DNA from: Acidobacteriota bacterium
Lineage (GTDB): Bacteria > Acidobacteriota > Aminicenantia > Aminicenantales > Aminicenantaceae
Assembly (NCBI GenBank): GCA_030669585.1
Contig: DAOVDI010000001.1
Span: forward strand, 994-64,993
Direction of reading: 5' to 3'
DNA: 64,000 nt
Below are positions 1-64,000 of this stretch, one piece after another. The number at the start of each line of letters is the position of its first letter. Within the stretch, counting starts at the first letter, position 1. Under the pieces are notes generated by a model. The model was not told where the DNA came from, searched no databases, and worked only from the letters and a program-made list of their open reading frames with translations. The translations under genes were made by a program, and so were the position numbers.

Positions 1-539
1 TTAACTAGTCCGATCCTGTGAGCCTCTTCCGCATTAATGGTCCTTCCTGTAAGAATGAGCTCCATTGCTATTCCTTTACCGACCAGCCGGGCCAGTCTCT
101 GAGTACCGCCGAATCCGGGAATCAATCCTAATTTGACTTCGGGCTGTCCCATCATGGCATTGTCCGAGGCGAAACGGAAATGACATGCAAGGGCTAATTC
201 CGTACCACCTCCAAGTGCATAACCATTGACAGCGGCTATAACAGGTTTCTTAAAATTCTCTATGATCTGTGTAACCTCCTGGCCTTTTATCACATAATCC
301 CTGCCGCTTTGCTCATCGAACCCCGCCAGTTCCTTGATATCAGCACCTGCGACGAATGCCTTCTCCCCTGAACCGGTCAATATCACGACCTTGACATCCG
401 CATCGGTCTGAAAAACAGTAAAGGCATCTTTCAGTTCCTCAACAGTTTTAATATTCAATGCATTTAATTTGTCAGGACGGTTGATGACGATCCATCCGAT
501 CCCGTTGTCTTTTTTTATTTTCAGATTCTCATAATTCAT
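1..539 (-). CDS. Enoyl-CoA hydratase/crotonase family protein, partial. The C-terminus runs off the window start. Start ATG is at 539..537.
   Basis: Manual reverse-strand translation gives MNYENLKIKKDNGIGWIVINRPDKLNALN...AAVNGYALGGGTELALACHFRFAS...GLIPGFGGTQRLARLVG, the classic crotonase fold signature. The ORF track does not list it because it is truncated by the window edge. Confidence 0.85.
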   Translation of the reverse strand, partial: MNYENLKIKKDNGIGWIVINRPDKLNALNIKTVEELKDAFTVFQTDADVKVVILTGSGEKAFVAGADIKELAGFDEQSGRDYVIKGQEVTQIIENFKKPVIAAVNGYALGGGTELALACHFRFASDNAMMGQPEVKLGLIPGFGGTQRLARLVGKGIAMELILTGRTINAEEAHRIGLV

Positions 540-559
540 GTGGTCTCCTCTCACCGCTA

Positions 560-1681
560 TTAAGTCAACGATTTTTCGTAGATGCGGTATTTTTTATAGA
601 CATTTCCTCCCAGAGTTTTCGAAAAATGAAGGACCGCTTCATTGTCCTCCAGCTGCCATGAGGGCTCAAACCATTCGTACCCAGCCTCAAGACCATACTT
701 TTCCATATTTGAATAGATCAGATAACTGATGCCGGTGTTTCTATATTCCTTCAAAACTCCGAAGACCAGAGCACGCACTCCTTTGATCTTTTTTTTCAGC
801 AGCAGAAATTTAATGATTCCGAAGGGAAACAACCGGCCGTTCATCTTTTTGAAGATCTCATTGTAATTGGGAAGCCCGAATCCAAATCCGACCGGCCGCC
901 CCTTATCCTCAGCAAAAACAATCAATCCGGGATCCGCAAACCGTTTCAGGTTCTTTGCCATATGGTCCATCTCTGCCTTTGTCCATGCAACAAACCCCCA
1001 GTTGTCCTTCCATGCCTCATTATAGATATAAGCAATACTCTTTGTCTCTTTGGTAATATTCTTTAAATCCACGTTCCTGAGCGTGACAGATGTTTTATCT
1101 TCTATTCTCCGGATTATCGAACGCACCTTTCCTTTAGCCAAGAAATCCTTTTTCACAAGAAATGCAAAAAGATCCTTGGCTTTGACCATGCCGTATTTAT
1201 CCATCAGGTTCAGATAATAGGGTGGATTATAAGACATCATAATTGTAGGAGGGGAATCAAAACCCTCGATAAGGAAGGCACATTCATCATTCATAGAGAG
1301 ATTCACAGGCCCACGCAGTACAGTCATGCCCCGCTCAATTCCCCAGGCCTTTACATGATCCAGCAGGTTCTTTGCTGCCTCAAAATCATCTATGCATTCG
1401 AACATTCCGAAAAAAATGATCCTCTCGTCATGCGTATTGTTATGGTTCTCGTTGATGACAGCAGCTATTCGTCCTGCGAGTTTTCCGTTCTTATACGCCA
1501 GAAAAAGTTCCATCTCTGCATGCTCAAAGAAAGGATTTCTTTTCCTATTAAGTTTATCCCTTACCTCCATAAGCAGAGGTGGAACCCAATTGGGATCATC
1601 CTTATATATTTTCCAGGGAAACATGATGAATGCTTTTAAAGCCTTTTTTGTATTTACAGTTTCAATACAAATATCACTCAC
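560..1681 (-). CDS. Hypothetical protein, acyl-CoA N-acyltransferase (GNAT/FemAB-like) superfamily candidate
   Basis: 373-aa ORF with good coding character. Weak GNAT-like C-terminal features and no precise family recognised. Confidence 0.4.
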   Translation of the reverse strand: MSDICIETVNTKKALKAFIMFPWKIYKDDPNWVPPLLMEVRDKLNRKRNPFFEHAEMELFLAYKNGKLAGRIAAVINENHNNTHDERIIFFGMFECIDDFEAAKNLLDHVKAWGIERGMTVLRGPVNLSMNDECAFLIEGFDSPPTIMMSYNPPYYLNLMDKYGMVKAKDLFAFLVKKDFLAKGKVRSIIRRIEDKTSVTLRNVDLKNITKETKSIAYIYNEAWKDNWGFVAWTKAEMDHMAKNLKRFADPGLIVFAEDKGRPVGFGFGLPNYNEIFKKMNGRLFPFGIIKFLLLKKKIKGVRALVFGVLKEYRNTGISYLIYSNMEKYGLEAGYEWFEPSWQLEDNEAVLHFSKTLGGNVYKKYRIYEKSLT

Positions 1682-1758
1682 TTTTTTTCCTCCGGAAATG
1701 TTTTTTTATTTTATCAGAATATCACTCAAAAAGTCTATCGCCGTTTGTAAGGGAAAAC

Positions 1759-1808
1759 AGTCTATAGAAGTCCATAGAGGTCTATCGGAGTCTATAGAAG
1801 TCGAGAAA
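1759..1808. repeat. Tandem array of five 10-bp units, consensus RAGTCYATNG (copy 1)
   Basis: cagtctatag/aagtccatag/aggtctatcg/gagtctatag/aagtcgagaa. The period is exactly 10 bp. Confidence 0.8.
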
Positions 1809-1866
1809 TTCAAATAAGTTTATTGAGTTTGGTTCGTTTCACTCGCCTGCGAGAAATAACGGGAAG

Positions 1867-1916
1867 AGTCTATAGAAGTCTGTAGGAGTCCATAGGAGTC
1901 TATTGAAGTCGAAATA
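1867..1916. repeat. Tandem array of five 10-bp units, consensus RAGTCYATNG (copy 2)
   Basis: gagtctatag/aagtctgtag/gagtccatag/gagtctattg/aagtcgaaat. It lies 58 bp downstream of copy 1. Confidence 0.8.
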
Positions 1917-1949
1917 AGAAAAGAGGCCAAAGGTGAAAGCCAGACGTCG

Positions 1950-1967
1950 TTCCCACGAAAGTGGGAA
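1950..1967. repeat. Hairpin module TTCCCAC-GAAA-GTGGGAA
   Basis: Perfect 7-bp stem with a GAAA tetraloop inside the repeat complex. Confidence 0.6.
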
Positions 1968-2040
1968 TCCAGTTTATTGGGTTCGTTGGGTTATTTTAAT
2001 AATATCTAACTCAACAAATTCAATGAGCTCAAAGAACTGG

Positions 2041-2060
2041 ATTCCCGTTTGCACGGGAAT
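2041..2060. repeat. Hairpin module ATTCCCGT-TTGC-ACGGGAAT, REP-like
   Basis: Perfect 8-bp stem. The same module occurs at 46819-46838 and, with compensatory changes, at 61793-61812. Confidence 0.7.
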
Positions 2061-2164
2061 GACGGAGAAGCGAATGCACTTATTAAGTCGTTAGAAAAAA
2101 AAGCACTTGAATCCTCGAACCCTATCTTCTTTTCACTTGAATCCTTGAACCCTTTACATCAACT

Positions 2165-2216
2165 ACTGGATTATATATAAGAAGTTATGTTAGGTTATCG
2201 GCAGTTTTTATGAATA
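2165..2216 (+). repeat. 52-bp perfect direct repeat, copy 1. It is part of a tandem duplication of about 312 bp.
   Basis: actggattatatataagaagttatgttaggttatcggcagtttttatgaata is identical to 2477-2528. The similarity extends about 40 bp further upstream as a near-match. Confidence 0.9.
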
Positions 2217-2229
2217 GCGCAACTAACCT

Positions 2230-2350
2230 GGATTATTCACGGGTCGAGATTGGTGCAGATGTAAGGCATGGCGGGTGAAGCTGTGGTTATCCACCGCAAA
2301 CCCGTCATAACGCAGCAGATGTGCCGAGATTCGGCCCGCCTGAAAGGGAA
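2230..2350. ncRNA. Structured-RNA-like repeat module, copy A. Candidate ncRNA, function unknown.
   Basis: Shares an outer stem (CGGGTCGAGATT / AAGATCGGCCCG) and an inner stem-loop around GTGAAGCTGT with the copies at 46888-47005 and 47078-47182. Stems differ between copies by compensatory substitutions. Confidence 0.35.
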
Positions 2351-2476
2351 AAAATGCCGATAATAAAAATAGTATTAAAGGATTCGAGGGGTCGAGTGAA
2401 AAGAAAAAATATAAGAGTTTAATTAAAAGCACTTGAATCCTTGGACCCTTGAATCCTCGAACCCTTTGCTTCAAAT

Positions 2477-2528
2477 ACTGGATTATATATAAGAAGTTAT
2501 GTTAGGTTATCGGCAGTTTTTATGAATA
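2477..2528 (+). repeat. 52-bp perfect direct repeat, copy 2
   Basis: Identical to 2165-2216. Confidence 0.9.
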
Positions 2529-2542
2529 AAGCAGGATAGATA

Positions 2543-4267
2543 TTGCGGAGAAAGAACATGGAAAAAGAAAAAACAGAAAATAACGACAGCAAAACCCTGG
2601 ATTTTATCCGCACCATTGTCGAAGAAGATATTAAAAGCAGAAAACACAACTGCCGTATCCATACACGGTTCCCTCCCGAACCCAACGGGTATCTTCATAT
2701 CGGCCATGCCAAATCTATCTGCTTGAACTTCGGGATCGCAGCCGAGTATAAAGGGCTGTGCAATCTGCGTTTTGACGACACCAATCCCACTAAAGAAGAA
2801 ATTGAATATGTGGATTCCATAAAAAAGGATATTCGCTGGCTTGGTTTTGATTGGGCTGACAGAGAATATTATGCATCCGATTATTACTAGCAGCTTTACG
2901 AATTTGCTCTCAGGCTCATTAAAAAAGGCAAGGCTTATGTATGCGATCTGAGTGCGGATGAGATCAGAAAGACCCGTGGAACTTTAACAAAACCCGGGAC
3001 GGACAGTCCCTTTCGAAACCGCCCGGTCGAGGAAAATTTGGACCTCTTCAAAAGAATGAAGTCCGGGGAGTTCCCAGACGGCAGCCGTACGCTTCGGGCC
3101 AGGATCGATATGGCCTCTCCGAATCTCAACATGCGCGACCCTGTGATCTACCGGATCCTGAGAGCCACACACCACCGCACCAAAGACACCTGGTGCATCT
3201 ATCCCATGTACGATTATGCCCATCCTGTCTCTGATTCTCTGGAAAAGATCACCCATTCTCTATGCACCCTGGAGTTTGAAGACCACAGGCCCATATATAA
3301 CTGGTTCCTCGAAGAACTGGATATTTTTCGCTCCAGACAGATAGAGTTCGCGCGCCTCAACCTCACTTACACCATAATGAGCAAGCGAAAACTGCTTGAA
3401 CTGGTTAACCATGGATTCGTCAGCGGATGGGATGACCCGCGGATGCCGACCATATCCGGCCTGCGGCGGCGGGGATATTCACCAGCCGCCATCCGCGAAT
3501 TTTGCAAACGCATCGGTCTGGCCAAGCGGGAAAGTATGGTGGAGATCTCCCTTCTGGAATACTGTCTCCGGGAGGATATGAACAAACACGCACCCCGTAT
3601 TATGGCTGTTCTTCAGCCCCTGAAAGTGATCATTGACAACTATCCAGAAGACCGCGTTGAATGGCTGGATGCAGAAAATAATCCCGAAGACTCTTCCATG
3701 GGATCAAGAAAGCTGCCGTTCTCCCGGACCGTTTATATCGAGCAGGAGGATTTTCGCGAGGACCCGCCGAAAAAATTTTTCCGTCTGGCCCCCCGCCGCG
3801 AGATCCGGTTGAAACACGCCTATTACATCAAATGTGAAAAAGTGGTCAAGGATGAAAAAACCGGGGAAATCATTGAACTTCACTGCACCTATGACCCAAA
3901 ATCCCGGGGCGGATGGACAAATGACGGCCGGAAAGTACGTGGCACTTCACACTGGGTCTCTGCTGCGCACGCACTGCCTGCAGAAGTGCGGCTTTATACC
4001 CACCTGTTTATAAAAAAGGACACAGGAGAAGTGGAAGATGGAAAAGACTTTAAGGACTACATTAATCCCGAATCCCTTGAAATATTAAGAGATTGTCTGG
4101 TCGAACCCAGTCTGAAAGACGCTGAAACGGGAACAAAATACCAATTTCTCCGGCAGGGCTATTTCTGCGTTGACCCAGACTCCTCCAAAGATAAACTTGT
4201 GTTCAACAGGACTGTAACACTTAGAGACACCTGGGCAAAAATTCAAAGATCCATGTGTCTTTTTTGA
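2543..4267 (+). CDS. glnS: Glutaminyl-tRNA synthetase, interrupted by a single in-frame TAG at 2888-2890. Both flanks are in the same frame. It is either a pseudogene, an assembly error or a suppressed stop.
   Basis: ORFs 2543..2890 and 3038..4267 are in the same frame. Together they span a full-length GlnRS carrying the HIGH motif (PNGYLHIGH) and a well-conserved catalytic and anticodon-binding body. The TAG aligns with the Asp of E. coli ...SDYFDQLH... (ours ...SDYY*QLYEF...). Confidence 0.85.
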
Positions 4268-4336
4268 ACTGAAAAAAAACCGGGCGGAATTAATTTGATT
4301 TCATCAACTTAGACAGCCAATCCTTATAATTTTTTG

Positions 4337-4372
4337 ATTGACATCAGGAATTTTCAGGTGTTATTCTTTTAT
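4337..4372 (+). promoter_or_regulatory. Candidate sigma70-type promoter for the sensor kinase gene. TTGACA, a 17-bp spacer, then TTATTC.
   Basis: Consensus -35 hexamer with a weak -10, about 10 bp upstream of the ATG at 4376. Confidence 0.25.
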
Positions 4373-4375
4373 TAA

Positions 4376-6328
4376 ATGAATGAAAAAAAAAGAAAAATTC
4401 TGATAGTCGAAGACGAACTAATAATCGCCAACGATCTGAAGTTAGTATTGTCCGGATTGGGGTATGAAATATCTTCGGTTGCCGCTACAGCGGAGGAAGC
4501 CATAAACGCAGTGGAAAAAAACCGGCCGGATCTCGTACTGATGGACATTGTTCTCAAAGGGGAAAAAGACGGCATTGAAACGGCCGAAGTAATCATTTTG
4601 CGTTTTGATATTCCTGTCGTATATTTAACGGCTTTTTCAAATCAAAACGTGCTGGACAGGGCAAAAAAAACCAGACCTTATGGATTTATTGCCAAACCAG
4701 TTGATAGAGAAACTCTTCATACGACTATCGAAGTAGCCATAAGCAAACATGAAGCGGAAAAACTGCTAAAGAAAAGTGAAGAGAAATACCGTCTTCTCTA
4801 TACTTCAATGAATGAGGGATTCAGCCTGAATGAATTAGTGTTTGATGAATCCGGGAAGGCTGTTGACTACAGGATATTGGATGCAAATCCGGCATTTCAG
4901 AGGATAACCGGACTGAAGGGAAAAACAATTCTGGGGAAAAAGGCATCTGAACTGTACGGTCAGGAAAAGCCTTTATTTCTGGAAATATATGCCAGAGTAT
5001 CTTCATCCGGAAAACCCGAATCGTTTGATGCCAATTTCCCAAAAATTGATAAATACATCAATTTTTCTGTTTTCTCTCCCACAGAGGGAAAGTTTGCGGT
5101 TTTGATGGCAGACATCACCACCCGGAAAAAAGCCAACCAGGCTAAAAACACATTTCTTGCCAATGTATCCAATGAAATACGCACCCCAATGAATGCTATT
5201 ATGGGCTTTTTGCAACTTCTGAATGATACCGCCCTGGATAAAGTGCAGAAAGGCTATGTGAACACAATCATTAATAGCGGCAATATCCTACTTACCCTTA
5301 TCAATGATATTTTGGATTTATCAAAAATGAAATTAGAAAAGATTACCCTGGAATCTATAAATTTCGACCTGGAAACTCTTATAAAAAGTATGGTCAAGAT
5401 CATAAGTTCAAAAATCGCGGGAAAAAAAATCAAGCTTAATTACAGGCTGGAAGAAGGCCTTCCGAAGAGATTTAAAGGCGATCCAACACGTATTAGACAG
5501 ATATTACTTAATCTGCTCAGCAATGCCGTAAAGTTTACCAGGGAAGGAGAGATCCTGGTAACTGCAAGACCGGCAAAAAGAGAAGAGAAGCAGCCCCTAT
5601 CAGGAAATAATATGTGGGTTGTAGAATTTTCCATAAAAGACACGGGCATCGGAATTGCAAAAGACAAACAGAAGATAATATTTGATGCCTTTTCCCAGGC
5701 CGATACTTCCACTTCCATAAAATATATGGGTATGGGCCTAGGCCTGGCTATATCGCGGGCACTGGTTAAAGAAATGGGCGGAGATATCCGGGTTGAATCC
5801 GAAGTTGGGAAGGGCAGCGATTTTGTTTTTACTCTACTATTAAAGGAAGCTTCGCCCATTTCGCAGGTGGATATAACCCCAGTCGAACTAACAAAACTGA
5901 AAGACAAAAAAATCCTTATTGTTGATGACAATAAATATTCCCGGCAGTTGTATGCCGAATACTGCAAAAGTTTTGGTATAAAAGACCTCCATGAAACTTC
6001 TTCGGCTGCAAAGGCATTGGAATGGCTGAAGGTGCAGGCTAAGCTGCCGGATCTGATGCTTATTGACATAATGATGCCTGAGATAGACGGGTACGAATTT
6101 GCCGGGATCATCAGAAGCGAAAACAGGTTCATGCCCATTAAACTGCTGGCAATGGATTCTGAGGCCGGACCAGGCTCAGCAAAAAAAACAAAGGAACATT
6201 TTTATGACGCATATTTAGCCAAGCCAGTTAATAAAGACGACCTCTTAATGGTTATCCAGACAACATTAGGCGACAAACGGAAAGAAGGCCAGATAATAAC
6301 CAAGCATATGGCCAGAGAATACTCTTAA
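4376..6328 (+). CDS. Hybrid sensor histidine kinase/response regulator. Domain order is REC, PAS, HisKA, HATPase_c, REC.
   Basis: N-terminal receiver (ILIVEDE...DLVLMDI), H-box (NEIRTPMNAIMGF), ATPase G-boxes (DTGIGI, GMGLGLAI) and a C-terminal receiver (ILIVDDN...LMLIDIMMPEIDG). Confidence 0.9.
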   Translation: MNEKKRKILIVEDELIIANDLKLVLSGLGYEISSVAATAEEAINAVEKNRPDLVLMDIVLKGEKDGIETAEVIILRFDIPVVYLTAFSNQNVLDRAKKTRPYGFIAKPVDRETLHTTIEVAISKHEAEKLLKKSEEKYRLLYTSMNEGFSLNELVFDESGKAVDYRILDANPAFQRITGLKGKTILGKKASELYGQEKPLFLEIYARVSSSGKPESFDANFPKIDKYINFSVFSPTEGKFAVLMADITTRKKANQAKNTFLANVSNEIRTPMNAIMGFLQLLNDTALDKVQKGYVNTIINSGNILLTLINDILDLSKMKLEKITLESINFDLETLIKSMVKIISSKIAGKKIKLNYRLEEGLPKRFKGDPTRIRQILLNLLSNAVKFTREGEILVTARPAKREEKQPLSGNNMWVVEFSIKDTGIGIAKDKQKIIFDAFSQADTSTSIKYMGMGLGLAISRALVKEMGGDIRVESEVGKGSDFVFTLLLKEASPISQVDITPVELTKLKDKKILIVDDNKYSRQLYAEYCKSFGIKDLHETSSAAKALEWLKVQAKLPDLMLIDIMMPEIDGYEFAGIIRSENRFMPIKLLAMDSEAGPGSAKKTKEHFYDAYLAKPVNKDDLLMVIQTTLGDKRKEGQIITKHMAREYS

Positions 6329-6331
6329 AAA

Positions 6332-6913
6332 ATGAGTTTAAAACCTGAAGAAGTCATTAAGATATTCAAAGATACGGGCGCATTGCTGGAAGGACATTTC
6401 AAGCTGACTTCCGGACTTCACAGCGCGACATATTTCCAGTGCGCCAAGGTCCTCCAGTATCCATGGCATGCGGAAACTTTATGCCGGGAGATCGCAGAAC
6501 ATTTCAAAAATACCAACATCGAAACTGTTGTTTCGCCGGCAGTCGGAGGAATCGTTTTCGGCCAGGAAATCGCCAGATTATTGGGTGTGCGCGCTATTTT
6601 CGCCGAGAGGGTCGAAAAGCAGATGACCCTTAGGCGTGGATTCGACATTTCTCCCGGCGAGAGGATCCTTCTCGCAGAGGACGTAACAACAACAGGCGGC
6701 TCAGTTAAAGAGGTTATGTCCCTGGCCCAGGAGCGCGGCGCAGAGATCGCAGCCGTCACCTCGGTTGTTGACAGGAGCGGAGGCCAGGCTCAGTTCGGAG
6801 TTCCTTACTTCTCTCTATTCCAGATGGATGTCACCAACTATGACCCTGAAAACTGCCCTATGTGTAAAGCAGGAAGCCAGGCAGTCAAGCCTGGCAGCCG
6901 TGGATTGAAGTAA
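6332..6913 (+). CDS. pyrE: Orotate phosphoribosyltransferase, short Gram-positive/archaeal type
   Basis: PRPP-binding motif ILLAEDVTTTGGS, about 190 aa. Confidence 0.75.
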   Translation: MSLKPEEVIKIFKDTGALLEGHFKLTSGLHSATYFQCAKVLQYPWHAETLCREIAEHFKNTNIETVVSPAVGGIVFGQEIARLLGVRAIFAERVEKQMTLRRGFDISPGERILLAEDVTTTGGSVKEVMSLAQERGAEIAAVTSVVDRSGGQAQFGVPYFSLFQMDVTNYDPENCPMCKAGSQAVKPGSRGLK

Positions 6914-6919
6914 CAAATA

Positions 6920-8662
6920 TCAGTTTGGAGGCTCCCCTTTTTGGTTCCAGCCTTTTAATTTGTAATATTGACCTACTAATTCATTAAATAAATCTCTATC
7001 AAGTTTTTCACCCCGCATAAAACCTGCAAGGGATGTTTCATTAAAAAAACGATCAGGCAGGATATCATCCATGTGTTTTCGTCCATTTCTTAAATTATAT
7101 CTGCGTGCCAGATCCGTTATTTTTTCCCCGATCTTCTGCAGAGATTCTCCTGTGTGTTCAAAACCAGTTGCCGCATTGAGGACTCTTGCAAGACTTTCCA
7201 GGCCTTCCGGAACAAAATCACAAATAACCAGGCTGTTTCTGATATTTATAATATCGATTCCTTCTGATACGGCATGGGGAATATGTTCGATCTTAAAATC
7301 CGGACCAAATTCCTGTTCCGCGATCCAAAGTCTTGTATGGCTGGCGAAATCAGCCACTGCCATGGCCACCCCCATGGCTAAAGAACCAAGGGGATTTATA
7401 CCTGACAGCTCCATCCCATAGATATTGATCGCAAATTCCTTGCTTCCTTTTCCGATTTTTAATGCGGCCGCCTTTGTACCGTCAGCAAATAGTTTTCCAA
7501 CTCCTTTTCTAAAAGCCATCATTTCGATAAGCTCACGCTGAGCCTTGGCATTTCCCCATGTCAGATCTATACCATCCCAATTTTCAACCAGCCCTTTTTC
7601 GTAACATTCCATGGCAAAACCAACTGTTCCGCCAGCACTGATCGTATCCAGGCCAAGATCATTGCACATCTCATTGACCAGAGCCACGTCTTTAATATCA
7701 TTAACCTCACAGTTAGATCCGAAAAAAGCTGTTGTTTCATATTCAGGTCCTTCAATCTCATGCCCGTCCCATCGAGCCCATTTCGAGCATCTGATCGCAC
7801 AATTATAACAAGCCGTGTCTTCCCAGTTTAATTCTTTCCGGGCTGTTTCAGAACTGATTTTTTCAAAATCATCAAACTGCACTTTCTGCCAGTTTTTCGT
7901 CGGAAGATATTCCATTTCCTGGCCGCTTCTAATACATTTCATCGTTCCTTTAACACGACGAAACTTAACACCTTCATTATTTAAAATCGCCTTGGTTAAC
8001 TCTTTATTTACTTCAATGAATTTCTCTTCATCGTAATATTTTATTGGGGTGCTTCCGTCAACAACAATTGCTTTCAGATTTTTTGAACCCATAACAGCGC
8101 CTACCCCACCACGTCCATAGTTTCTATGTTTATCAATGCCTATACAAGAAATAAGCAAGAGGTTCTCACCTGCCGGACCGATCACAGCAACTCTTGGATT
8201 TTTACCATGATGAAGTTTTAATAACTCATCGCTTGTGTTAAAAATTCCTTTTCCCCACAGGCCGGATGCATCTTTTATCTCAACTTTTTCATCCGTAAGA
8301 TAGATATAAACAGGTTTATCAGCTTTTCCCATTACAATAAAATAATCAAATCCAGCCCTTTTTATTGCAGGGCCAAAATTTCCGCCGCAGTGTGAATCAT
8401 GTGCTGAGTTTGTTAAAGGAGATTTTGTCACTAAAGTTGTTCTGGCGCTGGTCTGAACTTTAGTGCCGGTAAAAGGGCCATTCACAAATATCAATGGATT
8501 TTCAGCGCTAAAGGGATCAGGATTAGGAGCTATTTTATCGAGGATGGCAAAACCCAGTCCTTTTCCGCCGATATATTCTTTTACCAGTTCTTTATCAGTA
8601 TCACGAATTTCATGTGTTCCTGACGAAAGATCGATCTGTATATATTTTCCTGTATATGACAT
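6920..8662 (-). CDS. aor: Aldehyde:ferredoxin oxidoreductase, tungsten/molybdopterin AOR family
   Basis: 580 aa. The AOR N-terminal domain and Fe-S cysteine pattern (CYNCAIRC) are family hallmarks. Confidence 0.85.
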   Translation of the reverse strand: MSYTGKYIQIDLSSGTHEIRDTDKELVKEYIGGKGLGFAILDKIAPNPDPFSAENPLIFVNGPFTGTKVQTSARTTLVTKSPLTNSAHDSHCGGNFGPAIKRAGFDYFIVMGKADKPVYIYLTDEKVEIKDASGLWGKGIFNTSDELLKLHHGKNPRVAVIGPAGENLLLISCIGIDKHRNYGRGGVGAVMGSKNLKAIVVDGSTPIKYYDEEKFIEVNKELTKAILNNEGVKFRRVKGTMKCIRSGQEMEYLPTKNWQKVQFDDFEKISSETARKELNWEDTACYNCAIRCSKWARWDGHEIEGPEYETTAFFGSNCEVNDIKDVALVNEMCNDLGLDTISAGGTVGFAMECYEKGLVENWDGIDLTWGNAKAQRELIEMMAFRKGVGKLFADGTKAAALKIGKGSKEFAINIYGMELSGINPLGSLAMGVAMAVADFASHTRLWIAEQEFGPDFKIEHIPHAVSEGIDIINIRNSLVICDFVPEGLESLARVLNAATGFEHTGESLQKIGEKITDLARRYNLRNGRKHMDDILPDRFFNETSLAGFMRGEKLDRDLFNELVGQYYKLKGWNQKGEPPN

Positions 8663-8804
8663 AGTGAAAAAATTTTATACAAATAAGCGAAGTTTATCAA
8701 TACAATACAAAAAAGGGTTCGAGGATTCTACTCGAATCCTTGAATCCTATTTTTATTATCGGCACTGTTTTAGCAGGTGAACTTCTTGAAGTTTCAACCG
8801 CGTT

Positions 8805-10034
8805 GTGATAGAAATTTTTCGAATGACAACACACAAAAAATATATCATCCTGGCAGCAATGGTCATTCTCACCATTACGCAGGTTTTACCCTGCGAATAC
8901 AACATACGTGATTCCGGTTTTGTGGAGATAGCGCCACAACCTTATCTACTATATTTTTATGTGGACAGCGCCATCTCCGAAGAAAAGATTCGATTTTTCA
9001 ATAAAATTTCCCAAACCCTCTTTAGAGATACAAATATCACTCCTGAGACCATCCATATCAAAAAATCCAAAAAATCCACAGCTTTGGAGTATTTTCGTTT
9101 CTGGAACATCGATTCCCTGCCCGCCCTCATCCTTGTCTCTCCTGACAAACGCTCCATACTTCTCCCCATAGACCATACAGAAAAAAATTTTGGTCAAGCT
9201 CTCTGGGATACCCTGGACAAAACTGCGGTCTCTCCTGTTCGAGACAAGGTGCTGGAAAACATCGTTCGATCATACGCAGTTATTCTTCTTTTTGAAGGTA
9301 AAGACCCCGCGAATAACCAGGCTGCGCTTAATAAGATCGATACAGCCAAAAAAAACATTTCCCGCCTGATGACCCAGCTTCCCAAACGGATCGAAAAACC
9401 ACCTCATCTTATTGTTCTCTCCCGAAACAAAATACGCCGGGAGAAGATCCTTCTCTGGAGCCTGGACATTGAAATAAACGGACCGGATGAATCTAAAATC
9501 GTGATCCTTTTCGGACGGGGACGGATTTTTTTAACACCGCTCAAAAGCAATCAGGTCTCATCCTCCCAACTGACCAACATCCTGTCCATTCTGGGCCTCT
9601 CCTGCGACTGTGGACTGGACAAGCGAGGCATGATGGGCCCCAGGCTTCCCCTGCGATGGGATGCTGCGATCCAGGCGCAGATCGTGAAGTATCTGGGTTT
9701 TGATGCTGAAAATCCCATGATCAGACAGGAAATCGCCGGCATCCTTTCCACGGAAAATTTCCGTTCGTCAGTACTCTCTATGGAAGAGAATAAAATTAAA
9801 GGCTCTTTGATGGAGCTTAATCTTTACAGCGAATCCATACAGTCATTCGGCCGGCGCTTCAGTTCAAAACGGATCTCACCGGCTCAAAATCAGGGCCTGG
9901 GCACATCCCGCTCCAACAGGACAGGGCCGGTATCAAATTCCATCCGGCTGGTTGCAGCCGGGGCAGTTATCCTTGCAATCATACTTGTCATAAGTCTAAC
10001 CATTTTTATAAAGAGACGGAGAAAAAAATTATGA
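8805..10034 (+). CDS. Hypothetical membrane-anchored protein with an N-terminal signal-anchor and a C-terminal TM helix followed by RRRKKL
   Basis: Hydrophobic N- and C-termini. Its stop overlaps the start of the downstream giant gene (ATGA), indicating an operon. Confidence 0.5.
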   Translation: MIEIFRMTTHKKYIILAAMVILTITQVLPCEYNIRDSGFVEIAPQPYLLYFYVDSAISEEKIRFFNKISQTLFRDTNITPETIHIKKSKKSTALEYFRFWNIDSLPALILVSPDKRSILLPIDHTEKNFGQALWDTLDKTAVSPVRDKVLENIVRSYAVILLFEGKDPANNQAALNKIDTAKKNISRLMTQLPKRIEKPPHLIVLSRNKIRREKILLWSLDIEINGPDESKIVILFGRGRIFLTPLKSNQVSSSQLTNILSILGLSCDCGLDKRGMMGPRLPLRWDAAIQAQIVKYLGFDAENPMIRQEIAGILSTENFRSSVLSMEENKIKGSLMELNLYSESIQSFGRRFSSKRISPAQNQGLGTSRSNRTGPVSNSIRLVAAGAVILAIILVISLTIFIKRRRKKL

Positions 10035-13000
10035 ACACAACATATATGTTTAAAAACAAATTAAAAACCACCCTTTTTTTAACTCTTGCTGCCATGATCT
10101 TTGTTCAATGCGGCAGTATAGATCAACCCGGAGATGCTTGGAAAACATACCGGTATGATAATTCGCGAAGCGGATATTCCCCTGCTTCCATCACTCTTCC
10201 CATGGAGCTGAAGTGGCATTTTAGATCTTTACAACCGCCCCGCCCCGCCTGGCCGGAACCCAGTGAAGAGATGAAACGAATTCAGATGGACAATGCTCTC
10301 CACGCAGTCACCGCTTACGGATCAGTCTTTTTTGCTTCTTCTGCAGACCACAGCGTTTATGCCCTGGATATTCAAACCGGGAAGGAACAATGGCACTTCT
10401 TTGCCCAGGGACCTGTGCGTTATGCTCCTTCAGTCTGTAACAAACGCCTCTATTTCGGATCTGATGACGGGCTTGTATACTGCCTGAATGCAAAAAACGG
10501 TAAAATGATCTGGAACTACCGGGCAGGTCCGACCAGTGAAAAAGTGCTGGGCAACGGGCATATGATCTCTTTATGGCCGGTCAGGAGCAGCGTGCTCATA
10601 GATAAAGGCGTTGTTTATTTTGGAGCAGGCGTTTTTCCTTACGAAGGGCTCTATATCTGTGCTCTGGACGCAAAGGACGGACATGTGGTCTGGAAAAACG
10701 ACACCATCGGTGACCGTGAACACGAGCTTATATTTGGAGGCATCTCCCCTCAGAGTTATCTCTTGGCATCTGATAATATTCTCTACATCCCATCCAGCCG
10801 CGCCATGCCTGCGGCCTTTGATAAAAAAACCGGTGAATTTCTTTACTACCTGGAACCAGGAGGAAAGATCGGCGGCGTATGGGCTCTCCTTGATCAGGAT
10901 CACCTGATCGCTGGTATCGATCTCTCAGGAACACCGGCCAAAGCAGTCTATGACGAAAAAACAGGAGAAAAACAGGAAGATATGCATGCCTGGTTTCCCG
11001 GAATCGACCTTGTTGTATCCCGGGACATATCATTCACTCTTACACAGGACGGCGTATATGCCCTGGACCGAAAACAGTACCTTAACCTGCAAAAAAACCA
11101 GCTTAAAGACCTCCGTGAAAAAAAAGAAAACCTCAGGTCCAGACTCCGGGATATCTATTCCCGCATTTCTGATGCGAATGATCAGGCTCTTGATAAGCTG
11201 AATCAAGAAAGGGAAAGCATTACACATTTGATCGATGAACTTACAGAAGTTGAAGGAAAGCTTAAACCGGAGATGTTTAAGTGGGCTTTCAGCCGGAAAA
11301 ATCTCTATACTATGATCCGCGCTGGAGATTTTCTCTTCGCCGGAGGAGACGGGTATATAATCGGCCTGAACATCCAGACCGGAGAAAAACTGTGGGAACT
11401 GGATGTTTCCGGAAAAGTGATGGGCCTGACAGCAGTTAAAAACCATCTTATCGCCAGCACTGACATGGGCCATGTCTACTGCTTTGCCCCGAATGGAAGC
11501 TCAACAAAATCCGCAGAAATTAAACAGAAAAACAACAATCCGCCATTCATAAATAATAAAAAGTCTAACCTTTACCGGTCTGGAGTGAAAAATCTTCTCT
11601 CGCAGACGGGGATCCAAAAGGGATATGCTCTGGTTCTGTCCGACGCTCCCGAACAGTTGGCTTATGAGCTGGCAAAACAGACAGAGCTTTATGTTGTCGC
11701 TCTTGTTAAAAATAAAAAACAGGCAAATAAGGCAAGAAAAAAGCTGTTTTCAAGCGGGCTTTACGGCACCAAAATAGTTTTTGAGCCCTGGGATCTGGAA
11801 TATCTTCCCGACTATTTTGCCAATCTGATCATTTTAGATAAAAGAACATGGAAAACAAATATTTTCTCATCAAAAGAGATATTCAGGGTTCTCAAGCCCT
11901 ATGGAGGGACAGCTGTTTTTGGGTCTTTTGGGAAAGATAATCAAAATGAATTCAAAAGCAATACAAAAGAAATTAAGGAATGGCTTAAAGAGGTCGTTCC
12001 TGAATCCCGTATCAACATGCATAAAGATACTCCATGGCTCTTTTTTACACGTGAAGAACTTGAAGGGGCAGGCGCCTGGACTGAAGAATACGGAAATCCC
12101 GGCAACACCGCCTGTTCCGGAGATGAACTGGTCAAAGGGCCTCTCGCAGTCCTCTGGTTCGGGGAGCCCGGATCTCAACAGATGCTGGACAGGCATGCCA
12201 AGGCTCAGAGTCCGCTTTCCAAAGACGGACGTTTGTTCATTCAAGGAGAGGAAGTTATTCTGGCCTATGATGCCTATAACGGCACCAAACTCTGGGAAAA
12301 AGAACTTCCGGGCGCTGTCCGTCCTCGAGCTGATGTGGACGGAGGAAATTTTTCCCTAAACAGCACTGGACTCTTTGTGGGAGCAAAGGACCACTGTTAT
12401 AGACTGGACCCGGGCAGCGGAAAAACCCAAAAAATATTCGCTCTCCCTGATACTTCTGCATCCGGAGCTTTCCGCTGGGCCCACGTATCCTCAACTGAAA
12501 CCACCCTGTTCGGCAGCAGAGGCATGGCTCTTCCTAGAGAATATTTTTTCATAAGAAACACTCTGACAGAAAAAACAAAATGGAAAGACCTTGAGGATAT
12601 CCCCGAAGAATACCAGGATCTGTATATCTCGATGAAAACACGATATCCTGACCCGGAAGATGGCCTTCTGGAGGATTTTAAACGATCAGGGATACTCTGG
12701 CGTGTCATGACAGAATTCCCGGACTGGGAAAATTACAATATTCAACAAGGAGCTTTGACTGACCGCATCATGACCAGTGACATGGTCTTTGCCCTGGAAC
12801 CGCAAACAGGAAAAATAAAGTGGATACACAGAGGGCACAGGATAGCCCATATAACGATCAGCAAGGAATCAGGAAAAATATTCTTCGCGGAAAATCAAGT
12901 CACATCGGCTGATAAACAAAAGGCCCGGAAAGAGATGCTGCGGCTGATTCAGGACGAAATTTATATTCAGGGAGACGAACGTCATGTCAAAGAGAGTGAA

Positions 13001-14590
13001 AGGGATTTCCGGACCGTTTTTGCCCTGGACGAGGAAACAGGCAAACTCAAATGGAAAAAAACTCTGGATTTTACAGGCTGCGGCGGAGATGCGCTTGCTT
13101 CGGCAGCACATAACGGTGTTCTCGTCTTTTTTTCAAACGTGGGCAGTCACGATGCGTGGCGTCACCAAACCGGTACACTACGATGGAAACGGATGATCGC
13201 CCTTTCTGTAGAAAACGGCACAGTGCTCTGGTCCAGAGCCAATAATTACAGGACGCGGCCTGTGATCGTGGAAAACCGCATTTACATCGAGCCGCGTGTC
13301 TGCGATCTGCATACAGGAAAGATTCTTAATCGCAGCCATCCTGTGAGCGGTCTGTCCGTTCCCTTCGAGTATCTGCGGCCAGGACATACATGTGCCATCA
13401 CATCAGCCTCGTCTTCGATGCTTTTTTACCGGTCGTCCTCCACAGCCTTTATGGATTTTGAAAAGGATGACGGAGTAAGTCTGTTCGGCGCTATCCGTCC
13501 GGGGTGCTGGATCAGCCTAATCCCGGCAAGCGGAGTGCTGCTTTATCCGGAAGCCAGCGCAGGGTGCACCTGTTCTTATCCTATTCGTGGATCTCTTGTC
13601 TTAAAACACAAAAAAAACCGCTGGTCTAAAGGCAAGATGTTCATCACACACGGTCCTATGACCCCGGTCAAGCATTTTTCAATAAACCTCGGCTCTGTAT
13701 CGGATATGAAGGACAGCGAGGGGAATATCTGGTTCGCCTATCCCAATCCCGACACGAATTATACAAGCAATCACTATCCCGACTACGGTGTCAAATTTGA
13801 CCTGAATGATCAGGTTCCCACAGGGATGGGATACTTTTCCGGAGACTTCCGGAACATATCCATATCCGGGACCGACAAGCCATGGCTTTTCACATCCGGG
13901 GCCGCAGGGATCACTTCATTCGAGATCCCCCTGATCGATGATATCTGGGGCGAGGCACCCGGAACATATACAGTGCGACTGGGATTTAAAGTTCCATCCA
14001 ACGACCGGAGAGGGCAACGTGTTTTTGATATCAAAATACAGGGGGAAACAGCCGCCGGTAATTTTGATATCCGCAGAGAGACAAAAGCCGGGTCAGATGT
14101 CGTGATCCGGGATTATACGGGAATGAGCGTATCCAATACACTGGCTATTGAGCTGGTACCCAGGATGAAAAATCCTGGATTGGACAAAACCCCGGTGATC
14201 AATTTTATCCAGGTGCTTCGGGAAGGCGATCCAGGTATTATGGCGGAAGTTGAAAATGAAGCGCTTAAGAATTATCACTCCATCTTGAAAAGATCTACAC
14301 AAAAAGATCTCAAAATAAAAGCTCTGGAGGGAATTGCATTTATCGCTGACCCAGTTTCTCTTCCCCTGATCAAAAATTATTGTGAAAATATCGACCCGGT
14401 CATCCGGGATTACAGAGACCAGGATAAAGACCTCAAGAAGAGCGCAACCCTGGCATTCCTTGCTATCGCCGATAATATCGCAGAGTATGACAAAGACAAA
14501 TCATTTAGAATGCTGAACAGAGCCATGGCTTTTACTCCCCAGGAAGACCTGGAGACACTACAGGAGATCACGTCCAGATTAAGGAAATAA
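10031..14590 (+). CDS. Giant secreted protein of 1519 aa with PQQ-like beta-propeller repeats, a central coiled coil and a C-terminal HEAT-like region
   Basis: Signal peptide, repeated PQQ-type motifs (YAPSVCNKRLYFGSDDGLVYCLNAKNGKMIWNY and similar), and a coiled-coil segment around residues 340-400. Confidence 0.6.
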   Translation: MNTTYMFKNKLKTTLFLTLAAMIFVQCGSIDQPGDAWKTYRYDNSRSGYSPASITLPMELKWHFRSLQPPRPAWPEPSEEMKRIQMDNALHAVTAYGSVFFASSADHSVYALDIQTGKEQWHFFAQGPVRYAPSVCNKRLYFGSDDGLVYCLNAKNGKMIWNYRAGPTSEKVLGNGHMISLWPVRSSVLIDKGVVYFGAGVFPYEGLYICALDAKDGHVVWKNDTIGDREHELIFGGISPQSYLLASDNILYIPSSRAMPAAFDKKTGEFLYYLEPGGKIGGVWALLDQDHLIAGIDLSGTPAKAVYDEKTGEKQEDMHAWFPGIDLVVSRDISFTLTQDGVYALDRKQYLNLQKNQLKDLREKKENLRSRLRDIYSRISDANDQALDKLNQERESITHLIDELTEVEGKLKPEMFKWAFSRKNLYTMIRAGDFLFAGGDGYIIGLNIQTGEKLWELDVSGKVMGLTAVKNHLIASTDMGHVYCFAPNGSSTKSAEIKQKNNNPPFINNKKSNLYRSGVKNLLSQTGIQKGYALVLSDAPEQLAYELAKQTELYVVALVKNKKQANKARKKLFSSGLYGTKIVFEPWDLEYLPDYFANLIILDKRTWKTNIFSSKEIFRVLKPYGGTAVFGSFGKDNQNEFKSNTKEIKEWLKEVVPESRINMHKDTPWLFFTREELEGAGAWTEEYGNPGNTACSGDELVKGPLAVLWFGEPGSQQMLDRHAKAQSPLSKDGRLFIQGEEVILAYDAYNGTKLWEKELPGAVRPRADVDGGNFSLNSTGLFVGAKDHCYRLDPGSGKTQKIFALPDTSASGAFRWAHVSSTETTLFGSRGMALPREYFFIRNTLTEKTKWKDLEDIPEEYQDLYISMKTRYPDPEDGLLEDFKRSGILWRVMTEFPDWENYNIQQGALTDRIMTSDMVFALEPQTGKIKWIHRGHRIAHITISKESGKIFFAENQVTSADKQKARKEMLRLIQDEIYIQGDERHVKESERDFRTVFALDEETGKLKWKKTLDFTGCGGDALASAAHNGVLVFFSNVGSHDAWRHQTGTLRWKRMIALSVENGTVLWSRANNYRTRPVIVENRIYIEPRVCDLHTGKILNRSHPVSGLSVPFEYLRPGHTCAITSASSSMLFYRSSSTAFMDFEKDDGVSLFGAIRPGCWISLIPASGVLLYPEASAGCTCSYPIRGSLVLKHKKNRWSKGKMFITHGPMTPVKHFSINLGSVSDMKDSEGNIWFAYPNPDTNYTSNHYPDYGVKFDLNDQVPTGMGYFSGDFRNISISGTDKPWLFTSGAAGITSFEIPLIDDIWGEAPGTYTVRLGFKVPSNDRRGQRVFDIKIQGETAAGNFDIRRETKAGSDVVIRDYTGMSVSNTLAIELVPRMKNPGLDKTPVINFIQVLREGDPGIMAEVENEALKNYHSILKRSTQKDLKIKALEGIAFIADPVSLPLIKNYCENIDPVIRDYRDQDKDLKKSATLAFLAIADNIAEYDKDKSFRMLNRAMAFTPQEDLETLQEITSRLRK

Positions 14591-14601
14591 AAAATATGGA
14601 G

Positions 14602-14847
14602 TTACTTCTTATATATATCGCCTCTTGTATCAATTTTTAAAATCTTGATAATCTCTTTATCTTTTATAAACAGAATTCTATATTTTCCAAGTCGCAAACG
14701 AAAAATATTTTTCACACTTCCCCCCTTATATTTTCTCACATCCCCTTCACCAGGGAGATTTTCACATGCTTCAACAAGTTTTTTAGCGGTTTTTAGTTCC
14801 AGTTTTTTTAAATATTTCAGGCTTGATCTGCTGAAAAAAACAGTCAT
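14602..14847 (-). CDS. Type II toxin, RelE/ParE family
   Basis: 81 aa with the ...GDVRKYKG...FRLRLGKYRILF...KILKIDTRGDIYK pattern. It overlaps the upstream antitoxin by 4 nt. Confidence 0.7.
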   Translation of the reverse strand: MTVFFSRSSLKYLKKLELKTAKKLVEACENLPGEGDVRKYKGGSVKNIFRLRLGKYRILFIKDKEIIKILKIDTRGDIYKK

Positions 14848-15098
14848 AAATCGAGATTCTTTTTGACATCATCAATCGAAATAAATTCGTCTTTCTCTAA
14901 GATTTCCAGAATTTCTTCTTCATCTTGAGCACTGAGAATTATTTCTTCTTTTTTCCCCATTATATTTTTAATCCAATCTCTTAATGAAAGACGAATAATA
15001 TTAGAAATACTCTCATTCCTGATATAAGAAAGTGCTCGAAGCTTCTTATAAAGATCTTCATCAATAGTTATATTTAATCTTTTCATCTGATGCCTCAA
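14844..15098 (-). CDS. Type II antitoxin, ribbon-helix-helix (CopG-like)
   Basis: 84 aa with an N-terminal RHH-like segment (NITIDEDLYKKLRALSYIRNESISNIIRLSL). It overlaps the toxin by 4 nt. Confidence 0.55.
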   Translation of the reverse strand: MRHQMKRLNITIDEDLYKKLRALSYIRNESISNIIRLSLRDWIKNIMGKKEEIILSAQDEEEILEILEKDEFISIDDVKKNLDL

Positions 15099-15312
15099 TA
15101 CATATATACATCATTGCGCATAATATTTCAATATTTTCACAATTTTCCTCACACCCCATTTACATATTCTATCTGTGTAAGGATTTCTTGCATTTGAAAA
15201 GCATTCTATCCATAATATCTGGGGAAATTTGTGGCATAATTCTTGCTTCATATCAGTTAGAAGTACGGTCTCAATGTTCCAAGGTTGGAATAAACGTATC
15301 AGGAGGTGATGA

Positions 15313-15540
15313 ATGAATAAGGCACTGATTTTCATTTTAGCGTTTTTATTGGCGTATTCCGCTTGTACAGAAAAAATAGAGGAAACGGTGGAAAAGCAGC
15401 CGGAATATCCTGTTCTCATAGAAACAGTGGATGGCATCAAGACCATTAAAAACCCGGATTTTCCCCGTGACGGTCAAATCCAATATAAATTTGCAGAGGA
15501 ATTGTCCATTGGAGGGGAAGGCGAATCATGGTCGTGTTAG
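15313..15540 (+). CDS. Lipoprotein N-terminal fragment. Probably the 5' part of a frameshifted six-bladed beta-propeller lipoprotein gene.
   Basis: Signal peptide with a lipobox (LAYSAC). It ends at a TAG and overlaps the next ORF in another frame. IGGEGE resembles IGDEEGEG of the paralogue at 45514. Confidence 0.45.
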   Translation: MNKALIFILAFLLAYSACTEKIEETVEKQPEYPVLIETVDGIKTIKNPDFPRDGQIQYKFAEELSIGGEGESWSC

Positions 15541-15908
15541 GTTACAACAAAGATTACTTGATCAACGTTTTAGACTTTGAAGGGAATCCCCTTTTTCGAT
15601 TCAAAAGGGAATACATCCCGGGAAAATTCGAAGCTTGGAAACCTGGCAGCATCCTGCCAAAATTTAATCCGGCTTTTTACAAATATATAATTCTTGACGA
15701 CAACAAAAACCTCTGGTTCAGACAGTACACTAAAAGTACTGTAACAGACAGTATATATGATATTTTTTCCCCAGACGGTATTTATATCCAACAGGCTGTC
15801 GTGCCTCACCGCATATATCAGATAAAAAACAGAAAGGCTTACTGTATCATCCGGACCGAGGAAGACTATCGTATCGTCAAACGCTTTAGAATGATAGAAT
15901 TGGAATAG
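15528..15908 (+). CDS. Beta-propeller lipoprotein fragment, continuation of 15313..15540 after a frameshift
   Basis: Its frame-0 reading frame is open from 15489. Similar to the N-terminal region of the 45514..46731 protein. Confidence 0.45.
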   Translation: MVVLGYNKDYLINVLDFEGNPLFRFKREYIPGKFEAWKPGSILPKFNPAFYKYIILDDNKNLWFRQYTKSTVTDSIYDIFSPDGIYIQQAVVPHRIYQIKNRKAYCIIRTEEDYRIVKRFRMIELE

Positions 15909-15975
15909 TTGGTATCAGCTTTAATCAAGTTGAAATATAACAAACGAGACAAACGGGATGAACGAGATTAACAAG

Positions 15976-17454
15976 TCATGAATGATGGAGGCTGGAATTT
16001 TTTGTGTCCAACATAACATTCTGACGAAAATCCGCCACGATTTTTGTTCCTTTCCGCGGTTTTAACAGATTTAGAAGTTTTAAATAAAGCTTGTTTTTCC
16101 TGTTCCAGTGGGCGTTGAGACTGCGGGCATACCAAGCGATAGAAATATCCATAAACCTAAACCGCAGTAAACGGCGTAGGGACTGCAATGGAGAGTAAAA
16201 CCGTCGGTGCGCCCACATTTGGGCTCGCTGCAGCTCTTCAAGCGAAAAATTTTTCGGCTGGAACACAACATGGTGAGCATCATACAGGCTCCAGTCCGAA
16301 AAACGGATGCGGCCTTCGGAAAGGAGGTCTTCATAACACCGGGTTCCCGGTAAAGGTGTAAGGATCAGAAATTGGGACGAGTTCAGACAATACCGCTTGG
16401 CAAAACGGACCGTATCCTTCACGCTTGCAAAGCTGTCATTTTCCAACCCCAGGATAAACATCCCATGGACATGGATGCGATGCTTTTGAAATATTCGAGC
16501 CGCCCTTTCCATTTCAGCCAGACTTTGCTGCTTTTTGACTGATTTTAAGCTCTCTTCGTTCACCGATTCAAACCCGATGTAAACAGTGTGACAACCCGCC
16601 CGTCTCATCAATCGGACCAGATCTTCGTCCCCGGCAAAGTCCACCCGCACCTGAGTAGACCATCTGAATTTGAATTTTTCAGCTTCCATAGCTTTGAGAA
16701 GCTCTGCAGCCCGCTTGGAATTTGCCCCGAAGTTGTCGTCGTAGAAGAAAATATCATGTTTACGGTCATCGTAGAGGCGCAGTTCATTGATGATGTGTTC
16801 TATAGAACGGTACCGGTATCTTCGGCCGAACATCCCAGTCACCGAACAAAACGAACAGTCAAATGGACACCCCCTTGATGTCTGAAATGGAATAAGCCGC
16901 CAACCTGCGATACATTTTGGTTTTCCTTTGATAAGCGAAAAATCAGGATAGGGCAGAAAATCAAGGTCTACAGGTACAGCCTGGTTCATATTATGACGGA
17001 TGTCTCCGTTGATCTTGTAACTGAGATTGGGCACTTCCTCTAGATCATCCTCATCTTCAACTGCTTTTAAAAACAACGGAAATGCTGTTTCCCCCTCTCC
17101 ACGGATCACAAAATCACAATGACCCAGGGCCTCATCAGGAAGGAAGGTGACATGAGGACCACCCATCACTACCGTGATCCCCATGGAACGCACTCGATCG
17201 GCAATGGCATAAGCACGCGGCGCTGTGGAGGTGATCGTAGAGATTCCCACAATGTCAGATGCTGCTATTTCGTTCCAGTCGATCTCAGCCTGCTCCTCGA
17301 CCATCACAGAAGCTTCCCAACCGTTCTGTTTGGCAATAGTACCCAACAGGATTGTTCCCAGACGGGGAAGAGGAAACTTCGAAAATATATGTAAATTCGG
17401 GGCCTTTGGTTCAATAAAAGTTATTTTCATTTGGATACACATTCCTTTTTTCAT
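15976..17454 (-). CDS. B12-binding domain radical SAM protein (class B). The true start may be the internal ATG at 17430.
   Basis: N-terminal B12-binding-like region and a CxxxCxxC-type motif (SRGCPFDCSFCS). Confidence 0.8.
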   Translation of the reverse strand: MKKGMCIQMKITFIEPKAPNLHIFSKFPLPRLGTILLGTIAKQNGWEASVMVEEQAEIDWNEIAASDIVGISTITSTAPRAYAIADRVRSMGITVVMGGPHVTFLPDEALGHCDFVIRGEGETAFPLFLKAVEDEDDLEEVPNLSYKINGDIRHNMNQAVPVDLDFLPYPDFSLIKGKPKCIAGWRLIPFQTSRGCPFDCSFCSVTGMFGRRYRYRSIEHIINELRLYDDRKHDIFFYDDNFGANSKRAAELLKAMEAEKFKFRWSTQVRVDFAGDEDLVRLMRRAGCHTVYIGFESVNEESLKSVKKQQSLAEMERAARIFQKHRIHVHGMFILGLENDSFASVKDTVRFAKRYCLNSSQFLILTPLPGTRCYEDLLSEGRIRFSDWSLYDAHHVVFQPKNFSLEELQRAQMWAHRRFYSPLQSLRRLLRFRFMDISIAWYARSLNAHWNRKNKLYLKLLNLLKPRKGTKIVADFRQNVMLDTKNSSLHHS

Positions 17455-17457
17455 GGT

Positions 17458-18201
17458 TCACGCTGTTGTTTTTTGAGTAGACATCTTCACGTTCTTGCTC
17501 TTCTTTTTGCCAGTCTGGGTTAACTTTCCTATAACATGAGAGATGTCTTTCTTCTTTTTCTTAATAAGGTCTTCCCACCTTTGAATTCCCTGTTTAAGCC
17601 CCATTATACGCTCGTTCAGTTCTGTGATTTTGCTCTGCAGTAGTTCCAGCCGCTTTTTCGCTTCATCACGGGAAAGATCCGAAACTCCCCTGCTGATTGT
17701 AAGGAAATCACGAAACAGGTCTGAAGCCTCCTTGATTTGTTCCAGGGAATACCCGAAATTCTGAAGGTCCTTGATAAGATTGCATATATCGATATAGGCC
17801 CGTGAATACAGCCGGTAACCGCCAGGGCTTCGGCCTTCTGGTTGAATGATGCCCTTTTCCTCCCAATATTTAATGGTTCTGGTATTCAATTCCGCCTGAC
17901 CGGCCAGCTCTCCGACCGTAATGAACTCGGTCGCCTTCTCTTTCGCTTTTTTCCCGGCAATAGTTTCAGGAAGACCCACTTTCCGCACAATCTTCTGAAT
18001 GCTTTCAATGTCATATCCAAACTTTAGAAGCTGCTGAATATGTTTAGCCTCACGAATATTCGTATCCGTATAATAGGGAATCTGATCATCAATTTTTCCC
18101 GGGTGTCGAATTAGCCCCAACTTTTCCCAATCGTCCAGATCCTCGCTGGAGAGGGCAAGAAGCTCTATAAATTCCTTTTTATTATAGACATTTTTATTCA
18201 T
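17458..18201 (-). CDS. MerR-family transcriptional regulator with two tandem MerR-type HTH modules
   Basis: Two HTH_MerR-like segments (FIELLALSSEDLDDWEKLGLI and FITVGELAGQAELNTRTIKYWEEKGII) and a C-terminal coiled coil. Confidence 0.7.
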   Translation of the reverse strand: MNKNVYNKKEFIELLALSSEDLDDWEKLGLIRHPGKIDDQIPYYTDTNIREAKHIQQLLKFGYDIESIQKIVRKVGLPETIAGKKAKEKATEFITVGELAGQAELNTRTIKYWEEKGIIQPEGRSPGGYRLYSRAYIDICNLIKDLQNFGYSLEQIKEASDLFRDFLTISRGVSDLSRDEAKKRLELLQSKITELNERIMGLKQGIQRWEDLIKKKKKDISHVIGKLTQTGKKKSKNVKMSTQKTTA

Positions 18202-18233
18202 ATTTGCATCCGTTTACGTTTATGTTTTATCTT

Positions 18234-18260
18234 CCTATCAGTATACGTATAGGAATATAC
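18234..18260. promoter_or_regulatory. Palindrome CAGTATA-N11-TATACTG upstream of the MerR gene. Candidate operator.
   Basis: 7-bp inverted arms located 35-60 bp upstream of the merR-like start. Confidence 0.3.
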
Positions 18261-18437
18261 TGCCAGCTAATCAGCCTGTCAAGTATTTTTTTGCTGTTGT
18301 TAATGTCGGAGTTATTACAATCATTATCATCCTGGGTTTTGCTTATTGATATATAATGAGTTAGAATTTTGTGACAGGCTATTGATAATATAATATTTAG
18401 ACAAGTAAATTATAATTATATTCTATAATTTGTGACT

Positions 18438-19844
18438 TTATTTTCTGTCTTTTTTCTTAATTAATGTTAACTTTAATATTAAAAAGGATATACATGAAAC
18501 AACCACACCAAATACACTGGGTTGAATTATTTCTTTATATTGCGTATTCATATATCCAATAGTTGTAGTGGTAGAAATGAGCATTGTTATAAAAATTATA
18601 TTGTTTAATGCTTTTGATTTTTGTTTCGAAAAGATACCAAAAAGCACAGGTAAAATAATACCTGGAGCCCAAAGATTATAAGTTAAAAGAAGTAAATCAA
18701 TTATATTAGGTAATATAAGCGCTAAAACTATTCCCAACCCACCTAAGCAAACTGAACTTATACGTGCAATTAAAAGACCTTTTTGTTTATTAGTATTTGA
18801 TTTAGAAATATATTGTTCGTAGAAATCTTTAACAAAGATTGCTGTAGATGAGTTTAATATTGAATCAGCAGATGACATAACTGCACTCATTAAAGCAGCG
18901 ATTATTAAACCACCTACATAAGGATTATTCAATTTTAGTATAGTTTTTGGCAATGCCATTTCCGAATCGATATTGGGAAAATGCAGCCGGGCATAAAGAG
19001 CAATAAAAAATAATACTATGGGAAATGTTAATGCCAAAAAGACACCAGCACCAACAATACCCTGCTTTGTTTCTTTTATATTTTTGGCAACGCAATATCT
19101 GGTCGCATAACTCGGTGCAAACGTTTCTCCTAATAAAAAAGCTATGAAAGTTGTCACTAAAAAAAGCCACCCTTTTCCACCTTCCAATTGAAAAAATTCA
19201 GTAGGAACAGCAACAGAAATTTGATCAGCCTGCGTTAATAAATCAGGTACACAAAGAATTAAAGTAACCGCAAAACCAAGAAGCAAGATAACAAATTGAT
19301 AAACATCGGTATGAATAACAGCTAATAGCCCGCCAGCAGTACTGTATAAAATCACTATGCCACCGCCAATAATAACAGCCCAAAAGTAAGGTAACTGGGG
19401 AATCATTGTCGTGATGATTTTCCCGAAAGCCACCATTTGCGCTCCTAAAATACCGATAGAAAATAAAAGCGATAATATAAAAGCCACAAATCGACTTTTT
19501 ACACCAAATCGAAAACCAAAATATCCAGCAACAGTATACAGTTTTGCTTCACGAAAACGGGGAGCTACAAATAAACCAGAAAATATAAAATGAATATACC
19601 AGCCAGAAGAAACCGCTAACATCAGGATTCCCCACTCATAAGTTCTGCCAATAGCACCAATTGAAGCGCCACCGCCAATGACTGTTGCCCCCATTGTACA
19701 AAGCAAAAAAAACCAGCCAATATTACGTCCTGCAACTAAAAAGTCGTCACTATCGTTAATTTCTTTTGAGCGACGGATTCCTTTCGTAACAATAAATATA
19801 AAATAGACGACAATAATTATATATTGAATCCAGGGATTTTCCAT
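18438..19844 (-). CDS. Sodium:solute symporter family transporter
   Basis: 468 aa, multi-TM, SSF-like motifs. AT-rich compared with its flanks. Confidence 0.75.
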   Translation of the reverse strand: MENPWIQYIIIVVYFIFIVTKGIRRSKEINDSDDFLVAGRNIGWFFLLCTMGATVIGGGASIGAIGRTYEWGILMLAVSSGWYIHFIFSGLFVAPRFREAKLYTVAGYFGFRFGVKSRFVAFILSLLFSIGILGAQMVAFGKIITTMIPQLPYFWAVIIGGGIVILYSTAGGLLAVIHTDVYQFVILLLGFAVTLILCVPDLLTQADQISVAVPTEFFQLEGGKGWLFLVTTFIAFLLGETFAPSYATRYCVAKNIKETKQGIVGAGVFLALTFPIVLFFIALYARLHFPNIDSEMALPKTILKLNNPYVGGLIIAALMSAVMSSADSILNSSTAIFVKDFYEQYISKSNTNKQKGLLIARISSVCLGGLGIVLALILPNIIDLLLLTYNLWAPGIILPVLFGIFSKQKSKALNNIIFITMLISTTTTIGYMNTQYKEIIQPSVFGVVVSCISFLILKLTLIKKKDRK

Positions 19845-20917
19845 TACAAGACATTCCAGAGCCCAAAAATATCTTTAAGATGATCACCAAAATCAAGAAT
19901 TGCCATCTGTGCTGGTTCTGCTCTGATGATATCTAAATCTTGAGTTTTAATATGATAGGAATTTTGAATTTCCCAATTGTTATTGATTAATTGATCTATA
20001 TGCTTAAAACTGTACCAGTGCGATTTATAATTTGAATATGTATTGATATCACCAATTTCAATAGTTTGTTCTGTTTTATCAGGGTCTCTTTCCAATACAT
20101 GATCTTTTTCTATCAAATTATCATGCATATCAAAAACATCGACGATTAGCTTATTATCTTTGCTGTGTGCGAGTTTATATTGTTTGGGAATTTGTTTGAA
20201 TTGAGATGAAGCATAAGTGTCGGATTGCATCCAAATAGGTTGCCCTGAAACATCCATTGTCGATTCATACTGTCCTAACCCATAACTTTCAATATATTCT
20301 TGTTGATAACAGGAAATTATGGCAATTCCTTTAGCCGATTCAACAGCCCTGCGCATGGATTTAAACAATTCATTTGCCCCTTCAAAACCCTGCATTACAC
20401 CTATAGAATTCACTAAACAAATTGCAATAGGTAAAATATCATCTGGTTGCTCTCCTAACTCAAATGCAGAACCTTGTTCAAATGTAAGTGCGATTTTAAG
20501 ATGATTTTTCAAACCAACTTTTTGCAATTTATCTTTTGCCAGATCAATCATGTTTTGAGAAAAATCGATTCCCCATACTTCTCTAAGACTTGTCGCTATA
20601 ACTGGATCGTAAGCAAGCTTTGGAGAATTCATTTTTAATGAAACTAAAGGATGTGATTGAGCGAGTTCAGCTATACTTTTTGTTTTAGCGCCATATCGTA
20701 TATGCAAACGGCCCGAACCACAGCCTATATCCATCAACTTTATGGTACGTTTTTGTTTTGCAGACAAATAGTGAAGGACACGATCTAAAAAATCTTCTTC
20801 AAATTCTTCAAAAGCTAAAATGTCGGGATGTCCCCCGACAATTTGGCGTTCATAAGTTTCTGCACATTCATCCCATGTTTGTTTATCTGTTTCATATTTC
20901 TTTTGTAAAGAATCCAT
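19844..20917 (-). CDS. Class I SAM-dependent methyltransferase
   Basis: Motif I LMDIGCGSGRL. AT-rich. Confidence 0.7.
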   Translation of the reverse strand: MDSLQKKYETDKQTWDECAETYERQIVGGHPDILAFEEFEEDFLDRVLHYLSAKQKRTIKLMDIGCGSGRLHIRYGAKTKSIAELAQSHPLVSLKMNSPKLAYDPVIATSLREVWGIDFSQNMIDLAKDKLQKVGLKNHLKIALTFEQGSAFELGEQPDDILPIAICLVNSIGVMQGFEGANELFKSMRRAVESAKGIAIISCYQQEYIESYGLGQYESTMDVSGQPIWMQSDTYASSQFKQIPKQYKLAHSKDNKLIVDVFDMHDNLIEKDHVLERDPDKTEQTIEIGDINTYSNYKSHWYSFKHIDQLINNNWEIQNSYHIKTQDLDIIRAEPAQMAILDFGDHLKDIFGLWNVL

Positions 20918-20920
20918 AAA

Positions 20921-22585
20921 TTATTTCACTCCTTTCAAAAAACGCATTTCAATATAATTATCGTTAAATCCCAATTTTTTATAGAGTTTTATAGAAGGAT
21001 TTGTCTTTTCCAAGTGTAATTTAACATCTCCATCAGCACAGTCAATCGCTTCTCGAATCAACCGACTGCCCAATCCTTTCCCCCGATAATTTTGATGAAC
21101 ACAAACATAAACAATTAAATTTTCAGGTATAATACCGACTTTATTGAGTTGTATACAAACAATAACGCCAAGAAGCTTTTTATCAATTGTGGCTAATAAA
21201 ATAAAACCTTTACCGCCTGGATGAGCAGACAAAGCATATTCAACAGCAGTAGAAATAACATCTTTTGGGTCATCGAATGGCATAAGATGCGTTTGTAAAA
21301 AATTTACAATATCATAAAGGTTCATCCATTCAGGCAGTTCATTTTCTGTTTGAAAATATCGAATGTGAATATCATCTGTTTTTTCTTGTTCAATAACAAT
21401 TTCTGATGTAACATCCTGTTCGTCAATTTGATAATTTCTGGCGATGCTATTACCAAAACGCATCATTAATTCTGCAGCAATGGTATCTGATTTTTCAGCC
21501 AGTTCATTTATGTCGATTTCTTGTTTTCCTTGTCGACCAATTATTAGTACTTCATCCCCGATTTTAGTATCTTTGATTTCAGTGATATCCACTGTTGATG
21601 AATTCATCGATATGGCGCCAATAAATGGTGCTTTTTTTTCATGAACAATAACATAGCCACCGTTCAATAGTTTACGATCTAAACCGTGATTATATCCTAT
21701 GGGAATTGTGCCAATTATTAAATCTCGTTCTGTTTGTTCTTTGGAACGGTAACCAATTTTGCTTCCTTTTGGCAATTGTCGAATTTGTACAATTTCTGTT
21801 TTTAAGCTCATGACAGGTTTTAATTGATTTAGTTTTGTTTTTATTTTGTATTGCTCTGGAGGAAGGACACCATATAATAATATCCCCAGGCGGACACCGG
21901 CGGCAACAGTTTCAGGATGAGCTAAAAAAGTAGAGCTGTTTGCAAAATGCAAATAATAAGGGGCAACATCTTCTAATTTTAATTTTTCATAAATTTTTTT
22001 TAAATGTTTAAATGACTCAAGAGCGCTGGTGGAATCACGGGATTGTCCAAACAATCCATCTAATTCAATATGTGTTTTAGATATTGCTTCTTTTGCAATT
22101 TTATGTACTTTGGATGGCGCGACTCCCAAACGATTTAATCCAATATTTACATTTAAATGAATTCGGCAAATTTTTCCCATTAATTGAGCAGCATCTTCTA
22201 ACGGCTGTAAAATGGATTCATTAATGACAGAAACACTTAAACTATGCCGTACAGATAATTCTGCCATCCAGGTAGGGATTGGATTCATTAATAATATTTC
22301 ACCTGTAATGCCTTCGTTACGGAGCCGAATTCCTTCCTGTGGAGATTCAACTGCATAATGCATACAACCTGATTCGGAAAGGACTTTCCCAATTTCTTTT
22401 AGACCATGCCCGTAGGCATCGGATTTTATGACAGCATAAAATAGCACTCCTGGAGGAAGTTGTGATTTTAAATATCGATAATTAAATTTTAAAGCTTCAA
22501 GATCAATGTTTAGTTTATTCCAGGGGTCTTCGTACTCTCTTTGTACCAATGGTGGTGAAAGGCTATCTTTATCTTTATTATTCAC
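20921..22585 (-). CDS. Alanine racemase-like PLP enzyme fused to a C-terminal GNAT N-acetyltransferase
   Basis: PLP-lysine motif AVIKSDAYGHG at the N-terminus. GNAT motif (HQNYRGKGLGSRLI) in the C-terminal 150 aa. Confidence 0.7.
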   Translation of the reverse strand: MNNKDKDSLSPPLVQREYEDPWNKLNIDLEALKFNYRYLKSQLPPGVLFYAVIKSDAYGHGLKEIGKVLSESGCMHYAVESPQEGIRLRNEGITGEILLMNPIPTWMAELSVRHSLSVSVINESILQPLEDAAQLMGKICRIHLNVNIGLNRLGVAPSKVHKIAKEAISKTHIELDGLFGQSRDSTSALESFKHLKKIYEKLKLEDVAPYYLHFANSSTFLAHPETVAAGVRLGILLYGVLPPEQYKIKTKLNQLKPVMSLKTEIVQIRQLPKGSKIGYRSKEQTERDLIIGTIPIGYNHGLDRKLLNGGYVIVHEKKAPFIGAISMNSSTVDITEIKDTKIGDEVLIIGRQGKQEIDINELAEKSDTIAAELMMRFGNSIARNYQIDEQDVTSEIVIEQEKTDDIHIRYFQTENELPEWMNLYDIVNFLQTHLMPFDDPKDVISTAVEYALSAHPGGKGFILLATIDKKLLGVIVCIQLNKVGIIPENLIVYVCVHQNYRGKGLGSRLIREAIDCADGDVKLHLEKTNPSIKLYKKLGFNDNYIEMRFLKGVK

Positions 22586-22789
22586 TATTTTTTTCCTGTA
22601 ATTTATTCACTGATTTGTCAGTACACAGCTACCCGTTTGCCATGACACGCGAGGGATGACGCGTTCGGCGCGCTATTCCTGGTCGCTGTCGATGGCTTTG
22701 GTCGGCGTCACTAGCACATTCCTTGCTTGAACTCCCCCCATAGTCTGGACAGGAAACAGGCTTTTTTAAGGTGCATTCTGTGCCTGTTT

Positions 22790-23130
22790 ATAATGTTTTC
22801 ATATTATCCCCATGTTTGTCAAAAAAACAAAGCTCTGAGAGCCTTTATAAGCTGCGATCTCAATTCCGTCCATGCTGACATCAATATTTCTTTCTTCCAG
22901 AACCTCAATAAATTGTTCTCTCGTGTACTGAGATCCTTGAACCGAGTTGAATATCTCCGGTCTGGATACGGACAGCGCTTTCTTCAGGGCATCGACGCAG
23001 AAGCCTTTTTCCACTTGCCGACCTGATTGGGATGAACCCCAAACTCACTGGACAGTTGGGCTATGGTCTTTTCTCCCCGGACCGCTTCGAGCGCCACCGT
23101 GGCTCGGAATTATTCATCACAATTTTTTCT
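22790..23130 (-). mobile_element. IS3-family insertion sequence remnant. An OrfA HTH fragment is joined to an OrfB integrase-core fragment with an internal stop and frameshift.
   Basis: Reverse-strand translation gives ...[35 protein letters not shown]..., then in another frame ...FNSVQGSQYTREQFIEVLEERNIDVSMDGIEIA.... There are no intact ORFs. Confidence 0.7.
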
Positions 23131-23326
23131 CATGCTGCCTACCATTGTACCATACCTCATTTAAGGCTAATGGCAGGCCAAAATCCACCTTAATGCCTTG
23201 TCCACTTTCTGGGGAGTAGTTCAATGTGATTTATGTTCAGAATTATAGGAATTTCCCTCCTCTCTAGCGCTTGACAATCCTTTTTTGCAGAATTATGCTT
23301 TTTTCTGTAGTTGACTCTAAAGCAAG

Positions 23327-24094
23327 ATGATAAAAACTGTAGTCATTGTGACCATGCCCCGCAGCGGTTCCTCCCTTCTTGCCGGTATCCTTCAATGTTT
23401 AGGAGTATGGATGGGAAAGGAAGAGGACTTAAGGGTGGGGAATCATCTCAATAAGTACGGTTGTTATGAGAACCAGGACTTTATCGCCCTTAGTGAAAAC
23501 ATGCTTTTTAATGCGAAAAAAATGCCTGACCATTCACGGCGTTTTGATGAGGATGATGAAATTATGGAGCATGTGGTTAAAAAAATCGGGGACAAAATCA
23601 AGAAAGTGATCAAGGAGAGCGAGCGCGAACTGTGGGGATTCAAGAATCCCACCATCATTTACACCCTGCCCTATTTTCATCAGTATTTGACCAATCCTTA
23701 TTACATCCGCCTCAACCGGGACCTGGACAGTATTGCCCGCTCCTTCCTGAAGACCGCTAGACCGCGGAATTGGTTACCCGAGATTAGACATGAGTTCTCT
23801 TACTTCACGGTATACGACCGAATAAAGATTATTTTTAGGTTCCTAAAAGCATACATGAAAAAGGGAAATATTTTACGAAACTACGACTTTCAAAAAAAGA
23901 TAGCCGAAGATGGATACAAGCGTATCGATAGATTCCTCAAAGGCAAAAGGCATCTAACCATCGATCTGGAGGACCTTCTCCACAATTCCCAAAAGATGAT
24001 TCAGGAGATCATCGCTTTTTTAGAGATTTCCCCAAAGCCTGGACAGATACAGGATGCCCTGGGTTTTATCCATCAGGGTCTGATATCTTTTTAA
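23327..24094 (+). CDS. Sulfotransferase family protein, PAPS-dependent
   Basis: 5'-PSB-like motif TMPRSGSSLL at the N-terminus. Confidence 0.65.
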   Translation: MIKTVVIVTMPRSGSSLLAGILQCLGVWMGKEEDLRVGNHLNKYGCYENQDFIALSENMLFNAKKMPDHSRRFDEDDEIMEHVVKKIGDKIKKVIKESERELWGFKNPTIIYTLPYFHQYLTNPYYIRLNRDLDSIARSFLKTARPRNWLPEIRHEFSYFTVYDRIKIIFRFLKAYMKKGNILRNYDFQKKIAEDGYKRIDRFLKGKRHLTIDLEDLLHNSQKMIQEIIAFLEISPKPGQIQDALGFIHQGLISF

Positions 24095-24149
24095 CAGCTT
24101 GGTCCATATCTTTAGTATTTGGATTTTGTATATAAGACCAGAAAGCGAA

Positions 24150-24845
24150 ATGAAAAAAAACACATTTCAGATTTCAGACAAGAGAACCTTTCTTGTTTTT
24201 GGTAGTGTGCTGTTTGGAATTGAACTGGTTATTTTCGTCTTATTGCTCCTCCTTGATTCCACTCTTGCTGTGAGGATTCTCTCTATGATATCAGCCAATC
24301 ATCTGGGCGGGAGGATGGCGTTCATAGGAGTGGGTTTTGAATTCGGCCTTCCTTCATCCCTTATCATTTTCGTCATTCTTTTGTACAACACCACCTATCT
24401 TCTCATCTTGAATTTTCTCATGGTCTATTTTCAGGAGAAAATACAAAAAGTCAAATTCATCCATCGATACATTGAATCTTTGAAGGAAATAGCGGAAATG
24501 AGAGCACAGTCCATGAAGAAGTGGCGCTGGATAGGCATTATAGTGTTTGTCTGGTTACCTCTCCCCATGACCGGAGCTGTGATGGGGTCCATTATAGCCT
24601 ACATAGAAAGATACAACATAAGGAATACGCTTCTTATGGTGATCCCTTCTATGTGGCTTGGAGTCGTTAGCTGGACCCTGTGGTTTGATGAGCTTTATAC
24701 CTTCACCGATCAATTCGGGAAAGGCAAAACCCTTATCCTCACTTTGTCTCTTATACTCCTTCCTCTCCTTTATTATTTACTCAATATAATAAAGAAAGCA
24801 ATGAAAATGAGAGGAAGGGAGGAAAAAGACTATGGTGATAAATAA
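24150..24845 (+). CDS. Hypothetical polytopic membrane protein. The ORF track begins it at a TTG at 24099. The ATG at 24150 is the more likely start.
   Basis: About six predicted TM helices. The translation begins MKKNTFQISDKR. Confidence 0.5.
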   Translation: MKKNTFQISDKRTFLVFGSVLFGIELVIFVLLLLLDSTLAVRILSMISANHLGGRMAFIGVGFEFGLPSSLIIFVILLYNTTYLLILNFLMVYFQEKIQKVKFIHRYIESLKEIAEMRAQSMKKWRWIGIIVFVWLPLPMTGAVMGSIIAYIERYNIRNTLLMVIPSMWLGVVSWTLWFDELYTFTDQFGKGKTLILTLSLILLPLLYYLLNIIKKAMKMRGREEKDYGDK

Positions 24846-26104
24846 TCCAATATATATTCGATCACCTCTTCGGCCCTCAAAGGCTCAAAACACCTGACTT
24901 TTCGGCAGTTTATAAACAGCTTATCCAGGCAGGTCAGATTCTTACAGGGAGGATTGCCTTCGAATATCTTTGACGGGGCCTCCTGGCAGGCTGCTAGGTA
25001 CTCCTCCGAAAAGCTGTCATAGCCGTAGATTCTTGCGCTCGTGGCCCCGAATATTCCCACAATAGCGGTGGAATTTTTAAACTGGTAGTCGGATTTCAGT
25101 AGAATTTTTTCCGCTGCGGCGATATGCATGGGAGCTGTATCACCGGTAATAACTATTTCAGATTGGTCGATCAGTCCGGAGAAGACATCAAGGGGAATAT
25201 CCTTTTGGAGAATGACTATCCTTCTTCTCAAATGGAGCGTGAGGGCTTCCATAAGCTTTATTTCTATATCTTTGAAGACAAACCCGCAGTTGAGAAGGAT
25301 GGTAGTGTTTGGACAGGAGAGAATTCCTTTTAGCAGTTTCAATTGGTATTCAAAGGGTATCAGGGTGAAACGGGAACCGGTATCCGGATTGTAAAAAATC
25401 TTTCTCGAGCGGGAATTCAGGTTCAATTTGTCCATAGTCGTCTGTATTTCTTCCCAGACCTGTGGTTCAAAATAGAGTCGGAGACAGGAATTCAAGGCTG
25501 TGGTCTGAGCTTCAATTCTGGATCTGGTAGGGATTTCTCTGGCCAATTCTTGCGCATATTTTACAAGTTGGTAGACCAAGTGGGCTTTCTGGTTTCTACA
25601 TGTATAGGCCCGAACGATATTCCCTATCAACCTTAGTGGATAGATGACCGGAGTACGAATACCCTTGAATATGGTCTTGGGCAGGTAAGGGCAAAAATTG
25701 ACAATAAGATCAAATTTATTCTCTTTGACGAGGCTGTTCAAATTTGCAGCATCCCTTCTTGAAGGATAACCGAGATTCCCAAAAAGTGGAAAATGTCTGT
25801 CAATATTTGGATTGGCTTTGATTAAGGGATACGCCTTGCGCTGGTAGACATAGCTGACTTCAACGTCAGGAAAGAAATTTTTAAAGGCAGGGATGAAGAC
25901 CTGAGTCATAATCGCATCACCGATATTGATATCGGGAACAATTAGGACTTTTTTCAAATGCGTTATTCGGCTGAGACGTTTTTTTTCCAGGATTTTTAAT
26001 AATCCACTGAACTGACGGCTGCAGAACAGGCCTTTCGCTATCCATTCTATAAGAGGTTTAGAAATTCGGGAAATTGGTCTGCTCAGGTGTTTTACGCTCT
26101 TCAT
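24830..26104 (-). CDS. Glycosyltransferase family 9 (heptosyltransferase-like)
   Basis: GT9-like N-terminal region KKVLIVPDINIGDAIMTQVFIPAFKNFFPDVEVSYV. Confidence 0.65.
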   Translation of the reverse strand: MKSVKHLSRPISRISKPLIEWIAKGLFCSRQFSGLLKILEKKRLSRITHLKKVLIVPDINIGDAIMTQVFIPAFKNFFPDVEVSYVYQRKAYPLIKANPNIDRHFPLFGNLGYPSRRDAANLNSLVKENKFDLIVNFCPYLPKTIFKGIRTPVIYPLRLIGNIVRAYTCRNQKAHLVYQLVKYAQELAREIPTRSRIEAQTTALNSCLRLYFEPQVWEEIQTTMDKLNLNSRSRKIFYNPDTGSRFTLIPFEYQLKLLKGILSCPNTTILLNCGFVFKDIEIKLMEALTLHLRRRIVILQKDIPLDVFSGLIDQSEIVITGDTAPMHIAAAEKILLKSDYQFKNSTAIVGIFGATSARIYGYDSFSEEYLAACQEAPSKIFEGNPPCKNLTCLDKLFINCRKVRCFEPLRAEEVIEYILDYLSP

Positions 26105-26276
26105 GATGGATGCTGAGTGTTTCCACGGAATTTTTCGAACCTATATATATGCATATCATATTGACTGATGGAGTTCAAGCGGGCACTTGCTTTCCCCTTA
26201 TAAGGACATGACAGACATTATTCATTTTTGTCTGGCGAAAAAGACGAGGGGATAGGAGAGGTTGAGAAGATGCTCA

Positions 26277-26325
26277 AAGCACTTATTAAGTCGTTAGAAA
26301 GAAAAGCACTTGAACCCTTTGCATC
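26277..26325. repeat. Fragment of the mosaic repeat family, GCACTTATTAAGTCGTTAGAAAGAAAAGCACTTGAACCCTTTGCATC
   Basis: Near-identical to 2075-2125. Confidence 0.8.
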
Positions 26326-26376
26326 TTATTCTTTACGGCAGAAGAACGATATGCTATAAATATCAAGGACTAAAAA

Positions 26377-27021
26377 ATGAACATTCAAACCGGTATAATC
26401 TATATATTCGCACTGCTTCTTGCCATCACTGTTCACGAATCGGCCCACGCCTGGGCAGCCTTTAAACTGGGCGACCCGACAGCCTATTCCATGGGGAGGG
26501 TCACTCTTAACCCTATCCCCCATATTGACCTGATGGGAACGATCCTTCTTCCTCTTATAATGATCGTTATGGGAGGACCCCCTTTCGGCTGGGCCAAGCC
26601 TGTACCTGTTAATCCCCTTAACTTGAGAAACCCAAAACGAGACAACCTGATCATATCAGCGGCAGGTCCGCTTTCCAATATCGCACTCGCCATAGGTTGT
26701 ATTATCCTCCTCAAGATCCTCTATCTCATTCTCCCCTCTTCCCTGCCGCAATCCAGCCCTGCCCTCCCCGTGATCAGAGCCGTTTTTACCGTCATACACG
26801 CCTTGATCGTGATAAACGTCATACTGGCTGTGTTTAATATGATCCCCATTCCTCCACTGGACGGCAGCGGTGTTCTCATGGGATTCCTCTCACCGGAAGC
26901 CACCCGAAAATATGAGCAGCTTCAGCCCTATGGGTTTTTTATCATAATAATACTGCTCATGACCGGCATCATTGGGCGTATTTTGGGAGTTATAATGGGA
27001 TTGGTCAATTTATTAATCTAG
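26377..27021 (+). CDS. Site-2 protease family (M50) membrane metallopeptidase
   Basis: HExxH (HESAHAW) within a TM helix. A polytopic protein. Confidence 0.75.
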   Translation: MNIQTGIIYIFALLLAITVHESAHAWAAFKLGDPTAYSMGRVTLNPIPHIDLMGTILLPLIMIVMGGPPFGWAKPVPVNPLNLRNPKRDNLIISAAGPLSNIALAIGCIILLKILYLILPSSLPQSSPALPVIRAVFTVIHALIVINVILAVFNMIPIPPLDGSGVLMGFLSPEATRKYEQLQPYGFFIIIILLMTGIIGRILGVIMGLVNLLI

Positions 27022-27039
27022 AGTGGGTTAAGAATTAAC

Positions 27040-28032
27040 ATGAGTAAAGATTCTGATAAAATCGTATTTAGCGGCATGAGGCCCACGGGATCCCCTCATC
27101 TGGGTCACCTTGCCGGCGCGCTGCGCAACTGGCTCAAACTGCAGGAAGAGTACACATGCTACTTCTGTATCGTCACCTGGCATGCATTCAGCTCGGAATA
27201 CCAGAACTCAAAATCCATCCAACAGTTCACTTTTGAATATGCTGTTGACTGGTTAAGCATCGGCCTGGACCCTAACAAATGCGTGATGTTAGTCCAATCG
27301 GATATTAAAGAGCATGCAGAGCTTTTCCTTCTGCTGTCCATGACCATCCCCCTGCCTTGGCTGCAGCGTGTTCCCACCTTCAAGGAAATGCAAAAAACCA
27401 TAAAGGGCAAGGATCTCAATACATTCGGATTTCTGGGATATCCGGTCCTCCAGACAGCGGATATCATTCTCTACAAGGCCAGCTTGGTGCCGGTCGGAGA
27501 GGACCAGGCCTACCACCTGGAACTGGCCAGGGAGATCACCCGCCGGTTCAACCGGTTTTACGGAGAGATCTTTCCTGAACCCCAAATGCTCCTGACAGAA
27601 GTTCCCAAGCTGGCCGGGACAGACGGCCGCAAGATGAGCAACTCGCTCGGAAATATCATCTACCTGAAGGACTCAGCAGAAGTGATCCGCAAAAAGATCA
27701 CACCTATGGTCACTGATGTCCGCCGTAAGAAACGGACCGACCCGGGTGTTCCGGAGGACTGTCCTGTATTCACACTCCACAAAGCCTTTGTCCCTCGGGA
27801 AAAACGGGACGAACTGGCTAAAGGATGCCTGACAGCAGGGATCGGCTGTCTGGATTGCAAGAATGTTCTTATTGAGGCCCTTATCGAACTTCTCTCTCCA
27901 TTCTGGGATAAACGCAGAGAATACATCAAACATCCTGATACTGTCAGGGATATTCTCCAGGAAGGGAACAAAAAAGCCAGAGAGGTTGCAGCAAAAACCA
28001 TGGAGGAGGTCCGCAGGGCCATCGGTATATAA
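27040..28032 (+). CDS. trpS: Tryptophanyl-tRNA synthetase
   Basis: HIGH-like TGSPHLGH and KMSNS motifs. 330 aa. Confidence 0.9.
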   Translation: MSKDSDKIVFSGMRPTGSPHLGHLAGALRNWLKLQEEYTCYFCIVTWHAFSSEYQNSKSIQQFTFEYAVDWLSIGLDPNKCVMLVQSDIKEHAELFLLLSMTIPLPWLQRVPTFKEMQKTIKGKDLNTFGFLGYPVLQTADIILYKASLVPVGEDQAYHLELAREITRRFNRFYGEIFPEPQMLLTEVPKLAGTDGRKMSNSLGNIIYLKDSAEVIRKKITPMVTDVRRKKRTDPGVPEDCPVFTLHKAFVPREKRDELAKGCLTAGIGCLDCKNVLIEALIELLSPFWDKRREYIKHPDTVRDILQEGNKKAREVAAKTMEEVRRAIGI

Positions 28033-28047
28033 ACTCAATTTATTCTT

Positions 28048-28779
28048 ATGGACATGTCACAGACTTACCAGGTTAACCTGGACAATTTCCAGGGTCCGAT
28101 GGATCTTCTTCTTTTCTTGATCCGGAAGAAAAAGATCGATATTCACGACATCCCCATTTCAACCATCACATACGAATACCTGGATTATCTTGAACGAAAG
28201 GACAAGATCAATCTGGAACGCGAAGCAGAATTCCTTGTCATTGCCGCTCTTTTGATCTACATAAAATCTCAAATGCTGCTCCCGCGGGAAACTATGCCGG
28301 AGGAAGACGGAGACCCAAGGCAGATCCTGGTTAACAGGCTTCTGGAATATCAGAAGATCAAGGCCGCCAGTACGCTCCTCAGAGAAAAAGAAGGCCGTGA
28401 ACTGCAGCGCTGGAATAGAAGCGTTCCTCCTCCCCTCCCGAAAGGAGATGATGAAGAAATTATCCTGAAAGAAATCTCTCTTTTTGACCTGGCTGAAACA
28501 TTTTTTTTATTGATGCAGAAGAAAGAGAAAGAAAACATCCATATCATCTCAGGTAAGAACTTTTCCATAGAAGAAAAAACGGAGGAGATAATAGCCGTCC
28601 TGAAAGAGAAAAGTTTTCTCGATTTCGTAGAATATTTTAATAACCAGAAAACTATTGAAGACGCATTGGGAACATTCTTCTGCCTCCTGGAATTGATCAA
28701 GGCCAGGATCGTAGTAGCTTTGCAGGAAAGTCTTTTTAAGCCAATAAAAGTCTGGCTCAGGAAAGGAAGTCCGGCATGA
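28048..28779 (+). CDS. scpA: Segregation and condensation protein A
   Basis: ScpA-like N-terminus (NFQGPMDLLLFLIRKKKIDIHDIPIS). Followed by scpB with a 4-nt overlap. Confidence 0.8.
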   Translation: MDMSQTYQVNLDNFQGPMDLLLFLIRKKKIDIHDIPISTITYEYLDYLERKDKINLEREAEFLVIAALLIYIKSQMLLPRETMPEEDGDPRQILVNRLLEYQKIKAASTLLREKEGRELQRWNRSVPPPLPKGDDEEIILKEISLFDLAETFFLLMQKKEKENIHIISGKNFSIEEKTEEIIAVLKEKSFLDFVEYFNNQKTIEDALGTFFCLLELIKARIVVALQESLFKPIKVWLRKGSPA

Positions 28780-29327
28780 ATTCCACACTGAAAGAGATCA
28801 TCGAAAGCCTGATCTTTATTTCCATGGAGCCGCTTTCCCTAGAAAAGATCAAAGGCGTCCTGACCGATTACCCGGATGCTGAAATCGGGAAAGCCGTGGA
28901 CGAACTCCTGGAAACCTACGGATCCAACGAGTGCGGGATCCAGATGGTTCTCACTGGAGGAGGATATCTGTTTACAACAAAACCCGAACATGACCTCTGG
29001 ATCAGGAAGCTGTTGAGAAATGAACGGAAAAACAGGCTCTCTCCGGCTGCATTGGAAACCCTGTCCGTTATCGCTTACCACCAGCCTGTCACTCTTGCTG
29101 AGATCTCTGCCGTACGAGGAGTCGATGCCAGCCATTCGCTCAAAACACTACTCCTCAAGAGGCTCGTTAAAATAACGGGGAGAAAAAAAGCGCCGGGCAA
29201 ACCTTTGATCTACCGCACATCGGACAAATTCCTCACCTACTTCGGAATTAACGACATCAAAGAACTTCCATCTCAGGAAGAGATCATGAAAATATTGGAT
29301 GAAGAAGAAAAAGATATTGAAGATTAA
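28776..29327 (+). CDS. scpB: Segregation and condensation protein B
   Basis: ScpB-like winged-helix pattern (IIESLIFISMEPLSLEKI...). Confidence 0.8.
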   Translation: MNSTLKEIIESLIFISMEPLSLEKIKGVLTDYPDAEIGKAVDELLETYGSNECGIQMVLTGGGYLFTTKPEHDLWIRKLLRNERKNRLSPAALETLSVIAYHQPVTLAEISAVRGVDASHSLKTLLLKRLVKITGRKKAPGKPLIYRTSDKFLTYFGINDIKELPSQEEIMKILDEEEKDIED

Positions 29328-29343
29328 GAGGTAATTCCTATTC

Positions 29344-30600
29344 ATGAGTGAACATAGGGTTGTTATAACAGGATTGGGCGCTGTAACACCGATCGGTACA
29401 GGTGTAAAGAAATTCTGGGAAGGATTAATAACCGGGCGGAATGGAATCGCGAAAGTCACTCATTTTGATGCGGCGGATTTTCGTTCTAAACTCGCGGCAG
29501 AGGTTAAAGATTTTCGCGCCGGAGAATGGATTGATAAGAAATCGGCAAGGCGTATGGATCGTTTCGCTCAGTTTGCAATCGCCGCATCTGCTATGGCGGT
29601 AGAAGATTCTGGATTGGACTCCTGCTCATTTGACAAAACAAGGGCCGGTGTCATCATCGGCTCCGGGATCGGCGGCTCACAAACGATCGAAGATAGTCAT
29701 TCCAGGCTAGATAAAAAAGGCCCTAAAAGTTTAGATCCGTTTCTTGTATCCAAACTGCTCGTGAATATGGCAGCCTGCATGGTCTCAATTAAATATGGTT
29801 TAAAAGGGCCTCTTTCCGCTCCCTCTGTGGCTTGTTCAACGGGCTCAAACGCCATTGGCGATGCTTTTCGAATTCTTCAGAGAAGAGATGCCGATATCAT
29901 GCTTGCAGGAAGCTCCGAGGCCTGTGTGACACCCCTGGCCTATGGAGGTTTCTGCGCAACACGTTCTATGTCTCAAAACAATTGTGCTGCAAATGCCAGC
30001 AGGCCATTTGATAAAAACCGGGATGGTTTTGTGATGGGAGAAGGGGCCGGAATTGTTGTTTTGGAAAGACTGAAACATGCTCTCAAACGGGGAGCAAGAA
30101 TCTATGCTGAGATCATTGGATACGGCAATACGGCAGATGCCTACCACTTGACGGCGCCAGATCCCCAGGGTGATGGTATGACACGGGTTATGCAAGCGGC
30201 TCTCAAGGACGCTTGTATTGATCCGCAGAAAATAGGATATATCAATGCCCATGGCACATCCACTGTTTTAAATGACAAAAGCGAGAGCGCCGCCATTATA
30301 AAAGTGTTTGGCAAACATGCATACGCCTTAAAGATCAGCTCGATCAAATCAATGATCGGGCATCTGATGGCAGCTTCAGGCGCCGTGGAATTCATCTCGA
30401 CTGTTATGAGTGTCTACACCGGAAAACTCCCCCCGACCATCAATTATAAAGACCCTGACCCTGACTGCCCTCTCGATTATGTAACAAATGGAGTTGAATC
30501 ACTTGATTTTTATGCCACAATGAGTAATTCTTTTGGTTTCGGAGGAGGCAACGCGTGCCTCGTGATTAAAAAATTCGGAACTGCAGATGAAAATTCCTAA
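29344..30600 (+). CDS. fabF: 3-oxoacyl-ACP synthase II
   Basis: KAS-II N-terminus RVVITGLGAVTPIG, catalytic Cys context ACSTGSNAIG and C-terminal GFGGGNA. 418 aa. Confidence 0.9.
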   Translation: MSEHRVVITGLGAVTPIGTGVKKFWEGLITGRNGIAKVTHFDAADFRSKLAAEVKDFRAGEWIDKKSARRMDRFAQFAIAASAMAVEDSGLDSCSFDKTRAGVIIGSGIGGSQTIEDSHSRLDKKGPKSLDPFLVSKLLVNMAACMVSIKYGLKGPLSAPSVACSTGSNAIGDAFRILQRRDADIMLAGSSEACVTPLAYGGFCATRSMSQNNCAANASRPFDKNRDGFVMGEGAGIVVLERLKHALKRGARIYAEIIGYGNTADAYHLTAPDPQGDGMTRVMQAALKDACIDPQKIGYINAHGTSTVLNDKSESAAIIKVFGKHAYALKISSIKSMIGHLMAASGAVEFISTVMSVYTGKLPPTINYKDPDPDCPLDYVTNGVESLDFYATMSNSFGFGGGNACLVIKKFGTADENS

Positions 30601-31660
30601 ACTTCAGATAGGAAGTATTACAGCAAGTATTCCTATTGTCCAGGGCGGCATGGGAGTCAGGGTTTCCCTGGCTTCCCTGGCCTCAGCAGTAGCAAACGAG
30701 GGAGGAATCGGTACGATCTCCAGTATTGGACTCGGGGATCCTGAGACTTCAAAACAGGAGTATGAAAGAGAATCGCGAGAAGCACTCATAAACGAAATCC
30801 GCAAAGCCAAAAAAATGACAGACGGCCATCTCGCAGTAAACTTCATGGGTGTGCTCAGTAATGTAAATGATCTAATCAAAGCCTCAATAAAGGAAGACAT
30901 TAAAATGATCGTTTTTGGCGCCGGGCTACCTACAAAACTTCCGGCTCTAGTCCAAGATCCCAGTGTCAACCTTGTACCCATCATCAGTTCTGCCAGAGTT
31001 GCAGAATTAATCCTGCGGACGTGGGACAAACGGTATGAAAGAACTGCCGATGGGCTGATCCTTGAAGGCCCCCTGGCAGGAGGACATCTCGGTTTCTCCG
31101 AAGAACAGTTGGAACATCCGGAGGAATATTCCCTGGAAAAACTTCTACCTGACGTCCTGGAAGTCATTAAAACATATGAAGATAAATATGGAAGGAAAAT
31201 ACCGGTTATCACCGCAGGAGGTATTTATAACGGAGAAGACATTGCGCGGATGTTTTCCATTGGCGCTTCAGGCGTTCAGATGGGTACTCGTTTTGTCTGT
31301 ACCGAAGAGTGCGCTGTTTCGCAGGAATTCAAGCAAGCCTATCTGGATGCCAAAAAAGAGGACATCATTATTATAAAAAGCCCTGTTGGTATGCCTGGCA
31401 GGGCCATTAATAATCGTTTCTTAAAGAATCTTGAAGCGAAAGGAAGGCTGAAGATAAAATGTTTTTTTCGATGTCTTACAGCCTGTCATGTCGATAAAGC
31501 AAAATATTGTATTGCCCTGGCCCTTTTGAATGCCTATGCAGGTGATGTGGATAACGGCCTCATTTTCTGCGGCCAGAATGCATATCGTATTCATAAGATC
31601 GTGACGGTTAAAAAACTCATTCAAGAACTTCTCGCGGAGTTAAAAATGGTCCCAGCCTGA
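30587..31660 (+). CDS. fabK: Enoyl-ACP reductase FabK / nitronate monooxygenase-family FMN oxidoreductase
   Basis: NMO family (IVQGGMG...). Overlaps the fabF stop, which supports a FabK role. Confidence 0.6.
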   Translation: MKIPKLQIGSITASIPIVQGGMGVRVSLASLASAVANEGGIGTISSIGLGDPETSKQEYERESREALINEIRKAKKMTDGHLAVNFMGVLSNVNDLIKASIKEDIKMIVFGAGLPTKLPALVQDPSVNLVPIISSARVAELILRTWDKRYERTADGLILEGPLAGGHLGFSEEQLEHPEEYSLEKLLPDVLEVIKTYEDKYGRKIPVITAGGIYNGEDIARMFSIGASGVQMGTRFVCTEECAVSQEFKQAYLDAKKEDIIIIKSPVGMPGRAINNRFLKNLEAKGRLKIKCFFRCLTACHVDKAKYCIALALLNAYAGDVDNGLIFCGQNAYRIHKIVTVKKLIQELLAELKMVPA

Positions 31661-32644
31661 GGCTTTGATTGGCCGCTCCTCCCCTCCTCTGTTCCTCAGA
31701 AAAATATCTTTCCCGGTCATAATCTCCCCAAGACAAAACAAAGGGCGCCCGAATTTATTCTGAAAGATTTTTTCCAGTGCATCCGATTTATTATTCCGGA
31801 CAGTGAAAAGCAGTTTATAATCTTCTCCACCAGATAAGATGATGTCCAACGGTTTTTTCTTTGTGGTTTCCGCAAACACTTTCAGTTCATCCGAGACAGG
31901 AAGATCCTTCTCATAAAGCAAGGCGCCGCAGCCGCTTTCCCTGCAGATATGGCCCAGATCACTTGAGATCCCATCCGAAACATCAATGCAGGACGTTACA
32001 TCTCCTGTTTCAGCCAAAAAAGCTCCTTCTGCAATATAGACTTCAGGTAAAAGATGGGTTTTGACCAGATATTTTTTTACAGTTTCATCTAAATCTACAT
32101 CTTTAATAAGAACCTCCAATCCGGCGGCAGATTCTCCCAGATATCCATTAACATAGATTTTATCTCCAGCCTGAGCGCCGCCCCGGTACAGGAGGCTGGA
32201 TTCTTTTGCTTCTCCGGTCAGAGCGATATTCAATACAAGATCATTCTTTGAACCGGTTGTGTCTCCTCCCAGCACATTAACATGATATCGCCGTCCCAGA
32301 GACATAATTCCCGCATACAGCTCATCCAAAAACTTGACTGTAATTCTTTCTGGAACAGCAATAGACAGAAAGGCATTCAAGGGCTTTCCCCCCATGGCGG
32401 CAATGTCACTCAGGTTGACTGCCAAGGTTTTATAGCCTAACTCAAAGGGCGTGATCCGATCCAGAAGAAAATGGACATTCTCCACCAGCATATCAGTGGT
32501 GAAAAGGATTGCTTTGTCTTCTCCCCCTCCCTTATAAACAGCGCAGTCATCTCCGATGGCTTTGATGATCCCTTTTTTTGTGATCTGGCAAAGCGTTTTT
32601 ACTCGGTCGATAAAACCGAATTCACCGATGTCTTTAAGCTTCAT
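31640..32644 (-). CDS. thiL: Thiamine-monophosphate kinase. The start is revised to the ATG at 32644. The ORF-track N-terminal 46 aa would lie inside thiE.
   Basis: From M47 the protein aligns with the ThiL N-terminus (MKLKDIGEFGFIDR...IGDDCAV). Convergent with fabK, overlapping by 21 nt. Confidence 0.8.
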   Translation of the reverse strand: MKLKDIGEFGFIDRVKTLCQITKKGIIKAIGDDCAVYKGGGEDKAILFTTDMLVENVHFLLDRITPFELGYKTLAVNLSDIAAMGGKPLNAFLSIAVPERITVKFLDELYAGIMSLGRRYHVNVLGGDTTGSKNDLVLNIALTGEAKESSLLYRGGAQAGDKIYVNGYLGESAAGLEVLIKDVDLDETVKKYLVKTHLLPEVYIAEGAFLAETGDVTSCIDVSDGISSDLGHICRESGCGALLYEKDLPVSDELKVFAETTKKKPLDIILSGGEDYKLLFTVRNNKSDALEKIFQNKFGRPLFCLGEIMTGKDIFLRNRGGEERPIKASGWDHF

Positions 32645-33284
32645 TTCGTTTTTGTTTCCCTTTTCTGACCTCAGAAATGAGCGCTCTTGCCGCAAGTCCG
32701 GGATCCGGAACTGAGCAGATGGCAGACACGACAGCAATCCCATCAGCTCCGGATTCAACGGCAGCCCTGCAGTTAGAGACATTTATCCCCCCGATGGCTA
32801 CAAGAGGCAGCTTGCTTACCCTGCGTATTTCCCGCAGCCCTTCCAGGCCAAGACTTGTTTCCAGTTCAGGCTTGGTTGGAGTGGTAAAGATCGGGCTGAC
32901 TCCCAAGTAATCGGCTCCAAGCCTTGAAGCAGCAATGGCATCCTTCACACTTTCTGCTGACAGTCCGATGATCTTGTCCGGGCCCAGGATCTCCCTGGCC
33001 TTCTCATAAGGCATATCGCTTTTTCCCAGATGAACCCCTTCCGTATTCAGGGCCAGCGCAATATCAATCCTGTCGTTGATGATCAGGGGGACAGACGTCC
33101 CTTGCAGGATCTTTCGGATCTCTACAGCGATCTCCAGAAACTCTCTGGTCGAAGCATTCTTTTCTCTCAACTGCACCAGGGTCACACCTCCTGCCACAGC
33201 CTCCTTAACGACTTGAATAAGATCTCTTCCCAGGCACAGCGGCTGGTCTGTGACAAGGTAGAGCGAATAATCTATGTTTTTCAT
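32634..33284 (-). CDS. thiE: Thiamine-phosphate synthase
   Basis: 216 aa with the ThiE pattern (YLVTD...VQLREK...GADYLGVSPIFTT). Confidence 0.9.
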   Translation of the reverse strand: MKNIDYSLYLVTDQPLCLGRDLIQVVKEAVAGGVTLVQLREKNASTREFLEIAVEIRKILQGTSVPLIINDRIDIALALNTEGVHLGKSDMPYEKAREILGPDKIIGLSAESVKDAIAASRLGADYLGVSPIFTTPTKPELETSLGLEGLREIRRVSKLPLVAIGGINVSNCRAAVESGADGIAVVSAICSVPDPGLAARALISEVRKGKQKRNEA

Positions 33285-34099
33285 CAGACATCCTGAATGA
33301 TCCTGATACCCTGCTCAAAGCCCTTCCTATCGATAAGGTAGAGATGATCCAGAAGCTTCACCTGAAAGGTACCGGGAGCATTTGTTTCTACTGCCGCCTT
33401 CTCACCGGCCAGGCCGAAATAGGCCAGACCTTCAGCTGCAGAGGTCATAGGATCCGAATTGACCGCATGGAAAGCTGCGATTACTGCGGTAGCCGTACAG
33501 CCTGTCCCGGTCACCATCCCCATCATCTGATGCCCGTTAACAACTCTGAATGTTGAAGTTCCGTCCGTGATAAGGTCGACCTTGCCGGTTATTGCAAGAA
33601 CAGTCTGCAGTTCCCGCGCCAGGATCTTTCCGGCATCCGCAGCTTCATCCACAGAATGGAGGGAATCAACTCCCTTGGTCTTTGACCGCTCATCAGCCAG
33701 AGACAGGATTTCGGATGCATTCCCCCGGATAATACTGACTTCAATCTTGTTTAAAATCCTCTTTGCCGAATTTGTTCTCAATCGGGTCGCACCTGACCCG
33801 ACCGGATCAAGAATGACGGGAATATCCATTTCATTGGCTTTTTTTCCCGCAATTATCATGGAATCCACCCAGTAGGATGTAAGGGTTCCAATATTTAAAA
33901 CCAGAGCGCCTGCAATTGATGTCAGTTCTTCCACCTCTTCATGGGCATGAGCCATAATAGGCGAAGCCCCGGCAGCCAATAGGGCCATGGCCGTGTAATT
34001 CATGACGACATAATTTGTGATATTGTGAATAAGAGGCTTTTTTCTCCTCAACAGTTCCAGATGATCAACCGCATCCTTTTTCAATTTATCCAAAGTCAT
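33284..34099 (-). CDS. thiM: Hydroxyethylthiazole kinase
   Basis: ThiM pattern (PLIHNITNYVVMN...). First gene of the thiM-thiE-thiL operon. Confidence 0.85.
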   Translation of the reverse strand: MTLDKLKKDAVDHLELLRRKKPLIHNITNYVVMNYTAMALLAAGASPIMAHAHEEVEELTSIAGALVLNIGTLTSYWVDSMIIAGKKANEMDIPVILDPVGSGATRLRTNSAKRILNKIEVSIIRGNASEILSLADERSKTKGVDSLHSVDEAADAGKILARELQTVLAITGKVDLITDGTSTFRVVNGHQMMGMVTGTGCTATAVIAAFHAVNSDPMTSAAEGLAYFGLAGEKAAVETNAPGTFQVKLLDHLYLIDRKGFEQGIRIIQDV

Positions 34100-34315
34100 A
34101 TCAATCCTCCAAGTTAACGTGACTTTATCCTACAGAGGATTTTTGTTTTAATCAACCCGACACAGATCCCGGCATTTACAATTCAAGTTCTTTGAAGTCG
34201 GGACCGGAACTTCCCTTTCTCCACCAAAACAACCCTAAGTTCAAATTTTACCTGTATTTAGGTTGACAAAAAGGGGGAATTTTGTATAGACTATCGTTTT
34301 CACTTTTGGACAAAA

Positions 34316-35194
34316 ATGAAGATTAAAATCGCAAAAGACTGTGGACTCTGCTATGGAGTTAAAAGAGCCCTCCGTATGGCCCAGGACACACGAAAACACA
34401 CGACCGGAAAAGTGGTCACTCTGGGCGCTTTGATCCATAATCCACAGGTGATCTCATACCTGGAAAAACAAGCCATCTTCTCCATTCAAAGTCCGGATGA
34501 TACAGAATCAGGAACGGTCGTCATACGGAGCCACGGAATTTCACCTGAAATATACGAACGGCTGAAAAAGAAAAATATCAAGATCGTAGATGCCACATGT
34601 CCGATCGTTCAAAAGATCCAGCAGCGGGTTAACAACCTGGCAAAAGAAGGTGAAGAGATTATTATCGTCGGCAATAAAAAACATCCGGAATCCATTGGGC
34701 TGATCGGATACAGCCGGGGAAAAGGCATCATCATCGAAAGCGAAGAACAGGTAAAAAAACTGCCAAAAAGAACAACAAGGGCTGTTCTGGCTCAATCAAC
34801 ACAGGATCCGTTTCTATTTGAAAGGATTGTCACCACCCTAAAAAAAAGAACCGGAGAGCTGAAAATTTTTAATACCATATGCCAGTCAACTCAGACACAA
34901 CAGAAAGCCACGTCCGAACTGGCAGAAGAGGTCGACATACTTTTTGTCATCGGAGGAAAAAACAGTTCCAATACAAACAAACTTTATCATGTCTCCAAGA
35001 GAATACTGCCAAACACATATTTTATAGAAAAGGCAGAAGAAATCACACCTGAAATGCTTCAGGGTTCAAAAATAATAGGCCTGTCCGGAGGCGCATCCAC
35101 ACCTCCGGAAGCCATTCAAGAAGCTGTGGTTAAAATCAAATCCTGCTTCGAATATCAAATTCACACAGAAAAGGATATCCAATGTCAGAGTTAA
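34316..35194 (+). CDS. ispH: 4-hydroxy-3-methylbut-2-enyl diphosphate reductase
   Basis: The IspH/LytB N-terminus carries the first of its conserved cysteines (CGLCYGVKRA). Confidence 0.85.
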   Translation: MKIKIAKDCGLCYGVKRALRMAQDTRKHTTGKVVTLGALIHNPQVISYLEKQAIFSIQSPDDTESGTVVIRSHGISPEIYERLKKKNIKIVDATCPIVQKIQQRVNNLAKEGEEIIIVGNKKHPESIGLIGYSRGKGIIIESEEQVKKLPKRTTRAVLAQSTQDPFLFERIVTTLKKRTGELKIFNTICQSTQTQQKATSELAEEVDILFVIGGKNSSNTNKLYHVSKRILPNTYFIEKAEEITPEMLQGSKIIGLSGGASTPPEAIQEAVVKIKSCFEYQIHTEKDIQCQS

Positions 35195-37092
35195 AAAAAG
35201 ACCAAGAGAACGAAGAAGAACTCTCACCCCAAGATTACGAAAAACTGCTCGATCAATACCAATTTGATGTCAAAGAATTGACACCGGGAAGCCTGGTCAA
35301 GGGAAAAATCGTTAAAATTACAGAGGCGTATGTTCTGGTCGACATCGGCTTCAAGTCAGAAGGGATCATTCCCCTCGAGGAATTCGGCCTTCCCGAAGAA
35401 AGAGACGAGATCAACGCTGGAGACGAGATCGAGGCGGTCCTGGTAAAATCAGACCATAAAGAAGGCTATCTGATCCTGTCTAAAAAGAGGGCCGCGGCAA
35501 ATCGCGCCCTGGGAAACCTGGAAAAAGCCTATCATACAAAAAGCTGGATCATCGGTAAGATCGATGAAAAGATCAGGAACGGCTATATTGTCGATGTGGG
35601 TATAAAGACATTTATGCCCGATTCTCATGCAGATGTGAAAATAGTCAAAGACCCCAGCATACTTATCGGCAACCGATATAAATTCAAGGTTATTAAATTC
35701 GACCGCAAGAGTGAAAACGCCATGCTTTCACGCAAACTGTTCCTTCAGGATGAACATGAAAAGAAAAAGCAGCAAGTTTACGAACAGCTCCGCAAAGGCA
35801 TCACACTGAAGGGCACTATCAAAAGCCTGACAAATTTCGGAGCGTTTGTGGATATCGGAGGCGTTGAAGGGCTTCTTCACATCTCGGATATGTCCTGGGG
35901 AAAGATCGGTCACCCCTCTGAGCTTTTTAAGACCGGACAGGAGATCGAAGTCATTGTGTTGAACTTTCACGAAAAAGAGGACAGGATATCGCTCGGCTAT
36001 AAACAGCTGACCTCCAACCCATGGGATACAATCTTTGAAAGATATATCGAAGGTCAAAAACTTCTTGGAAAAGTCGTCAGCCTGACGGATTTCGGCGCTT
36101 TTGTGGAACTTGAAAAGGGTGTTGAGGGCCTGGTCCATATATCAGACCTGACCTGGTCCCGAAAATTGATCCATCCCAAAAAGGTGCTCTCCATCGGGGA
36201 AGAAGTGTTGGTGACTATCCTTTCCCTCAACCCGGAAACAAAAAGAATCTCTTTAGGGCTCAAGCAGAGCTCGCCCCATCCATTAGAGGAGTTCCGCCAG
36301 AAATACAGCCCTGGTTCCCGTGTTTCAGGAAAGATTACCAGTATCACGGATTTCGGCGCTTTTCTTGAAGTCGATAAAGGAATCGAAGGGCTTATTCACA
36401 TCTCGGATATCAGCTGGAAAAGAATCAAACATCCTTCTTCCGTCCTCAAGGTTGGAGATGAAACCGATGCTATCATCCTGAGCATCGATGTGGACAAACA
36501 GAAACTTTCTCTGGGCATTAAACAGCTCGAAGGCGATATATGGGAGGATTTTTTCACCCGCCAAAAAGTCGGAGACCTGGTAAATGTCAAGATCATCCGA
36601 ATCGCTGATTTTGGAGTATTCGTAGAAATCACTCCGGGGATCGAAGGTGTTGTTTTTCTCTCCGAGCTGGATGAGCAGAAGATCGATAACCCAGCAGAAG
36701 TCTTTAAAGTGGGAGACGAAAAACTGGCTAAAATCCTCAAACTGAGCCAGCAGGATAAAAAGATCTCTCTCAGTTTCAGGCAAGGACAGCTCGATACTCA
36801 AAAAATCGAATACCAGAAGTATTCCAACAGTCAAGAGAGCACATTAACCCTGGGAGATCTCATGAAAGACCAGCTCGGGAACCTTGAAACCTCTATTAAA
36901 AAGAACGCCTCTAAAAAAGAAACAAAGAAAGAAACAACAAAAAAGCCTATTAAAAAGGCAAAAAAAGAAAATAAGGGAAAAGACACAAAAAAAGAAATTA
37001 AGAAGACAACAACAACAAAACCAAAAAAAGAAACAAAAAAGGATAGCAAAAAAGAAATTAAGAAGAAGGAGGATAAAGGTGATAAAAGCTGA
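35182..37092 (+). CDS. rpsA: 30S ribosomal protein S1 with six S1 domains plus a roughly 70-aa lysine/threonine-rich low-complexity C-terminal tail
   Basis: Repeated S1-domain motifs (FGAFVDIGGVEGLLHISD and similar, six times). The tail reads KKETKKETTKKPIKKAKKENKGKDTKKEIKK.... Confidence 0.9.
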   Translation: MSELKKDQENEEELSPQDYEKLLDQYQFDVKELTPGSLVKGKIVKITEAYVLVDIGFKSEGIIPLEEFGLPEERDEINAGDEIEAVLVKSDHKEGYLILSKKRAAANRALGNLEKAYHTKSWIIGKIDEKIRNGYIVDVGIKTFMPDSHADVKIVKDPSILIGNRYKFKVIKFDRKSENAMLSRKLFLQDEHEKKKQQVYEQLRKGITLKGTIKSLTNFGAFVDIGGVEGLLHISDMSWGKIGHPSELFKTGQEIEVIVLNFHEKEDRISLGYKQLTSNPWDTIFERYIEGQKLLGKVVSLTDFGAFVELEKGVEGLVHISDLTWSRKLIHPKKVLSIGEEVLVTILSLNPETKRISLGLKQSSPHPLEEFRQKYSPGSRVSGKITSITDFGAFLEVDKGIEGLIHISDISWKRIKHPSSVLKVGDETDAIILSIDVDKQKLSLGIKQLEGDIWEDFFTRQKVGDLVNVKIIRIADFGVFVEITPGIEGVVFLSELDEQKIDNPAEVFKVGDEKLAKILKLSQQDKKISLSFRQGQLDTQKIEYQKYSNSQESTLTLGDLMKDQLGNLETSIKKNASKKETKKETTKKPIKKAKKENKGKDTKKEIKKTTTTKPKKETKKDSKKEIKKKEDKGDKS

Positions 37093-37357
37093 TCTGGTCA
37101 ACAAAATCGCCAAGGAAATGGATATTTCCAAACAGGACGCGGAACTGGGTGTTAGTCATTTCTTTGATATCATCAAAGAAGCACTCATGTGTGGTGAAGA
37201 AATCGAGCTCAGAGGTTTCGGCAGTTTCCGTTTCAGAAAAAGGGAAGCTCGCTCTGGAAGAAATCCGCGCACAGGAGAGCCCGTACAGGTCCCCCCAAAA
37301 AAAGTCCTTTACTTCAAGCCAAGCAAACTACTGAAAAATCAGATCAATCAAAAATGA
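37079..37357 (+). CDS. ihfB: Integration host factor beta / HU-family DNA-binding protein. GTG start preceded by AGGAGG. The ORF track misplaces the start at 36884, inside the rpsA tail.
   Basis: VIKADLVNKIAKEMDISKQDAE...ELRGFGSFRFRKREARSGRNPRTGEPVQVPPKKVLYFKPSKLL is an HU/IHF fold. The position after rpsA mirrors proteobacterial rpsA-ihfB synteny. Confidence 0.8.
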   Translation: MIKADLVNKIAKEMDISKQDAELGVSHFFDIIKEALMCGEEIELRGFGSFRFRKREARSGRNPRTGEPVQVPPKKVLYFKPSKLLKNQINQK

Positions 37358-37842
37358 AATATATTTCTGCCCCATGGAGGGCGGATTATGTCAAAAAGGT
37401 GTTTAAAATGACCGGATGTATATTCTGTAACTCCTTGAAGATGAAGAACGACCGAAAAACCCTCATCCTTTTTAGAGGAAAATACAATTTTATCATGCTC
37501 AATAAGTATCCTTATAACGCAGGACACCTGATGATCGCTCCCTACAAACATCTGGATTCTCCAGAAAAAGCGGACAGAGCATCAACTCATGAAATGACGG
37601 ACCTGTTAAAAACAGCTCTCCATGTTTTACGGAATCATTACAATCCCCAGGGATTCAATACGGGAATGAACATCGGACGGAGTGCGGGGGCTGGAGTTGA
37701 AAGCCATTTTCATTTTCACATCATTCCACGCTGGGTCGGCGATTCAAATTTTATGCCGATCATCGGAAAGACCAAAGTTATCATTGAAAATCTGGATATC
37801 ACCTATGATCAGCTGATTCCCCTATTTAATAAACCCAAATAG
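37354..37842 (+). CDS. HIT-family protein
   Basis: Histidine-triad motif HFHFHIIPR and an N-terminal CxxC. Confidence 0.7.
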   Translation: MKYISAPWRADYVKKVFKMTGCIFCNSLKMKNDRKTLILFRGKYNFIMLNKYPYNAGHLMIAPYKHLDSPEKADRASTHEMTDLLKTALHVLRNHYNPQGFNTGMNIGRSAGAGVESHFHFHIIPRWVGDSNFMPIIGKTKVIIENLDITYDQLIPLFNKPK

Positions 37843-37875
37843 CATCTGTAAATAACACGATCTGAGAGACAAAAA

Positions 37876-39021
37876 ATGAATATTGACCTCACTGAAGAAC
37901 AGCAAATGCTCAAGAATATGGTCCGGGAGTTCGCCCGAAATGAGATCGAACCCAAGGCCAAAGAGCTTGAAGAAAAACATGAATTCCCGCACGTTTTTCT
38001 TAAGAAACTTGCAGAATTGGGAATTCTAGGAATGGGTGTTTCGCCTGACTTCGAAGGGACTAAAACAGACCACCTCTCGATCTATTTGGTCATTGAGGAA
38101 TTAAGCCGGGTCATGCCCTCGCTGGCAATCATTATCAGTGTCCACTGTTCACTATTCTGCCATCTCATCGGCCGATTCGGCTCACAGGAGCAGAAGGGAA
38201 AATATTTGCCCCGGGCTGCAAGGGGAGAGATCCTCGGTGCATTCAGCCTGACCGAACCGGGCGCCGGATCCGATATATCAAACTTGCTGACGTCAGCGGT
38301 CAGAGAGAGCGATTATTATATCCTGAACGGAACCAAAGCCTGGGTCACATGCGGCAGCGAGGCGGAATCCCTGATCATTTTTGCTCAGACCGAGATCGAG
38401 CAAGGCAGAAAAAAGCTTAGCGCTTTTATCGTGGATAAAGACTCCCCCGGTTTCCGTGTGTCCAAGATTGAAAACAAGATGGGACTAAACTCGTCTCTGA
38501 CTGCAGAGATCATGCTGGAAAACTGCAGGATTCCTGCAAGCAGCTTACTGGGTGAAGAGGGTCAAGGTTTAAAAATCGCCCTGCAGGGTCTTGATGGTTC
38601 CCGGATCGGGATCGCTGCACAAGCTCTCGGCATTGCTCAAAGAGCGCTGGATGAGGCCCTCAAGTACTCCAAAGAGAGGGGAGCTTTCGGGAAACCCCTT
38701 TCGAAAATACAGGCCATTCAATTTAAACTGGCAGACATAGCAACACAACTGGATGCGGCCAGACTGCTCACGTACCGGGCAGCCGACCTGTTTGACAATA
38801 AAAAACCCTTTACCAAGGAAGCAGCCATGGCCAAACTTTTCGCCTCTGAGGCAACAAATAAAATTGTTTATGAAGCCCTTCAGATCCATGGCGGATACGG
38901 ATATTCAAAAGAGTTTATCATAGAGCAGCTCTACAGGGATGCCCGTGTTTTACCCATCTATGAAGGAACCTCGGAGATCCAGAGAATGATCATTGCCAGA
39001 GAAATTATAAAAGGAAATTGA
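37876..39021 (+). CDS. Acyl-CoA dehydrogenase (short/butyryl-CoA type)
   Basis: ACAD N-, middle and C-terminal domains with a catalytic-base region (YEGTSEIQRMIIAREI). Confidence 0.85.
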   Translation: MNIDLTEEQQMLKNMVREFARNEIEPKAKELEEKHEFPHVFLKKLAELGILGMGVSPDFEGTKTDHLSIYLVIEELSRVMPSLAIIISVHCSLFCHLIGRFGSQEQKGKYLPRAARGEILGAFSLTEPGAGSDISNLLTSAVRESDYYILNGTKAWVTCGSEAESLIIFAQTEIEQGRKKLSAFIVDKDSPGFRVSKIENKMGLNSSLTAEIMLENCRIPASSLLGEEGQGLKIALQGLDGSRIGIAAQALGIAQRALDEALKYSKERGAFGKPLSKIQAIQFKLADIATQLDAARLLTYRAADLFDNKKPFTKEAAMAKLFASEATNKIVYEALQIHGGYGYSKEFIIEQLYRDARVLPIYEGTSEIQRMIIAREIIKGN

Positions 39022-39033
39022 GGTGTATTAAAG

Positions 39034-40965
39034 ATGTTAAGATCAATGAGAAAAAACCTGAAATCACTTGCCCCTGTTCTATGGTTTGTGATTATCGCAT
39101 TTATTATATCTATTTTTGCTGTCTGGGGCGGCGGAAGCATTGGAGGCGGTGGAAAGAACATCATTGCTAGAATCGGCAAGGAAAAGATCTCCAGGGATTT
39201 TTACTATTCAAGCCTGGTCCAGCGCCTGCAGGCCATGAGCAATGAGTACAAGGAGCTGGACGCAAACTTCATCCAGCAGCTCAATATCCCTCAGCAGGTT
39301 CTCGAGCAGATCGTCCAACGGACACTCCTGCTCCAGAGGGCCAAAGACATGGGATTAAAGGTCTCTGATGACGAGATCGCAGCAAAAATCAAAAGTTATC
39401 CGGTCTTTCAGAAGAACGGAAACTTCGCCGGTTTTGAACAGTACCAGAAAATTCTGAGCTGGAACCGGATATCCATATCCGAATTCGAAAAAAGCCTTGA
39501 AAGCGAGATCCTTATCGACAAGGTTATTAAATCCACCACTGCCGGAGTGATTATCACCGAGGATGAAGTCTGGGAAAATTACAAAAAAAATACAGAAAGC
39601 GCAAGACTGGAATACGCGGTCCTTGATGACAAAAGCATTAAGCTGGAAACAGAACCCAAAGAAGCCGAGCTTACGGAATACTTCAACACAAAAAAAGATA
39701 ATTATCGACTTCCCGAGCGCAGAGAAGCGGAGTATATCTTCTTTAAAACCGATGAACTGAAACCTGAGATCCAGGTCTCGGAAAAAGAGATCTCCAAATA
39801 TTACAATGAAAACGAAGCCCAGTTTAAAGAGCCTGAACAGACGCGCGTAAGCCGTATCTATTTTTCCTTTGAAGGCAAGGACAAAGAACTTGTTAGAACC
39901 GAAGCCGGAAATATTATCAATCGTCTGGAAAAAGACGAGGATTTTAGTGTCTTGGCGGAAATCTATTCTCAGGACGATAAAGCAAGCTCCAAAGGTGACT
40001 GGGGGCTTTTTGAGTGGCGAAATCTTCCGGCCAAGGAACAGGAAGCCATTAAAACCCTGGCAAAGGATCAGTACTCCGAACTTATCGAGTCAGAAGACGG
40101 CTTTTCCATCCTGAAGGTTACGGAAAAAAAGCCCGAAAGATTAACCCTTGTTGAACAGCTCACAGACAGGATCACCACGATCCTCAAGGACCAGAAAGCA
40201 AGAGGTGTTGCGGAACAGAAGATCGCTCAGTTCGAAAAAAATGCGAGAAAGGAAAAAAGCCTGGATGTGGCTGCACAGAAACTTGGATACAAGATCAAAA
40301 ATACAGGCTTGCTCAAGCAGGGGGATATTATTGAAGACATCGACCCCTCCGGATCCATCAGCAGTTCTCTTTTCAGCCTGAAAAACAATGGTCTTTCCTC
40401 CCCCATTTATACGTATAAGGGAGCAGGGCTCGCCCAGTTGAAAAAAATCGAAGAACCCCGGCCAGCCAGCTATGAAGAAGTCAAGGAACAGGTCAAGACT
40501 GATTTCACCGCAGAGAAAAAGAAATCTGTTGCCCTTGAAAAAATGAACCGGTTCAAAGCAGAGTTCAATAGAAGCGACTTTGATAAACTTGCGGAAAAAT
40601 ATAAAATGGAATACAAATCCGTTGAAGAACACAAGCGGGGGCAGTATCTCGGCACAGTAGGTGAAAATCAGACTATTGACAGCCTGGCTTTCTCTCTTGA
40701 TCTGAACGATATAAGCGACCCTATTGAATTTGAGAATGGTTATACCATTATCCGCGTTCTTGACCGAAAAGTCATAACAAAAGAAGATTTTACAAAGGAA
40801 AAAGAAAGCGAAAAAGAAAAACTCCTCGAATCAAAAAAGAATAAATTCTTCCAGTCTTTCCTGGCAAAATTAAGGGAAGATAAAAATATCAAGATCCGGT
40901 ACGATGTTTTTCTGAAAGTAAATTCGGATGTCCTGTCACGATTTTCCAAGGAAGGGGAAGAATAA
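39034..40965 (+). CDS. ppiD: Periplasmic chaperone / peptidyl-prolyl isomerase, PpiD/SurA-like
   Basis: N-terminal TM anchor, SurA_N-like domain and parvulin-like region. 643 aa. Confidence 0.65.
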   Translation: MLRSMRKNLKSLAPVLWFVIIAFIISIFAVWGGGSIGGGGKNIIARIGKEKISRDFYYSSLVQRLQAMSNEYKELDANFIQQLNIPQQVLEQIVQRTLLLQRAKDMGLKVSDDEIAAKIKSYPVFQKNGNFAGFEQYQKILSWNRISISEFEKSLESEILIDKVIKSTTAGVIITEDEVWENYKKNTESARLEYAVLDDKSIKLETEPKEAELTEYFNTKKDNYRLPERREAEYIFFKTDELKPEIQVSEKEISKYYNENEAQFKEPEQTRVSRIYFSFEGKDKELVRTEAGNIINRLEKDEDFSVLAEIYSQDDKASSKGDWGLFEWRNLPAKEQEAIKTLAKDQYSELIESEDGFSILKVTEKKPERLTLVEQLTDRITTILKDQKARGVAEQKIAQFEKNARKEKSLDVAAQKLGYKIKNTGLLKQGDIIEDIDPSGSISSSLFSLKNNGLSSPIYTYKGAGLAQLKKIEEPRPASYEEVKEQVKTDFTAEKKKSVALEKMNRFKAEFNRSDFDKLAEKYKMEYKSVEEHKRGQYLGTVGENQTIDSLAFSLDLNDISDPIEFENGYTIIRVLDRKVITKEDFTKEKESEKEKLLESKKNKFFQSFLAKLREDKNIKIRYDVFLKVNSDVLSRFSKEGEE

Positions 40966-41909
40966 TGAACAAAACATTGTTTCAGGCAGCAGAGAAGGCT
41001 GTTAAACAATCCTTATCCGTGAAACCGGGAGAAAGTTTTCTTCTGATCACAGACAAACAAAAAATGGATATCGCCGAAGCGCTGGCTTATTGGGCCAAAG
41101 AAGCCGGCGCAGAAACAACGACTTATCTCATGACGGAAACTCTGAGGCCAATCTCAAAACCGACGGCATTATTTAAAGATATGATGACCAAAGCAGATGT
41201 TATCACCTATATGCTGGACGCACGGATCGCAGAAAAACCCTTCCGGGGATATATGGTCAAAGCCGGAACCGAAGGAAGCCGGATATGCATGATGCCCGGG
41301 ATCACGATCGACATGATGGAACGCCTCATCAACATCGACTTTTCAGAGATGGACTCTTTCACACAAAAAGTCATATCTGCTATGGAAGACGCCGATGATG
41401 TAGTGGTCGAAAATCCTGACGGGACTTACCTCGAATGCAGCGTCAAAGGCCGAAAATGGAAAGCAGACAACGGCGATATCAGTCAAACTGGCTCCCATGG
41501 AAATCTTCCTGCCGGCGAGTGCTTTACAGCCCCTGTTGAGGAAAGCTTCACAGGAAAGCTGGTCATCAGCCTGATCGATGACAAACTGGGACACGGCGAG
41601 ATGATTTTTGATCGAGGAAAGCTTGTTGATTTTAAAGGCCATGGCATCAGAGAGATCATCAAAAACATCGGCAATGACGAGACAGGAAAGATCATCGGGG
41701 AATTCGGCATCGGCACAAATCCCGGCGCAAAGATCTGCCCCAATATGCTTGAGGCAGAGAAGGCTTTCGGCACTGCCCATTTTGCCATCGGCGACTCTTA
41801 CGGTCTCGGCACAAATTCAAGCTCCCATCATTATGATGCCCTCATTAACAAGGTTACTATCAAGGCCAAAGGCCGGACTATTGTCAAAAACGGACAATAT
41901 TTGATCTAG
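40965..41909 (+). CDS. Aminopeptidase, M29 (AmpS/PepS) family. Ends with a TAG stop.
   Basis: M29-like C-terminal region (GTNSSSHHYDALINKVTIKAKGRTIVKNGQYLI). Confidence 0.55.
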   Translation: MNKTLFQAAEKAVKQSLSVKPGESFLLITDKQKMDIAEALAYWAKEAGAETTTYLMTETLRPISKPTALFKDMMTKADVITYMLDARIAEKPFRGYMVKAGTEGSRICMMPGITIDMMERLINIDFSEMDSFTQKVISAMEDADDVVVENPDGTYLECSVKGRKWKADNGDISQTGSHGNLPAGECFTAPVEESFTGKLVISLIDDKLGHGEMIFDRGKLVDFKGHGIREIIKNIGNDETGKIIGEFGIGTNPGAKICPNMLEAEKAFGTAHFAIGDSYGLGTNSSSHHYDALINKVTIKAKGRTIVKNGQYLI

Positions 41910-41918
41910 ACTGCCCCA

Positions 41919-41946
41919 ACACTTGCTCCACCGGTTAAGACTCTTT
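41919..41946. terminator. Candidate bidirectional terminator hairpin, ACCGGT-N11-ACCGGT, between convergent genes
   Basis: Self-complementary 6-bp arms with an 11-nt loop in the 35-bp gap between the M29 gene and the plsC-like gene. There is no clear U-tract. Confidence 0.25.
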
Positions 41947-42706
41947 ACCGGTTCCGGATGATGTCCAGGATCATGCTGGTAACTTTTGCTTCGAGCGCCG
42001 CCCGGAAGCGTTCAATTGTGGCAGCCATATCGTCTTCCAGATAATCAGTAACATACATGGGTTCACTCACTCTGACCCGTATCTTGGCTGGAACAACCCA
42101 GGCGTAATGTGTGCCGAACATAGCAATTGGCGTGACCGGGATCTTCAAACCTGTTTCCTTGTACACATTATAGGCAATTATGGATGGTCCCCGGCGAAAT
42201 GGGTAAATATAGGGATTAGGATGTTCTGCTTGAATACGGCCCCGACCCTGAAGCGTAATGATCGCCCGTCCTTTTTTGACGTACTCCTGGCATTTCTGGA
42301 TAGCAAGACTTTTTTTCCACCCCATATCAACAGGGATCGAACCTACCTTTTCGATATTGGAAGAAATATAATCCACAAATAAGAATTTGATCGGGTTGAT
42401 CAAAAAATTTATAAAAGCTCCGATTTTCCCCATATGGCGGACAAGATGCCTCTTGACCAGCCAATTGAAATCATGCCGGGTAAAGATCTCCCTATTCGCA
42501 GTAAAAAAGACTAATCTGGGGATGATCTTGAAGATAGTGGACACATCTTTATAGGAACCGATATGGTTACCGACAATTATGTTTCCTCCCTCCTTCACAA
42601 AATTTTCCGATCCTTCTACAATCAGTTTCTTCCCAAGAAGAAAAAAATTGCAGATGCGGGTTACACGAGGTAGTAATTTGTAAAATTCTTCCTCATATTT
42701 TGACAT
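41945..42706 (-). CDS. 1-acyl-sn-glycerol-3-phosphate acyltransferase family (PlsC-like)
   Basis: HxxxxD-type motif (GNHIGSYKD). Confidence 0.6.
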   Translation of the reverse strand: MSKYEEEFYKLLPRVTRICNFFLLGKKLIVEGSENFVKEGGNIIVGNHIGSYKDVSTIFKIIPRLVFFTANREIFTRHDFNWLVKRHLVRHMGKIGAFINFLINPIKFLFVDYISSNIEKVGSIPVDMGWKKSLAIQKCQEYVKKGRAIITLQGRGRIQAEHPNPYIYPFRRGPSIIAYNVYKETGLKIPVTPIAMFGTHYAWVVPAKIRVRVSEPMYVTDYLEDDMAATIERFRAALEAKVTSMILDIIRNR

Positions 42707-42805
42707 TTTTTACACTTTTTTTATTCTAGCCTATTGCAGAGAAAAATTAAATGCAAAAAAGTAGCCCATCCCTATTAATTGTGATAATTTAACCTTTCTA
42801 AATCT

Positions 42806-44137
42806 ATGGACAATATTGGAAATCTAAAAAAAGACTGCTTGCTCATCTTTAAGGCGGGCCTGGAAGCGGTCGATCCGTTCAAGGCGGTAAGCCATCACAT
42901 CAAAACCGAAAATAATATCTTTCGTATCGGACAACACAAATATGACTTTTCTCAATATAAAAGAATTTTTGTTTTAGGAGCAGGAAAAGCCTCGGCCGCT
43001 ATGGCCAAACCTGTTGAAAATATTCTGGGAGACCGCATCACCGACGGGATCCTTAATGTGAAATACGGCCACAGCATACCTCTTAAGTTTATCCGCATCA
43101 ATGAGGCAGGACACCCCCTGCCGGATGAATCCGGATTTCAAGGCGCACAGCAGATAGTTGAATTGGCCCGGAGCGCCGGAGAAAAAGACCTTATTTTCTT
43201 TCTCATATCAGGCGGTGGCTCCGCTCTTCTTCCCTATCCTATACTTGGAATCACTCTGGATGAGATAAAAAAGCTTACTCAGATCCTCCTGAAGACCGGA
43301 GCCGCTATTCACGAGATCAACACTCTTCGAAAACATCTCTCCCTTGTCAAAGGAGGGAACCTGGCAAAGATCGCCTATCCGGCAACACTGATCTCCTTGA
43401 TCCTGTCTGACGTTATCAATGATGATCTGGACACCATCGCCTCCGGTCCTACAGTTCCGGATAACAGCACATTTCTTCAATGTAAACATATTCTTGAAAG
43501 ATATCACATCCTGGAAAAGATCCCCTCAGGGGTCCGGAAAATAATATCCAAAGGCGAAAAGGGCCTTATCCCTGAGACGCCAAAGCAAGACGATCCCGCA
43601 TTTCAGCGGACTCAGAACTGCATTGTGGGAAGCAATATCCAGGCCGCAAAGGCTGCCAGGGAGAAAGCAAAAGAACTGGGCTATAACAGCATGATCTTAT
43701 CCACTGTCGTATCGGGGGAAACCAGGGATGCTGCCGCAGCTCATGCCGCCATTGCCAGAAATATCCTCATGACCGGAAATCCCATAAAAAGACCTGCCTG
43801 CGTTATCTCCGGGGGAGAAACAACGGTTTCTATTCAAGGCGATGGCCTGGGTGGGCGCAACCAGGAGTTTGTTTTGGCTGCAGCCATGAACATCGACGGA
43901 TTGGAAAACACGGCCATATTGAGCTGCGGCACAGATGGCACGGACGGGCCTACAGACGCGGCAGGAGCCTATGCCGACGGCAAAACAATCCGGCGCGCCC
44001 GGAAGTTGGACCTAGATGCCGGACAGTTTTTACTGAACAATGATTCATACCATTTCTTCCAGCCGCTCGATGACCTGATAATAACAGGCCCCACATATAC
44101 AAATGTTATGGATCTGCATGTTATAATCGTTCAATAA
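42806..44137 (+). CDS. Glycerate kinase, MOFRL family (type-2)
   Basis: N-terminal VLGAGKAS and a C-terminal MOFRL-like region. Confidence 0.55.
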   Translation: MDNIGNLKKDCLLIFKAGLEAVDPFKAVSHHIKTENNIFRIGQHKYDFSQYKRIFVLGAGKASAAMAKPVENILGDRITDGILNVKYGHSIPLKFIRINEAGHPLPDESGFQGAQQIVELARSAGEKDLIFFLISGGGSALLPYPILGITLDEIKKLTQILLKTGAAIHEINTLRKHLSLVKGGNLAKIAYPATLISLILSDVINDDLDTIASGPTVPDNSTFLQCKHILERYHILEKIPSGVRKIISKGEKGLIPETPKQDDPAFQRTQNCIVGSNIQAAKAAREKAKELGYNSMILSTVVSGETRDAAAAHAAIARNILMTGNPIKRPACVISGGETTVSIQGDGLGGRNQEFVLAAAMNIDGLENTAILSCGTDGTDGPTDAAGAYADGKTIRRARKLDLDAGQFLLNNDSYHFFQPLDDLIITGPTYTNVMDLHVIIVQ

Positions 44138-44158
44138 TCGTTTGCAGGAGATGCTGTA

Positions 44159-45499
44159 ATGAAAAAAATTCTTGTTCTTGGGGCAGGCCGTTCTTCCACA
44201 ACTCTCATCCAATACCTGTTGGATCACTCATTTAATAACAAATGGAAGATCGTTCTGGGGGACATCTCTGAAGAGCTTGCCCTCCAGAAGATCAAGGATC
44301 ATCCCAACGGCAAGGCTGTGTGTTTTAATATCAGAGATAGAAAGCTCCGCCAGCAGCTCATAGAAGATACAGATCTTGTTATCTCCATGCTCCCACAACG
44401 GATGCACTATCCGGTAGCCCTGGGCTGCCTGAAATTCAGGAAACACATGATAACTGCTTCTTATGTCTCCCCCAAGATCAAAAGACTGGATAAAGAAGTC
44501 AAAAAGCATGACCTATTATTTCTGAACGAGATCGGACTTGATCCGGGGATCGACCACATGTCCGCGATGCGGATCATAGACAGGATCAGATCGCAGGGAG
44601 GCAAGATCACTGTATTCGATTCCTCCACCGGCGGATTGGTCGCCCCGGAGAGCGATAACAACCCCTGGCATTACAAATTCACGTGGAATCCCAGGAATGT
44701 CCTCCTTGCCGGCCAGGACGGCGCAAGATTCCTTTATAACTGCCGGTTTAAACACATCCCCTACCACAAACTCTTTCAGAGGATAGAGACAGTTAAGATC
44801 CAGGATATGGGCAATTTTGAGATCTATCCAAACCGGGATTCCCTTAAATATCAGAGCACATATGACATGTTTGACATCAAAACCATGTTTCGCGGAACAA
44901 TCAGGCGTTCAGGCTTTTGTGCGGCCTGGGATGTTTTTGTCCAGCTGGGTTTAACCGACGACACATATCTTATCGAGCAGGTCGAAAACATGACCTACCG
45001 GGATTTTATCAACATCTACCTGAAATATCACAAACACCTTCCTGTTGAGAAAAAACTGGCCGCATACCTCGGCATCAAAGAAAATTCCGAGGTCATGAAA
45101 AGGATCCAGTGGACAGGCATATTTGAAGAAACATTGATCGGTCTAAAAAAAGCCACGCCTGCCCAGATATTACAGAAACTGCTCGAATCCAAATGGAAGC
45201 TCGATCCCGATGACAAAGATATGATCGTCATGCTTCATAGAATAAAGTACATTTTAAACGGCGAAAAAAATAATATCTGGACCATTCTGGTTGTCATTGG
45301 GAGCGACCCGGAAAACACAGCCATGGCCAAAACAGTCGGCCTTCCCGTAGGAATAGCAGCCAAGCTGATCCTGGAAGACAGGATCTCGGCCCGGGGCATT
45401 CAGATCCCCCTGCTTAAGGAGATCTATGAACCGGTCCTGAATGAACTGGAAGAGCACGGGATCCGATTCATAGAGGAAGATCGAGAGTTCGATGTATAA
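44159..45499 (+). CDS. Saccharopine dehydrogenase-family NAD(P)-binding protein
   Basis: Rossmann N-terminus ILVLGAGRSS. 446 aa. Confidence 0.6.
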   Translation: MKKILVLGAGRSSTTLIQYLLDHSFNNKWKIVLGDISEELALQKIKDHPNGKAVCFNIRDRKLRQQLIEDTDLVISMLPQRMHYPVALGCLKFRKHMITASYVSPKIKRLDKEVKKHDLLFLNEIGLDPGIDHMSAMRIIDRIRSQGGKITVFDSSTGGLVAPESDNNPWHYKFTWNPRNVLLAGQDGARFLYNCRFKHIPYHKLFQRIETVKIQDMGNFEIYPNRDSLKYQSTYDMFDIKTMFRGTIRRSGFCAAWDVFVQLGLTDDTYLIEQVENMTYRDFINIYLKYHKHLPVEKKLAAYLGIKENSEVMKRIQWTGIFEETLIGLKKATPAQILQKLLESKWKLDPDDKDMIVMLHRIKYILNGEKNNIWTILVVIGSDPENTAMAKTVGLPVGIAAKLILEDRISARGIQIPLLKEIYEPVLNELEEHGIRFIEEDREFDV

Positions 45500-45513
45500 A
45501 ATGGAGATGATAA

Positions 45514-46731
45514 ATGAAAAAAATCGCCTTATTGCTTTCAATCTTAATTCCGCTGTTTCTCCCTTTAAATGCCACTGATATCCTTTTGATAGGGGACGAG
45601 GAAGGAGAGGGCAAGCTGCTCATGCCCTCCCGGATCGAGGAAGGCCCGGACAGCAACATTTATATCTACGACCAGATGGATTCCCAGATCAAGGTTTTTT
45701 CCCCGGATGGAAAATACTTAAGAAAGATCGGGGGCAAAGGCCAGGGCCCTGGCGAGATCCAGCGTGCAGACGGGTTATCTTTTGGTTTCACTCCGGACGG
45801 AAACCTGTATTTCACAGAATATTTTCAAGGCCATCCCTGGATGACGTTTATGGAGTTATCTGGAACATTTATCAAGGCGTTGAAGTATGATAAGAATAGA
45901 TTTTTCGGCGTCTGGGATGCCGCTCCCCTTCCGGATGGCCGCTTTCTGATCGAATTTCATTACACAGGCAGGCCGGAAAAAAAGAAGGATTATTTCTTCC
46001 ACAGTTCTCCCACTGAACTCACTGTTATCGACTCTTCCGGAAAGCTCCATTCCAGGATCAAAAGCACAAAGCATTTTACCCGGATCTCATTTATGGATTC
46101 AGGCGCTGATTCTCCCATCCCCTTTACCCCTCGCTTTCTCTGGTGCCCATTTAAAATGGGAACGGTTCTATTTTCAGAAGGGCTCAGCACAAAACTTCAG
46201 GTCTATGATTATAATGGAAAACTGGTCAATGAAATTGACACTCCTCTGCCAAAACCGGAAAAAGTCACAGGAAAACATCTGAGCCAATGGCGCGAGGAAA
46301 GGAAGGAAATGATGCGGTCCCGGAATGTTAACTGGTACAACCGGTTCGGCAAAGTCATCGAAAAATACAAAAAATCCATCCACAAGGTGAAACCCAATCT
46401 CTCCGGTTTATCCTTCACACCAGATGGAAATATACTGTTGGCAGGTCAAGGAAATGAAGAAACCCGGTCAACTAAATACTGGCTTCTCGATGAAAAGGGG
46501 CAAACGCTTACCAGGATCAATACAGCGGCTATGGGGATAAAAATATCTCCACAATTTATATTTTTCGGCACAGTGGATGAGGATTATATTATCAAGACCT
46601 ATGCCCTGAAACGACAGGGAGACGAGGCTTCAGACCTCAAACAGGTAGAAGTTTATTTAACCAGGAAAAACAGTCTATCGAAGTCTATTGAGGTCCATAG
46701 AAGTCTATCGAAGTCAAAAAGAGTTTGTTGA
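45514..46731 (+). CDS. Six-bladed beta-propeller lipoprotein-like hypothetical protein. The last roughly 20 codons are encoded by a decamer repeat array.
   Basis: Signal peptide and beta-propeller-like repeats. The C-terminus (...NSLSKSIEVHRSLSKSKRVC) is translated from the 10-bp array at 46671-46720. Confidence 0.55.
   Translation: MKKIALLLSILIPLFLPLNATDILLIGDEEGEGKLLMPSRIEEGPDSNIYIYDQMDSQIKVFSPDGKYLRKIGGKGQGPGEIQRADGLSFGFTPDGNLYFTEYFQGHPWMTFMELSGTFIKALKYDKNRFFGVWDAAPLPDGRFLIEFHYTGRPEKKKDYFFHSSPTELTVIDSSGKLHSRIKSTKHFTRISFMDSGADSPIPFTPRFLWCPFKMGTVLFSEGLSTKLQVYDYNGKLVNEIDTPLPKPEKVTGKHLSQWREERKEMMRSRNVNWYNRFGKVIEKYKKSIHKVKPNLSGLSFTPDGNILLAGQGNEETRSTKYWLLDEKGQTLTRINTAAMGIKISPQFIFFGTVDEDYIIKTYALKRQGDEASDLKQVEVYLTRKNSLSKSIEVHRSLSKSKRVC
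46671..46720. repeat. Tandem array of five 10-bp units, consensus RAGTCYATNG (copy 3)
   Basis: cagtctatcg/aagtctattg/aggtccatag/aagtctatcg/aagtcaaaaa. Confidence 0.8.
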
Positions 46732-46739
46732 GTTTATTG

Positions 46740-46815
46740 GGTTCATTGTGTTCTTTGAGTTATTTTAATTAGATTTAACTCAATAAACCCAATAAGCTCA
46801 ATGAGCTCAAAGAAC
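46740..46815. repeat. Long imperfect dyad of the mosaic repeat family, with about 30-bp arms around TTTTAATTAGATTT
   Basis: tttattgggttcattgtgttctttgagtta...taactcaataaacccaataagctcaatgagctcaaagaac. There is a homologue at 1970-2040 and fragments at 63965-64000. Confidence 0.6.
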
Positions 46816-46818
46816 TGG

Positions 46819-46838
46819 ATTCCCGTTTACACGGGAAT
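46819..46838. repeat. Hairpin module ATTCCCGT-TTAC-ACGGGAAT
   Basis: Same module as 2041-2060 with one loop difference. Confidence 0.7.
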
Positions 46839-46887
46839 GACGAGACAAACGAGATGTACGATTTTATGAATCATTCAGAATCCCTGG

Positions 46888-47005
46888 ATGATTCACGGGT
46901 CGAGATTGCCGTAGCTGCGAGAAGTGGTTCGTGAAGCTGTATTTATATACTGCGAACGGAACACGACGAAGCCACTGCGGTAAGATCGGCCCGCCCGAAG
47001 GGTAA
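46888..47005. ncRNA. Structured-RNA-like repeat module, copy B1
   Basis: Homologous to 2230-2350. Outer stem CGGGTCGAGATT/AAGATCGGCCCG, inner GTTCG-...-CGAAC. Confidence 0.35.
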
Positions 47006-47077
47006 AAAGATAGAAAGAGAGGGTTCAAGGATTCGAGTGTTTTTATTGTGTCCCATTGAATTGAGTGCCTGGACTAT

Positions 47078-47182
47078 TTACGATTCGAGGTTGATGCATC
47101 TGCAAGAGGCTGTTCGTGAAGCCGTATTTATATACTGCGAACGGACAGCAACGCAGCAGATGGGATAAGATCGGCTCGTAAA
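47078..47182. ncRNA. Structured-RNA-like repeat module, copy B2
   Basis: The outer stem shows a compensatory change relative to B1 (CGATT.../...GGCTCG versus CGGGT.../...GGCCCG). Confidence 0.35.
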
Positions 47183-47191
47183 TTGTTCAGG

Positions 47192-48319
47192 CTACCCTGA
47201 ATTATTCAGGATGTTGTAGGCCCAGTCGATCCATTGACATATAGCCTCAATATCAGACGTCTCGATCGTAGCGCCGCACCAGAATCGAAGACCCGGAGGA
47301 GCATCCCGGTAAGCTCCGCAGTCATTGGCCACTTCTTCCTCGGCCAGTAGTTTCACCATCTCTTTCACTTTTTCCGCAGGCAAATCCACGGTAAAGCATA
47401 CACTGGTATTGGAACGGATATCTTTGCTTTCCGCCAGAAAATCGATCCAGTCATGAGACGCGACAAAATCCTCAAATGCAGCCAGGTTGGCATTGCTGCG
47501 TTTGATCAGTCCCTGGAGCCCGCCGACCGATTCTGTCCATTTTAAAGCAGCCAGATAATCCTCGTTGGCCAGCATGGATGGCGTATTGATGGTAGAGCCC
47601 TTGAAGATCCCTTCATTCAACTTTCCGCCCTTGGTCATCCGGAAGATCTTGGGCATGGGCCAGGGAGGCGCATAGGATTCAAGACGCTCCACTGCTCTCG
47701 GAGACAGGATCAGAATACCATGGGCCGCTTCTCCTCCCAGAACCTTCTGCCAGGAGTAGGTGATCACATCCAGTTTCTCATAGGGGATATCCATGGCGAA
47801 TACCGCGGATGTGGCATCACATAGAGTTAGACCCTCACGGTTATCCGGGATCCAGTCACCGTTGGGAAGCTTGACCCCGCTGGTAGTTCCATTCCAGACG
47901 AAAACAATATCATTGGTAAAATCAGCCTGGGAAAGATCGGGAAGCTTCCCGTAATCCGCACTGAAAACCCGGACACTGTCCAGCTTAAGCTGCTTCTCGA
48001 TATCGGTTGCCCACCCTTTGGAAAAGGATTCCCAGACAAACACATCCACACCTCTGGGACCGAGAAGGGACCATATGGCCATCTCAAAAGCGCCGGTATC
48101 AGAGGCCGGGACAATACCGACCCGGTAATTGTCAGGAAGGCCCAGTATCTTTTTTGTTTTATCAATAGCCTCGGCCAATTTTCCTTTCCCAAGACTGCTC
48201 CGGTGAGAGCGGCCCAGAGGCGCATCTTTTAACTCATCCAGGGAATATCCCGGGTGTTTGGCGCATGGCCCGGACGAAAAATTCGGACAATCGGGCTTTA
48301 TATCAGGTTTAGGTTTCAT
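47192..48319 (-). CDS. serC: Phosphoserine aminotransferase (class V aminotransferase, about 370-aa type)
   Basis: N-terminal NFSSGPC, similar to the SerC N-terminus. 375 aa. Confidence 0.65.
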
Positions 48320-48392
48320 GACATTCTCCTCACAATATGAATAATCCAGAGTAACACAGAAAAAACCGAATTATCAATAAAAAGAACAACGC

Positions 48393-49685
48393 TTAACGAA
48401 ATCGTCTCCAGCCGCCTCTGATCTCACCAAATCTCGGATTGACGACATTGCTGTAGATCGACCCGAATGTAAAACTCAATCCGACCTCCAGGGAGTACTG
48501 GTGCTCGGTCGCCAGTTCCTTGCGGCGGAGCAGGATCTCTTCCAGAGTTGCTTCTCCAAACGGTAGTGAAAGCTGATCGTGAATGACTTCATAACGTCCG
48601 TCAATTTCCAGAGAAAGCCCTTTGAAGATCCGGAGTGATAATTCGAGGTCAAATTCAAGCCTGTTTTTTGAAAAGTCATGAAAATAGTTTGAACCCTCCA
48701 GGGAAGCTTCCACATTTCCCCACGGCTCTCTCATCTCGAAAGTAATATCAAGAGATTGCCCGAACAGATGCTCGGACTTTTTTTCATAAATAGTTACTTC
48801 ACGATAATTGGCATAGTTGTGGGCCAGCTTATAGAGAAAACGCAGCTGCCTTCGCGTCGACTGCGAATAAGGGAAAAAATTATATTCAATAGCCAGAGCC
48901 GGATTGATGCTGAAGTGAATATTCCGGTATGTCGAAGATGATAAATTCAGAAAACCGCCAACAGACCAGTGGTCATTGATGCTTTTGGCATAAAGCCCGC
49001 TGAAACTTTCCATCTCTGACGTACTGGTGACTAATTCATCTTCATAATCATACTTCCTCTGGTCAAAATTGGCGGAAATACCCATGCGCAGCTTGGACGC
49101 CGGCGTGACTCTATTAACGGAAATATTTCCATAAATGGATTTGGCGCTTTTCTGCGCCTCGCCATTGAGACGTCCGTTCATACTGGCGCTGAACACCCAG
49201 AAGTTCCATTTATCAACAACCGCAGTCGGCTGTACTTTCGAGCGAAAGGATACTCCCAGAAGACTGCATATAGGAGTCCTGGCCGCATAGGGAACAAGCC
49301 CCAGCTTTAAATATCTGACATATTCTCTTCGTATCTCGTCACTTGTTTCTGTTTTATTGGACACATAAACCAGCGTGGTGCTGAGATCGGAAAACCCATT
49401 TTGACCGATAAAAGCGAGGGTATATTCCCGTCCGCCGGCTCCAGTGGTCTGCTGGGTAATCAGAACATGAACATCTGCTTCCTTGCGATCCCTCACATAA
49501 TTCACAAATGGGATCTCAGTTTTTATATAATTCATATCGCACCGCTGGCAGTCGATAAAGACCTTAGGCGCCTGTTTCTTTAACTCATTGACATATTCCT
49601 GCACTGTTCGAACAGCAGAACCAGATACACTTAAAAATCCCAAAAGTAAAAACATCAAAAAAACCATTATCTTCCGGTTCTTCAT
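48393..49685 (-). CDS. Hypothetical secreted or outer-membrane beta-barrel-like protein. The start is revised to the ATG at 49685, which has an AAGGAG RBS.
   Basis: Signal peptide MKNRKIMVFLMFLLLGFLSVSGSA. Beta-rich composition and a C-terminal aromatic residue. Confidence 0.45.
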   Translation of the reverse strand: MKNRKIMVFLMFLLLGFLSVSGSAVRTVQEYVNELKKQAPKVFIDCQRCDMNYIKTEIPFVNYVRDRKEADVHVLITQQTTGAGGREYTLAFIGQNGFSDLSTTLVYVSNKTETSDEIRREYVRYLKLGLVPYAARTPICSLLGVSFRSKVQPTAVVDKWNFWVFSASMNGRLNGEAQKSAKSIYGNISVNRVTPASKLRMGISANFDQRKYDYEDELVTSTSEMESFSGLYAKSINDHWSVGGFLNLSSSTYRNIHFSINPALAIEYNFFPYSQSTRRQLRFLYKLAHNYANYREVTIYEKKSEHLFGQSLDITFEMREPWGNVEASLEGSNYFHDFSKNRLEFDLELSLRIFKGLSLEIDGRYEVIHDQLSLPFGEATLEEILLRRKELATEHQYSLEVGLSFTFGSIYSNVVNPRFGEIRGGWRRFR

Positions 49686-49794
49686 ATAACTCTCCTTTAT
49701 AAACTTCAACGCCATTACTCCTTTTAGACGTAATAAAAATTAGAATCTTCCAGTTGTGAGAAAGACCCGTTCTGATTATAATGAGTAAAATCAA

Positions 49795-51378
49795 ATGAAA
49801 TTAGAAAACGAGGAATTCTGCCTGGAAGAAAGTACCATTCCTCCCGGCTTCAGGCTGGATACTCCTCAAGATCAGAACTTTTATCTTGTTGAAGGCCGGA
49901 TCCTCCCCTGGAAAGGCAGAGTTATTGATGTATATTCCCCTATCCATATAAAAAAATCCGGAAAGATCACAGAAAAGAAGATCGGGTCCTATCCATCTTT
50001 TACCAGGGCGCAAGTCTTGTCTGCGCTAAAGGCCGCTCTGTCCGCATATGACAACGGCCAGGGCAGATGGCCCGCAGAACCTTTGACCAGCAGGGCTAAA
50101 GCCATTAACAAATTTCTTGATCAATTAGCCGGGAAAAAAAAGAAGATCATAAAAAAATTGATGTGGGAGATCGCCAAACCCTATGTTGAGCTGGAAAATG
50201 AGTTCGAACGGACGATGGAATTTGCACAAACAGTCATCGAAACAGCCAAAAAGAATGATGTTGAAGTGAGGAAAAGAGAGAAAGGCATCATTGGATTCGT
50301 CCGGCATGAAGCATTCGGCGTTGCATTATGCATGGGCCCTTACAACTACCCGTTTTTTGAGACGCTGTCCCTGGTGATCCCGGCGCTCCTCATGGGAAAC
50401 ACCGTAATCGTAAAGCCTCCTAAATTCGGTCTGTTATTTTTCCAGGACCTTCTCAAGGATTTTCGAGACTGTTTTCCCCCAGGAACTGTAAATGTCATCT
50501 TCGGCGACAGCGAGGTTCTCATTCCACCTCTAATGGAAAGTGGGGACATCAATATATTCGCCTTTATCGGGACCAGCCAGACTGCCAATGAGCTGATCTC
50601 GCTTCATCCAAAAAAAAACCGGCTGCAGACACTTCTGGGGCTCGAAGCAAAAAATGCTGCTGTTGTTATGGCTGATGCGGATTGTAAGGCCTCAGTCAAA
50701 GAAGTGCTCCTGGGAGCGCTTGCCTTTAATGGGCAGCGTTGTGCAGCTCTAAAAATCGTCTTTGTAAACAAAGAAATAGTTGAATGTTTTCTTAAGATCA
50801 TGAAAACAGAGATAGCCGGAATCAAAGTGGGAATGCCCTGGCTTAAAGGAGTCAGGATCACGCCATTAGTCGATGCCCAGAGGATTCCGTATTTGAAAGA
50901 TCTGGTTGACGATGCCCGGAGTCATGGAGCCGAAATCCTGAATCCAAATGGCGGACGATCTTTTCTATCTCTCTTTTATCCGACCATAATTTTTCCCGTG
51001 GATTCCAAAATGCGGATATATCATGAAGAACAATTTGGCCCGATCATTCCCATCATCCCATTTGCCAGTATCGAAACTCCTGTCAAGTATCTCGCTAACT
51101 CATCTTTTGGACAGCAGGTCAGCGTATTCGGCCAGGATATCCCGGCTCTCGCAGACTTCCGGGACCGGGTCAAGTGCCAGGTGGCCCGGGTGAATATCAA
51201 TATCAAATGTCAAAGAGGGCCGGATTCCCTTCCCTTTACGGGAAGAAAAGACTCGGCAAGAGGAGATTTTTCTCCGGACCAGATATGGAAATCCTTTTCC
51301 GTTAGAACAACTGTAGCCCTCAGAGAAGGAGAGCTGGCTGAAAAGCTTATTCCAAGATTATCAGGGAAAACCGGTTAA
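49795..51378 (+). CDS. Aldehyde dehydrogenase family protein, GapN-like (non-phosphorylating)
   Basis: Catalytic Cys context FNGQRCAA and EEQFGP motif. 527 aa. Confidence 0.6.
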   Translation: MKLENEEFCLEESTIPPGFRLDTPQDQNFYLVEGRILPWKGRVIDVYSPIHIKKSGKITEKKIGSYPSFTRAQVLSALKAALSAYDNGQGRWPAEPLTSRAKAINKFLDQLAGKKKKIIKKLMWEIAKPYVELENEFERTMEFAQTVIETAKKNDVEVRKREKGIIGFVRHEAFGVALCMGPYNYPFFETLSLVIPALLMGNTVIVKPPKFGLLFFQDLLKDFRDCFPPGTVNVIFGDSEVLIPPLMESGDINIFAFIGTSQTANELISLHPKKNRLQTLLGLEAKNAAVVMADADCKASVKEVLLGALAFNGQRCAALKIVFVNKEIVECFLKIMKTEIAGIKVGMPWLKGVRITPLVDAQRIPYLKDLVDDARSHGAEILNPNGGRSFLSLFYPTIIFPVDSKMRIYHEEQFGPIIPIIPFASIETPVKYLANSSFGQQVSVFGQDIPALADFRDRVKCQVARVNINIKCQRGPDSLPFTGRKDSARGDFSPDQIWKSFSVRTTVALREGELAEKLIPRLSGKTG

Positions 51379-51458
51379 ACAAAATTATTTGTAAATATTA
51401 ACGGATAAATTCATATATAATATTAAATTAGGATTATTTAAGAGTTGACTGCGGGACA

Positions 51459-54400
51459 ATGACCTCAAAAAATATTAACACACAGGATTGGAGTTCATCC
51501 GCCCTGGAAACCAATTTAAAAAAAACGTCTGCTTATGTTAAGATCCCGGGCAAACATAAACCGCTTCTTAAAATTGTGGAAGGCTCCTTTGGGCGGCACA
51601 AACGGACTCTGGATCTCTTAACAGAACTGCACCATCCCTATGTTAACTGGGAGTATGTCATAGAGGAACTGAAAAGACTCTCTCTCTCTGATTTCTTTTT
51701 TCACAATTCCAGCACTCGGGGCGATAGGGCTATCAGCATAATTATTGATATATACATAGATCTTATCAGCAGGAAAAAGACCGATACTCTAAAGAAAAAG
51801 GCTATCAGATATCTGTTCGAATATCTCCATAAGATCCTGTCTGAAAGCGGTAAAAATCTTTCAAGAAACGCTCCTCTTGTCTGCCGTACCATTCCTTTTC
51901 TTAGCCACACATCCAGGAAGTCTCCTCATCTTTTCAGAAAAAAATCCAAACATATCAAGGATTTTCTTGACAGCCTGAACAAGCTTGACGCGGATATTCC
52001 ATGGAAAGACATGAAAGAACTGCTTCATCAAGTCTTCAAAGAGACATACATATTTTGGCTGGATCAGCCTGATCCTAAATGTTGGATGGATAATTTTCTT
52101 GAAGACAGCAAGGCCCTTGCTGAATTTAAGACTTTGATCTCACCCATCAGTCATGACAATATTCGAGGTTTTGCAGATGAGCTTGAGCTCACACATCGAT
52201 CCGTCAAGGACATGACAGCCTCATCCTTTTCACCCTACCTGCGCCTGCCGGATCATCATCAAATACTGAATGGATATTTGATTACTGCAGATGAGATGGA
52301 AAAATCAGAGATATTAAAAGGCCGTCAGCATTTTACACGGCTCCATTTTTTACTTAAGATCATTTCCTGTCCGGATCTTGCAGATATACACAAGAGAGCC
52401 CTAATCGAGACCAACCGGTCTCTGCATAAAGTTTTTGCTGAAAAAAACCACCGGGAACTGAACGGATTCATAAAAAATATGTTCCTCCTGTTAAAAAAAA
52501 GCGATGTCCGTTTTAAGTACCCGGATACACTTCTCAACTGTATTCTTACAGTGGCCAAACAGGTCTTTAAACTGGGTAATCATAAACTGGCAGATAACTT
52601 TCTCAAGGAAATTATTCAATTCGGTTTTCAGAATCCCAATATCCTGGGTGCCACTCAGGAATGGGAAGTTAAAGCAAATCCTGTCCATATAAAAAATATC
52701 CGAATATGGATGGAAATCATCGCTATGAATCCCCGCTGGTCCAAGAAACTTCTTTCAGCCCTGATCATCAATCTTCATCTGGGAGGAATTTTTGTCCGGG
52801 ACACAGACCTGCTTCAGAAAGATATCTCCGCCCTCTTGAATTCAGAGATCACACCCGCATACAATCTTGTTCTACAGCTTGCCAGGCTTTTCCCGATCTA
52901 TTACAACGAGATCGGAGCAGAAGGAGAGCTTCGGGAAATATCCACAGAAATGGATGAAGTTTCTTCAAGAAACGACAAGCTTATCCACTTTCTGAGGAAA
53001 CAGTCTCATGTGGAAAGCAACAGCTCCATGGTTTCCTTTGTGGAAAACATATTCCGTTTCTGGAGTACAGGGGAAAAAAAGCTTATAAAAAGTTATGTTC
53101 CCCCGGAGGTCTATGAACAGATAACAAATTCAGGCGAATATTTCGATGCAATGCACAGGATTTTTCAAAAGATCTTCCTGAAAACAGATGGAGAGTTCAA
53201 AGAAATCTTGAAATGGGATAAACCAAAAATCCAAAAAATCCTGCAGATATTCAGCAATGTGCCCAATAGAGATAAGGAAAGAGCTATTCTCATTATACGC
53301 TTCTATCAGCTTATATATAAAAAGTACAAGATCAATCACACATTTCTCATCAAGGATCTGGAATCATGTTCCTTCCTGGATCAAGCTAAGATACGATCCC
53401 TGAAACGGTATTTGCAGCGCAAGGAGTTTTACAAAGCGCTGGACATCATCCTGGACTTCCTGGCAGCGCTGAATAAGCGCATTCTTTCACCCGAAAAAAC
53501 ACCGGCCACTGAGAACATCTACCATAAAAGGCATATCGCAGCAGGTATTCCTTCCATGTACGGGACTTATAACGAGGCTAAATTCGAAGCCCTTGGGCTG
53601 ACATTCAGACTGCAAAGTCTGGGAAATGTCCTGTTTGAACAAGCGATCAGTCAGCTGAATTATCAGTTTATAACAAAAAGCATGCTGCGTAAGAGTAATA
53701 CACATCTCTGGCTCTTCATAAAAGCGCTACGGATCGAAGGAGTTTCGACTGAAGGACTGGAGTTCAAGATGAAGTATTATGATAATGCACTCCAGGTCAA
53801 TCTCTTCACTATCGATCAGTACATCGACATCTTCCGCTTTTTATCCAAGGGGATACAGGATATCATCAGGGATTATTACATCGACGCCCACCAGGCGAAT
53901 CTCGCAGTCATCATTCCCCAGTATCTGGAAAAAGAGCCCAGTATCCTGCTGAGGGATAACGCTGAAACACCGGAGGAAGTTTTATACCGAATCTCAGAAA
54001 ACCTCATCCGTTCGATGATCTCATCAGCATTCGGACTGCAGACTCTTGACAATTTCATCAGCAATATCATCAAGACTTTGAGCATTGAAAACGAAAAATT
54101 CAAAGACCACAAACACATGCTCGACATCCTCATGACCTACAACCCGGAGATCACGGTCGTGCCTATCTATAAAAAGATGACGACACTAAACAATCAGATC
54201 CATCTCGGGAACAAGGGCTACTTCCTGAAAAAAATGGCCTGTTCCGATTTTCCAATTCCTCCGGGCTTTATCATCACTACCGAGGTTTTCCGGTGCCTCG
54301 ATGCCGTCCTGGGCCACGAGTACATCACGAAAGACCTGAACGGACGGATCGATGCCGAGATAAAACACCTCACCAGAAAGACTGGAAAGGAACTGGGCAA

Positions 54401-55685
54401 TCCCAAGAATCCTTTACTGCTATCTGTGAGAAGCGGAGCAGCGATCTCTTTGCCCGGCATGATGAATTCCTTCCTGAACGTTGGCATCAACGAAAAGATC
54501 GCAGAAGGACTGAGCCAAAAAAAAGGATTCAGTTGGGCGGCGTGGGACAGTTACAGAAGATTTCTTCAGGTATGGGGCATGTTCGAGGGGCTAAACCGGG
54601 ATTCCTTCGACGCGATCATCCTTCATTACAAGGAAAAATATAATATCTCAAAAAAATTAGAGTTCTCACCTTCTCAGATGAAACAGATCGCACTGGCATA
54701 CAAACAGGAACTCCTTTATCACAACATCGATGTCATAGAAGACCCCCGCGAGCAATTGCGCATTGCCACGCTCAAGGTCTTCGAATCCTGGCACTCCCAG
54801 CATGCCATGATCTACAGGCATGAAATGAATATCTCTGATGAGTGGGGCACTGCGGTTATTGTCCAGGCAATGATATATGGAAATCTTAACACAAAGTCAG
54901 GGTCGGGTGTTGTCTTCACCCGCAACCCAAAAGGACTGTCAAGTTCCGTGCATCTCATCGGGGATTATATTTACGGTGTACAGGGAGATGATATTGTTTC
55001 CGGTCTTGTCGAAACCAACCCGGTCTCCATCCGCCAGTGTAAAATTGAGAAACGGAGATCCGAGACCTCCCTGGAAAAAAGATTCCCACTTGTCTACTCC
55101 AAACTGAAATACTTCGCAAAAGTTCTCATCTACGACGTTGGATTGGATCACCAGGAGATTGAATTCACTTTTGAGAATGAAACACCGGACGGTCTTTATA
55201 TTCTGCAGACACGTGATATGCTGCCCATCGAATCTGTTAAACTGAGACCTTTTGTTAAGTCAACGCAGTTGAAAAAGTCTCTTATAGGAACAGGGATCGG
55301 CATATCCGGAGGCGCTCTATCCGGCCGGGTTGTTTTTTCAAAAAACGAGATCAATTATCACAGAAAACAGGATCCCAAGACCCCGCTCATTCTGATCAGG
55401 CCGGACACTGTACCGGAAGATATAAGTTTGATCCGTCAGGCCGACGGGCTCCTCACAGCCAGAGGGGGAAGCACATCCCACGCCGCAGTCACAATTCCTC
55501 AGTTGAAAAAAACCGGTGTTGTCGGTTTAAAAGACATGAGAGTTCACGAGAAAGAAAAATACATCGAGATTAATAGACATAAGATCCGGAGCGGAGACTA
55601 TGTCAGTATAGACGGCTGGAGCGGATCTGTCTATCTCGGGAAGCATGCCATCGAACCCGAAGCCACATTCAGGATAAAGATCTGA
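51459..55685 (+). CDS. 1408-aa PEP-utilising-family phosphotransferase-like protein. It has a novel roughly 840-aa N-terminal region, a PPDK-type ATP-grasp nucleotide-binding domain and a phospho-histidine swivel domain, with no PEP/pyruvate-binding TIM barrel.
   Basis: The residue 850-1250 region matches the PPDK/PpsA N-domain (LLSVRSGAAISLPGMMNSFLNVG..., FTRNPKGLSS...). The swivel motif TARGGSTSHAAV is near the C-terminus. The protein ends shortly after. Confidence 0.65.
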   Translation: MTSKNINTQDWSSSALETNLKKTSAYVKIPGKHKPLLKIVEGSFGRHKRTLDLLTELHHPYVNWEYVIEELKRLSLSDFFFHNSSTRGDRAISIIIDIYIDLISRKKTDTLKKKAIRYLFEYLHKILSESGKNLSRNAPLVCRTIPFLSHTSRKSPHLFRKKSKHIKDFLDSLNKLDADIPWKDMKELLHQVFKETYIFWLDQPDPKCWMDNFLEDSKALAEFKTLISPISHDNIRGFADELELTHRSVKDMTASSFSPYLRLPDHHQILNGYLITADEMEKSEILKGRQHFTRLHFLLKIISCPDLADIHKRALIETNRSLHKVFAEKNHRELNGFIKNMFLLLKKSDVRFKYPDTLLNCILTVAKQVFKLGNHKLADNFLKEIIQFGFQNPNILGATQEWEVKANPVHIKNIRIWMEIIAMNPRWSKKLLSALIINLHLGGIFVRDTDLLQKDISALLNSEITPAYNLVLQLARLFPIYYNEIGAEGELREISTEMDEVSSRNDKLIHFLRKQSHVESNSSMVSFVENIFRFWSTGEKKLIKSYVPPEVYEQITNSGEYFDAMHRIFQKIFLKTDGEFKEILKWDKPKIQKILQIFSNVPNRDKERAILIIRFYQLIYKKYKINHTFLIKDLESCSFLDQAKIRSLKRYLQRKEFYKALDIILDFLAALNKRILSPEKTPATENIYHKRHIAAGIPSMYGTYNEAKFEALGLTFRLQSLGNVLFEQAISQLNYQFITKSMLRKSNTHLWLFIKALRIEGVSTEGLEFKMKYYDNALQVNLFTIDQYIDIFRFLSKGIQDIIRDYYIDAHQANLAVIIPQYLEKEPSILLRDNAETPEEVLYRISENLIRSMISSAFGLQTLDNFISNIIKTLSIENEKFKDHKHMLDILMTYNPEITVVPIYKKMTTLNNQIHLGNKGYFLKKMACSDFPIPPGFIITTEVFRCLDAVLGHEYITKDLNGRIDAEIKHLTRKTGKELGNPKNPLLLSVRSGAAISLPGMMNSFLNVGINEKIAEGLSQKKGFSWAAWDSYRRFLQVWGMFEGLNRDSFDAIILHYKEKYNISKKLEFSPSQMKQIALAYKQELLYHNIDVIEDPREQLRIATLKVFESWHSQHAMIYRHEMNISDEWGTAVIVQAMIYGNLNTKSGSGVVFTRNPKGLSSSVHLIGDYIYGVQGDDIVSGLVETNPVSIRQCKIEKRRSETSLEKRFPLVYSKLKYFAKVLIYDVGLDHQEIEFTFENETPDGLYILQTRDMLPIESVKLRPFVKSTQLKKSLIGTGIGISGGALSGRVVFSKNEINYHRKQDPKTPLILIRPDTVPEDISLIRQADGLLTARGGSTSHAAVTIPQLKKTGVVGLKDMRVHEKEKYIEINRHKIRSGDYVSIDGWSGSVYLGKHAIEPEATFRIKI

Positions 55686-55694
55686 CCGGCCAGT

Positions 55695-56972
55695 TCATTG
55701 AAGTTTCTTGTGGACATATACGGCCAGGTCGCCCATTCTGTTCGTATAGCTTCCGTACTCATTGTCATACCAGCCGAATATTTTTGCATGAACGACTGGA
55801 ACCTGTATCTTGTCAATGGAAAAAGACTGCGCCATTTCAGACGATATCTGCGGTATCTGCGAGAGGTCAATATCAATGAACGCTGTCCGTGTATGATTGA
55901 ATGAACCTTCGATGACAACAGCGGCGTTTATCTTGGAAACATCGCAGGAAACATTCTGCTCCTCTGAATAAACAAGAAGCTGTTCAGAGTCATTCTCAGC
56001 CGTTTCTTTATAGATCTTATTGATCGCCTTTGCGTCGATCACACAGACCTTCCCTTTATTCGAGAGCTGACACTGGAAGGTCATGTTGAGTATGATCAAG
56101 GATTCTGTCTTTATAGGAACCCTGACCGAGTCGGCCATGAATCCGATTCTTTTCACTTCGGGAACAACAAGGGCCAGCGCCTCTGCTGCGTTTGTGGATG
56201 TCAGAATAATGTTATCCAGAATACTCCTTGATTTCCTGAGATCTTTTGCCCCTGCTTTTGGAACATTGTCTAAAACGCTTTGAGAGTTCGTCACAGCATG
56301 AATGGTCGACATTGATGCCGTTAGGATGGAACTTACATCCATGTGATCCAGAAGGGGCTTGATCATGTGGGCCAGTCCTGTTGTGGTGCATGACGCTGCC
56401 GAGATCAGCGTGTGTTTTCCGCCTTCATAGGACTGGTGATTTATGCCGTAAATCAGTGTTGCCGCATCATCCGGCATGGAAAGACCACTGTTTTTGATCT
56501 TAAATGCAGATGAATTGATCACGACTTTTGCCCCGCCTAAAAAGTGACCCCGGATTGAACCTCTTCCCTCATCGGCCGGCAGAGTGGGATCCCTGAACTT
56601 TCCGGTGCACTCGGCAACCACTTCAACACCGTAGTCCCCCCAGGGGATGTCCCTTGGATTTCTTGCTTCTCTCAGGATCGTCACCGGGATTCCGTCAATA
56701 AGGAGCTGCCCCTTTTTTTCGTCCAGGATCTTGATGATCGGTTTAGCATTGATCCCGAATAGAAAAGTGTGTATCAAGCCATATGTTGAATCCTTCTCCA
56801 GAGTCTGGACCACGGCATTCAAATTTGTTCCGATCTCCCGCCCCTGATTCACCACAATTTCTTTGAAATATTTTCTTCCGATATGATGCCATAAAGTGAG
56901 TTTGCCGATTCTCCCAAGACTGTTGATCCCTAAAACAGGCTTTTTCCCGGCTAAAATATCAACTGCCCCCAT
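55695..56972 (-). CDS. gap: Glyceraldehyde-3-phosphate dehydrogenase, unusually long form with internal insertions
   Basis: Active-site ASCTTTGLAH and C-terminal WYDNEYGSYTNRMGDL. About 90 aa longer than the usual GAPDH. Confidence 0.7.
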   Translation of the reverse strand: MGAVDILAGKKPVLGINSLGRIGKLTLWHHIGRKYFKEIVVNQGREIGTNLNAVVQTLEKDSTYGLIHTFLFGINAKPIIKILDEKKGQLLIDGIPVTILREARNPRDIPWGDYGVEVVAECTGKFRDPTLPADEGRGSIRGHFLGGAKVVINSSAFKIKNSGLSMPDDAATLIYGINHQSYEGGKHTLISAASCTTTGLAHMIKPLLDHMDVSSILTASMSTIHAVTNSQSVLDNVPKAGAKDLRKSRSILDNIILTSTNAAEALALVVPEVKRIGFMADSVRVPIKTESLIILNMTFQCQLSNKGKVCVIDAKAINKIYKETAENDSEQLLVYSEEQNVSCDVSKINAAVVIEGSFNHTRTAFIDIDLSQIPQISSEMAQSFSIDKIQVPVVHAKIFGWYDNEYGSYTNRMGDLAVYVHKKLQ

Positions 56973-57022
56973 TTTCAGCTCCTTTAAATATTGGATACAT
57001 TTCTAACTTAGATTTTTACTTC

Positions 57023-58252
57023 TCATTTGGCAAGGACTCTATGATATTTTTTCTTGCCGGAGCGAAGAAGAATACCTTCCGGAGTCAAGTCGTTTTCATT
57101 CACCAATCGCTCAAGACTATCTATACGCTGATCATTGATGTAAAGACCGCCCTGCTTGATCAGCCTTTTCGCCTCGCCCCTGGAACCGGTTAATCCCACT
57201 TCAGCAAACAGCTCGGCCGGGTTGATTCCTTGCTCTAGACGACTGCGGTTTATGGTTGTAGTAGGCATACCATCCAGTTCTCCGCCTGTTCCGAAAGCGG
57301 CTTCAGATGAAGCTTTTGCTTCTCTGGCCGCTGATTTGCCGTGAGAGATTATCGTGGCTTCAAAGGCCAGGATCTGTTTGGCTTCTCTGAGCTCACTCCC
57401 CTGAAGAGACTCCAGCCGTTTGATCTCGTCCATAGAAAGAAAGGTGAAGGTCTTCAAAAACGGTCCGAGATCCCTGTCATCACAATTGATCCAGTACTGA
57501 TAAAAGTCATAGGGATTGAATTTTTCCGCATCCAGCCAGACGGTCCCTGAAGCCGTCTTTCCCATTTTGGCTCCGGTCGATAAGGTCAGGAGCGGAAAGG
57601 TCATGGCCTCGACTTTGACGTTATCAACCCGCCGGATAAGGTCCACTCCAGCCAGAATGTTGCCCCACTGGTCATCGCCGCCCATCTGGAGAGTGCATCC
57701 ATAATTGCGGAACAGATAGAGAAAGTCATACGCCTGAAGGAGCTGATAGTTGAATTCTATAAAAGAAAGCCCTTTTTCCATCCTCTGCCTGTACGCTTCG
57801 GCTGCGAGCATCCGGTTCACACTGAAATGCCTGCCGATATCTCTGAGAAATTCGACATAGTTCAGCTTCAGCAGCCAGTCGGCGTTGTCCACGGCGATAC
57901 AGTTCTTGCCGTCAAAATGCAGATATCGGTCAAGCTGCGAATGGATTTGCCGGCCGTATTCACGGATGGTTTCCTCTGTCAGCATCTGCCTCAATTCGGC
58001 TTTTCCGCTTGGATCGCCGACCATGGTCGTCCCGCCGCCTACAATGGCGATGGGCTTGTGACCGGCCCGCTGCAGGTGTTTCATGGCCATAATTGGCACA
58101 AGGCTTCCAATATGAAGGCTGGTGGCCGTGCTGTCAAATCCGATATAGAATACAATAGGATCATTGCCCAGCATTTTGCGGACAGCATCATCATCCGATG
58201 TCTGAGCGATCAGGCCTCGTTCTTTCAGAATATCAAATACATTGTCACTCAT
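57023..58252 (-). CDS. tyrS: Tyrosyl-tRNA synthetase. The start is revised to the ATG at 58252, which has GGAG 8 nt upstream. The ORF-track start at 58303 adds 17 unaligned residues.
   Basis: HIGH-like region (FDSTATSLHIGSLVP), KMSKS-like KMGKT and a C-terminal S4 domain. Confidence 0.9.
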   Translation of the reverse strand: MSDNVFDILKERGLIAQTSDDDAVRKMLGNDPIVFYIGFDSTATSLHIGSLVPIMAMKHLQRAGHKPIAIVGGGTTMVGDPSGKAELRQMLTEETIREYGRQIHSQLDRYLHFDGKNCIAVDNADWLLKLNYVEFLRDIGRHFSVNRMLAAEAYRQRMEKGLSFIEFNYQLLQAYDFLYLFRNYGCTLQMGGDDQWGNILAGVDLIRRVDNVKVEAMTFPLLTLSTGAKMGKTASGTVWLDAEKFNPYDFYQYWINCDDRDLGPFLKTFTFLSMDEIKRLESLQGSELREAKQILAFEATIISHGKSAAREAKASSEAAFGTGGELDGMPTTTINRSRLEQGINPAELFAEVGLTGSRGEAKRLIKQGGLYINDQRIDSLERLVNENDLTPEGILLRSGKKKYHRVLAK

Positions 58253-58295
58253 CGCTTTTTCTCCATCCAACTCCCAGTTTATAGCATAATTCCCC

Positions 58296-58335
58296 CCATT
58301 CACTCAACTCGAATCCTCGAATCCTTTACATTAAC
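58296..58335. repeat. Fragment of the mosaic repeat family (ACTCGAATCCTCGAATCCTTTACATTAAC)
   Basis: Near-match to 2140-2168. Confidence 0.7.
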
Positions 58336-58471
58336 TATCTGATTTGTTAAAATTCATATTTAAAAATGTTATTTTTATGGGGCTTCTAAGGAAAAGATCA
58401 AACACTCCCTATTCTGGGCAAAAAATAAATAAAAAACGCTAATAGGATATCACCCTTGCAGGAGAAAATAA

Positions 58472-60571
58472 ATGGCAGAAAATCTTTATGTCACCGCAAC
58501 TGAAGCCAAGAGCGGCAAATCGGCTATATCTCTGGGGATCATGGAAATGCTCCTGAGAAATGTTAAAAAAGTGGCCTTTTTCCGTCCGTTGATCACTGTA
58601 AATTCAAACTCAAATAAAAGGGATAATGACATCGAGCTGCTCTCTTCCTACTTCAAACTGGATACTCCCTATGAAGAGATGTATGGATTCACGACAGCCC
58701 AGGCTCTGGAATACATTTCCCACGGAAAATATTCAGAGCTTCTGGAAGAAAGCGTCGCCAAGTACAAAACGCTGGAAGAAAAATATGATTTTGTGCTCTG
58801 CGAAGGGACTGACTTTGACGGGGCCACATCGGTATTTGAATTTGACATCAACGCAGATATTATCAACAACCTGGGATGTCCCGTCATTCTTGTATCGTCA
58901 GAATACAACAAAAGCGAAGACGAGACCATCAGGGCTATTGAAATGTCTACTGAGTCCCTCCATGAAAAGGCATGCAACATTGTTGCGACCATTGTCAACC
59001 GCACCAAACCAGGAAGCCACATTGTAAAAAACCTTAAAAAAAAGCTTCAGGACCAGAACCAGTTTATCTTCTCTATTCCTGAAGAAAAAACACTGAGCAA
59101 TCCTTCGATAAGACACATCGCAGAGAAACTGAATGCTAAGGTCCTGTACGGAAAAAATCAGCTTAACCGGCACGTGAAAGGATTTGGAGTGGCAGCTATG
59201 CAGTTGAGGAATGTTCTATCCAAATTCAAAGCCGGGGACATGATCATCACCCCAGGCGACCGCGCAGATTTGATCGTAGCCTTTCTCTCATCAATAACAT
59301 CCACGACCATGCCAAATATTTCCGGGATCATACTGACCGGAGGCCTGCTTCCGGAAAAACCCATCCGGAAATTGATCGAAGGATTTCCCAATATCGTTCC
59401 TATTTTAAGCGTTGAAGAAAACACTTTCGAAGCAGCCCGGCTTGCCGACAATATTCATGCTGTTATCTCCCCAAAAGATACCTCAAAGATCATGAAAGCC
59501 CTGGCTCTGTTTGAAAATAATATTGATGTTCCGGCTCTAAGGGACAGGATCATTCAGACGAAGATCACAGTTATAACACCCAAAATGTTTGAATACCGCC
59601 TTCTCCAGCGGGCCCGGGCTCAGAAAAAGCACATTGTGCTGCCGGAAGGCACTGAAGAAAGGATCCTCCGGGCAGCGGATTTCCTTCTCCGCCGCGATGT
59701 GGTTGATATATCTCTTCTTGGTCCAAAAGACAAGATCGAGAATAAAATCAAACAGCTTGGCTTGCAGTTAAACGATGTAAATATTATTGATATTACAAAA
59801 TCCGATAGATATGAATACTATACAATGACTTATCTGAATCTGAGAAAACACAAAGGCATAACGATCGAAAATGCCCATGATTTCATGTTAGATTCAAGCT
59901 ATTTTGGGACGATGATGGTTTATAAAGGCCATGCGGACGGAATGGTGTCCGGCGCAGTTCACACAACCCGCAACACACTCCGCCCGTCATTTGAATTCAT
60001 TAAAACAAAACCGGGAATTAATACTATCTCCAGTGTTTTCTTCATGTGCCTGGAAGACAGAGTTCTCGTTTATGGGGACTGTGCGGTCAATCCGGATCCA
60101 AACTCTCAGGAGTTGGCGGAAATCGCCATCAGTTCCGCACAGACCGCAAAGACATTCGGGATCGAGCCCAGAGTGGCAATGCTTTCCTACTCAACCGGTG
60201 AATCAGGAATCGGGGCCGAAGTATCCAAAGTCCGCGAAGCAACAAAAATCGCAAAAGAGATAGCAAAAAAGATCGATCCGGATTTGAAGATCGAAGGACC
60301 GCTCCAGTATGATGCTGCAATCGATCCGGTAGTGGCAAAAACTAAACTGCCTAACAGCGAGGTCGCAGGCAGAGCCACGGTCTTTATCTTTCCGGATCTT
60401 AACACGGGAAACAACACCTATAAAGCGGTTCAGAGGTCGGCCAATGCCATCGCCATCGGCCCGGTCCTGCAGGGGCTGAACAAACCGGTCAATGACCTGA
60501 GCCGCGGCTGTACGGTTTCCGATATTGTAAACACAGTGGCCATTACAGCTATTCAGGCTCAATCCGAGTAA
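58472..60571 (+). CDS. pta: Phosphate acetyltransferase, long form with an N-terminal DRTGG/AAA-like domain
   Basis: 699 aa. C-terminal PTA_PTB domain. Followed immediately by ackA. Confidence 0.9.
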   Translation: MAENLYVTATEAKSGKSAISLGIMEMLLRNVKKVAFFRPLITVNSNSNKRDNDIELLSSYFKLDTPYEEMYGFTTAQALEYISHGKYSELLEESVAKYKTLEEKYDFVLCEGTDFDGATSVFEFDINADIINNLGCPVILVSSEYNKSEDETIRAIEMSTESLHEKACNIVATIVNRTKPGSHIVKNLKKKLQDQNQFIFSIPEEKTLSNPSIRHIAEKLNAKVLYGKNQLNRHVKGFGVAAMQLRNVLSKFKAGDMIITPGDRADLIVAFLSSITSTTMPNISGIILTGGLLPEKPIRKLIEGFPNIVPILSVEENTFEAARLADNIHAVISPKDTSKIMKALALFENNIDVPALRDRIIQTKITVITPKMFEYRLLQRARAQKKHIVLPEGTEERILRAADFLLRRDVVDISLLGPKDKIENKIKQLGLQLNDVNIIDITKSDRYEYYTMTYLNLRKHKGITIENAHDFMLDSSYFGTMMVYKGHADGMVSGAVHTTRNTLRPSFEFIKTKPGINTISSVFFMCLEDRVLVYGDCAVNPDPNSQELAEIAISSAQTAKTFGIEPRVAMLSYSTGESGIGAEVSKVREATKIAKEIAKKIDPDLKIEGPLQYDAAIDPVVAKTKLPNSEVAGRATVFIFPDLNTGNNTYKAVQRSANAIAIGPVLQGLNKPVNDLSRGCTVSDIVNTVAITAIQAQSE

Positions 60572-60576
60572 GAGAC

Positions 60577-61791
60577 ATGAAAATTCTAGTCATCAACACG
60601 GGCAGCTCTTCTATCAAGTATCAGCTTTTTGATATGGACAGGGACAGCGCCATGGTCATCGGACTGGTTGAAAAGATCGGAGAGAAAAACAGTATCCTCA
60701 CTCACAAAACAATAGACCAGAATGGAGACGGCAAAGAAAAAGTTGAGACCAGTCATATTGCCGACCATACCAAAGGGCTTGCAAGAATCGTGGAACTTCT
60801 GACCGATCCCGAGTACGGGGTCATCCGTGATAAATCCGAGATCACGGCTGTCGGCCACCGTGTAGTACACGGCGGAGAGCAGTTTAAATCATCCACTGTC
60901 ATCAATGAAAAAGTTTTGAAGACCGTAAAGGACAATATACCTCTTGCTCCTCTTCACAATCCTCCTAATTTGACAGGAATCGAGGTGGCTAAAACAATAT
61001 TTCCCGGCGCCCCCCAGGTTGCTGTTTTTGATACTGCATTCCATCAGTCCATTCCTCAAAAAGCTTATTTATATGCCCTTCCTTATGACCTGTACCTCAA
61101 GAACAGGGTTCGTCGTTACGGCTTTCACGGCACATCCCATGCCTATGTCACAGTTGAGGCAGCCAAATTTATGGGTATATCCAGAGACAAGTTCAATCTG
61201 ATCACCATCCATCTGGGAAACGGCGCCAGCATGACGGCAGTAAAAAACGGCAGGAGTTTCGACACCTCCATGGGATTGACACCTCTTGAAGGCCTGGTCA
61301 TGGGAACTCGTTCCGGCGATGTCGATCCGGCGCTTCCCTTTTTCCTTGCCAGGAATCTGGATATGGACCTCAAGGATATCGACCAGCTTCTTAACAAGGA
61401 AAGTGGAATTAAAGGATTTTGCGGCATCAATGATATGCGGGAAGTGGAAGATCGAGCCCGGGCCGGAGATGAGAGGGCAAAGACAGCTCTGGATGTCTAT
61501 GCGTACAGGATCAAAAAATACATCGGCGCTTACTATGCGGCATTGGGACGGTTGGATGCCATTGTATTCACAGCCGGTATCGGCGAAAACTCCCCCCTAA
61601 TCCGCTCCATGTGCTGTAAAGACCTACAGGAACTTGGTATCAAGATTGATGAGGACAAAAACCGGGAGCGCCGCAAAGACGAGCGCGATATCAGCGCTAC
61701 CGATTCCCGGATCAGGATCCTTGTGATCCCGACCAACGAAGAAAAAAGGATCGCCCGCGAGACCAAACGGGTGATCGAACATATAAACTAG
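60577..61791 (+). CDS. ackA: Acetate kinase. Ends with a TAG stop.
   Basis: N-terminal ILVINTGSSSIKYQLF and the HLGNGASM motif. 404 aa. Confidence 0.9.
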   Translation: MKILVINTGSSSIKYQLFDMDRDSAMVIGLVEKIGEKNSILTHKTIDQNGDGKEKVETSHIADHTKGLARIVELLTDPEYGVIRDKSEITAVGHRVVHGGEQFKSSTVINEKVLKTVKDNIPLAPLHNPPNLTGIEVAKTIFPGAPQVAVFDTAFHQSIPQKAYLYALPYDLYLKNRVRRYGFHGTSHAYVTVEAAKFMGISRDKFNLITIHLGNGASMTAVKNGRSFDTSMGLTPLEGLVMGTRSGDVDPALPFFLARNLDMDLKDIDQLLNKESGIKGFCGINDMREVEDRARAGDERAKTALDVYAYRIKKYIGAYYAALGRLDAIVFTAGIGENSPLIRSMCCKDLQELGIKIDEDKNRERRKDERDISATDSRIRILVIPTNEEKRIARETKRVIEHIN

Positions 61792-61792
61792 A

Positions 61793-61812
61793 TTCCCGCA
61801 TGCGCGGGAATG
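61793..61812. terminator. REP-like hairpin ATTCCCGC-ATGC-GCGGGAAT between convergent ackA and dcp. Possible bidirectional terminator.
   Basis: 8-bp perfect stem. Relative to the copies at 2041 and 46819, the stem changed T:A to C:G on both arms (compensatory). No U-tract. Confidence 0.4.
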
Positions 61813-61821
61813 ACAAATGGC

Positions 61822-63936
61822 TTATTGTAAAAACCCCTTTCTTTTGAGAAGAGGCTCGACCTTGGGCTCGGCTCCCCGGAAAAGCTTGTACAATTCCATG
61901 GGATCATCCGTGCCACCGGCCGAATAGATGTGTTTTCTCAAGGCCCGGGCCGTTTCCTGATCAAACAGTCCTTTTTCTTTGAAGGCTTCAAAGGCATCGG
62001 CATCCAGGACTTCCGCCCAGATATAGCTGTAATATCCCGATGAATATCCACCAGCAAAAATGTGCCGGAAATAAGGGCTTCTGTAGCGGACTACGATCTC
62101 CGGGATCAAACCGATCCTGCCCATAGATTTGTTTTCAAAATCCATGCAGTCCAGTTCTTCAGCGCCGGTCAATGAGTGCCAGTCCATATCCAGATAACAC
62201 GCGGACAGATATTCCACCGCAGCGAATCCCTGGTTGAAATATTTTGCCTTTTCCATCTTGTCAAGAAGCTCCTGCGGAATGGGCTCTCCGGTCTCATAGT
62301 GCCTCGCATACATCTTGAGAACGTCCGGGTGAGCGGCCCAGTTTTCCATAAGCTGAGAAGGAAGTTCCACAAAGTCCCTGGGAACCGATGTCCCGGAAAG
62401 TGTTTCATATGTGCAGTCAGAGAGCAGTCCATGCAGAGCATGGCCAAATTCGTGGAACAATGTCAGGGCTTCCTCAAAGCTGATCAACGCCGGTTTGTCA
62501 CCTGTGGGTTTAGAAAAATTGCCCACATTGATGATCACCGGAGTAATATTTTTGCCACCTTTTTTTGACTGTTTCCGGAAGGAGTTCATCCAGGCGCCAC
62601 CTCTTTTACTGGCTCTCGGGAAGTAATCCGTATACAGGATCCCGATATGGGAGCCATCCGCCTCCTGGACCTCGAACACCTTGATGTCTTCATGGAATGT
62701 CGAAATATCCTTACGTTCAACAAACTGAATCCCCCAGAGTTTATTGGCAACACTGAATACGCCGTTAATCACGTTCTCGAGCTTGAAATAAGGCCTCAGG
62801 GCCTCATCATCCAGGTCGTATTTGGCTTTTTTGACTTTCTCCGAATAATACCACCAGTCCCAAGCCTGAAGTTTGAAGTCATTTCCCTCCTGTTCGGCCA
62901 TGGCCTGAAGTTCTTTTGCCTCCTTTTTAGCCATCTTCAAGGCAGGCTTCCATAGTTGATCAAGAAGCTTATAGACATTCTCAGGGACTTTGGCCATGTT
63001 CGGCTCGAGCACAAAATGGGCATGGGTCTTATAACCCAGAAGACCGGCTTTTTCCACGCGAAGCGCTGCCATGCGGGATGCGGTTTTCTTGTTGTCAAAT
63101 TCATTATCATTGCTGCCGCGGTTGACATAGGCCTTGAAGATCTTTTCCCGCAGATCACGTTTTTCTGAATACTGGAGAAAAGGGATCATGCTGGGTTTCT
63201 GAATAGTGAATACCCACTTCCCTTCATATCCCCGATCCTTGGCGGCTTCAGCGGCTCCCAAAACCACTGTTTCAGGCAGTCCGGCAAGATCGTCCTCGCT
63301 TTTCAGGACCATCTCAAAGGCATTGGTCTCCTTAAGGACATTCTCTCCGAACTTCAAGGAAAGAAGCGACAATTTCCTGTTGATCTCCCTCAGCTTAGCC
63401 TTCTGCTCTTCATTCAAATTAGCCCCGCCCCGAACAAAAGCTTTATATGCTTTATCGAGGAGCATATTCTGTTCAGCCGTCAGTTCAAGGCTTTTCTTCT
63501 TTTCATACACTGACTTAACCCTTGCAAATAATTTCTCATTAAGGGCAATGTCATCACCATGCTTGGAAAGAAGCGGCGCTACTTCTTTGGCGATGCTCTG
63601 CAGTTCCTCGTTCGTGTGAGCGGAGTTCAGGTTGTAGAATACACTGCTCACCTTGGTCAGCAGCTCACCAGCACTGTCAAGAGCTTCGACGGTGTTGGAA
63701 AAAGTCGCTTCCTCCGGGTTGCTGACAATGGCATCAATCTCTGCCATCTCCTTTTTCATCCCCTCTTTAAAAGCCGGCATATAATGTTCGACCTTTATCC
63801 TTTCAAACGGCGTGGTTTCAAAGGGCGTGTTAAAAGCGCTCAAGAGAGGATTCTCCTCTTCTTTATCTACTGCTTTTTTCGAGCAGGCACCGGCAACCAG
63901 CCCGGCGATCATAATCATGAGTACTATCTTTTTCAT
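61822..63936 (-). CDS. dcp: M3-family peptidyl-dipeptidase / oligopeptidase (Dcp-like), lipoprotein
   Basis: HEFGH zinc motif (LFHEFGHALHGLLS). Signal peptide with a lipobox (LVAGACS). Confidence 0.85.
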   Translation of the reverse strand: MKKIVLMIMIAGLVAGACSKKAVDKEEENPLLSAFNTPFETTPFERIKVEHYMPAFKEGMKKEMAEIDAIVSNPEEATFSNTVEALDSAGELLTKVSSVFYNLNSAHTNEELQSIAKEVAPLLSKHGDDIALNEKLFARVKSVYEKKKSLELTAEQNMLLDKAYKAFVRGGANLNEEQKAKLREINRKLSLLSLKFGENVLKETNAFEMVLKSEDDLAGLPETVVLGAAEAAKDRGYEGKWVFTIQKPSMIPFLQYSEKRDLREKIFKAYVNRGSNDNEFDNKKTASRMAALRVEKAGLLGYKTHAHFVLEPNMAKVPENVYKLLDQLWKPALKMAKKEAKELQAMAEQEGNDFKLQAWDWWYYSEKVKKAKYDLDDEALRPYFKLENVINGVFSVANKLWGIQFVERKDISTFHEDIKVFEVQEADGSHIGILYTDYFPRASKRGGAWMNSFRKQSKKGGKNITPVIINVGNFSKPTGDKPALISFEEALTLFHEFGHALHGLLSDCTYETLSGTSVPRDFVELPSQLMENWAAHPDVLKMYARHYETGEPIPQELLDKMEKAKYFNQGFAAVEYLSACYLDMDWHSLTGAEELDCMDFENKSMGRIGLIPEIVVRYRSPYFRHIFAGGYSSGYYSYIWAEVLDADAFEAFKEKGLFDQETARALRKHIYSAGGTDDPMELYKLFRGAEPKVEPLLKRKGFLQ

Positions 63937-63964
63937 CTTACTACCTCCATTTAATAATATTATT

Positions 63965-64000
63965 ATAATAACCCAAAGAACACAACGAACTCAAAGATCT
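63965..64000. repeat. Start of another mosaic-repeat copy at the window edge
   Basis: ataacccaaagaacacaacgaactcaaagatct matches the reverse complement of arm modules at 46745-46775. Confidence 0.6.

Follow-up and report, generated by a model that had tools for sequence, protein, structure and literature searches.

The window analysed here, 64,000 nt of DNA from an Acidobacteriota bacterium (Aminicenantaceae; GCA_030669585.1, contig DAOVDI010000001.1, positions 994 to 64,993 of the forward strand), carries a repeated module with pairing stems, and the question that it raises is whether this module is a structured RNA in its own right or part of a larger object. Three copies had been proposed by the first-pass annotation, and all three were recovered at those places as matches to a covariance model (R1) built from relatives. 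Copies A, B1 and B2 were located at 2224-2354, 46880-47009 and 47065-47194, all on the + strand, with R1 bit scores of 130.7, 140.6 and 120.6, and no fourth copy was found when the 64 kb window was scanned with this model. The mean column identity of the three copies is 78%. Copy A is placed upstream of glnS; B1 and B2 are both directed towards the 3' end of serC.

The + strand of each copy was predicted to fold as RNA into one long imperfect hairpin (H1), with minimum free energies of -55.7, -48.8 and -45.2 kcal/mol for A, B1 and B2 respectively. Comparison of these + strand RNA folds with dinucleotide shuffles gave z values of -5.95, -5.16 and -6.14; the complementary strands of A and B1 folded no better than shuffles (z about -0.5).

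Compensatory covariation, which had been claimed from the three copies, was borne out overall by 52 genomic and 112 metagenomic copies and is far stronger than three copies could show. In the 52 genomic copies 93% of cells are paired, compared to 29-45% when the partners are slid, and both sides have changed in 17 of the 36 pairs. The 112 distinct metagenomic copies, among the matches listed, have 94% of cells paired and both sides changed in 32 of 36 pairs. The covariation score of these 112 listed copies was 0.466, compared to 0.21 shuffled and <0.1 slid, a large margin even though the alignment was fitted to the covariance model, which favours the structure somewhat. The two helices originally offered as examples fared differently. 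The outer helix CGGGTCGAG / (T)TCGGCCCG does pair, and in B2 one of its pairs is compensatory (G-C to A-U), with a U.C mismatch at the neighbouring position. The inner-helix example, GCGG/CCGC in A set against GTTCG/CGAAC in B, was out of register and compared columns that are not homologous. The GC...GC of GAAGC/GCGAA forms an invariant 2-bp helix in the consensus, and the covarying helix sits below it as GGCGGGU/ACCCGUC(A) in A and GGUUCGU/ACGGAAC in B.

The type of wobble pair retained in the stems gives the polarity of the selected strand. Overall there are 270 G.U cells compared to 19 A.C cells (14:1), and 67 compared to 9 in 15 non-redundant representatives, an excess which indicates that the selected object is the + strand as a single strand. 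The many G.U pairs used by the fold are weak in DNA, making RNA the likelier selected form. With DNA folding parameters copy A gave a z of -1.8, which is not significant, and helices P1 and P2 were lost; this weak fold favours RNA over single-stranded DNA, though not decisively. On these folding models the balance lies towards RNA as the form in which H1 would be selected.

The unpaired purines of H1 are highly conserved. They make up internal loops of GA/GA type, a GAA/GA loop below the invariant GC helix, and AAG / AACgAA loops. K-turn and sarcin-ricin internal loops were considered by inspection and rejected, as the loop sizes and sequences (GAA/GA, GA/GA) fit neither consensus. The module had also been described as no recognised riboswitch, ribozyme or retron ncRNA, and the covariance-model scan agrees: Rfam 15 (4227 families, among them the self-cleaving ribozymes and the HEARO/IscB and IS605-orfB RNAs) gave zero matches with the window copies, either at the gathering threshold or at E<=10, and none with diverse variants at E<=0.1.

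In every copy H1 starts 13 nt inside a left terminal inverted repeat (LTIR), and the same 13-mer precedes H1 in all members of the family. The elements are bounded by 13-bp TIRs, CCTGGATTATTCA ... TGAATAATYCAGG, and fall into size classes of about 125, 185 and 250 bp. TIRs were found at both ends of 111 complete elements, and subfamilies change both TIRs together (e.g. CTGCTTT.../...AAAGCAG). The long form has the order LTIR, H1, a small hairpin (H2), an inner inverted repeat (IRa, AAAAAATGCCGAT), a variable centre, a second inner inverted repeat (IRb, ATCGGCAnTTTTT) and the right TIR (RTIR). LTIR and IRa mirror IRb and RTIR, so that the left arm is interrupted by H1 and H2. IRa and IRb covary between lineages; a switch between the GCCGAT after H2 and the ATCGGC in the 3' arm of P1 was rejected because IRa covaries with the far-end IRb and not with P1. 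The minimal form consists of LTIR, H1 and RTIR. B2 belongs here, and its RTIR pairs with its LTIR, giving a longer hairpin (minimal 124-bp form). Across lineages, conservation covers H1 and the arms but not the centre and is higher in H1 than elsewhere in the element; H2 varies in sequence with its hairpin kept (CCCGGAGGG, CCTTTAGG, CCCCCTTGGGG). Element length ranges from 120 to 320 bp, with no conserved ORF and no coding capacity of its own; a small ORF from an ATG in IRa was rejected as a candidate, being open in a few copies only and unconserved.

The complete element of copy A spans 2227-2535 (309 bp) and is bracketed by an 86-nt direct repeat (2136-2221 / 2448-2533, 93% identity, repeat family D5). 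The upstream 86-nt repeat represents the right side of a remnant element, placing copy A within a partial tandem of elements. The features of the window copies are listed in the table.

Table. Element features at copies A, B1 and B2 and related TIR sequences in the window
Feature	Position	Strand	Basis or remark
Upstream element remnant, partial right arm (IRb and degenerate RTIR)	2195..2221	+	repeat analysis, D5
Copy A LTIR CCTGGATTATTCA	2227..2239	+	sequence; CTAA (2223-2226) directly before
Copy A hairpin H1, helices P1-P5 with purine-rich internal loops between	2240..2338	+	RNA fold, covariance model, covariation
Copy A small hairpin H2 CCTGAAAGGG	2339..2348	+	hairpin kept across lineages, sequence varies
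Copy A inner inverted repeat IRa AAAAAATGCCGATAA	2349..2363	+	complementary to IRb 2507-2521
Copy A variable centre with nested heptamer-repeat hairpin	2364..2506	+	poorly conserved between lineages
Copy A inner inverted repeat IRb TTATCGGCAGTTTTT	2507..2521	+	sequence
Copy A RTIR TGAATAAAGCAGG, then ATAG	2523..2535	+	TIR search
B1 LTIR CCTGGATGATTCA	46883..46895	+	sequence
B1 hairpin H1	46896..46993	+	RNA fold, covariance model; missing from L060 spacer
B1 hairpin H2 CCCGAAGGG	46994..47002	+	no IRa after H2; nearest RTIR-like sequence 47198-47210
B2 LTIR CCTGGACTATTTA	47068..47080	+	sequence
B2 hairpin H1	47081..47178	+	RNA fold, covariance model
B2 RTIR TAAATTGTTCAGG	47179..47191	+	abuts serC stop codon (CTA, 47192-47194)
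LTIR/RTIR palindrome CCTGAATTATTCAGG, arms adjoining with nothing between	47196..47210	.	encodes SerC end LNNSG
Solo TIR motif CTGGATTATTCA	48338..48350	-	~25 nt upstream of serC start codon

The copies include chimeras between subtypes, truncations and nested insertions, and 110-nt short variants are also among the covariance-model matches in the genome loci. Extra insertions, or a cut-off within the 3' half of H1, were seen at L064 5520-5659, L072 770-1080, L141, L142 and L147. One MAG (CAZLBV01) contains head-to-tail arrays of LTIR plus H1 with a period of ~132 nt (L013 5332-5744, L051 2436-2843, L016 1-438 and L007 3108-3529), in which H2, IRa and the right arm follow the last unit only. 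The composite of B1 and B2, a long-type copy with a minimal copy ~185 nt further on, is also present at L001 7006-7335 and L012 4352-4663, and the recurrence of this pair at loci unrelated to that in the window (46880-47194) suggests that it moves or recombines as a unit.

Several other features were observed close to the window copies. The solo TIR at 48338-48350 stands immediately before the serC Shine-Dalgarno sequence, and the right TIR of copy A is similarly near the glnS start. The SerC tail ..ILNNSG* is encoded by the TIR-TIR palindrome; in the relatives compared (L058 and L059) one SerC ends ..TLNDS* inside an element arm and the element-free one ends ..ELKNRPE*, and from these sequences an element insertion appears to have replaced the SerC C-terminus in frame. 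The glutaminyl-tRNA synthetase gene (2543-4267, +) contains an in-frame TAG at 2888-2890 (..YASDYY*QLYEF..), which might be read through, mark a pseudogene or stem from an error in the assembly. A second palindromic repeat family of ~120 bp occurs at 1945-2064 and 46722-46842, with 30-bp arms that each contain a small hairpin (TTCCCRC...GYGGGAA) beside CCAGTT/AACTGG and a centre of 9-nt units; in L060 a further palindrome is nested in one of the small hairpins. Tandem 10-nt units (GTCTATAGAA-like) are found at 1750-1925 and 46663-46730, the latter block forming the last codons of a DUF5128-like ORF (45514-46731). Heptamer-repeat hairpins (CTTGAATCC / TCGAACCC and their complements) lie in or beside elements at 2099-2160, 2378-2470 and 47024-47042, and an A-rich low-complexity block at 36903-37081 was reported by the repeat finder as 9 overlapping copies.

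The flanks of the 111 complete elements were compared for evidence of insertion. Identical flanking 4-mers were found at 33 of the 111 elements, compared to 6.2 +/- 2.3 expected from shuffled partners, and flanking 2-, 3- and 5-mers were at chance. The consensus of this 4-bp target-site duplication (TSD) is YTAR, with TTAA (9), CTAG (8), CTAA (4) and TTAG (4) among the forms counted. Identical flanks that are not palindromic (CTAA/CTAA, TTAG/TTAG, TTAT/TTAT) indicate a direct duplication and not an extended inverted repeat. A TA duplication, following an IS630-like model, was rejected because the 2-mers are at chance and the 4-mers are not. An orthologous empty site was identified in L181, where one ATAA stands at the position of TTAG-element-CTAG in L150, and in this one orthologous pair the filled L150 equals the empty L181 plus the element and 4 bp. 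A second candidate locus, at the GNAT gene beside copy A, was set aside as the relatives have a Lon-like neighbour or the contig ends at the repeat. Perfect TSDs are absent at the window copies, A having CTAA/ATAG and B2 having AGTG/CTAC; the left flank of B2 is conserved, which places B2 within a larger composite repeat.

Presence and absence of copies was also seen between relatives in the spacer between serC and the DUF5128 gene. This spacer contains B1 and B2 in the window, B2 only in L060, other copies in L058 and none in L059, where SerC is 96%, 90% and 88% identical to that of the window respectively. L060, the closest relative in the comparison, is missing B1.

The genome pattern scan, with one genome per species, gave 57 loci, one of them a chance pattern match in a Gammaproteobacteria MAG (L019) that was rejected as it lies inside an ORF without TIR or fold. 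Most of the genome loci belong to MAGs with the label Aminicenantes, Aminicenantales, Aminicenantaceae or Acidobacteriota, and two MAGs carry the label 'Eubacteriales'. About 40 of the 57 come from one MAG labelled 'uncultured bacterium', which has many matches at contig ends and shares 95.6% identity with the window across 1.7 kb. Homologues of SerC and GNAT likewise assign the window to Aminicenantes. The covariance model gave 95 matches in the genome loci, with dozens of copies per MAG, and the metagenome scan gave at least 120 loci. There were zero matches in viral contigs, plasmids and phages, and no paper linking Aminicenantes with MITEs was found in the literature.

The copies are intergenic, 159 of 174 overlapping no ORF of >=100 aa. 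No recurrent neighbour gene was found, the neighbours being unrelated housekeeping genes, and the 174 copies have no orientation bias (same/opposite 79/77 for the upstream gene and 65/63 for the downstream gene). A riboswitch or 5'-leader, as the position of copy A before glnS might suggest, was rejected because B1 and B2 face the serC 3' end and the copies show no orientation preference. A replication-strand bias was likewise rejected, as orientation relative to GC skew was 29:13 in the genome set and 27:28 in the metagenome set and so did not replicate. No sigma-70-like promoter, intrinsic terminator or U-tract after H1 was found at the copies, although the sigma-70 consensus may not be that of this phylum.

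A mobilising partner was looked for in the DNA flanking the copies, ~1.1 Mb in all and reaching about 4-10 kb from them. This DNA contained no autonomous element and no multi-copy ORF, and no transposase adjoined any copy. Among TIR pairs 0.5-4 kb apart with matching flanks, none bracketed an ORF with a TSD. A phmmer search with E. coli InsH gave zero matches to an IS5-like protein at E<=10 among 2051 ORFs from the ~1.1 Mb. YTAR is the TSD motif of IS5 (PMC10359306). The likeness to IS5 (IS5 family, IS5 group) consists of this 4-bp duplication, which the elements here also make; the IS5 ends GGAAGGTGCGAA are unlike the element LTIR CCTGGATTATTCA. The IS1380 family, to which ISEcp1 belongs, makes 4-5-bp duplications and has ends that start with CC. 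When the IRL of ISEcp1, CCTAGATTCTACGT (PMC6061673), is set against the LTIR extended by one base (CCTGGATTATTCAC), 9 of 14 positions agree, a short similarity that may serve as a lead. ISEcp1 duplications are 5-bp and AT-rich compared to 4-bp here, and no IS1380-like transposase was found in the flanking DNA.

Rare variants within eight subfamilies were used to examine how individual insertions change, although the counts are small. Rare variants per site were 1.45% in stems compared to 1.64% in loops, and rare stem changes were to G.U in 14 cases and to A.C in 13. Differences between subfamilies are overwhelmingly compensatory or wobble. The combination of neutral rare variants with compensatory subfamily differences suggests that single insertions are left to drift, the fold being retained in those lineages that go on propagating. 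Elements with both TIRs but without H1 number 2-8 compared to 124 with H1, a comparison biased by the H1-based sampling.

Considered together, the TIRs, the TSD and the empty site identify the element as very probably a MITE, and this MITE family is previously undescribed. H1 is probably the conserved inner module of this non-autonomous Aminicenantes transposon, and it may be cis-acting at the RNA level. The first-pass annotation had itself allowed that the copies might be simply the termini of a decayed IS or MITE. The MITE part of that alternative is correct, whereas 'simply' a terminus is not, since the hairpin is internal to the TIRs and conserved better than the rest.

The main alternative takes H1 to be left over from the 5' leader of an autonomous parent's transposase mRNA, with the fold selected in the parent, where it might for example hide a ribosome-binding site or block read-through, and with MITE subfamilies arising repeatedly by internal deletion and then decaying. 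H1 does lie immediately inside the left end and points inward like IS leaders, and H2 is often GGAGGG with ATG, GTG or TTG 6-7 nt further on. Neutral decay of copies beside compensatory subfamily differences would also fit selection elsewhere. Against this alternative, ~230 H1 copies drawn from many populations include not one with a transposase or a recurrent ORF after it. The ATG is moreover unconserved, GC-rich lineages carrying AAAAACGCCGG, and it falls in IRa, which is mirrored by and covaries with IRb at the other end; the short ORFs from it are unconserved and the minimal 125-bp elements retain H1 alone. A leader relic is considered unlikely.

Adoption by the host, in which the hairpin would serve in neighbouring mRNAs as a stabiliser, a processing site (e.g. 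for RNase III) or a terminator, has precedents in the Correia, ERIC and BOX repeats as RNA-active host-exapted elements. The RNA fold of H1 is very stable and some copies lie directly after stop codons (B2 at serC and several type-3 copies), an adjacency that follows from the TAA or TAG within the YTAR target. The 174 copies have no orientation bias even though one strand alone folds well, and the rare variants do not avoid stems; this lack of bias and the neutral decay disfavour host exaptation, and no U-tract follows H1. Such a role appears improbable for the family.

The original proposal of a structured-RNA or ribozyme family stands with respect to a strand-specific conserved structure, and fails with respect to a stand-alone RNA or ribozyme gene. 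A free-standing structured ncRNA or self-cleaving ribozyme gene family in many copies would display the strong covariation, conserved unpaired purines and strand specificity of H1, but H1 is always within TIRs with a TSD, promoter and terminator were not found at the copies, and no Rfam or ribozyme match was obtained at permissive thresholds. Chimeric and truncated copies are common and single copies decay neutrally, leaving this explanation very improbable. Least probable of all is a single-stranded DNA hairpin element moved by an HUH (Y1) enzyme, of REPIN/RAYT type or derived from IS200/IS605, with a 5' motif and hairpin recognised on one DNA strand and RAYT/TnpA cleaving the + strand at CCTGGATT: the hairpin of one strand, preceded on its 5' side by a conserved linear motif, the mosaic and tandem arrangements that recall BIMEs and the compensatory changes known from REPINs would suit it, but TIRs and a true 4-bp TSD are not products of HUH transposition, DNA parameters give a weak fold, the GC-skew orientation bias (29:13 in genomes, 27:28 in metagenomes) was not replicated and no Y1 gene was noticed within about 4-10 kb of the copies.

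For H1 as the inner module of a MITE, the following mechanism is proposed. A DDE-type transposase encoded elsewhere would cut at the TIRs and integrate the element with a 4-bp stagger; its target choice would be nearest to that of IS5, and the CC-starting end recalls ISEcp1 as a lead. H1 would be selected as a single strand of one polarity, with RNA the likelier form, and its fold would be maintained in propagating lineages and not by the host at each insertion. H1 may then be a cis-acting RNA-level module that makes the element a successful propagator, although a direct action of H1 in the element's own propagation is put forward tentatively, the case being close to evenly balanced. Only 13 nt precede H1 within the element, so a promoter for the + strand would have to lie in the flanking DNA. 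It is doubtful, though conceivable, that H1 is a functional RNA needed for the spread of a DDE-type MITE, either as a transposase RNA cofactor or cis-RNA, or as a protecting or licensing RNA. To our knowledge DDE cut-and-paste or copy-paste transposition has no need for an internal RNA hairpin. If H1 were such an RNA, this would be a cut- or copy-and-paste family with an RNA-dependent step, outside the RNA-guided IS200/IS605, IS110 and CAST systems.

In Aminicenantes, which are uncultured and abundant in sediments, the family accounts for much of the unusual repeat content between genes and probably for many breaks between contigs, and its boundaries, target motif and covariance model can be used for masking and annotating these repeats. 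The results also give a caution that covariation of textbook quality can sit in a transposon, where selection appears to act on propagating lineages and not on a host RNA gene. As a MITE the element is of an ordinary kind and is unusual in one feature, a wobble-rich, strand-specific 100-nt hairpin with conserved purine loops. If transposition turned out to require this hairpin as an RNA, RNA would take part in DNA transposition in a way of a new kind.

When the family is compared with known bacterial repeats, there is a close resemblance in organisation to MITEs mobilised by DDE transposases, such as Correia/CREE of Neisseria, RUP of pneumococci and Nezha of cyanobacteria. These are likewise short, non-coding and intergenic, with dozens of copies, TIRs, a short TSD, presence or absence between strains, nested or chimeric copies and the possibility of a whole-element hairpin. 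One obvious difference is that the best-conserved part of the elements described here is the internal 100-nt hairpin and not the inverted repeat, with 32 of 36 pairs covarying, G.U outnumbering A.C by 14:1 and purine-rich internal loops that are conserved. The TSD here is also the 4-bp YTAR rather than TA, and the autonomous partner was not found in the flanking DNA. REPINs with RAYT are similar in being intergenic hairpins of ~100 nt with compensatory changes and element-level selection, and reach hundreds of copies; however, they are without a TSD and tied to a single-copy RAYT gene, while the elements here have a 4-bp TSD and TIRs. BOX and ERIC are, like this family, modular and mosaic intergenic repeats that form stable RNA structures. 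Where studied, BOX and ERIC act on host transcripts in an orientation-dependent manner, whereas the copies here have no orientation bias, and, unlike BOX and ERIC, their boundaries and TSD are those of a transposon.

Follow-up and report, generated by a model that had tools for sequence, protein, structure and literature searches.

The question that this locus raises is how a gene for glutaminyl-tRNA synthetase (GlnRS) in an uncultured Aminicenantes strain came to carry an amber codon inside its reading frame, and whether this codon stops translation, is read as an amino acid or does not exist in the cells at all. The window is the whole stretch of DNA that was analyzed, 64 kb in length. The gene and the features around it are placed as follows.

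1682..2535, no strand: repeat-rich non-coding spacer that stands in place of hslV-hslU, as seen from the upstream genes of relatives (Proteasome, AAA_2) and from shared repeat modules.
2536..3600, + strand: divergent tract that contains the TAG, with ~49 substitutions (4.7%) in comparison with contig L161.
2547..2550, + strand: GGAG, Shine-Dalgarno-like, 7 nt 5' of the ATG at 2558, read from the sequence and lying within the stretch that is conserved with relatives (2536 onward).
2558..4267, + strand: glnS (glutaminyl-tRNA synthetase), 569 codons, with the internal TAG and the terminal TGA, from translation, Pfam (PF00749, PF03950, PF20974), alignment to the E. coli GlnRS structure and 96% identity to protein P0001.
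2696..2707, + strand: HIGH motif codons (His47-His50), 5' of the stop, from translation and alignment to E. coli GlnRS.
2888..2890, + strand: in-frame amber codon (codon 111) with a private A-to-T change at 2888, from translation and codon comparison with contigs L161-L164 (AAG), L165 and L167 (AAT) and L166 (GGG).
3377..3391, + strand: MSKRK (KMSKS-type) motif, 3' of the stop, from translation and alignment to VMSKRKL of E. coli GlnRS.

The earlier note on this DNA had read the ORFs at 2543..2890 and 3038..4267 as one frame that is parted by a single TAG at 2888-2890, and translation together with Pfam confirms it. The tRNA-synt_1c profile (PF00749) is matched at positions 2-77 before the TAG (E = 1e-33, with PNGYLHIGH present) and at positions 80-313 after it (E = 3e-67), so that there is no indel or frameshift in glnS and exactly one codon has been replaced. 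Both GlnRS anticodon-binding beta-barrel domains, PF03950 and PF20974, are matched 3' of the stop. The gene is colinear with the E. coli GlnRS structures (PDB 1o0b, 1gtr, 1qtq) over residues 11-562 (E = 5e-216), with the HIGH motif, the MSKRK loop (IMSKRKL in the window protein) and both anticodon-binding domains in common, and the conserved catalytic and anticodon-binding body that had been recognized from the letters is thereby verified. What the gene lacks among the marks of a GlnRS is an uninterrupted frame: codon 111 is a TAG where E. coli has the Asp of SDYFDQL (index 105 of chain 1o0b_A), the very residue that had been named for it, and the annotated window product is a 110-amino acid fragment. 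The ATG at 2558, which the GGAG precedes, is a more likely start than the TTG at 2543, because the closest relative, P0001, is also 569 amino acids long. The earlier estimate of a full-length GlnRS of about 575 codons holds as to an intact, colinear gene, but its length becomes 569 codons with this start.

In a large protein search, P0001 shares 96% protein identity with the window GlnRS, P0002-P0009 share 93-95%, P0010 88% and P0011 82%. All of them are uninterrupted, with 565-600 amino acids, and are named Candidatus Aminicenantes where the source gives a name; the closest, at 93-96%, come from metagenome contigs. At the TAG position these relatives have K in seven sequences and N in two, the rest having G, D or E. 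Among 79 more distant homologues from species-representative genomes (60-72% identity) it is E in 39, D in 20, Q in nine, G in seven, R in two, P in one and A in one. A stop at codon 111 was found in none of these 79 and in none of the seven close contigs, where the flanks of the codon (TAC-xxx-CAG) are identical in the window and the close relatives. Judged by these codons, the TAG is a strain-private A-to-T transversion at 2888 in a Lys codon, AAG, and the site, across the homologues sampled, is one that varies freely (K/N/G/D/E/Q/R/P/A). The ancestral codons that had been guessed before (GAG, CAG or TAC) are wrong for this lineage, as the sister strains have AAG. One nonsense codon against full-length relatives is the kind of disabling lesion that a recent pseudogene carries.

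The 110-amino acid N-terminal fragment has a single exact match among ~15 billion proteins, P0122 from the source assembly, and the cluster of this fragment has no other member. When 120 short N-terminal fragments of GlnRS were inspected, only one unrelated fragment, from a 940-bp contig, ended at the same point, and on this result a stop that recurs at codon 111 across assemblies was rejected. Many of the 120 end in frameshifted tails, which indicates that broken glnS calls are common in public assemblies. In a DNA scan of genome and metagenome contigs with the C-terminal part, the best metagenome matches had <=74% identity; the close relatives described here came from the protein search.

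One possible option is that the TAG is regularly decoded, by a pyrrolysine machinery, an amber-suppressor tRNA or an efficient context-dependent readthrough, and that full-length GlnRS is made. The codon replaces a Lys at a site that tolerates almost any residue, which means that the inserted amino acid would probably give an active enzyme, and glnS shows no other decay. The base after the stop is a C, and a C in this position is reported to weaken termination in E. coli. The likeness to pyrrolysine or amber-suppression recoding goes as far as an in-frame UAG in an otherwise intact gene, with Lys at the site in sister strains. Yet no orthologue has the TAG at this codon, including the strain that is ~99.8% identical downstream, whereas a programmed recoding site would be expected to be conserved. 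The ~46 genes that end in the window use TAA 23 times, TGA 16 times and TAG seven times (15%), the last in ackA (61791), an M29 peptidase (41909), an M50 peptidase (27021), a HIT protein (37842) and three others; the TAG of the M50 peptidase is found 18 nt before the trpS start. The view of the earlier note that TAG is a genuine terminator here is borne out by these seven genes. No other in-frame TAG, frameshift or premature stop was found in the other ~46 genes of the 64-kb window, and the window thus shows neither extra in-frame TAGs nor avoidance of TAG as a terminator. Its Pfam annotation is that of an ordinary bacterial chromosome (trpS, tyrS, scpAB, fabF, ispH, rpsA, HU, pta-ackA and thiamine genes).

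Signals that would accompany a recoded codon were also looked for. ARAGORN found no tRNA gene in the 64-kb window and Pfam scans found no pyl-like gene in it, Rfam gave no match in the window at gathering thresholds and none around glnS with permissive ones, and the 130 nt past the TAG show no excess of RNA structure over shuffled controls (z = 0.27). In organisms that decode Pyl, the methylamine methyltransferase genes contain UAG. The UAG of the window differs from such systems in being unconserved and the sole one in frame, with no pyl genes or tRNA-CUA in the window and with TAG as a normal terminator. In a literature search, judged by titles and the openings of abstracts, no paper appeared to address pyrrolysine use by Aminicenantes. 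Regular decoding of the TAG is, on this balance, unlikely. It is quite improbable, too, that a strain with the TAG in its only glnS makes a working GlnRS from a partly decoded UAG (through a suppressor tRNA, Pyl or leaky termination); if this were true, it would show an essential synthetase relying, in nature, on stop-codon suppression. The TAG has the look of a fresh nonsense mutation or of an error in the consensus rather than of a programmed recoding site. Of the three options that had been offered at first, these two stay live and programmed suppression gains no support, as the TAG is unconserved, is the only one in frame in the window and has nothing near it like a recoding signal or a suppressor tRNA.

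Another way to obtain an active enzyme would be a split GlnRS, in which two pieces, the N-terminal one of 110 residues and a C-terminal one with a start of its own, assemble non-covalently. Some class I synthetases are known to reassemble after they have been cut in experiments, which gives this reading its basis. However, the next in-frame starts past the TAG are a TTG at 3038 and an ATG at 3068 (50 and 60 codons downstream), so that the two pieces would be without residues 112 to ~160 of the catalytic domain, and no relative is split at codon 111. We consider a split enzyme extremely unlikely.

The age of the lesion can be approached from the rest of the gene. The dN/dS values (Nei-Gojobori) of the window glnS against six relatives are 0.13-0.21, and those of relative against relative are 0.14-0.18, with 0.05 against the 88% relative. 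The window branch has 15 private changes, eight non-synonymous (the stop included) and seven synonymous, and the other five branches have 17-37 each, with a total of 48 non-synonymous to 74 synonymous (8:7 vs 48:74, Fisher p = 0.40). By dN/dS and private-change counts, neither relaxed selection nor further lesions were detected in the window glnS, and an old pseudogene was rejected on these results; the number of private changes also gives no sign of a raised error rate on the window branch. Because the purifying selection on the gene equals that of intact orthologues, the TAG lesion is, as far as substitution patterns can date it, very recent or else not real. In every sampled relative glnS is intact and under purifying selection, which suggests that it is needed in these relatives.

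The substitutions of the window branch have a pattern of their own. In the compared interval 2536-4246, 25 of the 26 fall within 2536-3600, and 20 of the 26 are GC-to-AT, 12 of these being G-to-A on the coding strand. The G-to-A changes give D-to-N or E-to-K at codons 31, 90, 138, 145, 248 and 284. This G-to-A excess was considered as a damage signature and dropped, as the other branches show a similar GC-to-AT bias.

A further question that is raised by the position of the TAG is what kind of sequence surrounds it. Over 2536-9807 the window and L161 are 98.6% identical, with differences that are very unevenly spread: 3600-9807 contains 11 substitutions and one 35-bp indel (~0.2% divergence), and the 3' part of glnS differs at four sites, against the 4.7% of the divergent tract. 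Within this tract, roughly similar distances separate the window, L161, L162 and L163 from one another. Homology to all relatives ends at 2536, 22 nt 5' of the ATG, which sets a synteny breakpoint at 2535/2536. In six of the seven sampled relative contigs hslV is directly upstream of glnS, with hslU beyond it in several, and in L166 three small genes are found between hslV and glnS. Upstream of the window glnS there is instead the 850-bp repeat-rich spacer, and beyond it are genes for a GNAT protein and an enoyl-CoA hydratase. In relatives the GNAT gene adjoins a Lon-like protease, and the spacer upstream of GNAT has the same 10-nt periodic repeats; in L165 a part of the window's spacer is inserted between hslV and glnS. 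Because the spacer repeats recur at the GNAT locus and between hslV and glnS of L165, the window junction lies within a repeat family that is present at both parental loci. The left arm, from the junction to the contig end, is <= ~3.6 kb (the source contig is 65,035 bp), and the TAG is within ~4.6 kb of the contig end. The location is thus one where the contig path switches strain or crosses repeats, as would be expected of an artefact. The earlier note contains neither the strain-divergent tract nor the breakpoint nor this contig-end setting of the TAG.

The tract and the breakpoint point to a recombination or rearrangement between co-occurring strains or, equally fitting, to a strain-mosaic assembly. 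The abrupt jump from ~0.2% to 4.7% at ~3600 and the synteny break in shared repeats near a contig end are features of both strain-mosaic metagenome contigs and recombination tracts, and the two look the same in the sequence alone. A serious possibility, although one to which we give somewhat less than an even chance, is that the TAG arose as an artefact of the consensus or of the assembly, with AAG as the true codon and the gene intact in the cells. The T at 2888 would then be an error of base calling or polishing, or it would have entered through a minority path of low coverage, in a region where the metagenome contig is a strain mosaic. Such an origin would fit a stop that is the sole defect in a gene evolving like its functional orthologues and that is unique to the source assembly. 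It would also fit the rise in divergence from L161 and the junction to a short left arm in a repeat family found at both joined loci, which is the classic setting of a strain chimera, and broken GlnRS fragments are common in public metagenome assemblies. On the other hand, the other genes of the 64 kb have no frameshift or premature stop, the private substitutions of the window branch are no higher in number than those of the relatives, and a transversion outside a homopolymer is an uncommon type of error. The dN/dS of the tract (~0.16) indicates genuine sequence from a functional gene of another strain and not noise.

Downstream of this region, in the near-identical contig L161, a 35-bp insertion at window position 4958 splits a response-regulator/histidine-kinase gene (4376-6328) into calls of 254 and 407 amino acids. 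The window copy of this hybrid kinase gene is intact, with 650 amino acids, and the gene is absent from L162, L165 and L167. The insertion is another disruptive variant in the same population or in its assemblies.

The explanation that we favor, with a confidence that comes close to an even chance, is a nonsense allele of very recent origin, private to the strain and carried on a strain-variant segment. In one Aminicenantes strain the A at 2888 would have changed to T, a single transversion that makes a TAG of the AAG (Lys) in glnS, and the changed segment would be the 5' 1 kb of the gene, a recombinant or strain-variant tract beside a rearrangement that repeats have mediated. Translation would end at codon 111, and the 110-residue peptide so released would have HIGH but neither the KMSKS loop nor the anticodon-binding domains, and only a small part of the Rossmann fold; because of these losses the allele would be essentially null, apart from rare near-cognate readthrough. 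The product of such readthrough would probably be active, because K, N, G, D, E, Q, R, P and A are all accepted at the site. A cell with the TAG allele would need to obtain Gln-tRNA through a non-discriminating GluRS and GatCAB. The sequences show the private point change, a gene that is otherwise intact, a stop that is not conserved, and the divergent tract with its breakpoint; that the base is real in the cells, that translation terminates at the TAG and that a backup route exists are three steps that we infer.

Several results argue for a fresh nonsense allele. The 93-96% relatives are all full length, with K or N (AAG or AAT) at the site, and the gene has not accumulated decay, so that the lesion would be young. 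The ~46 other genes, free of frameshifts and stops, speak for a consensus that is accurate in general, an error of the A-to-T transversion type would be atypical away from a homopolymer, and TAG is an ordinary terminator in this DNA. Several phyla have both GlnRS and gatCAB, among them one of the six Acidobacteria that were surveyed (PMC3927822), and a GlnRS pseudogene in Sorangium cellulosum has been cited as evidence for the loss of a horizontally acquired GlnRS (PMC3927822). The case of S. cellulosum is alike in that glnS is disrupted and that the bacterium belongs to a group in which gatCAB is often found together with GlnRS. It differs in that the window has one putative, very young lesion with no other decay, which is unshared by relatives and has been seen in one assembly. 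In a motif scan, neither gatA nor gatB was found in the window or in the fetched relative loci, and there was no second glnS or other backup route in them. Against a fresh nonsense allele stands the constraint on glnS in every sampled relative, as a null allele, if this glnS is the sole one, would not be expected to rise to the frequency of the consensus. It has also been seen only once, in the source assembly, and it lies near the contig end, in a tract where the path departs from that of a near-identical strain, the setting in which a consensus is weakest in quality.

A premature stop of this kind is already known and ordinary: metagenome-assembled genomes routinely contain genes with a single stop and no other defect, which may be young pseudogenes, alleles of a minor strain or errors of the consensus. 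The annotation that suits the glnS of the window is 'interrupted, to be verified'; it should not be taken as evidence of code variation or of GlnRS loss, and the first ~3.6 kb of the contig call for caution, as they may be a strain mosaic. If the T is real and the genome has no transamidation route, an essential synthetase would depend on amber readthrough.

Some minor observations were made elsewhere in the window. A 1.4-kb segment (14597-15976) carries two small ORFs without Pfam matches, at 15111-15446 (- strand) and 15528-15908 (+ strand, ending in TAG). This segment is absent from L162, where a PQQ/malectin gene is followed directly by a radical SAM gene.

The spacer upstream of glnS belongs to a wider set of repeats. 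Arrays with a 10-nt period (GTCTATAGAA-like) are found in the window at 1746-1814, 1854-1922 and 46663-46743, and in L169 at ~2555-2640; spacers 5' of the GNAT gene are among their sites. These arrays are part of a composite repeat, whose modules appear in the same order at 1750-2388 and 46663-47037, with short pieces also at 8731-8770 and 26276-26318. Directly upstream of glnS, an imperfect direct duplication (2099-2216 vs 2425-2528, 83% identity over ~118 nt) flanks a hairpin module, and its 86-nt core (2136-2221 vs 2448-2533) is 93% identical. With its inverted arms at 2127-2156 and 2376-2405, the arrangement suggests that small elements were inserted one within another.

A structured intergenic repeat of ~116 nt is present in six copies, in the window at 2238-2354, 46894-47009 and 47079-47185, in L165 at 482-598 and in L166 at 4079-4174 and 4207-4322. 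In the window and in L165 alike, one copy precedes glnS by ~200 nt and is on the strand of this gene. Its layout is a long interrupted hairpin, a small hairpin and an A-run, with conserved GUGAAGC and CUGCGAAC loops, and G-U pairs indicate the + strand. No match to it was found in Rfam 15. Across the six copies, compensatory changes occur in 16 of 37 base pairs, and 97.6% of cells are paired, compared with 33-42% when the partners are slid by 1-3 columns. This repeat could be a mobile element that resembles a MITE, or else a small RNA that has not been described before.

Follow-up and report, generated by a model that had tools for sequence, protein, structure and literature searches.

A horizontally acquired racemase-acetyltransferase, methyltransferase and symporter cassette in an Aminicenantes genome

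Genes and features at the locus

The window analysed here is a stretch of 64,000 nucleotides from an Acidobacteriota bacterium of the Aminicenantaceae (contig DAOVDI010000001.1). It holds three co-directional genes that encode, in order, an alanine racemase (Alr)-type PLP enzyme fused to a GNAT N-acetyltransferase, a class I SAM methyltransferase and a sodium:solute symporter family (SSF) transporter (Table 1). Three nucleotides separate the first two genes, and the symporter start overlaps the methyltransferase stop by one nucleotide. Pfam recognizes Ala_racemase_N (1.5e-43), Ala_racemase_C (3e-37) and GNAT (1e-12, Acetyltransf_1/7) within one Alr-GNAT reading frame, SSF in the symporter (1.7e-44, 152.8 bits) and, weakly, Methyltransf_31/25/11 in the methyltransferase. 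All three ORFs are full length for their families, free of frameshifts and retain the invariant residues; the three genes that the original prediction had placed at 18438-22585 are confirmed by ORFs and Pfam.

Table 1. Features of the cassette and of the strain-specific region around it (window positions)
Feature	Position	Strand	Remarks
AT-rich imported cassette (operon)	18379..22585	-	Alr-GNAT, methyltransferase, SSF and ~60 bp of 3' flank
Alr-type PLP racemase fused to GNAT N-acetyltransferase	20921..22585	-	554 aa, GTG start; Pfam
Racemase domain (residues 25-386)	21428..22513	-	aligned to G. stearothermophilus Alr
GNAT domain (residues ~405-554)	20924..21373	-	acetyl-CoA motif YRGKGLGSRL; Pfam
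Cassette-specific class I SAM methyltransferase	19844..20917	-	357 aa; extra C-terminal beta domain
SSF transporter	18438..19844	-	468 aa; Pfam SSF
Strain-specific region, 8.0 kb	18305..26308	.	mosaic: AT-rich cassette, leader, IS scar, host-like three-gene segment
5' leader of cassette	22586..22789	-	holds GC-rich segment 22626-22725; GC profile
IS3-like remnant, internally deleted	22790..23135	-	OrfA HTH and rve fragments in different frames
Host-like segment within strain-specific region	23299..26243	.	GC3 0.47-0.53
Sulfotransferase	23327-24094	+	Pfam; host-like segment
Sm_multidrug_ex membrane protein	24099-24845	+	Pfam; host-like segment
424-aa GT9-like protein	24830-26104	-	Pfam; host-like segment

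The AT-richness predicted against both flanks is borne out by a sliding-window profile: in 500-bp windows GC is 0.27-0.39 over 18000-22500 versus 0.42-0.50 on either side, and the island as a whole has a GC of 0.338 versus 0.450 in the remainder of the window. At third codon positions (GC3) the cassette genes reach 0.235, 0.243 and 0.225, compared with 0.505 on average (sd 0.052) in 38 host ORFs, giving z of about -5 for each gene.

Upstream, the anomalous GC-rich segment of ~100 bp is real, with 40-bp windows at GC 0.55-0.68 bordered by stretches of 0.25-0.30. The leader that contains it has an MFE z of -3.0; it has no Rfam match and no homologue in other cassette loci, and four translated segments tested, from three minus-strand frames, gave no Pfam match. 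Minus-strand translations of 22790-23135 contain an OrfA-type HTH piece and, in another frame, the rve piece EIFNSVQGSQYTREQFIEVLEERNIDVSMDG. Pfam scores are concordant but sub-threshold (HTH_Tnp_1, 21.2 bits versus 24.1; rve, 19.4 versus 32.6; also HTH_28) and support the decayed IS3-family element predicted at 22790-23130, for which terminal inverted repeats or a target duplication were sought and none found. The island had been drawn at 18202-23130 and bounded by this element. The scar does bound the AT-rich part, but close relatives lack a larger segment, 18305-26308, within which the scar separates the AT-rich part from a host-like one. The host-like three-gene segment, 82.4% DNA-identical to two other contigs (L040/L041) in which the context is different and lacks the cassette, is not a member of the conserved cassette.

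Horizontal acquisition of the cassette

The whole of 18305-26308 is absent from two independent Aminicenantes contigs of ~95% DNA identity (L038 and L039). In L038, positions 346-2674 correspond to window 18304-15976 (94.7%) and positions 2-111 to window 26418-26309 (97.3%), with only 234 bp of dispersed repeat between the matched flanks; L039, from a different sample, has an identical empty-site junction. Copies with 84-90% DNA identity occur in unrelated contigs and contexts. Window 20958-18379 is 90.5% identical over 2580 bp in L042, and the 90.5%-identical copies in L042-44 sit in flanks of GC ~0.50; the entire cassette is 84.2% identical over 4120 bp in L045, where flank GC is 0.28, and a Fidelibacterota contig (L010) carries a copy at 84%. 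The Aminicenantes' own versions (L013-L015) share only ~57-59% protein identity with this one, have host-like GC and occupy other loci, such that the cassette is not core and syntenic in the lineage. dN/dS across the cassette genes is 0.07-0.23 (Alr-GNAT, 0.09-0.15), with most of the underlying divergence older than the insertion. Together with the quantitative compositional contrast, these four lines of evidence show that the cassette was horizontally acquired, as the original prediction had held on the basis of composition and the IS scar, and that this copy arrived recently from a pool of low-GC donors.

In this copy the unrelated GC-rich leader and IS scar have taken the place of the native 5' region, and its expression is therefore only putative. 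That no other copy has a related upstream region might suggest a non-functional passenger, imported with or beside the IS, stripped of its native promoter and heading to decay. No convincing sigma-70-like promoter was found in 22586-22900 on the minus strand, although the scan does not cover Aminicenantes promoters. We nevertheless give this explanation little credence, given the full-length ORFs with their invariant residues and the low dN/dS, even if the latter mostly reflects pre-insertion divergence. On these sequence criteria, each of the three genes is intact and evolves under purifying selection.

A conserved unit with a divergent racemase

The search for the same cassette in other taxa, suggested with the original prediction, showed that it is conserved and self-contained, occurring in 15 or more phylum-level groups of uncultured bacteria and archaea; all members come from MAGs and none from a cultured organism. 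There are ~85 full-length Alr-GNAT fusion clusters, and an HMM search for the methyltransferase among 1.84 billion representatives gave 31 matches at E<1e-30, followed by a drop to ~75 bits. Across ~30 loci from many phyla only four functions recur, namely racemase, GNAT, methyltransferase and SSF symporter, and gene order is identical in every locus examined. The methyltransferase comes next in 14/14 Alr-GNAT fusion loci, and the SSF gene then follows in the 13 not ended by a contig edge. All-against-all clustering of 455 ORFs produced no further recurrent family, the 109 neighbour proteins match 180 Pfam families of which none appears in more than 3, and no promoter or regulator was found travelling with the cassette.

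The racemase slot is filled either by the Alr-type domain fused to GNAT or by a separate enzyme of the ornithine racemase family (OrnR-type, or type II). Against the ornithine racemase model NF040742, type II enzymes reach 253-329 bits, under its cut-off of 480, and they retain the N-x-x-C pattern of the family's catalytic Cys164 (PMC13397332). In one protein (P0411) an OrnR-type racemase is fused to the methyltransferase. L042 has a decayed GNAT 3' end upstream of its 90%-identical methyltransferase-SSF pair, yet carries GNAT and an OrnR-type racemase, indicating recent non-orthologous replacement; L007 has the pair without a recognizable GNAT or PLP racemase. The constant order, the fusions and the non-orthologous replacement tie the parts together and support a real functional cassette. 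A literature search found no described pathway for it, in agreement with the earlier statement that it was not a recognized one.

The racemase domain was compared with G. stearothermophilus Alr (sequence verified against 1L6F/1SFT) in residue tables of 28 cassette-type proteins, mostly fusions, and 13 ordinary Alr. K39, Y43, R136, S204, R219, Y265 and M312, which include the catalytic Lys and Tyr, are kept, but K129N, D131N, H166Q, G266R/H, D313N and Y354A are family-wide replacements. The carbamylated Lys129 is missing, Y354A occurs in 27/28 cassette-type members, and G266R/H places Arg or His directly after the catalytic Tyr in 26/28. Tyr354 gates alanine specificity (PMC4542195), and the Lys/Arg-preferring racemases Lyr (Thr391) and Bar (Ala393) likewise replace it and have no carbamyl-Lys129 (PMC3485190). 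The predicted alanine-racemase fold and GNAT fusion stand, but the domain is not an ordinary alanine racemase.

An ordinary housekeeping alanine racemase amid unrelated neighbours, its AT-richness a native compositional quirk, is barely credible. The protein does pass the alr model TIGR00492 (270 bits versus a cut-off of 168), and alr and rimI adjoin in some genomes, such as in the M. tuberculosis alr-groEL1 operon (PMC5335608). The strain comparison already refutes this explanation, however, as strains of ~95% identity lack the gene; moreover, cassette GC3 lies 5 sd under that of host genes, Tyr354, Lys129, His166 and Asp313 are all replaced family-wide, the methyltransferase and symporter follow the fusion with the regularity noted above, and L036 has an ordinary Alr besides the module.

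An AF2 model of the GNAT domain (pLDDT 88) has Foldseek PDB neighbours among amine, polyamine and N-alpha acetyltransferases (AAC(3)-I, RimI, Hpa2, DpA and SSAT). PDB neighbours of the methyltransferase model (pLDDT 92) have TM values no higher than ~0.4, and most of those with names are N-methyltransferases (CcbJ, ToxA, GNMT, EgtD and NTMT1). Such fold neighbours are no guide to the acceptor specificity of either enzyme. The symporter, which varies least between loci (46-86% aa identity), falls far under the PutP and PanF cut-offs, and its best solved relatives include the choline transporter CHT1. This kinship and the modelled neighbours point weakly to amine modification and perhaps a cationic product.

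Possible function and relation to known systems

We tentatively favour a reading in which the operon at 18379-22585, a conserved and self-contained unit that moves horizontally and reached this genome recently, carries four functions that act on one amino acid. Racemization would come first, because PLP chemistry requires a free primary amine. The racemase would bring the two enantiomers of a free alpha-amino acid into equilibrium, after which GNAT, using acetyl-CoA, and the methyltransferase, using SAM, would irreversibly modify one of them, pulling flux towards a D-configured N-acetyl/methyl derivative; the Na+ symporter would import the substrate or recapture the product. The product is probably a modified D-amino acid. 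The substrate may carry a side chain that is long and probably basic, as in ornithine or lysine, although the Arg/His after the catalytic Tyr could suit an acidic one. A diamino acid acetylated on one amine and methylated on the other would be zwitterionic, metabolically inert and betaine-like, and, most speculatively, could serve as a compatible solute like N-delta-acetylornithine or N-epsilon-acetyl-beta-lysine. In L045 the cassette is next to trehalose synthesis genes, which in L015 are found 3 kb away; such osmolyte-gene neighbours occur in only 2 of ~27 loci. Of the uptake-and-modification cassette originally predicted, the functional unit is supported, whereas the order of import, racemization, N-acetylation and methylation, and the substrate, remain provisional.

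D-amino acids are abundant in sediment necromass, and the cassette could instead scavenge or detoxify: the symporter would import exogenous D-amino acids or a toxic amino-acid analogue, the racemase would interconvert enantiomers, and GNAT and the methyltransferase would tag the unwanted form, leaving it inert or exported. We consider this unlikely. It would be wasteful to import a compound merely to inactivate it, and D-amino acid assimilation needs a racemase alone, with no acetyl-CoA or SAM. In its favour are the conservation of the symporter and its translational coupling to the methyltransferase, the likeness of the GNAT to Hpa2, the Salmonella OrnR operon, which combines a racemase, transporters and an enzyme specific for the D form (PMC13397332), and a D-aminopeptidase (M55) and an MR_MLE gene near the L008 cassette, the last being one case. 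Symporter conservation is no less compatible with a pathway that starts with uptake than with biosynthesis and recapture.

It is distinctly unlikely, in our estimation, that the cassette turns a D-amino acid not into a bulk solute but into a specialized metabolite of low abundance, which might act as a signal, serve as a building block for metal binding or decorate the cell envelope. An OrnR-family racemase does supply D-ornithine for staphyloferrin A (PMC13397332), and some copies have envelope genes close by, for example the GT9-like protein and sulfotransferase at the present locus, TamB/Omp85 (L002), Transgly and PMT_2 (L005) and glycosyltransferases (L042). However, neighbours are heterogeneous, the cassette is not accompanied by a ligase, NRPS, NIS synthetase or transferase, and an importer-type SSF would be an odd partner for a secreted product.

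Several known systems resemble the favoured operon in part. Lyr of P. mirabilis and Bar of P. putida (PMC3485190) share the Alr fold and the Lys/Tyr' catalytic pair without carbamylated Lys129, and Bar has a small residue, Ala393, for helix-10 Tyr354, as do nearly all cassette members. The cassette racemase is unlike them in being cytoplasmic and GNAT-fused, with H166Q, D313N and G266R/H, and in having Asn or His before Arg136 where they have a stabilizing Asn after it; at 115-124 bits it is roughly as near to them as to ordinary Alr. The serine racemase VanT (PMC4542195) is likewise Alr-derived, with specificity altered via the Tyr354 position, fused to a complementary partner (a membrane acyltransferase) and found on mobile DNA, and its structure 4ecl is the best solved match by sequence (1.4e-50). 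VanT differs in having Asn at that position and in serving D-Ala-D-Ser peptidoglycan; the cassette protein scores 266 bits on the VanT model NF033131 against a cut-off of 460, and no van genes are present here.

The ornithine racemase family (A. sticklandii Orr and Salmonella OrnR; PMC13397332) includes the cassette's alternative racemase, which keeps the family pattern of Lys, two Arg, Asn and catalytic Cys. The Salmonella operon, with transporters and a D-ornithine/lysine decarboxylase, shares the logic of racemase, transporter and D-consuming enzyme, but ornithine racemase systems employ a decarboxylase or aminomutase where the cassette has GNAT and a methyltransferase. The copy in the window uses the Alr-type racemase instead.

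Yeast Hpa3, a paralogue of Hpa2, N-acetylates D-amino acids. Hpa2 (1QSM), a small amine-acting GNAT, is among the best structural neighbours of the GNAT domain (TM 0.65-0.69, 22-24% identity), a resemblance at the level of fold only, and Hpa3 stands alone, with no racemase, methyltransferase or transporter partner. Acetylated diamino-acid compatible solutes include N-epsilon-acetyl-beta-lysine, made via AblA/AblB, N-delta-acetylornithine and N-epsilon-acetyllysine. In small operons of the AblA/AblB type, a basic amino acid is rearranged and a GNAT then acetylates one of its amines, yielding a zwitterionic solute. A parallel logic is proposed for the cassette, with a racemase and a SAM methyltransferase in place of lysine 2,3-aminomutase.

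The cassette and its strain-specific surroundings

The three minus-strand cassette ORFs are separated by 3 nt and then overlap by 1 nt, and are thus organized as an operon. By Pfam, the first protein combines Ala_racemase_N and Ala_racemase_C with a GNAT domain, and the second is, through weak matches, a class I methyltransferase. The GC content is 0.27-0.39 over positions 18000-22500 and 0.42-0.50 on both sides. Values of GC3 for the cassette genes (0.235, 0.243 and 0.225), compared with 0.505 +/- 0.052 for the remaining ORFs of the window (n=38), place every one of them about 5 sd below. Composition is therefore non-uniform, and ORFs, Pfam matches, GC profile and GC3 all bear out the three-gene AT-rich island of the original prediction. 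The sole other clear low-GC3 outlier among the 38 host ORFs, an aldehyde:ferredoxin oxidoreductase gene (GC3 0.33), is found in a related strain at 95.7% DNA identity and may be an older acquisition.

Coordinates of features in the window and in compared loci
Feature	Sequence	Position	Strand	Remark
Dispersed repeat	window	~1754-2064, 46665-46842, 63958-63997
Aldehyde:ferredoxin oxidoreductase gene	window	6920-8662
Second AT-rich insertion	window	14598-15975		GC 0.30-0.40
ParE toxin	window	14602-14847	-
RHH antitoxin	window	14844-15098	-
MerR-family and B12-binding radical SAM pair	window	15976-18201
Sigma-70-like promoter	window	18282-18254		strong
Strain-specific region	window	18305-26308		8.0 kb
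SSF symporter gene	window	18438-19844	-	468 aa
Methyltransferase gene	window	19844-20917	-	357 aa
Alr-GNAT gene	window	20921-22585	-	554 aa, GTG start
GC-rich stretch of the leader	window	22626-22725		GC 0.55-0.68
IS3-like remnant	window	22790-23135	-
Host-like segment	window	23299-26243
Empty-site sequence (dispersed repeat)	L038	112-345		234 bp
Sm_multidrug_ex and GT9-like genes	L001	12152-14064		adjoin cassette
Sulfotransferase/Sm_multidrug_ex/GT9-like block	L040	5815-8779
Orphan gene	L007	9127-9969		280 aa
Sigma-70-family gene	L009	9121-9975		284 aa
OtsA-OtsB fusion	L015	15788-17998		near cassette
Ordinary alanine racemase gene	L036	12403-13554
TreT and OtsA-OtsB fusion	L045	4448-7836		beside cassette

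The anomalous GC-rich segment predicted next to the cassette is genuine and lies within its 5' leader. A known RNA or riboswitch was considered for this stretch and dropped: Rfam gave no match at the gathering threshold anywhere in the window and, locally, one chance-level snoRNA match to the leader (E=9); no leader homologue was found upstream of the other cassette copies; an exact 24-mer of the leader was absent from metagenome contigs; and four translated leader segments in the three minus-strand frames had no Pfam match. Upstream of the GC-rich stretch, minus-strand translation yields pieces of a transposase HTH and of an rve domain, in separate frames and interrupted by stops. The translations accord with the predicted decayed IS3-family element, and Pfam concurs, though below threshold for both fragments (HTH_Tnp_1, 21.2 bits against 24.1; rve, 19.4 bits against 32.6). 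A full-length IS3-family element measures ~1.2-1.5 kb; recognizable IS3-like sequence here spans ~345 bp, a search for flanking inverted or direct repeats found no terminal inverted repeats or target-site duplication, and the element is an IS3-like remnant only.

Comparison with related strains delimits the island. The 25,966-bp contig L038 follows the gene order of the window, with DNA identity of 94.7-97.3%, and skips from window position 18304 to 26309 with 234 bp of other sequence in the gap; L039, from a separate sample, has an identical empty-site junction. The strain-specific region that these junctions define is a four-part mosaic. It combines the AT-rich cassette, its leader and the IS scar with a host-like segment that encodes a sulfotransferase, an Sm_multidrug_ex protein and a GT9-like protein of 424 aa. 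In contigs from a more distant relative, a stretch with 82% DNA identity to this segment stands in another context, and the cassette is absent; the GT9-like protein is 75% identical in amino-acid sequence to that relative's version. When proteins are clustered at >=90% identity, the housekeeping proteins of the window group with ones named Candidatus Aminicenantes; clusters of host proteins have 10-12 members and those of cassette proteins 1-2, with 2 for Alr-GNAT.

Adjacency in the L001 locus, where the Sm_multidrug_ex and GT9-like proteins (47% and 54% aa identity) adjoin the cassette, suggested a five-gene module. This was rejected: the pair lies beside the cassette in only two loci, its GC resembles that of the host, and closer relatives have it together with the sulfotransferase and without the cassette. 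The three-gene block itself shifts among Aminicenantes relatives, occurring also on L040. The GT9-like family comprises >220 clusters, and the 424-aa protein has conserved C-terminal Cys residues.

The sequence at the empty site is a dispersed repeat that recurs in the window; its intergenic pieces are 80-97% identical and carry the hairpin ATTCCCGTTTCCACGGGAAT. Both empty-site contigs break within or close to it, and it may be a recombination hotspot or a MITE-like element. No flanking direct repeats or att sites were found around the island, and the Rfam scan of the window gave no tRNA-family match; the integrase and tRNA-attachment-site signature of a genomic island is thus not seen. A second strain-specific AT-rich insertion encodes a ParE toxin, an RHH antitoxin and two small ORFs without Pfam match. 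This segment is absent from L038 and L039, as shown by the radical SAM gene abutting a PQQ-repeat gene there. Downstream of the cassette lie genes for a B12-binding radical SAM enzyme and a MerR-family protein (247 aa, two MerR HTH stretches). They were rejected as operon members because strains lacking the island keep this host pair, with the two genes side by side. The top NCBIfam scores of the radical SAM enzyme, BchE and HpnJ-like, fall far under their cut-offs. Between this pair and the cassette is a strong sigma-70-like promoter.

Distribution, origin and unity of the cassette

Used as queries, the fusion protein and the methyltransferase retrieved ~85 and ~220 clusters, all derived from metagenomes or MAGs. 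In a scan of one genome per species (185,579 species), the cassette recurs at at least 28 loci in bacteria and archaea, and it spans at least 15 phylum-level groups. Taxa named for these loci are Fidelibacterota, KSB1, Aminicenantes, Ignavibacteria, Verrucomicrobiota, Coatesbacteria, Polyangiaceae, Hydrogenedentota, Spirochaetales, Deltaproteobacteria, Nitrospiraceae, Sumerlaeota, Chitinispirillaceae and Bacteroidetes, together with the archaeal Bathyarchaeia and ANME-2. No methyltransferase relatives were found on 72,556 plasmids and 50,697 phage records. At all loci the symporter gene follows the methyltransferase gene. Two arrangements precede the latter. In type I, an Alr-GNAT fusion stands before the methyltransferase (window, L001, L002, L004, L005, L009, L011-L017, L035 and L045); in type II, found at at least 17 loci, a GNAT of 146-159 aa is followed by a racemase of 357-390 aa that contains Ala_racemase_N only. 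The otherwise standard type I locus L009 has a sigma-70-family gene between the Alr-GNAT and methyltransferase genes.

Conserved neighbours were rejected as clues to function since no family beyond those of the cassette recurs: none emerged among 455 clustered ORFs from all loci, and a Pfam census of 109 neighbour proteins gave 180 families, each in at most three proteins. The commonest neighbours are sulfatase (three loci) and OtsA/OtsB (two loci). At one locus without recognizable GNAT or PLP racemase, L007, a 280-aa orphan lies just upstream of the methyltransferase-symporter pair and contains 'IIIPCNT' and 'SGCTD' motifs resembling those of two-cysteine Asp/Glu racemases. It had no significant match in Pfam, NCBIfam, PDB or to P. 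horikoshii aspartate racemase, and no relatives in metagenome contigs; as a third racemase type it is only a lead.

The closest cassette copies reside outside contigs named Aminicenantes. In L045, DNA identity is 84.2% over the entire cassette, with GC of 0.34 in the cassette and 0.28 in the flanks. In L042-L044, identity reaches 90.5% across the methyltransferase and symporter genes plus 60 bp beyond, with module GC of 0.28-0.35 and a downstream flank of 0.50. A Fidelibacterota MAG contig (L010) and L004 are 84% and 81% identical to the window cassette. Aminicenantes MAGs also have the cassette (L013-L015), with methyltransferase proteins that are just 57-59% identical, host-like GC and positions at other loci, so that the cassette is not core and syntenic throughout this lineage. 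The predicted horizontal acquisition withstands this comparison. It shows the features of a horizontally acquired genomic island in its deviant composition, absence from close relatives and near-identical copies in unrelated genomes, and we regard the transfer of the cassette and its unity with high confidence. Compared with their nearest counterparts, the three cassette genes have dN/dS of 0.07-0.23. A rival reading makes the window copy a silent passenger.

Several gene rearrangements tie the four proteins together. The Alr-GNAT fusion itself links racemase and acetyltransferase. In P0411, a metagenomic protein of 752 aa, a type II racemase domain of the ornithine racemase family (residues 1-390) is joined to the cassette methyltransferase (391-745), a second, independent fusion inside the pathway. 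In L042, a decayed GNAT 3' end of ~40 nt is left upstream of the methyltransferase gene, and the genes ahead of it encode a separate GNAT (41% identical to the window GNAT domain) and a type II racemase. L042 records a recent swap of one racemase type for another in an otherwise near-identical operon, which argues that the two types share one task and one substrate. Taken together, two independent fusions and a racemase replacement caught in progress are unusually strong genomic support for four proteins in one pathway. In a Bacteroidetes MAG (L036), an ordinary alanine racemase (TIGR00492, 296 bits) comes right after a complete type II module, and module racemase and canonical Alr thus coexist.

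Protein families and the racemase active site

One rival reading of the Alr domain is a housekeeping alr. Pfam matches (PF01168, 149.5 bits; PF00842, 127.5 bits) indicate the fold-type III PLP barrel plus C-terminal beta domain, and the TIGR00492 (alr) model is passed at 270.6 bits against a cut-off of 168. Residues were compared in an alignment of the fusion family with G. stearothermophilus Alr, a reference sequence checked against PDB 1L6F/1SFT. The window domain keeps Lys39, Tyr43, Arg136, Ser204, Arg219, Tyr265' and Met312; the catalytic Lys39 and Tyr265' and the PLP ligands Tyr43, Arg136, Ser204 and Arg219 are conserved in 27-28 of 28 members. Other positions are replaced almost throughout the family: K129N (26/28), D131N (27/28), H166Q (25/28), G266R/H (26/28), D313N (28/28) and Y354A (27/28). 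Ordinary Alr proteins from the same search have Lys129, Asp131, His166 and Tyr354 in 13/13 and Asp313 in 11/13. Tyr354 is the established alanine gate; Y354N raises serine racemization 62-fold, and VanT carries Asn (PMC4542195). In Lyr and Bar, racemases that prefer Lys/Arg, the equivalent residues are Thr391 and Ala393, and the carbamylated lysine is missing (PMC3485190). These active-site changes and the strain comparison, in which the gene is missing at this locus in L038 and L039, exclude a housekeeping alr. VanT models also fail (NF033131, 265.6 bits against 460; NF033132, 153 against 900), residue 354 is Ala, not Asn, and van genes are absent. The domain is a member of the Alr fold family without the defining specificity features of alanine racemase.

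Type II racemases score 253-329 bits on the ornithine racemase model NF040742 (cut-off 480), and their PLP Lys, both Arg and an Asn-x-x-Cys motif are conserved in 16 sequences. In Salmonella OrnR the cysteine of this motif acts as catalytic base, and it is invariant across 945 OrnR sequences (PMC13397332). The evidence from both racemase types seems to speak against alanine and for a substrate whose side chain is long and probably basic. A basic substrate is a tentative assignment, somewhat less probable than its alternatives combined, and the Arg/His after Tyr265 could argue for an acidic one instead.

The GNAT domain matches Pfam Acetyltransf_1/7/10 and contains the acetyl-CoA motif YRGKGLGSRL, of the R/Q-x-x-G-x-G/A type. 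Its AF2 model (pLDDT 88) has 428 PDB GNAT matches at E<=0.001, with likeness to AAC(3)-I, RimI, Hpa2 and polyamine acetyltransferases; it is not RimI (TIGR01575, 31 bits against a cut-off of 86.4). The methyltransferase is a class I SAM-dependent enzyme, with a Rossmann-like fold, a SAM motif of the GxGxG type and an acidic residue where beta-2 ends. In it, D63, C66, G67 and S68 of the SAM motif (DIGCGSG in the window) and G116-x-D118 are invariant, and G65 and G69 nearly so. The AF2 model (pLDDT 92) has 392 PDB methyltransferase matches at E<=0.001, with a best TM of ~0.42; structural-genomics entries aside, the named neighbours are mostly N-methyltransferases (CcbJ, ToxA, cap guanine-N7 MT, GNMT, EgtD and NTMT1). 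No sequence relatives were found in the PDB below E=0.02, and its top score on any NCBIfam model, 26 bits, falls short of the cut-offs (158-216). Assignments to UbiE/MenG, CpaM, OvoA-C, BchM, daptide MT or, by fold, glycine/sarcosine MT were rejected because scores and TM are too low. In an exhaustive profile search the family is sharply bounded, with scores of >260 bits inside it and ~75 bits outside, and has ~20 full-length representatives among 1.84 billion clusters. The symporter matches Pfam SSF (PF00474) at 152.8 bits against 22.8, over 393 of 406 profile positions, and fails the equivalog models for PutP (99 against 515.5), PanF (91 against 328) and ActP (23-37 against 750-1099). Its best solved relatives are a choline transporter, vSGLT and SiaT (E~1e-15). 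Methyltransferase and transporter accordingly belong to no characterized subfamily, and none of the methyltransferase, GNAT and symporter comparisons fixes a substrate.

A candidate route to modified D-amino acids

Racemases are freely reversible. In the scheme that we consider somewhat better than evenly probable, a free amino acid would first be racemized and then tagged: PLP racemization would come first because it requires a free alpha-amine, and acetyl-CoA- and SAM-driven steps accepting one enantiomer would render the conversion irreversible. For a diamino acid, acetylation of one amine and methylation of the other would give a zwitterionic, D-configured molecule that ordinary L-specific metabolism probably would not use. 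Known acetylated diamino-acid solutes follow the same logic. An osmolyte role is nevertheless doubtful; trehalose synthesis genes by the cassettes of L045 and L015, two unrelated loci, are a faint hint in favour of a solute. A rival order of events starts from uptake and makes the cassette a scavenging or detoxification system, and another rival has it produce a specialized metabolite. Full-text literature searches brought up no relevant paper on the gene combination or its plausible products, in keeping with the original prediction, which had recognized no described pathway.

The racemize-then-tag scheme, extended to its fullest form, is a new pathway to D-configured, N-acetylated, N-methylated diamino-acid compatible solutes of the ornithine/lysine type, encoded by a four-function module that is exchanged among bacterial and archaeal phyla of anoxic sediments and uses two unrelated, interchangeable racemase types. 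As a whole this proposal is speculative and rather unlikely. The transfer event by itself is ordinary; the cassette is the unusual part, a sharply delimited module known from MAGs alone, with its own methyltransferase family. If its product is a D-amino-acid-derived solute or tag, uncultured anaerobes would be shown to use D-amino acids in a new way. The finding would also assign a function to the Alr-like subfamily presently annotated 'alanine racemase', and supply compact enzymes (a racemase-acetyltransferase and an N-/O-methyltransferase) for modified D-amino acids. At 4.1 kb, the three genes are directly testable by expression.

We read the cassette as a small operon for amino-acid tailoring, whose parts belong to known superfamilies but whose composition is undescribed. 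In operon logic it comes closest to the Salmonella operon of OrnR, a D-ornithine/lysine decarboxylase and a transporter.

Follow-up and report, generated by a model that had tools for sequence, protein, structure and literature searches.

A widespread barrel-less relative of pyruvate, phosphate dikinase encoded beside a divergent GAPDH paralog, and its possible role at the triose-phosphate stage

Three genes stand side by side in the window, by which we mean the whole 64,000-nucleotide stretch of Acidobacteriota DNA that was analyzed. A GapN-like aldehyde dehydrogenase (ALDH) of 527 aa (49795..51378, forward strand; Pfam Aldedh) lies directly upstream of BIG, a barrel-less, PPDK-like dikinase of 1408 aa (51459..55685 including the stop codon, forward strand), whose ATG-initiated reading frame is delimited by ORF analysis, domain searches, and conservation. 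On the reverse strand follows GAPL (55695..56972; Pfam Gp_dh_N and Gp_dh_C), a divergent type-I GAPDH paralog; at 425 aa, it is indeed the atypically long GAPDH that a preliminary description of this DNA had placed on the opposite strand. BIG and GAPL are convergent, and their stop codons are 9 bp apart; scans for promoters and terminators at this junction returned nothing above shuffled expectation, and no convincing hairpin was found between the 2 genes. We describe the domains of BIG, its association with GAPL, and the functions that these features make conceivable.

A dikinase-like protein with a new N-terminal domain

The C-terminal part of BIG carries the 2 domains that had been recognized at the outset, an ATP-grasp domain and a histidine swivel domain, and both are confirmed by Pfam and by phmmer against the PDB. 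In Pfam, residues 958-1197 match PPDK_N (PF01326; E 1e-28) and residues 1309-1389 the PEP-utilizers mobile domain (PF00391; E 1e-13); phmmer aligns BIG residues 915-1395 with PPDK residues 17-509 (E 1.6e-72), and this half of the protein is ~40% identical to PPDK. The PEP-utilizers_C barrel (PF02896) has no Pfam match anywhere along BIG. The protein ends at the equivalent of PPDK position ~518, 13 residues past the swivel domain, where the second linker of PPDK would start; the reported lack of a PEP/pyruvate TIM barrel therefore stands.

Judged by sequence, the ATP-grasp nucleotide/Pi-binding domain (residues ~912-1253; 54192..55217, forward strand) is of the PPDK type, not the PpsA type. It is matched by TIGR01828 (residues 914-1253; 363.8 bits, under the equivalog cut-off of 843.45), and PEP synthase models hit BIG solely in the His-domain region. 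In the numbering of Clostridium symbiosum PPDK, K22, R92, G101, M103, E323, Q335, and R337 have conserved equivalents, and E stands in place of D321. The phospho-histidine swivel domain (residues ~1274-1395; 55278..55643, forward strand), defined by Pfam, phmmer, and the PPDK alignment, retains the equivalents of T453 and H455. Its putative phospho-histidine, H1341 (codon 55479-55481), sits in a T-S-H motif within TARGGSTSHAAV (residues 1333-1344). On sequence, everything needed for the ATP/Pi partial reactions is in place.

The remaining ~905 aa form an N-terminal region that is all-helical, except for one beta hairpin, in the AF2 model. It had been described as ~840 aa without a known family; the length falls short, and the novelty holds. 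No match was found in Pfam, NCBIfam, or PADLOC; a profile search of the PDB gave no relative (best E 0.11), and Foldseek against the PDB gave none at E <= 0.001, with TM <= 0.2. The top-listed of these Foldseek matches, none of them significant, are alpha-solenoids, which usually bind proteins. A known PEP-binding domain in permuted order had been considered; the all-alpha region holds no permuted TIM barrel.

Within this region, 2 modules can be told apart. N1 (residues 1-355; 51459..52523, forward strand) is helical and clade-specific (AF2, pLDDT mostly 85-95); it occurs in every clade with a neighboring GAPL, whereas the GAPL-less clade has unrelated sequence in its place. In P0264-type members, the alignment starts only at about residues 304-369, and GAPL was absent within 6-9 kb in both cases available. 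N2 (residues 356-905; 52524..54173, forward strand) is the universally conserved helical core, as seen in alignments A4 and A6 of members of 24-50% identity. Fourteen charged or polar residues (D448, R492, D499, D506, R513, K514, H517, K622, Y623, K690, H692, S699, R851, and D864) are unchanged down to 24% identity, and they cluster in the motif blocks VRDTD, EIGAEGELR, RKQSHVES, and YHKRHIAAGIPSMYG, several of which are flexible loops in the AF2 model. The GAPL-less clade retains every one of these residues, which suggests that the chemistry of the core does not depend on GAPL.

The sole beta element of the domain, the hairpin at residues 684-705 (53508..53573, forward strand), carries the near-invariant loop motif ENIYHKRHIAAGIPSMYGTY. 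It is modeled as flexible (pLDDT <50 in both AlphaFold models), and the invariant flexible loop offers His, Ser, Tyr, and Thr; the hairpin is a candidate either for a lid over the active site or for the loop that accepts the phosphoryl group. A single-chain AlphaFold model of residues 209-1408 reached a pTM of 0.58, with the invariant loops still below 50 pLDDT and the His domain undocked on them. The ~900-aa domain is a new family with sharply defined candidate catalytic positions; because 14 invariant charged or polar residues gather in motif blocks, it looks like an enzyme rather than a scaffold.

BIG is not an accident of one assembly. More than 120 full-length homologs of 53-81% identity and the ~1400-aa layout, which recurs in 518 or more species genomes and in about 560 clusters (50% identity), establish a real gene rather than a chance ORF. 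The same architecture across these hundreds of genomes rules out an assembly artifact or a fusion of 2 ORFs, a caveat raised in the preliminary description. Identity is ~50% across phyla over 1400 aa. Carriers include Syntrophales, Syntrophorhabdia, Smithella, and Aminicenantes, dominant environmental anaerobes that drive methanogenic digesters and sediments. Some members bear a hemerythrin sensor domain at the N-terminus, and a PADLOC search of BIG for anti-phage defense gave no match. Databases name the family “pyruvate, phosphate dikinase”; our literature search found no published description of the family or of its pairing with GAPL, and its single match for a phosphoglycerate dikinase was a rice proteomics paper. 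BIG is a real, widespread, and uncharacterized protein family.

The BIG-GAPL module and its neighbors

Of 66 informative species loci, 58 have GAPL convergent with BIG and within 1 kb of it, and the number rises to 63 at a distance of up to 6.4 kb, which answers an earlier call for a check of gene-neighborhood conservation. Loci seeded from GAPL have BIG adjoining in 3 of 3 cases. Beside BIG members of 30-39% identity, GAPL lies in tandem, 22-190 bp downstream; the adjacency has thus outlasted deep sequence divergence as well as a switch in gene orientation. BIG and GAPL are a conserved two-gene module.

Across 80 neighborhoods, the sole other recurrent metabolic neighbors are ordinary gap (about 12 loci), pgk (~10), and tpiA (14), and no barrel-encoding gene recurs. 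The suggested link to triose phosphates is strengthened by this company and by the near-obligate GAPL. The idea that BIG replaces a missing pgk was rejected, since pgk stands beside the module in about 10 loci. A glycerate 2-kinase and SerC are encoded in the window within 8 kb; these 2, together with TyrRS and Pta/AckA, were rejected as conserved partners, as none recurs in the neighborhoods.

The ALDH has a narrower distribution. Its description as GapN-like is fair: the 11 best PDB matches, at 179-198 bits, are GapN (the next ALDH class reaches 131 bits), and Arg precedes the catalytic Cys316 in the signature FNGQRCAALK. The only GAPN model matched, the archaeal one, scores 155 bits against a cut-off of 780. 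The gene lies upstream of BIG in L002, L003, L008, L009, and L067, overlapping the BIG start in L002, and it is probably co-transcribed with BIG in the lineage of the window. It recurs in 6 of 80 loci, all of Aminicenantes type; the ALDH flanks BIG here as first described, but it belongs to the module as an accessory of that lineage, not as a general partner.

GAPL forms a tight family of its own (56-96% identity across phyla). It shares the fold and the catalytic Cys and His of type-I GAPDH (GapA/GapB), and equivalents of Cys149, His176, Thr179, and Arg231 are kept (the catalytic residue is Cys195 in GAPL, codon 56388-56390), along with the motifs SAASCTTTG, STIHAVT, SVRVP, and WYDNEYG. Particular to GAPL are 9 family-specific insertions (~90 aa altogether, one in the S-loop), an altered phosphate site (D181 to S/T and, in most members, R195 to K and G209 to N), and a TIGR01534 score of 277.3 bits, short of the 367.2 cut-off. 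The NAD-specifying Asp32 is missing, VND having become VN[QPILT] in all GAPL sequences, and GAPL therefore probably accepts NADP(H). The same Asp is lacking in GapB of Bacillus subtilis, a gluconeogenic enzyme that uses NADPH. Since residues for phosphorylating-dehydrogenase chemistry and for the C3-phosphate site are retained, GAPL should still act between a triose phosphate and the corresponding acyl phosphate. The pairing of BIG with such a protein hints that the sugar metabolism of energy-starved anaerobes includes, at the triose-phosphate stage, a step of phosphoryl transfer or of control that has yet to be described.

Known relatives and the possible functions of BIG

The ATP-grasp and phospho-His swivel domains of PPDK (EC 2.7.9.1; C. 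symbiosum, 1KBL) are homologous to those of BIG (E 1e-72), and BIG would be expected to share the partial reactions E-His + ATP + Pi <-> E-His~P + AMP + PPi. BIG differs in lacking the TIM barrel, in carrying a 905-aa helical domain at the opposite (N-terminal) end, in having its His domain at the C-terminus on a single tether, and in scoring far under the PPDK equivalog cut-off.

Other proteins have exchanged the barrel for something else. Rifampin phosphotransferase (RPH) is a barrel-less relative that reportedly phosphorylates rifampin. HpeHI, another, phosphorylates hydroxyphenylethanones (PMC12167813). Together with phenylphosphate synthase, these resemble BIG in joining an ATP-grasp domain and a swivel His, whose domain is C-terminal, to a substrate-binding domain that is mostly helical and not a barrel; such RPH and two-component aromatic dikinase layouts indicate that the barrel is exchangeable for other acceptor domains. 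The likeness is one of working principle, not of family membership. Outside the domains in common, BIG has no sequence relationship to these proteins (for RPH, NF041857 gives 20.3 bits where the cut-off is 999), the domain order differs, and the ATP-grasp of BIG is of PPDK lineage. In addition, the N-domain of BIG is 3 to 4 times larger and has no significant PDB match, and its context is central carbon metabolism rather than antibiotic or aromatic metabolism.

RPH-type small-molecule kinases had been regarded as the only characterized barrel-less relatives, which is not so. VadK (Rv1127c) of Mycobacterium tuberculosis is described as a PPDK derivative without the pyruvate domain that acts as a regulatory histidine kinase, retains ATP-dependent autophosphorylation, and binds methylcitrate-cycle enzymes encoded nearby (PMC13400623). 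Like BIG, it has lost the pyruvate domain and is encoded near functionally tied metabolic enzymes; unlike BIG, it has ~490 aa and no added domain, where BIG has ~905 aa more with invariant, catalytic-looking residues, and its partners are methylcitrate-cycle enzymes rather than a GAPDH paralog.

A further parallel concerns the gene pair. To our knowledge, pairs of a kinase and a phosphorylating aldehyde dehydrogenase always share an acyl phosphate, as in PGK/GAPDH, aspartokinase/ASADH, ProB/ProA, and ArgB/ArgC. BIG and GAPL resemble these pairs in the tight linkage of a phosphotransferase gene to a phosphorylating aldehyde dehydrogenase gene. PGK itself is unrelated to BIG in sequence and fold, and it transfers phosphate directly in line from ATP to give ADP, whereas BIG would convert ATP to AMP by way of phospho-His.

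Our tentative preference, held at well short of an even chance, is that BIG is a dikinase that interconverts 3-phosphoglycerate (3-PG) and 1,3-bisphosphoglycerate (1,3-BPG) with ATP + Pi/AMP + PPi and is partnered with GAPL. The fuller proposal is more tentative again: that it is a 3-phosphoglycerate, phosphate dikinase with a new catalytic fold which, with GAPL, forms a PPi/AMP-linked bypass of PGK in syntrophs and Aminicenantes. BIG would then be a three-site histidine-swivel dikinase. By homology to PPDK, the ATP-grasp domain would bind ATP and Pi, and the beta-phosphate would pass to His1341 with release of AMP and PPi. The swivel domain would then take the phosphoryl group across to the helical N-domain, whose new active site, made up of the invariant Asp/Arg/Lys/His cluster together with the flexible hairpin (684-705), would stand in for the PEP/pyruvate barrel. 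The third substrate would be the carboxylate of 3-PG (3-PG + ATP + Pi <-> 1,3-bisphosphoglycerate + AMP + PPi), and GAPL would interconvert 1,3-BPG and glyceraldehyde-3-P (G3P).

Precedents exist for such chemistry. In succinyl-CoA synthetase, phosphate passes from an acyl phosphate to phospho-His and on to a nucleotide in an ATP-grasp site; in bisphosphoglycerate mutase, a His is phosphorylated by 1,3-BPG. Standard free energies are -49 kJ/mol for 1,3-BPG and -46 kJ/mol for ATP to AMP + PPi, and the proposed reaction, calculated from textbook values, is near equilibrium at about -4 kJ/mol toward ATP. BIG and GAPL would form a PPi/AMP-linked route parallel to PGK and GAPDH, as PPDK parallels pyruvate kinase; since pgk coexists with the module and sometimes adjoins it, this route would be redundant unless energetically distinct. 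It might push gluconeogenesis at a low ATP/ADP ratio or, in the glycolytic direction, recover ATP from AMP + PPi in anaerobes that make much of both via CoA ligases. Some observations tell against the 3-PG reading: sequence and fold searches yielded no N-domain relative with a 3-PG site, the nearest fold matches are alpha-solenoids, usually protein binders, AlphaFold left the His domain undocked (pTM 0.58), the GAPL-less clade keeps all the invariant N2 residues, and the hemerythrin sensor of some members is more typical of signaling proteins. Furthermore, a GapN-like ALDH alongside a gluconeogenic BIG and GAPL would make a futile cycle without further control.

The existence of VadK makes a regulatory role a live alternative, which we consider rather unlikely yet the main competitor. 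BIG would be a protein-directed phosphotransfer protein that acts on GAPL and tunes the G3P/1,3-BPG node: His1341 would be autophosphorylated from ATP, and the helical N-domain would bind GAPL, with N1 as the docking module. BIG might then phosphorylate GAPL, use its own loop (H692/S699) as a relay, or control GAPL by phospho-state-dependent binding, as a much larger analogue of VadK or in the manner of PTS enzyme I to HPr transfer. The solenoid resemblance, the only one the N-domain fold has, agrees with this, as do the hemerythrin fusions, the correlation of N1 with GAPL adjacency, the 9 GAPL surface insertions as possible docking elements, and the phosphorylatable residue types in the invariant flexible loop. 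However, for a regulator, conservation at ~50% identity over 1400 aa in different phyla would be out of the ordinary, a 900-aa domain far exceeds what VadK needs, and the persistence of the invariant cluster in the GAPL-less clade suggests catalysis on a common small ligand. For VadK itself, phosphotransfer to a partner is undemonstrated in the part of the source seen (PMC13400623).

A common small ligand need not be 3-PG, and the catalytic features of BIG would serve equally for another metabolite of the same pathway, with GAPL up- or downstream; candidates are glycerate, glyceraldehyde, dihydroxyacetone, C4 phospho-acids (4-phosphoerythronate, for instance), or a cofactor that is bound in the N-domain and carries the phosphoryl group, the role of ADP in DhaL. 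We regard this as improbable. The range of compounds phosphorylated by barrel-less relatives (rifampin among them, and the hydroxyphenylethanones of HpeHI; see above) speaks for it, and the altered phosphate site and S-loop insertion of GAPL allow a substrate other than G3P; yet the residues that bind the C3 phosphate in G3P are retained in GAPL, and the recurrent neighbors are exactly gap, pgk, and tpiA. The glycerate 2-kinase and SerC of the window also speak for it but are not conserved neighbors, and ordinary ATP-to-ADP kinases would do for substrates of this kind, with no evident need of a dikinase. That BIG is an ordinary PPDK or PEP synthase, its barrel supplied in trans or hidden in the N-region, or an artifact ORF, is scarcely credible. 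The database name and the PPDK-like C-terminal half invite this reading, which is refuted by the missing barrel in BIG and its neighborhoods, an N-region that is all-alpha apart from one hairpin, a TIGR01828 score of 364 bits against 843, and an architecture conserved in at least 518 genomes.

Lower glycolysis and gluconeogenesis are usually regarded as fully catalogued. Every annotation calls BIG a pyruvate, phosphate dikinase, which it cannot be, and any annotation or metabolic reconstruction that scores it as PPDK is in error. The functional hypothesis is directly testable with 2 recombinant proteins. A VadK-like regulator would represent a new, widespread mode of GAPDH control. If BIG is a 3-PG dikinase, the lower Embden-Meyerhof pathway would gain a new reaction, and energy-limited anaerobes would have a new means of recycling AMP + PPi or of driving gluconeogenesis. 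Such a PPi/AMP-linked alternative to PGK would alter the ATP accounting of metabolic models for organisms living at the thermodynamic limit.

Architecture and spread of a barrel-less dikinase family

The open reading frame at 51459..55685 (+) encodes a protein of 1408 aa, referred to here as BIG, in which Pfam recognizes only PPDK_N (residues 958-1197) and the mobile domain of PEP-utilizers (residues 1309-1389). A phmmer search against PDB aligns residues 915-1395 with residues 17-509 of the PPDKs of Clostridium symbiosum and plants (E 1.6e-72). The C-terminus falls just past the swivel domain, and a PEP/pyruvate TIM barrel is absent by both Pfam and phmmer against PDB. The preliminary description had reported an ATP-grasp and histidine swivel protein without a barrel, flanked by an aldehyde dehydrogenase (ALDH) and a long GAPDH on the opposite strand. 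We find the protein and its flanks as described there: the ALDH (527 aa; 49795..51378, +) precedes BIG on its own strand, and a GAPDH-like gene of 425 aa (GAPL, 55695..56972, -) converges on BIG from downstream.

In C. symbiosum numbering, BIG keeps K22, R92, G101, M103, E323, Q335, R337, T453, and H455. Residue-level alignment places the phospho-acceptor H455 at His1341 and a Glu at the position of D321; it shows an intact machinery for PPDK partial reactions 1 and 2. The ATP-grasp domain is, judged by sequence, of the PPDK lineage. The model TIGR01828 scores BIG at 364 bits, far under its 843-bit cut-off, PEP synthase models cover the His-domain region only, and an ordinary PPDK is excluded.

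BIG belongs to a large family. A first protein-database search returned more than 120 full-length homologs (about 1405 aa, 53-81% identity) from Aminicenantes, Syntrophorhabdus, Syntrophus/Smithella, and other Thermodesulfobacteriota, usually labeled "pyruvate, phosphate dikinase" or "PEP/pyruvate-binding domain-containing protein." An exhaustive HMMER search queried with just the N-terminal 905 aa matched 560 cluster representatives; essentially all full-length matches measure 1350-1450 aa and carry the region at their N-terminus, so this domain is never seen apart from the dikinase half. When one genome was scanned for each species, at least 518 species had a relative, and cultured carriers include Syntrophorhabdus aromaticivorans UI and Smithella. 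With the layout so widely conserved in the HMMER search and the species scan, both alternatives named beforehand, a fusion artefact and a permuted barrel, fail.

The N-terminal region comprises a clade-specific segment, N1 (residues 1-355), and a segment universal in the family, N2 (residues ~356-905). Proteins of the P0264 type align to BIG only from about residues 304-369, their first ~400-450 aa being unrelated. Residues D448, R492, D499, D506, R513, K514, H517, K622, Y623, K690, H692, S699, R851, and D864 are invariant at 24-50% identity, and the motif blocks that hold invariant residues are VRDTD, EIGAEGELR, RKQSHVES, and ENIYHKRHIAAGIPSMYGTY. Within the folded model, the only low-confidence loops are three of these blocks (residues 397-403, 482-486, and 687-702), and modeling with the dikinase half included (pTM 0.58) still leaves the invariant loops below 50 pLDDT. 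Loops that are invariant, charged, and flexible would fit an active site for phosphoryl transfer or anion binding, not a passive scaffold.

Some members depart from this plan. P0134, P0136, P0146, and P0177, which form a sub-clade, carry an extra ~140-aa hemerythrin domain at the N-terminus, ahead of the helical domain; hemerythrin-fused members lie at L090:1166-5788 and L092:8001-12368, and the added domain is a possible sensor of O2, iron, or redox state. A third clade of 1450-1480 aa (L091:411-4853; L094/L095:9001-13389) retains N2 together with the dikinase half; its first ~400-450 aa are unrelated and the GAPDH paralog is absent nearby. One instance lies among LPS-core/sulfatase genes, the other beside two-component systems and a NiFe hydrogenase.

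A GAPDH paralog and other neighbors of BIG

A complete BIG gene followed by 1.4 kb or more of sequence is available in 66 of 80 species loci. GAPL is convergent and within 1 kb in 58 of the 66 (88%; median gap about 120 bp), with 62-75% identity to the GAPL of the window; it lies on the opposite strand within 6.4 kb in a further 5 and is not seen in 3. Conversely, all three loci reached from GAPL have a convergent BIG next door amid unrelated flanking genes. Divergent BIGs also have GAPL downstream: P0123 (39% identical), P0128 (about 35%), and the hemerythrin-fused P0134 (about 30%) are followed 22-190 bp downstream, on the same strand, by a GAPL of 420-424 aa with all the same insertions. 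An adjacency that persists at such low identity and in a different orientation points strongly to functional coupling of BIG and GAPL. No GAPL was found within 6-9 kb in the two sampled members of the clade without N1, and none on the short contig of one hemerythrin-fused member. At 55685-55695 of the window, only 9 bp separate the two stop codons and no terminator hairpin lies in between, so the 3' ends of the two transcripts must overlap, or each must stop within the coding sequence of the other gene; elsewhere the convergent gap spans about 4 to about 830 bp.

The GAPL of the window is 96% identical to a GAPDH-like protein from an Aminicenantes MAG, which makes an Aminicenantes bacterium the most likely source of the window. 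This GAPL scores 277 bits against the type-I GAPDH equivalog, under the cut-off of 367. Catalytic Cys195 (SAASCTTTG), the His of STIHAVT, Thr179, Arg231, and WYDNEYG are intact. The NAD-specifying Asp32 is missing in every GAPL (VND to VN[QPILT]), D181 is replaced by S/T, and most members have R195 to K and G209 to N. Nine insertions sum to about 90 aa; one adds 4 aa to the S-loop and another adds 29 aa near the C-terminus. From the retained catalytic residues and the missing Asp32, we infer that GAPL should still perform thioester/acyl-phosphate chemistry on triose phosphate, with a cofactor preference that is probably relaxed or for NADP(H).

Unbiased clustering of all neighbors at the 80 loci yields only ordinary gap, tpiA, and pgk as recurrent metabolic families besides GAPL. 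In about 12 Syntrophales loci an ordinary gap sits immediately upstream; tpiA is near BIG in 14 loci and pgk in 10, and at L025 gap, pgk, and GAPL share one strand. TyrRS, Pta/AckA, SerC, and glycerate 2-kinase are not conserved neighbors across the same loci. ALDH is confined to 6 loci of the Aminicenantes type, where it can overlap the start of BIG. Its best 11 PDB matches are all GapN, at 179-198 bits against 131 for the next class, and the Arg-Cys pair of GapN is present; the earlier label of "GapN-like" is reasonable, if unproven.

Two further neighborhoods were observed. A 650-aa alanine racemase-domain protein is a recurrent upstream neighbor in 12 Smithella-type loci and is also found at L085:13350-15272. 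At L092:8001-20368, in a divergent genome, a hemerythrin-fused BIG and GAPL precede, on the same strand, an entire operon for a V/A-type ATPase (subunits I, c, E, d, F, A, B), a single case that hints at a link to energy conservation.

No literature description was found of the BIG family, of its pairing with GAPL, or of a phosphoglycerate dikinase. The histidine-swivel principle and the exchange of acceptor domains are already known from rifampin phosphotransferase (RPH), the aromatic dikinase HpeHI, and glucan water dikinase; what is new is the BIG acceptor domain, at the level of family and fold, and the conserved partner enzyme.

Other genes of the window

A 440-aa frame (48393-49715, -) lies divergently, directly upstream of the ALDH-BIG pair, and has no Pfam or NCBIfam match. 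The same holds for a 409-aa frame (8805-10034, +), whose end overlaps the start of a 1519-aa frame (10031-14590, +). The longer frame has PQQ/BamB-like beta-propeller repeats at its N-terminus and a malectin (carbohydrate-binding) domain at its C-terminus. A further aldehyde-oxidizing enzyme is a 580-aa protein of the aldehyde:ferredoxin oxidoreductase family (tungsten/molybdopterin AOR; 6920-8662, -). An alanine racemase of 554 aa (20921-22585, -) has a fused C-terminal GNAT acetyltransferase domain, and a hybrid sensor kinase (4376-6328, +) has the unusual order of an N-terminal receiver domain followed by PAS, HisKA, and HATPase. The glutaminyl/glutamyl-tRNA synthetase gene (2543-4267, +) contains a single in-frame TAG (2888-2890; …ASDYY*QLYEF…) within the conserved catalytic domain, beyond which the frame is unchanged; an error of sequencing or assembly, a pseudogene, or recoding may explain it.

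Candidate reactions of BIG and GAPL

From homology, ATP and Pi would be used at the ATP-grasp site, and phospho-His1341 would form on the C-terminal, singly tethered swivel domain. A third site would lie in N2, where the acceptor may be the carboxylate of 3-PG, giving 1,3-BPG for reduction by GAPL; alternatively, the whole sequence may run in reverse, from AMP and PPi to ATP. That BIG is a dikinase interconverting 3-PG and 1,3-BPG in concert with GAPL is a tentative proposal, one we would stop short of calling probable. It is put forward because a kinase paired with a phosphorylating dehydrogenase mirrors PGK/GAPDH, AK/ASADH, ProB/ProA, and ArgB/ArgC; because the recurrent neighbors are gap, pgk, and tpiA; because exchange between acyl phosphate and phospho-His has precedents in succinyl-CoA synthetase and bisphosphoglycerate mutase; and because the reaction is near-equilibrium, at about -4 kJ/mol toward ATP as calculated from textbook free energies. 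The PGK reaction lies 19 kJ/mol toward ATP.

BIG may instead be a regulatory or protein-directed phosphotransfer protein, a reading we regard as unlikely. In its favor are the N-domain's solenoid-like fold, hemerythrin fusions in some members, the correlation of N1 with GAPL, and the surface insertions on GAPL. The recently described VadK (Rv1127c) of M. tuberculosis likewise derives from PPDK and lacks the pyruvate domain; it is reported to autophosphorylate, to bind enzymes of the methylcitrate cycle encoded near it, and to tune the flux through them (PMC13400623). It is quite improbable that BIG is a small-molecule dikinase whose acceptor is another metabolite of the pathway.

Were BIG and GAPL to interconvert 3-PG and 1,3-BPG as proposed, their route would be to PGK what PPDK is to pyruvate kinase, and it would suit organisms with a low energy charge and plentiful AMP and PPi from CoA ligases.
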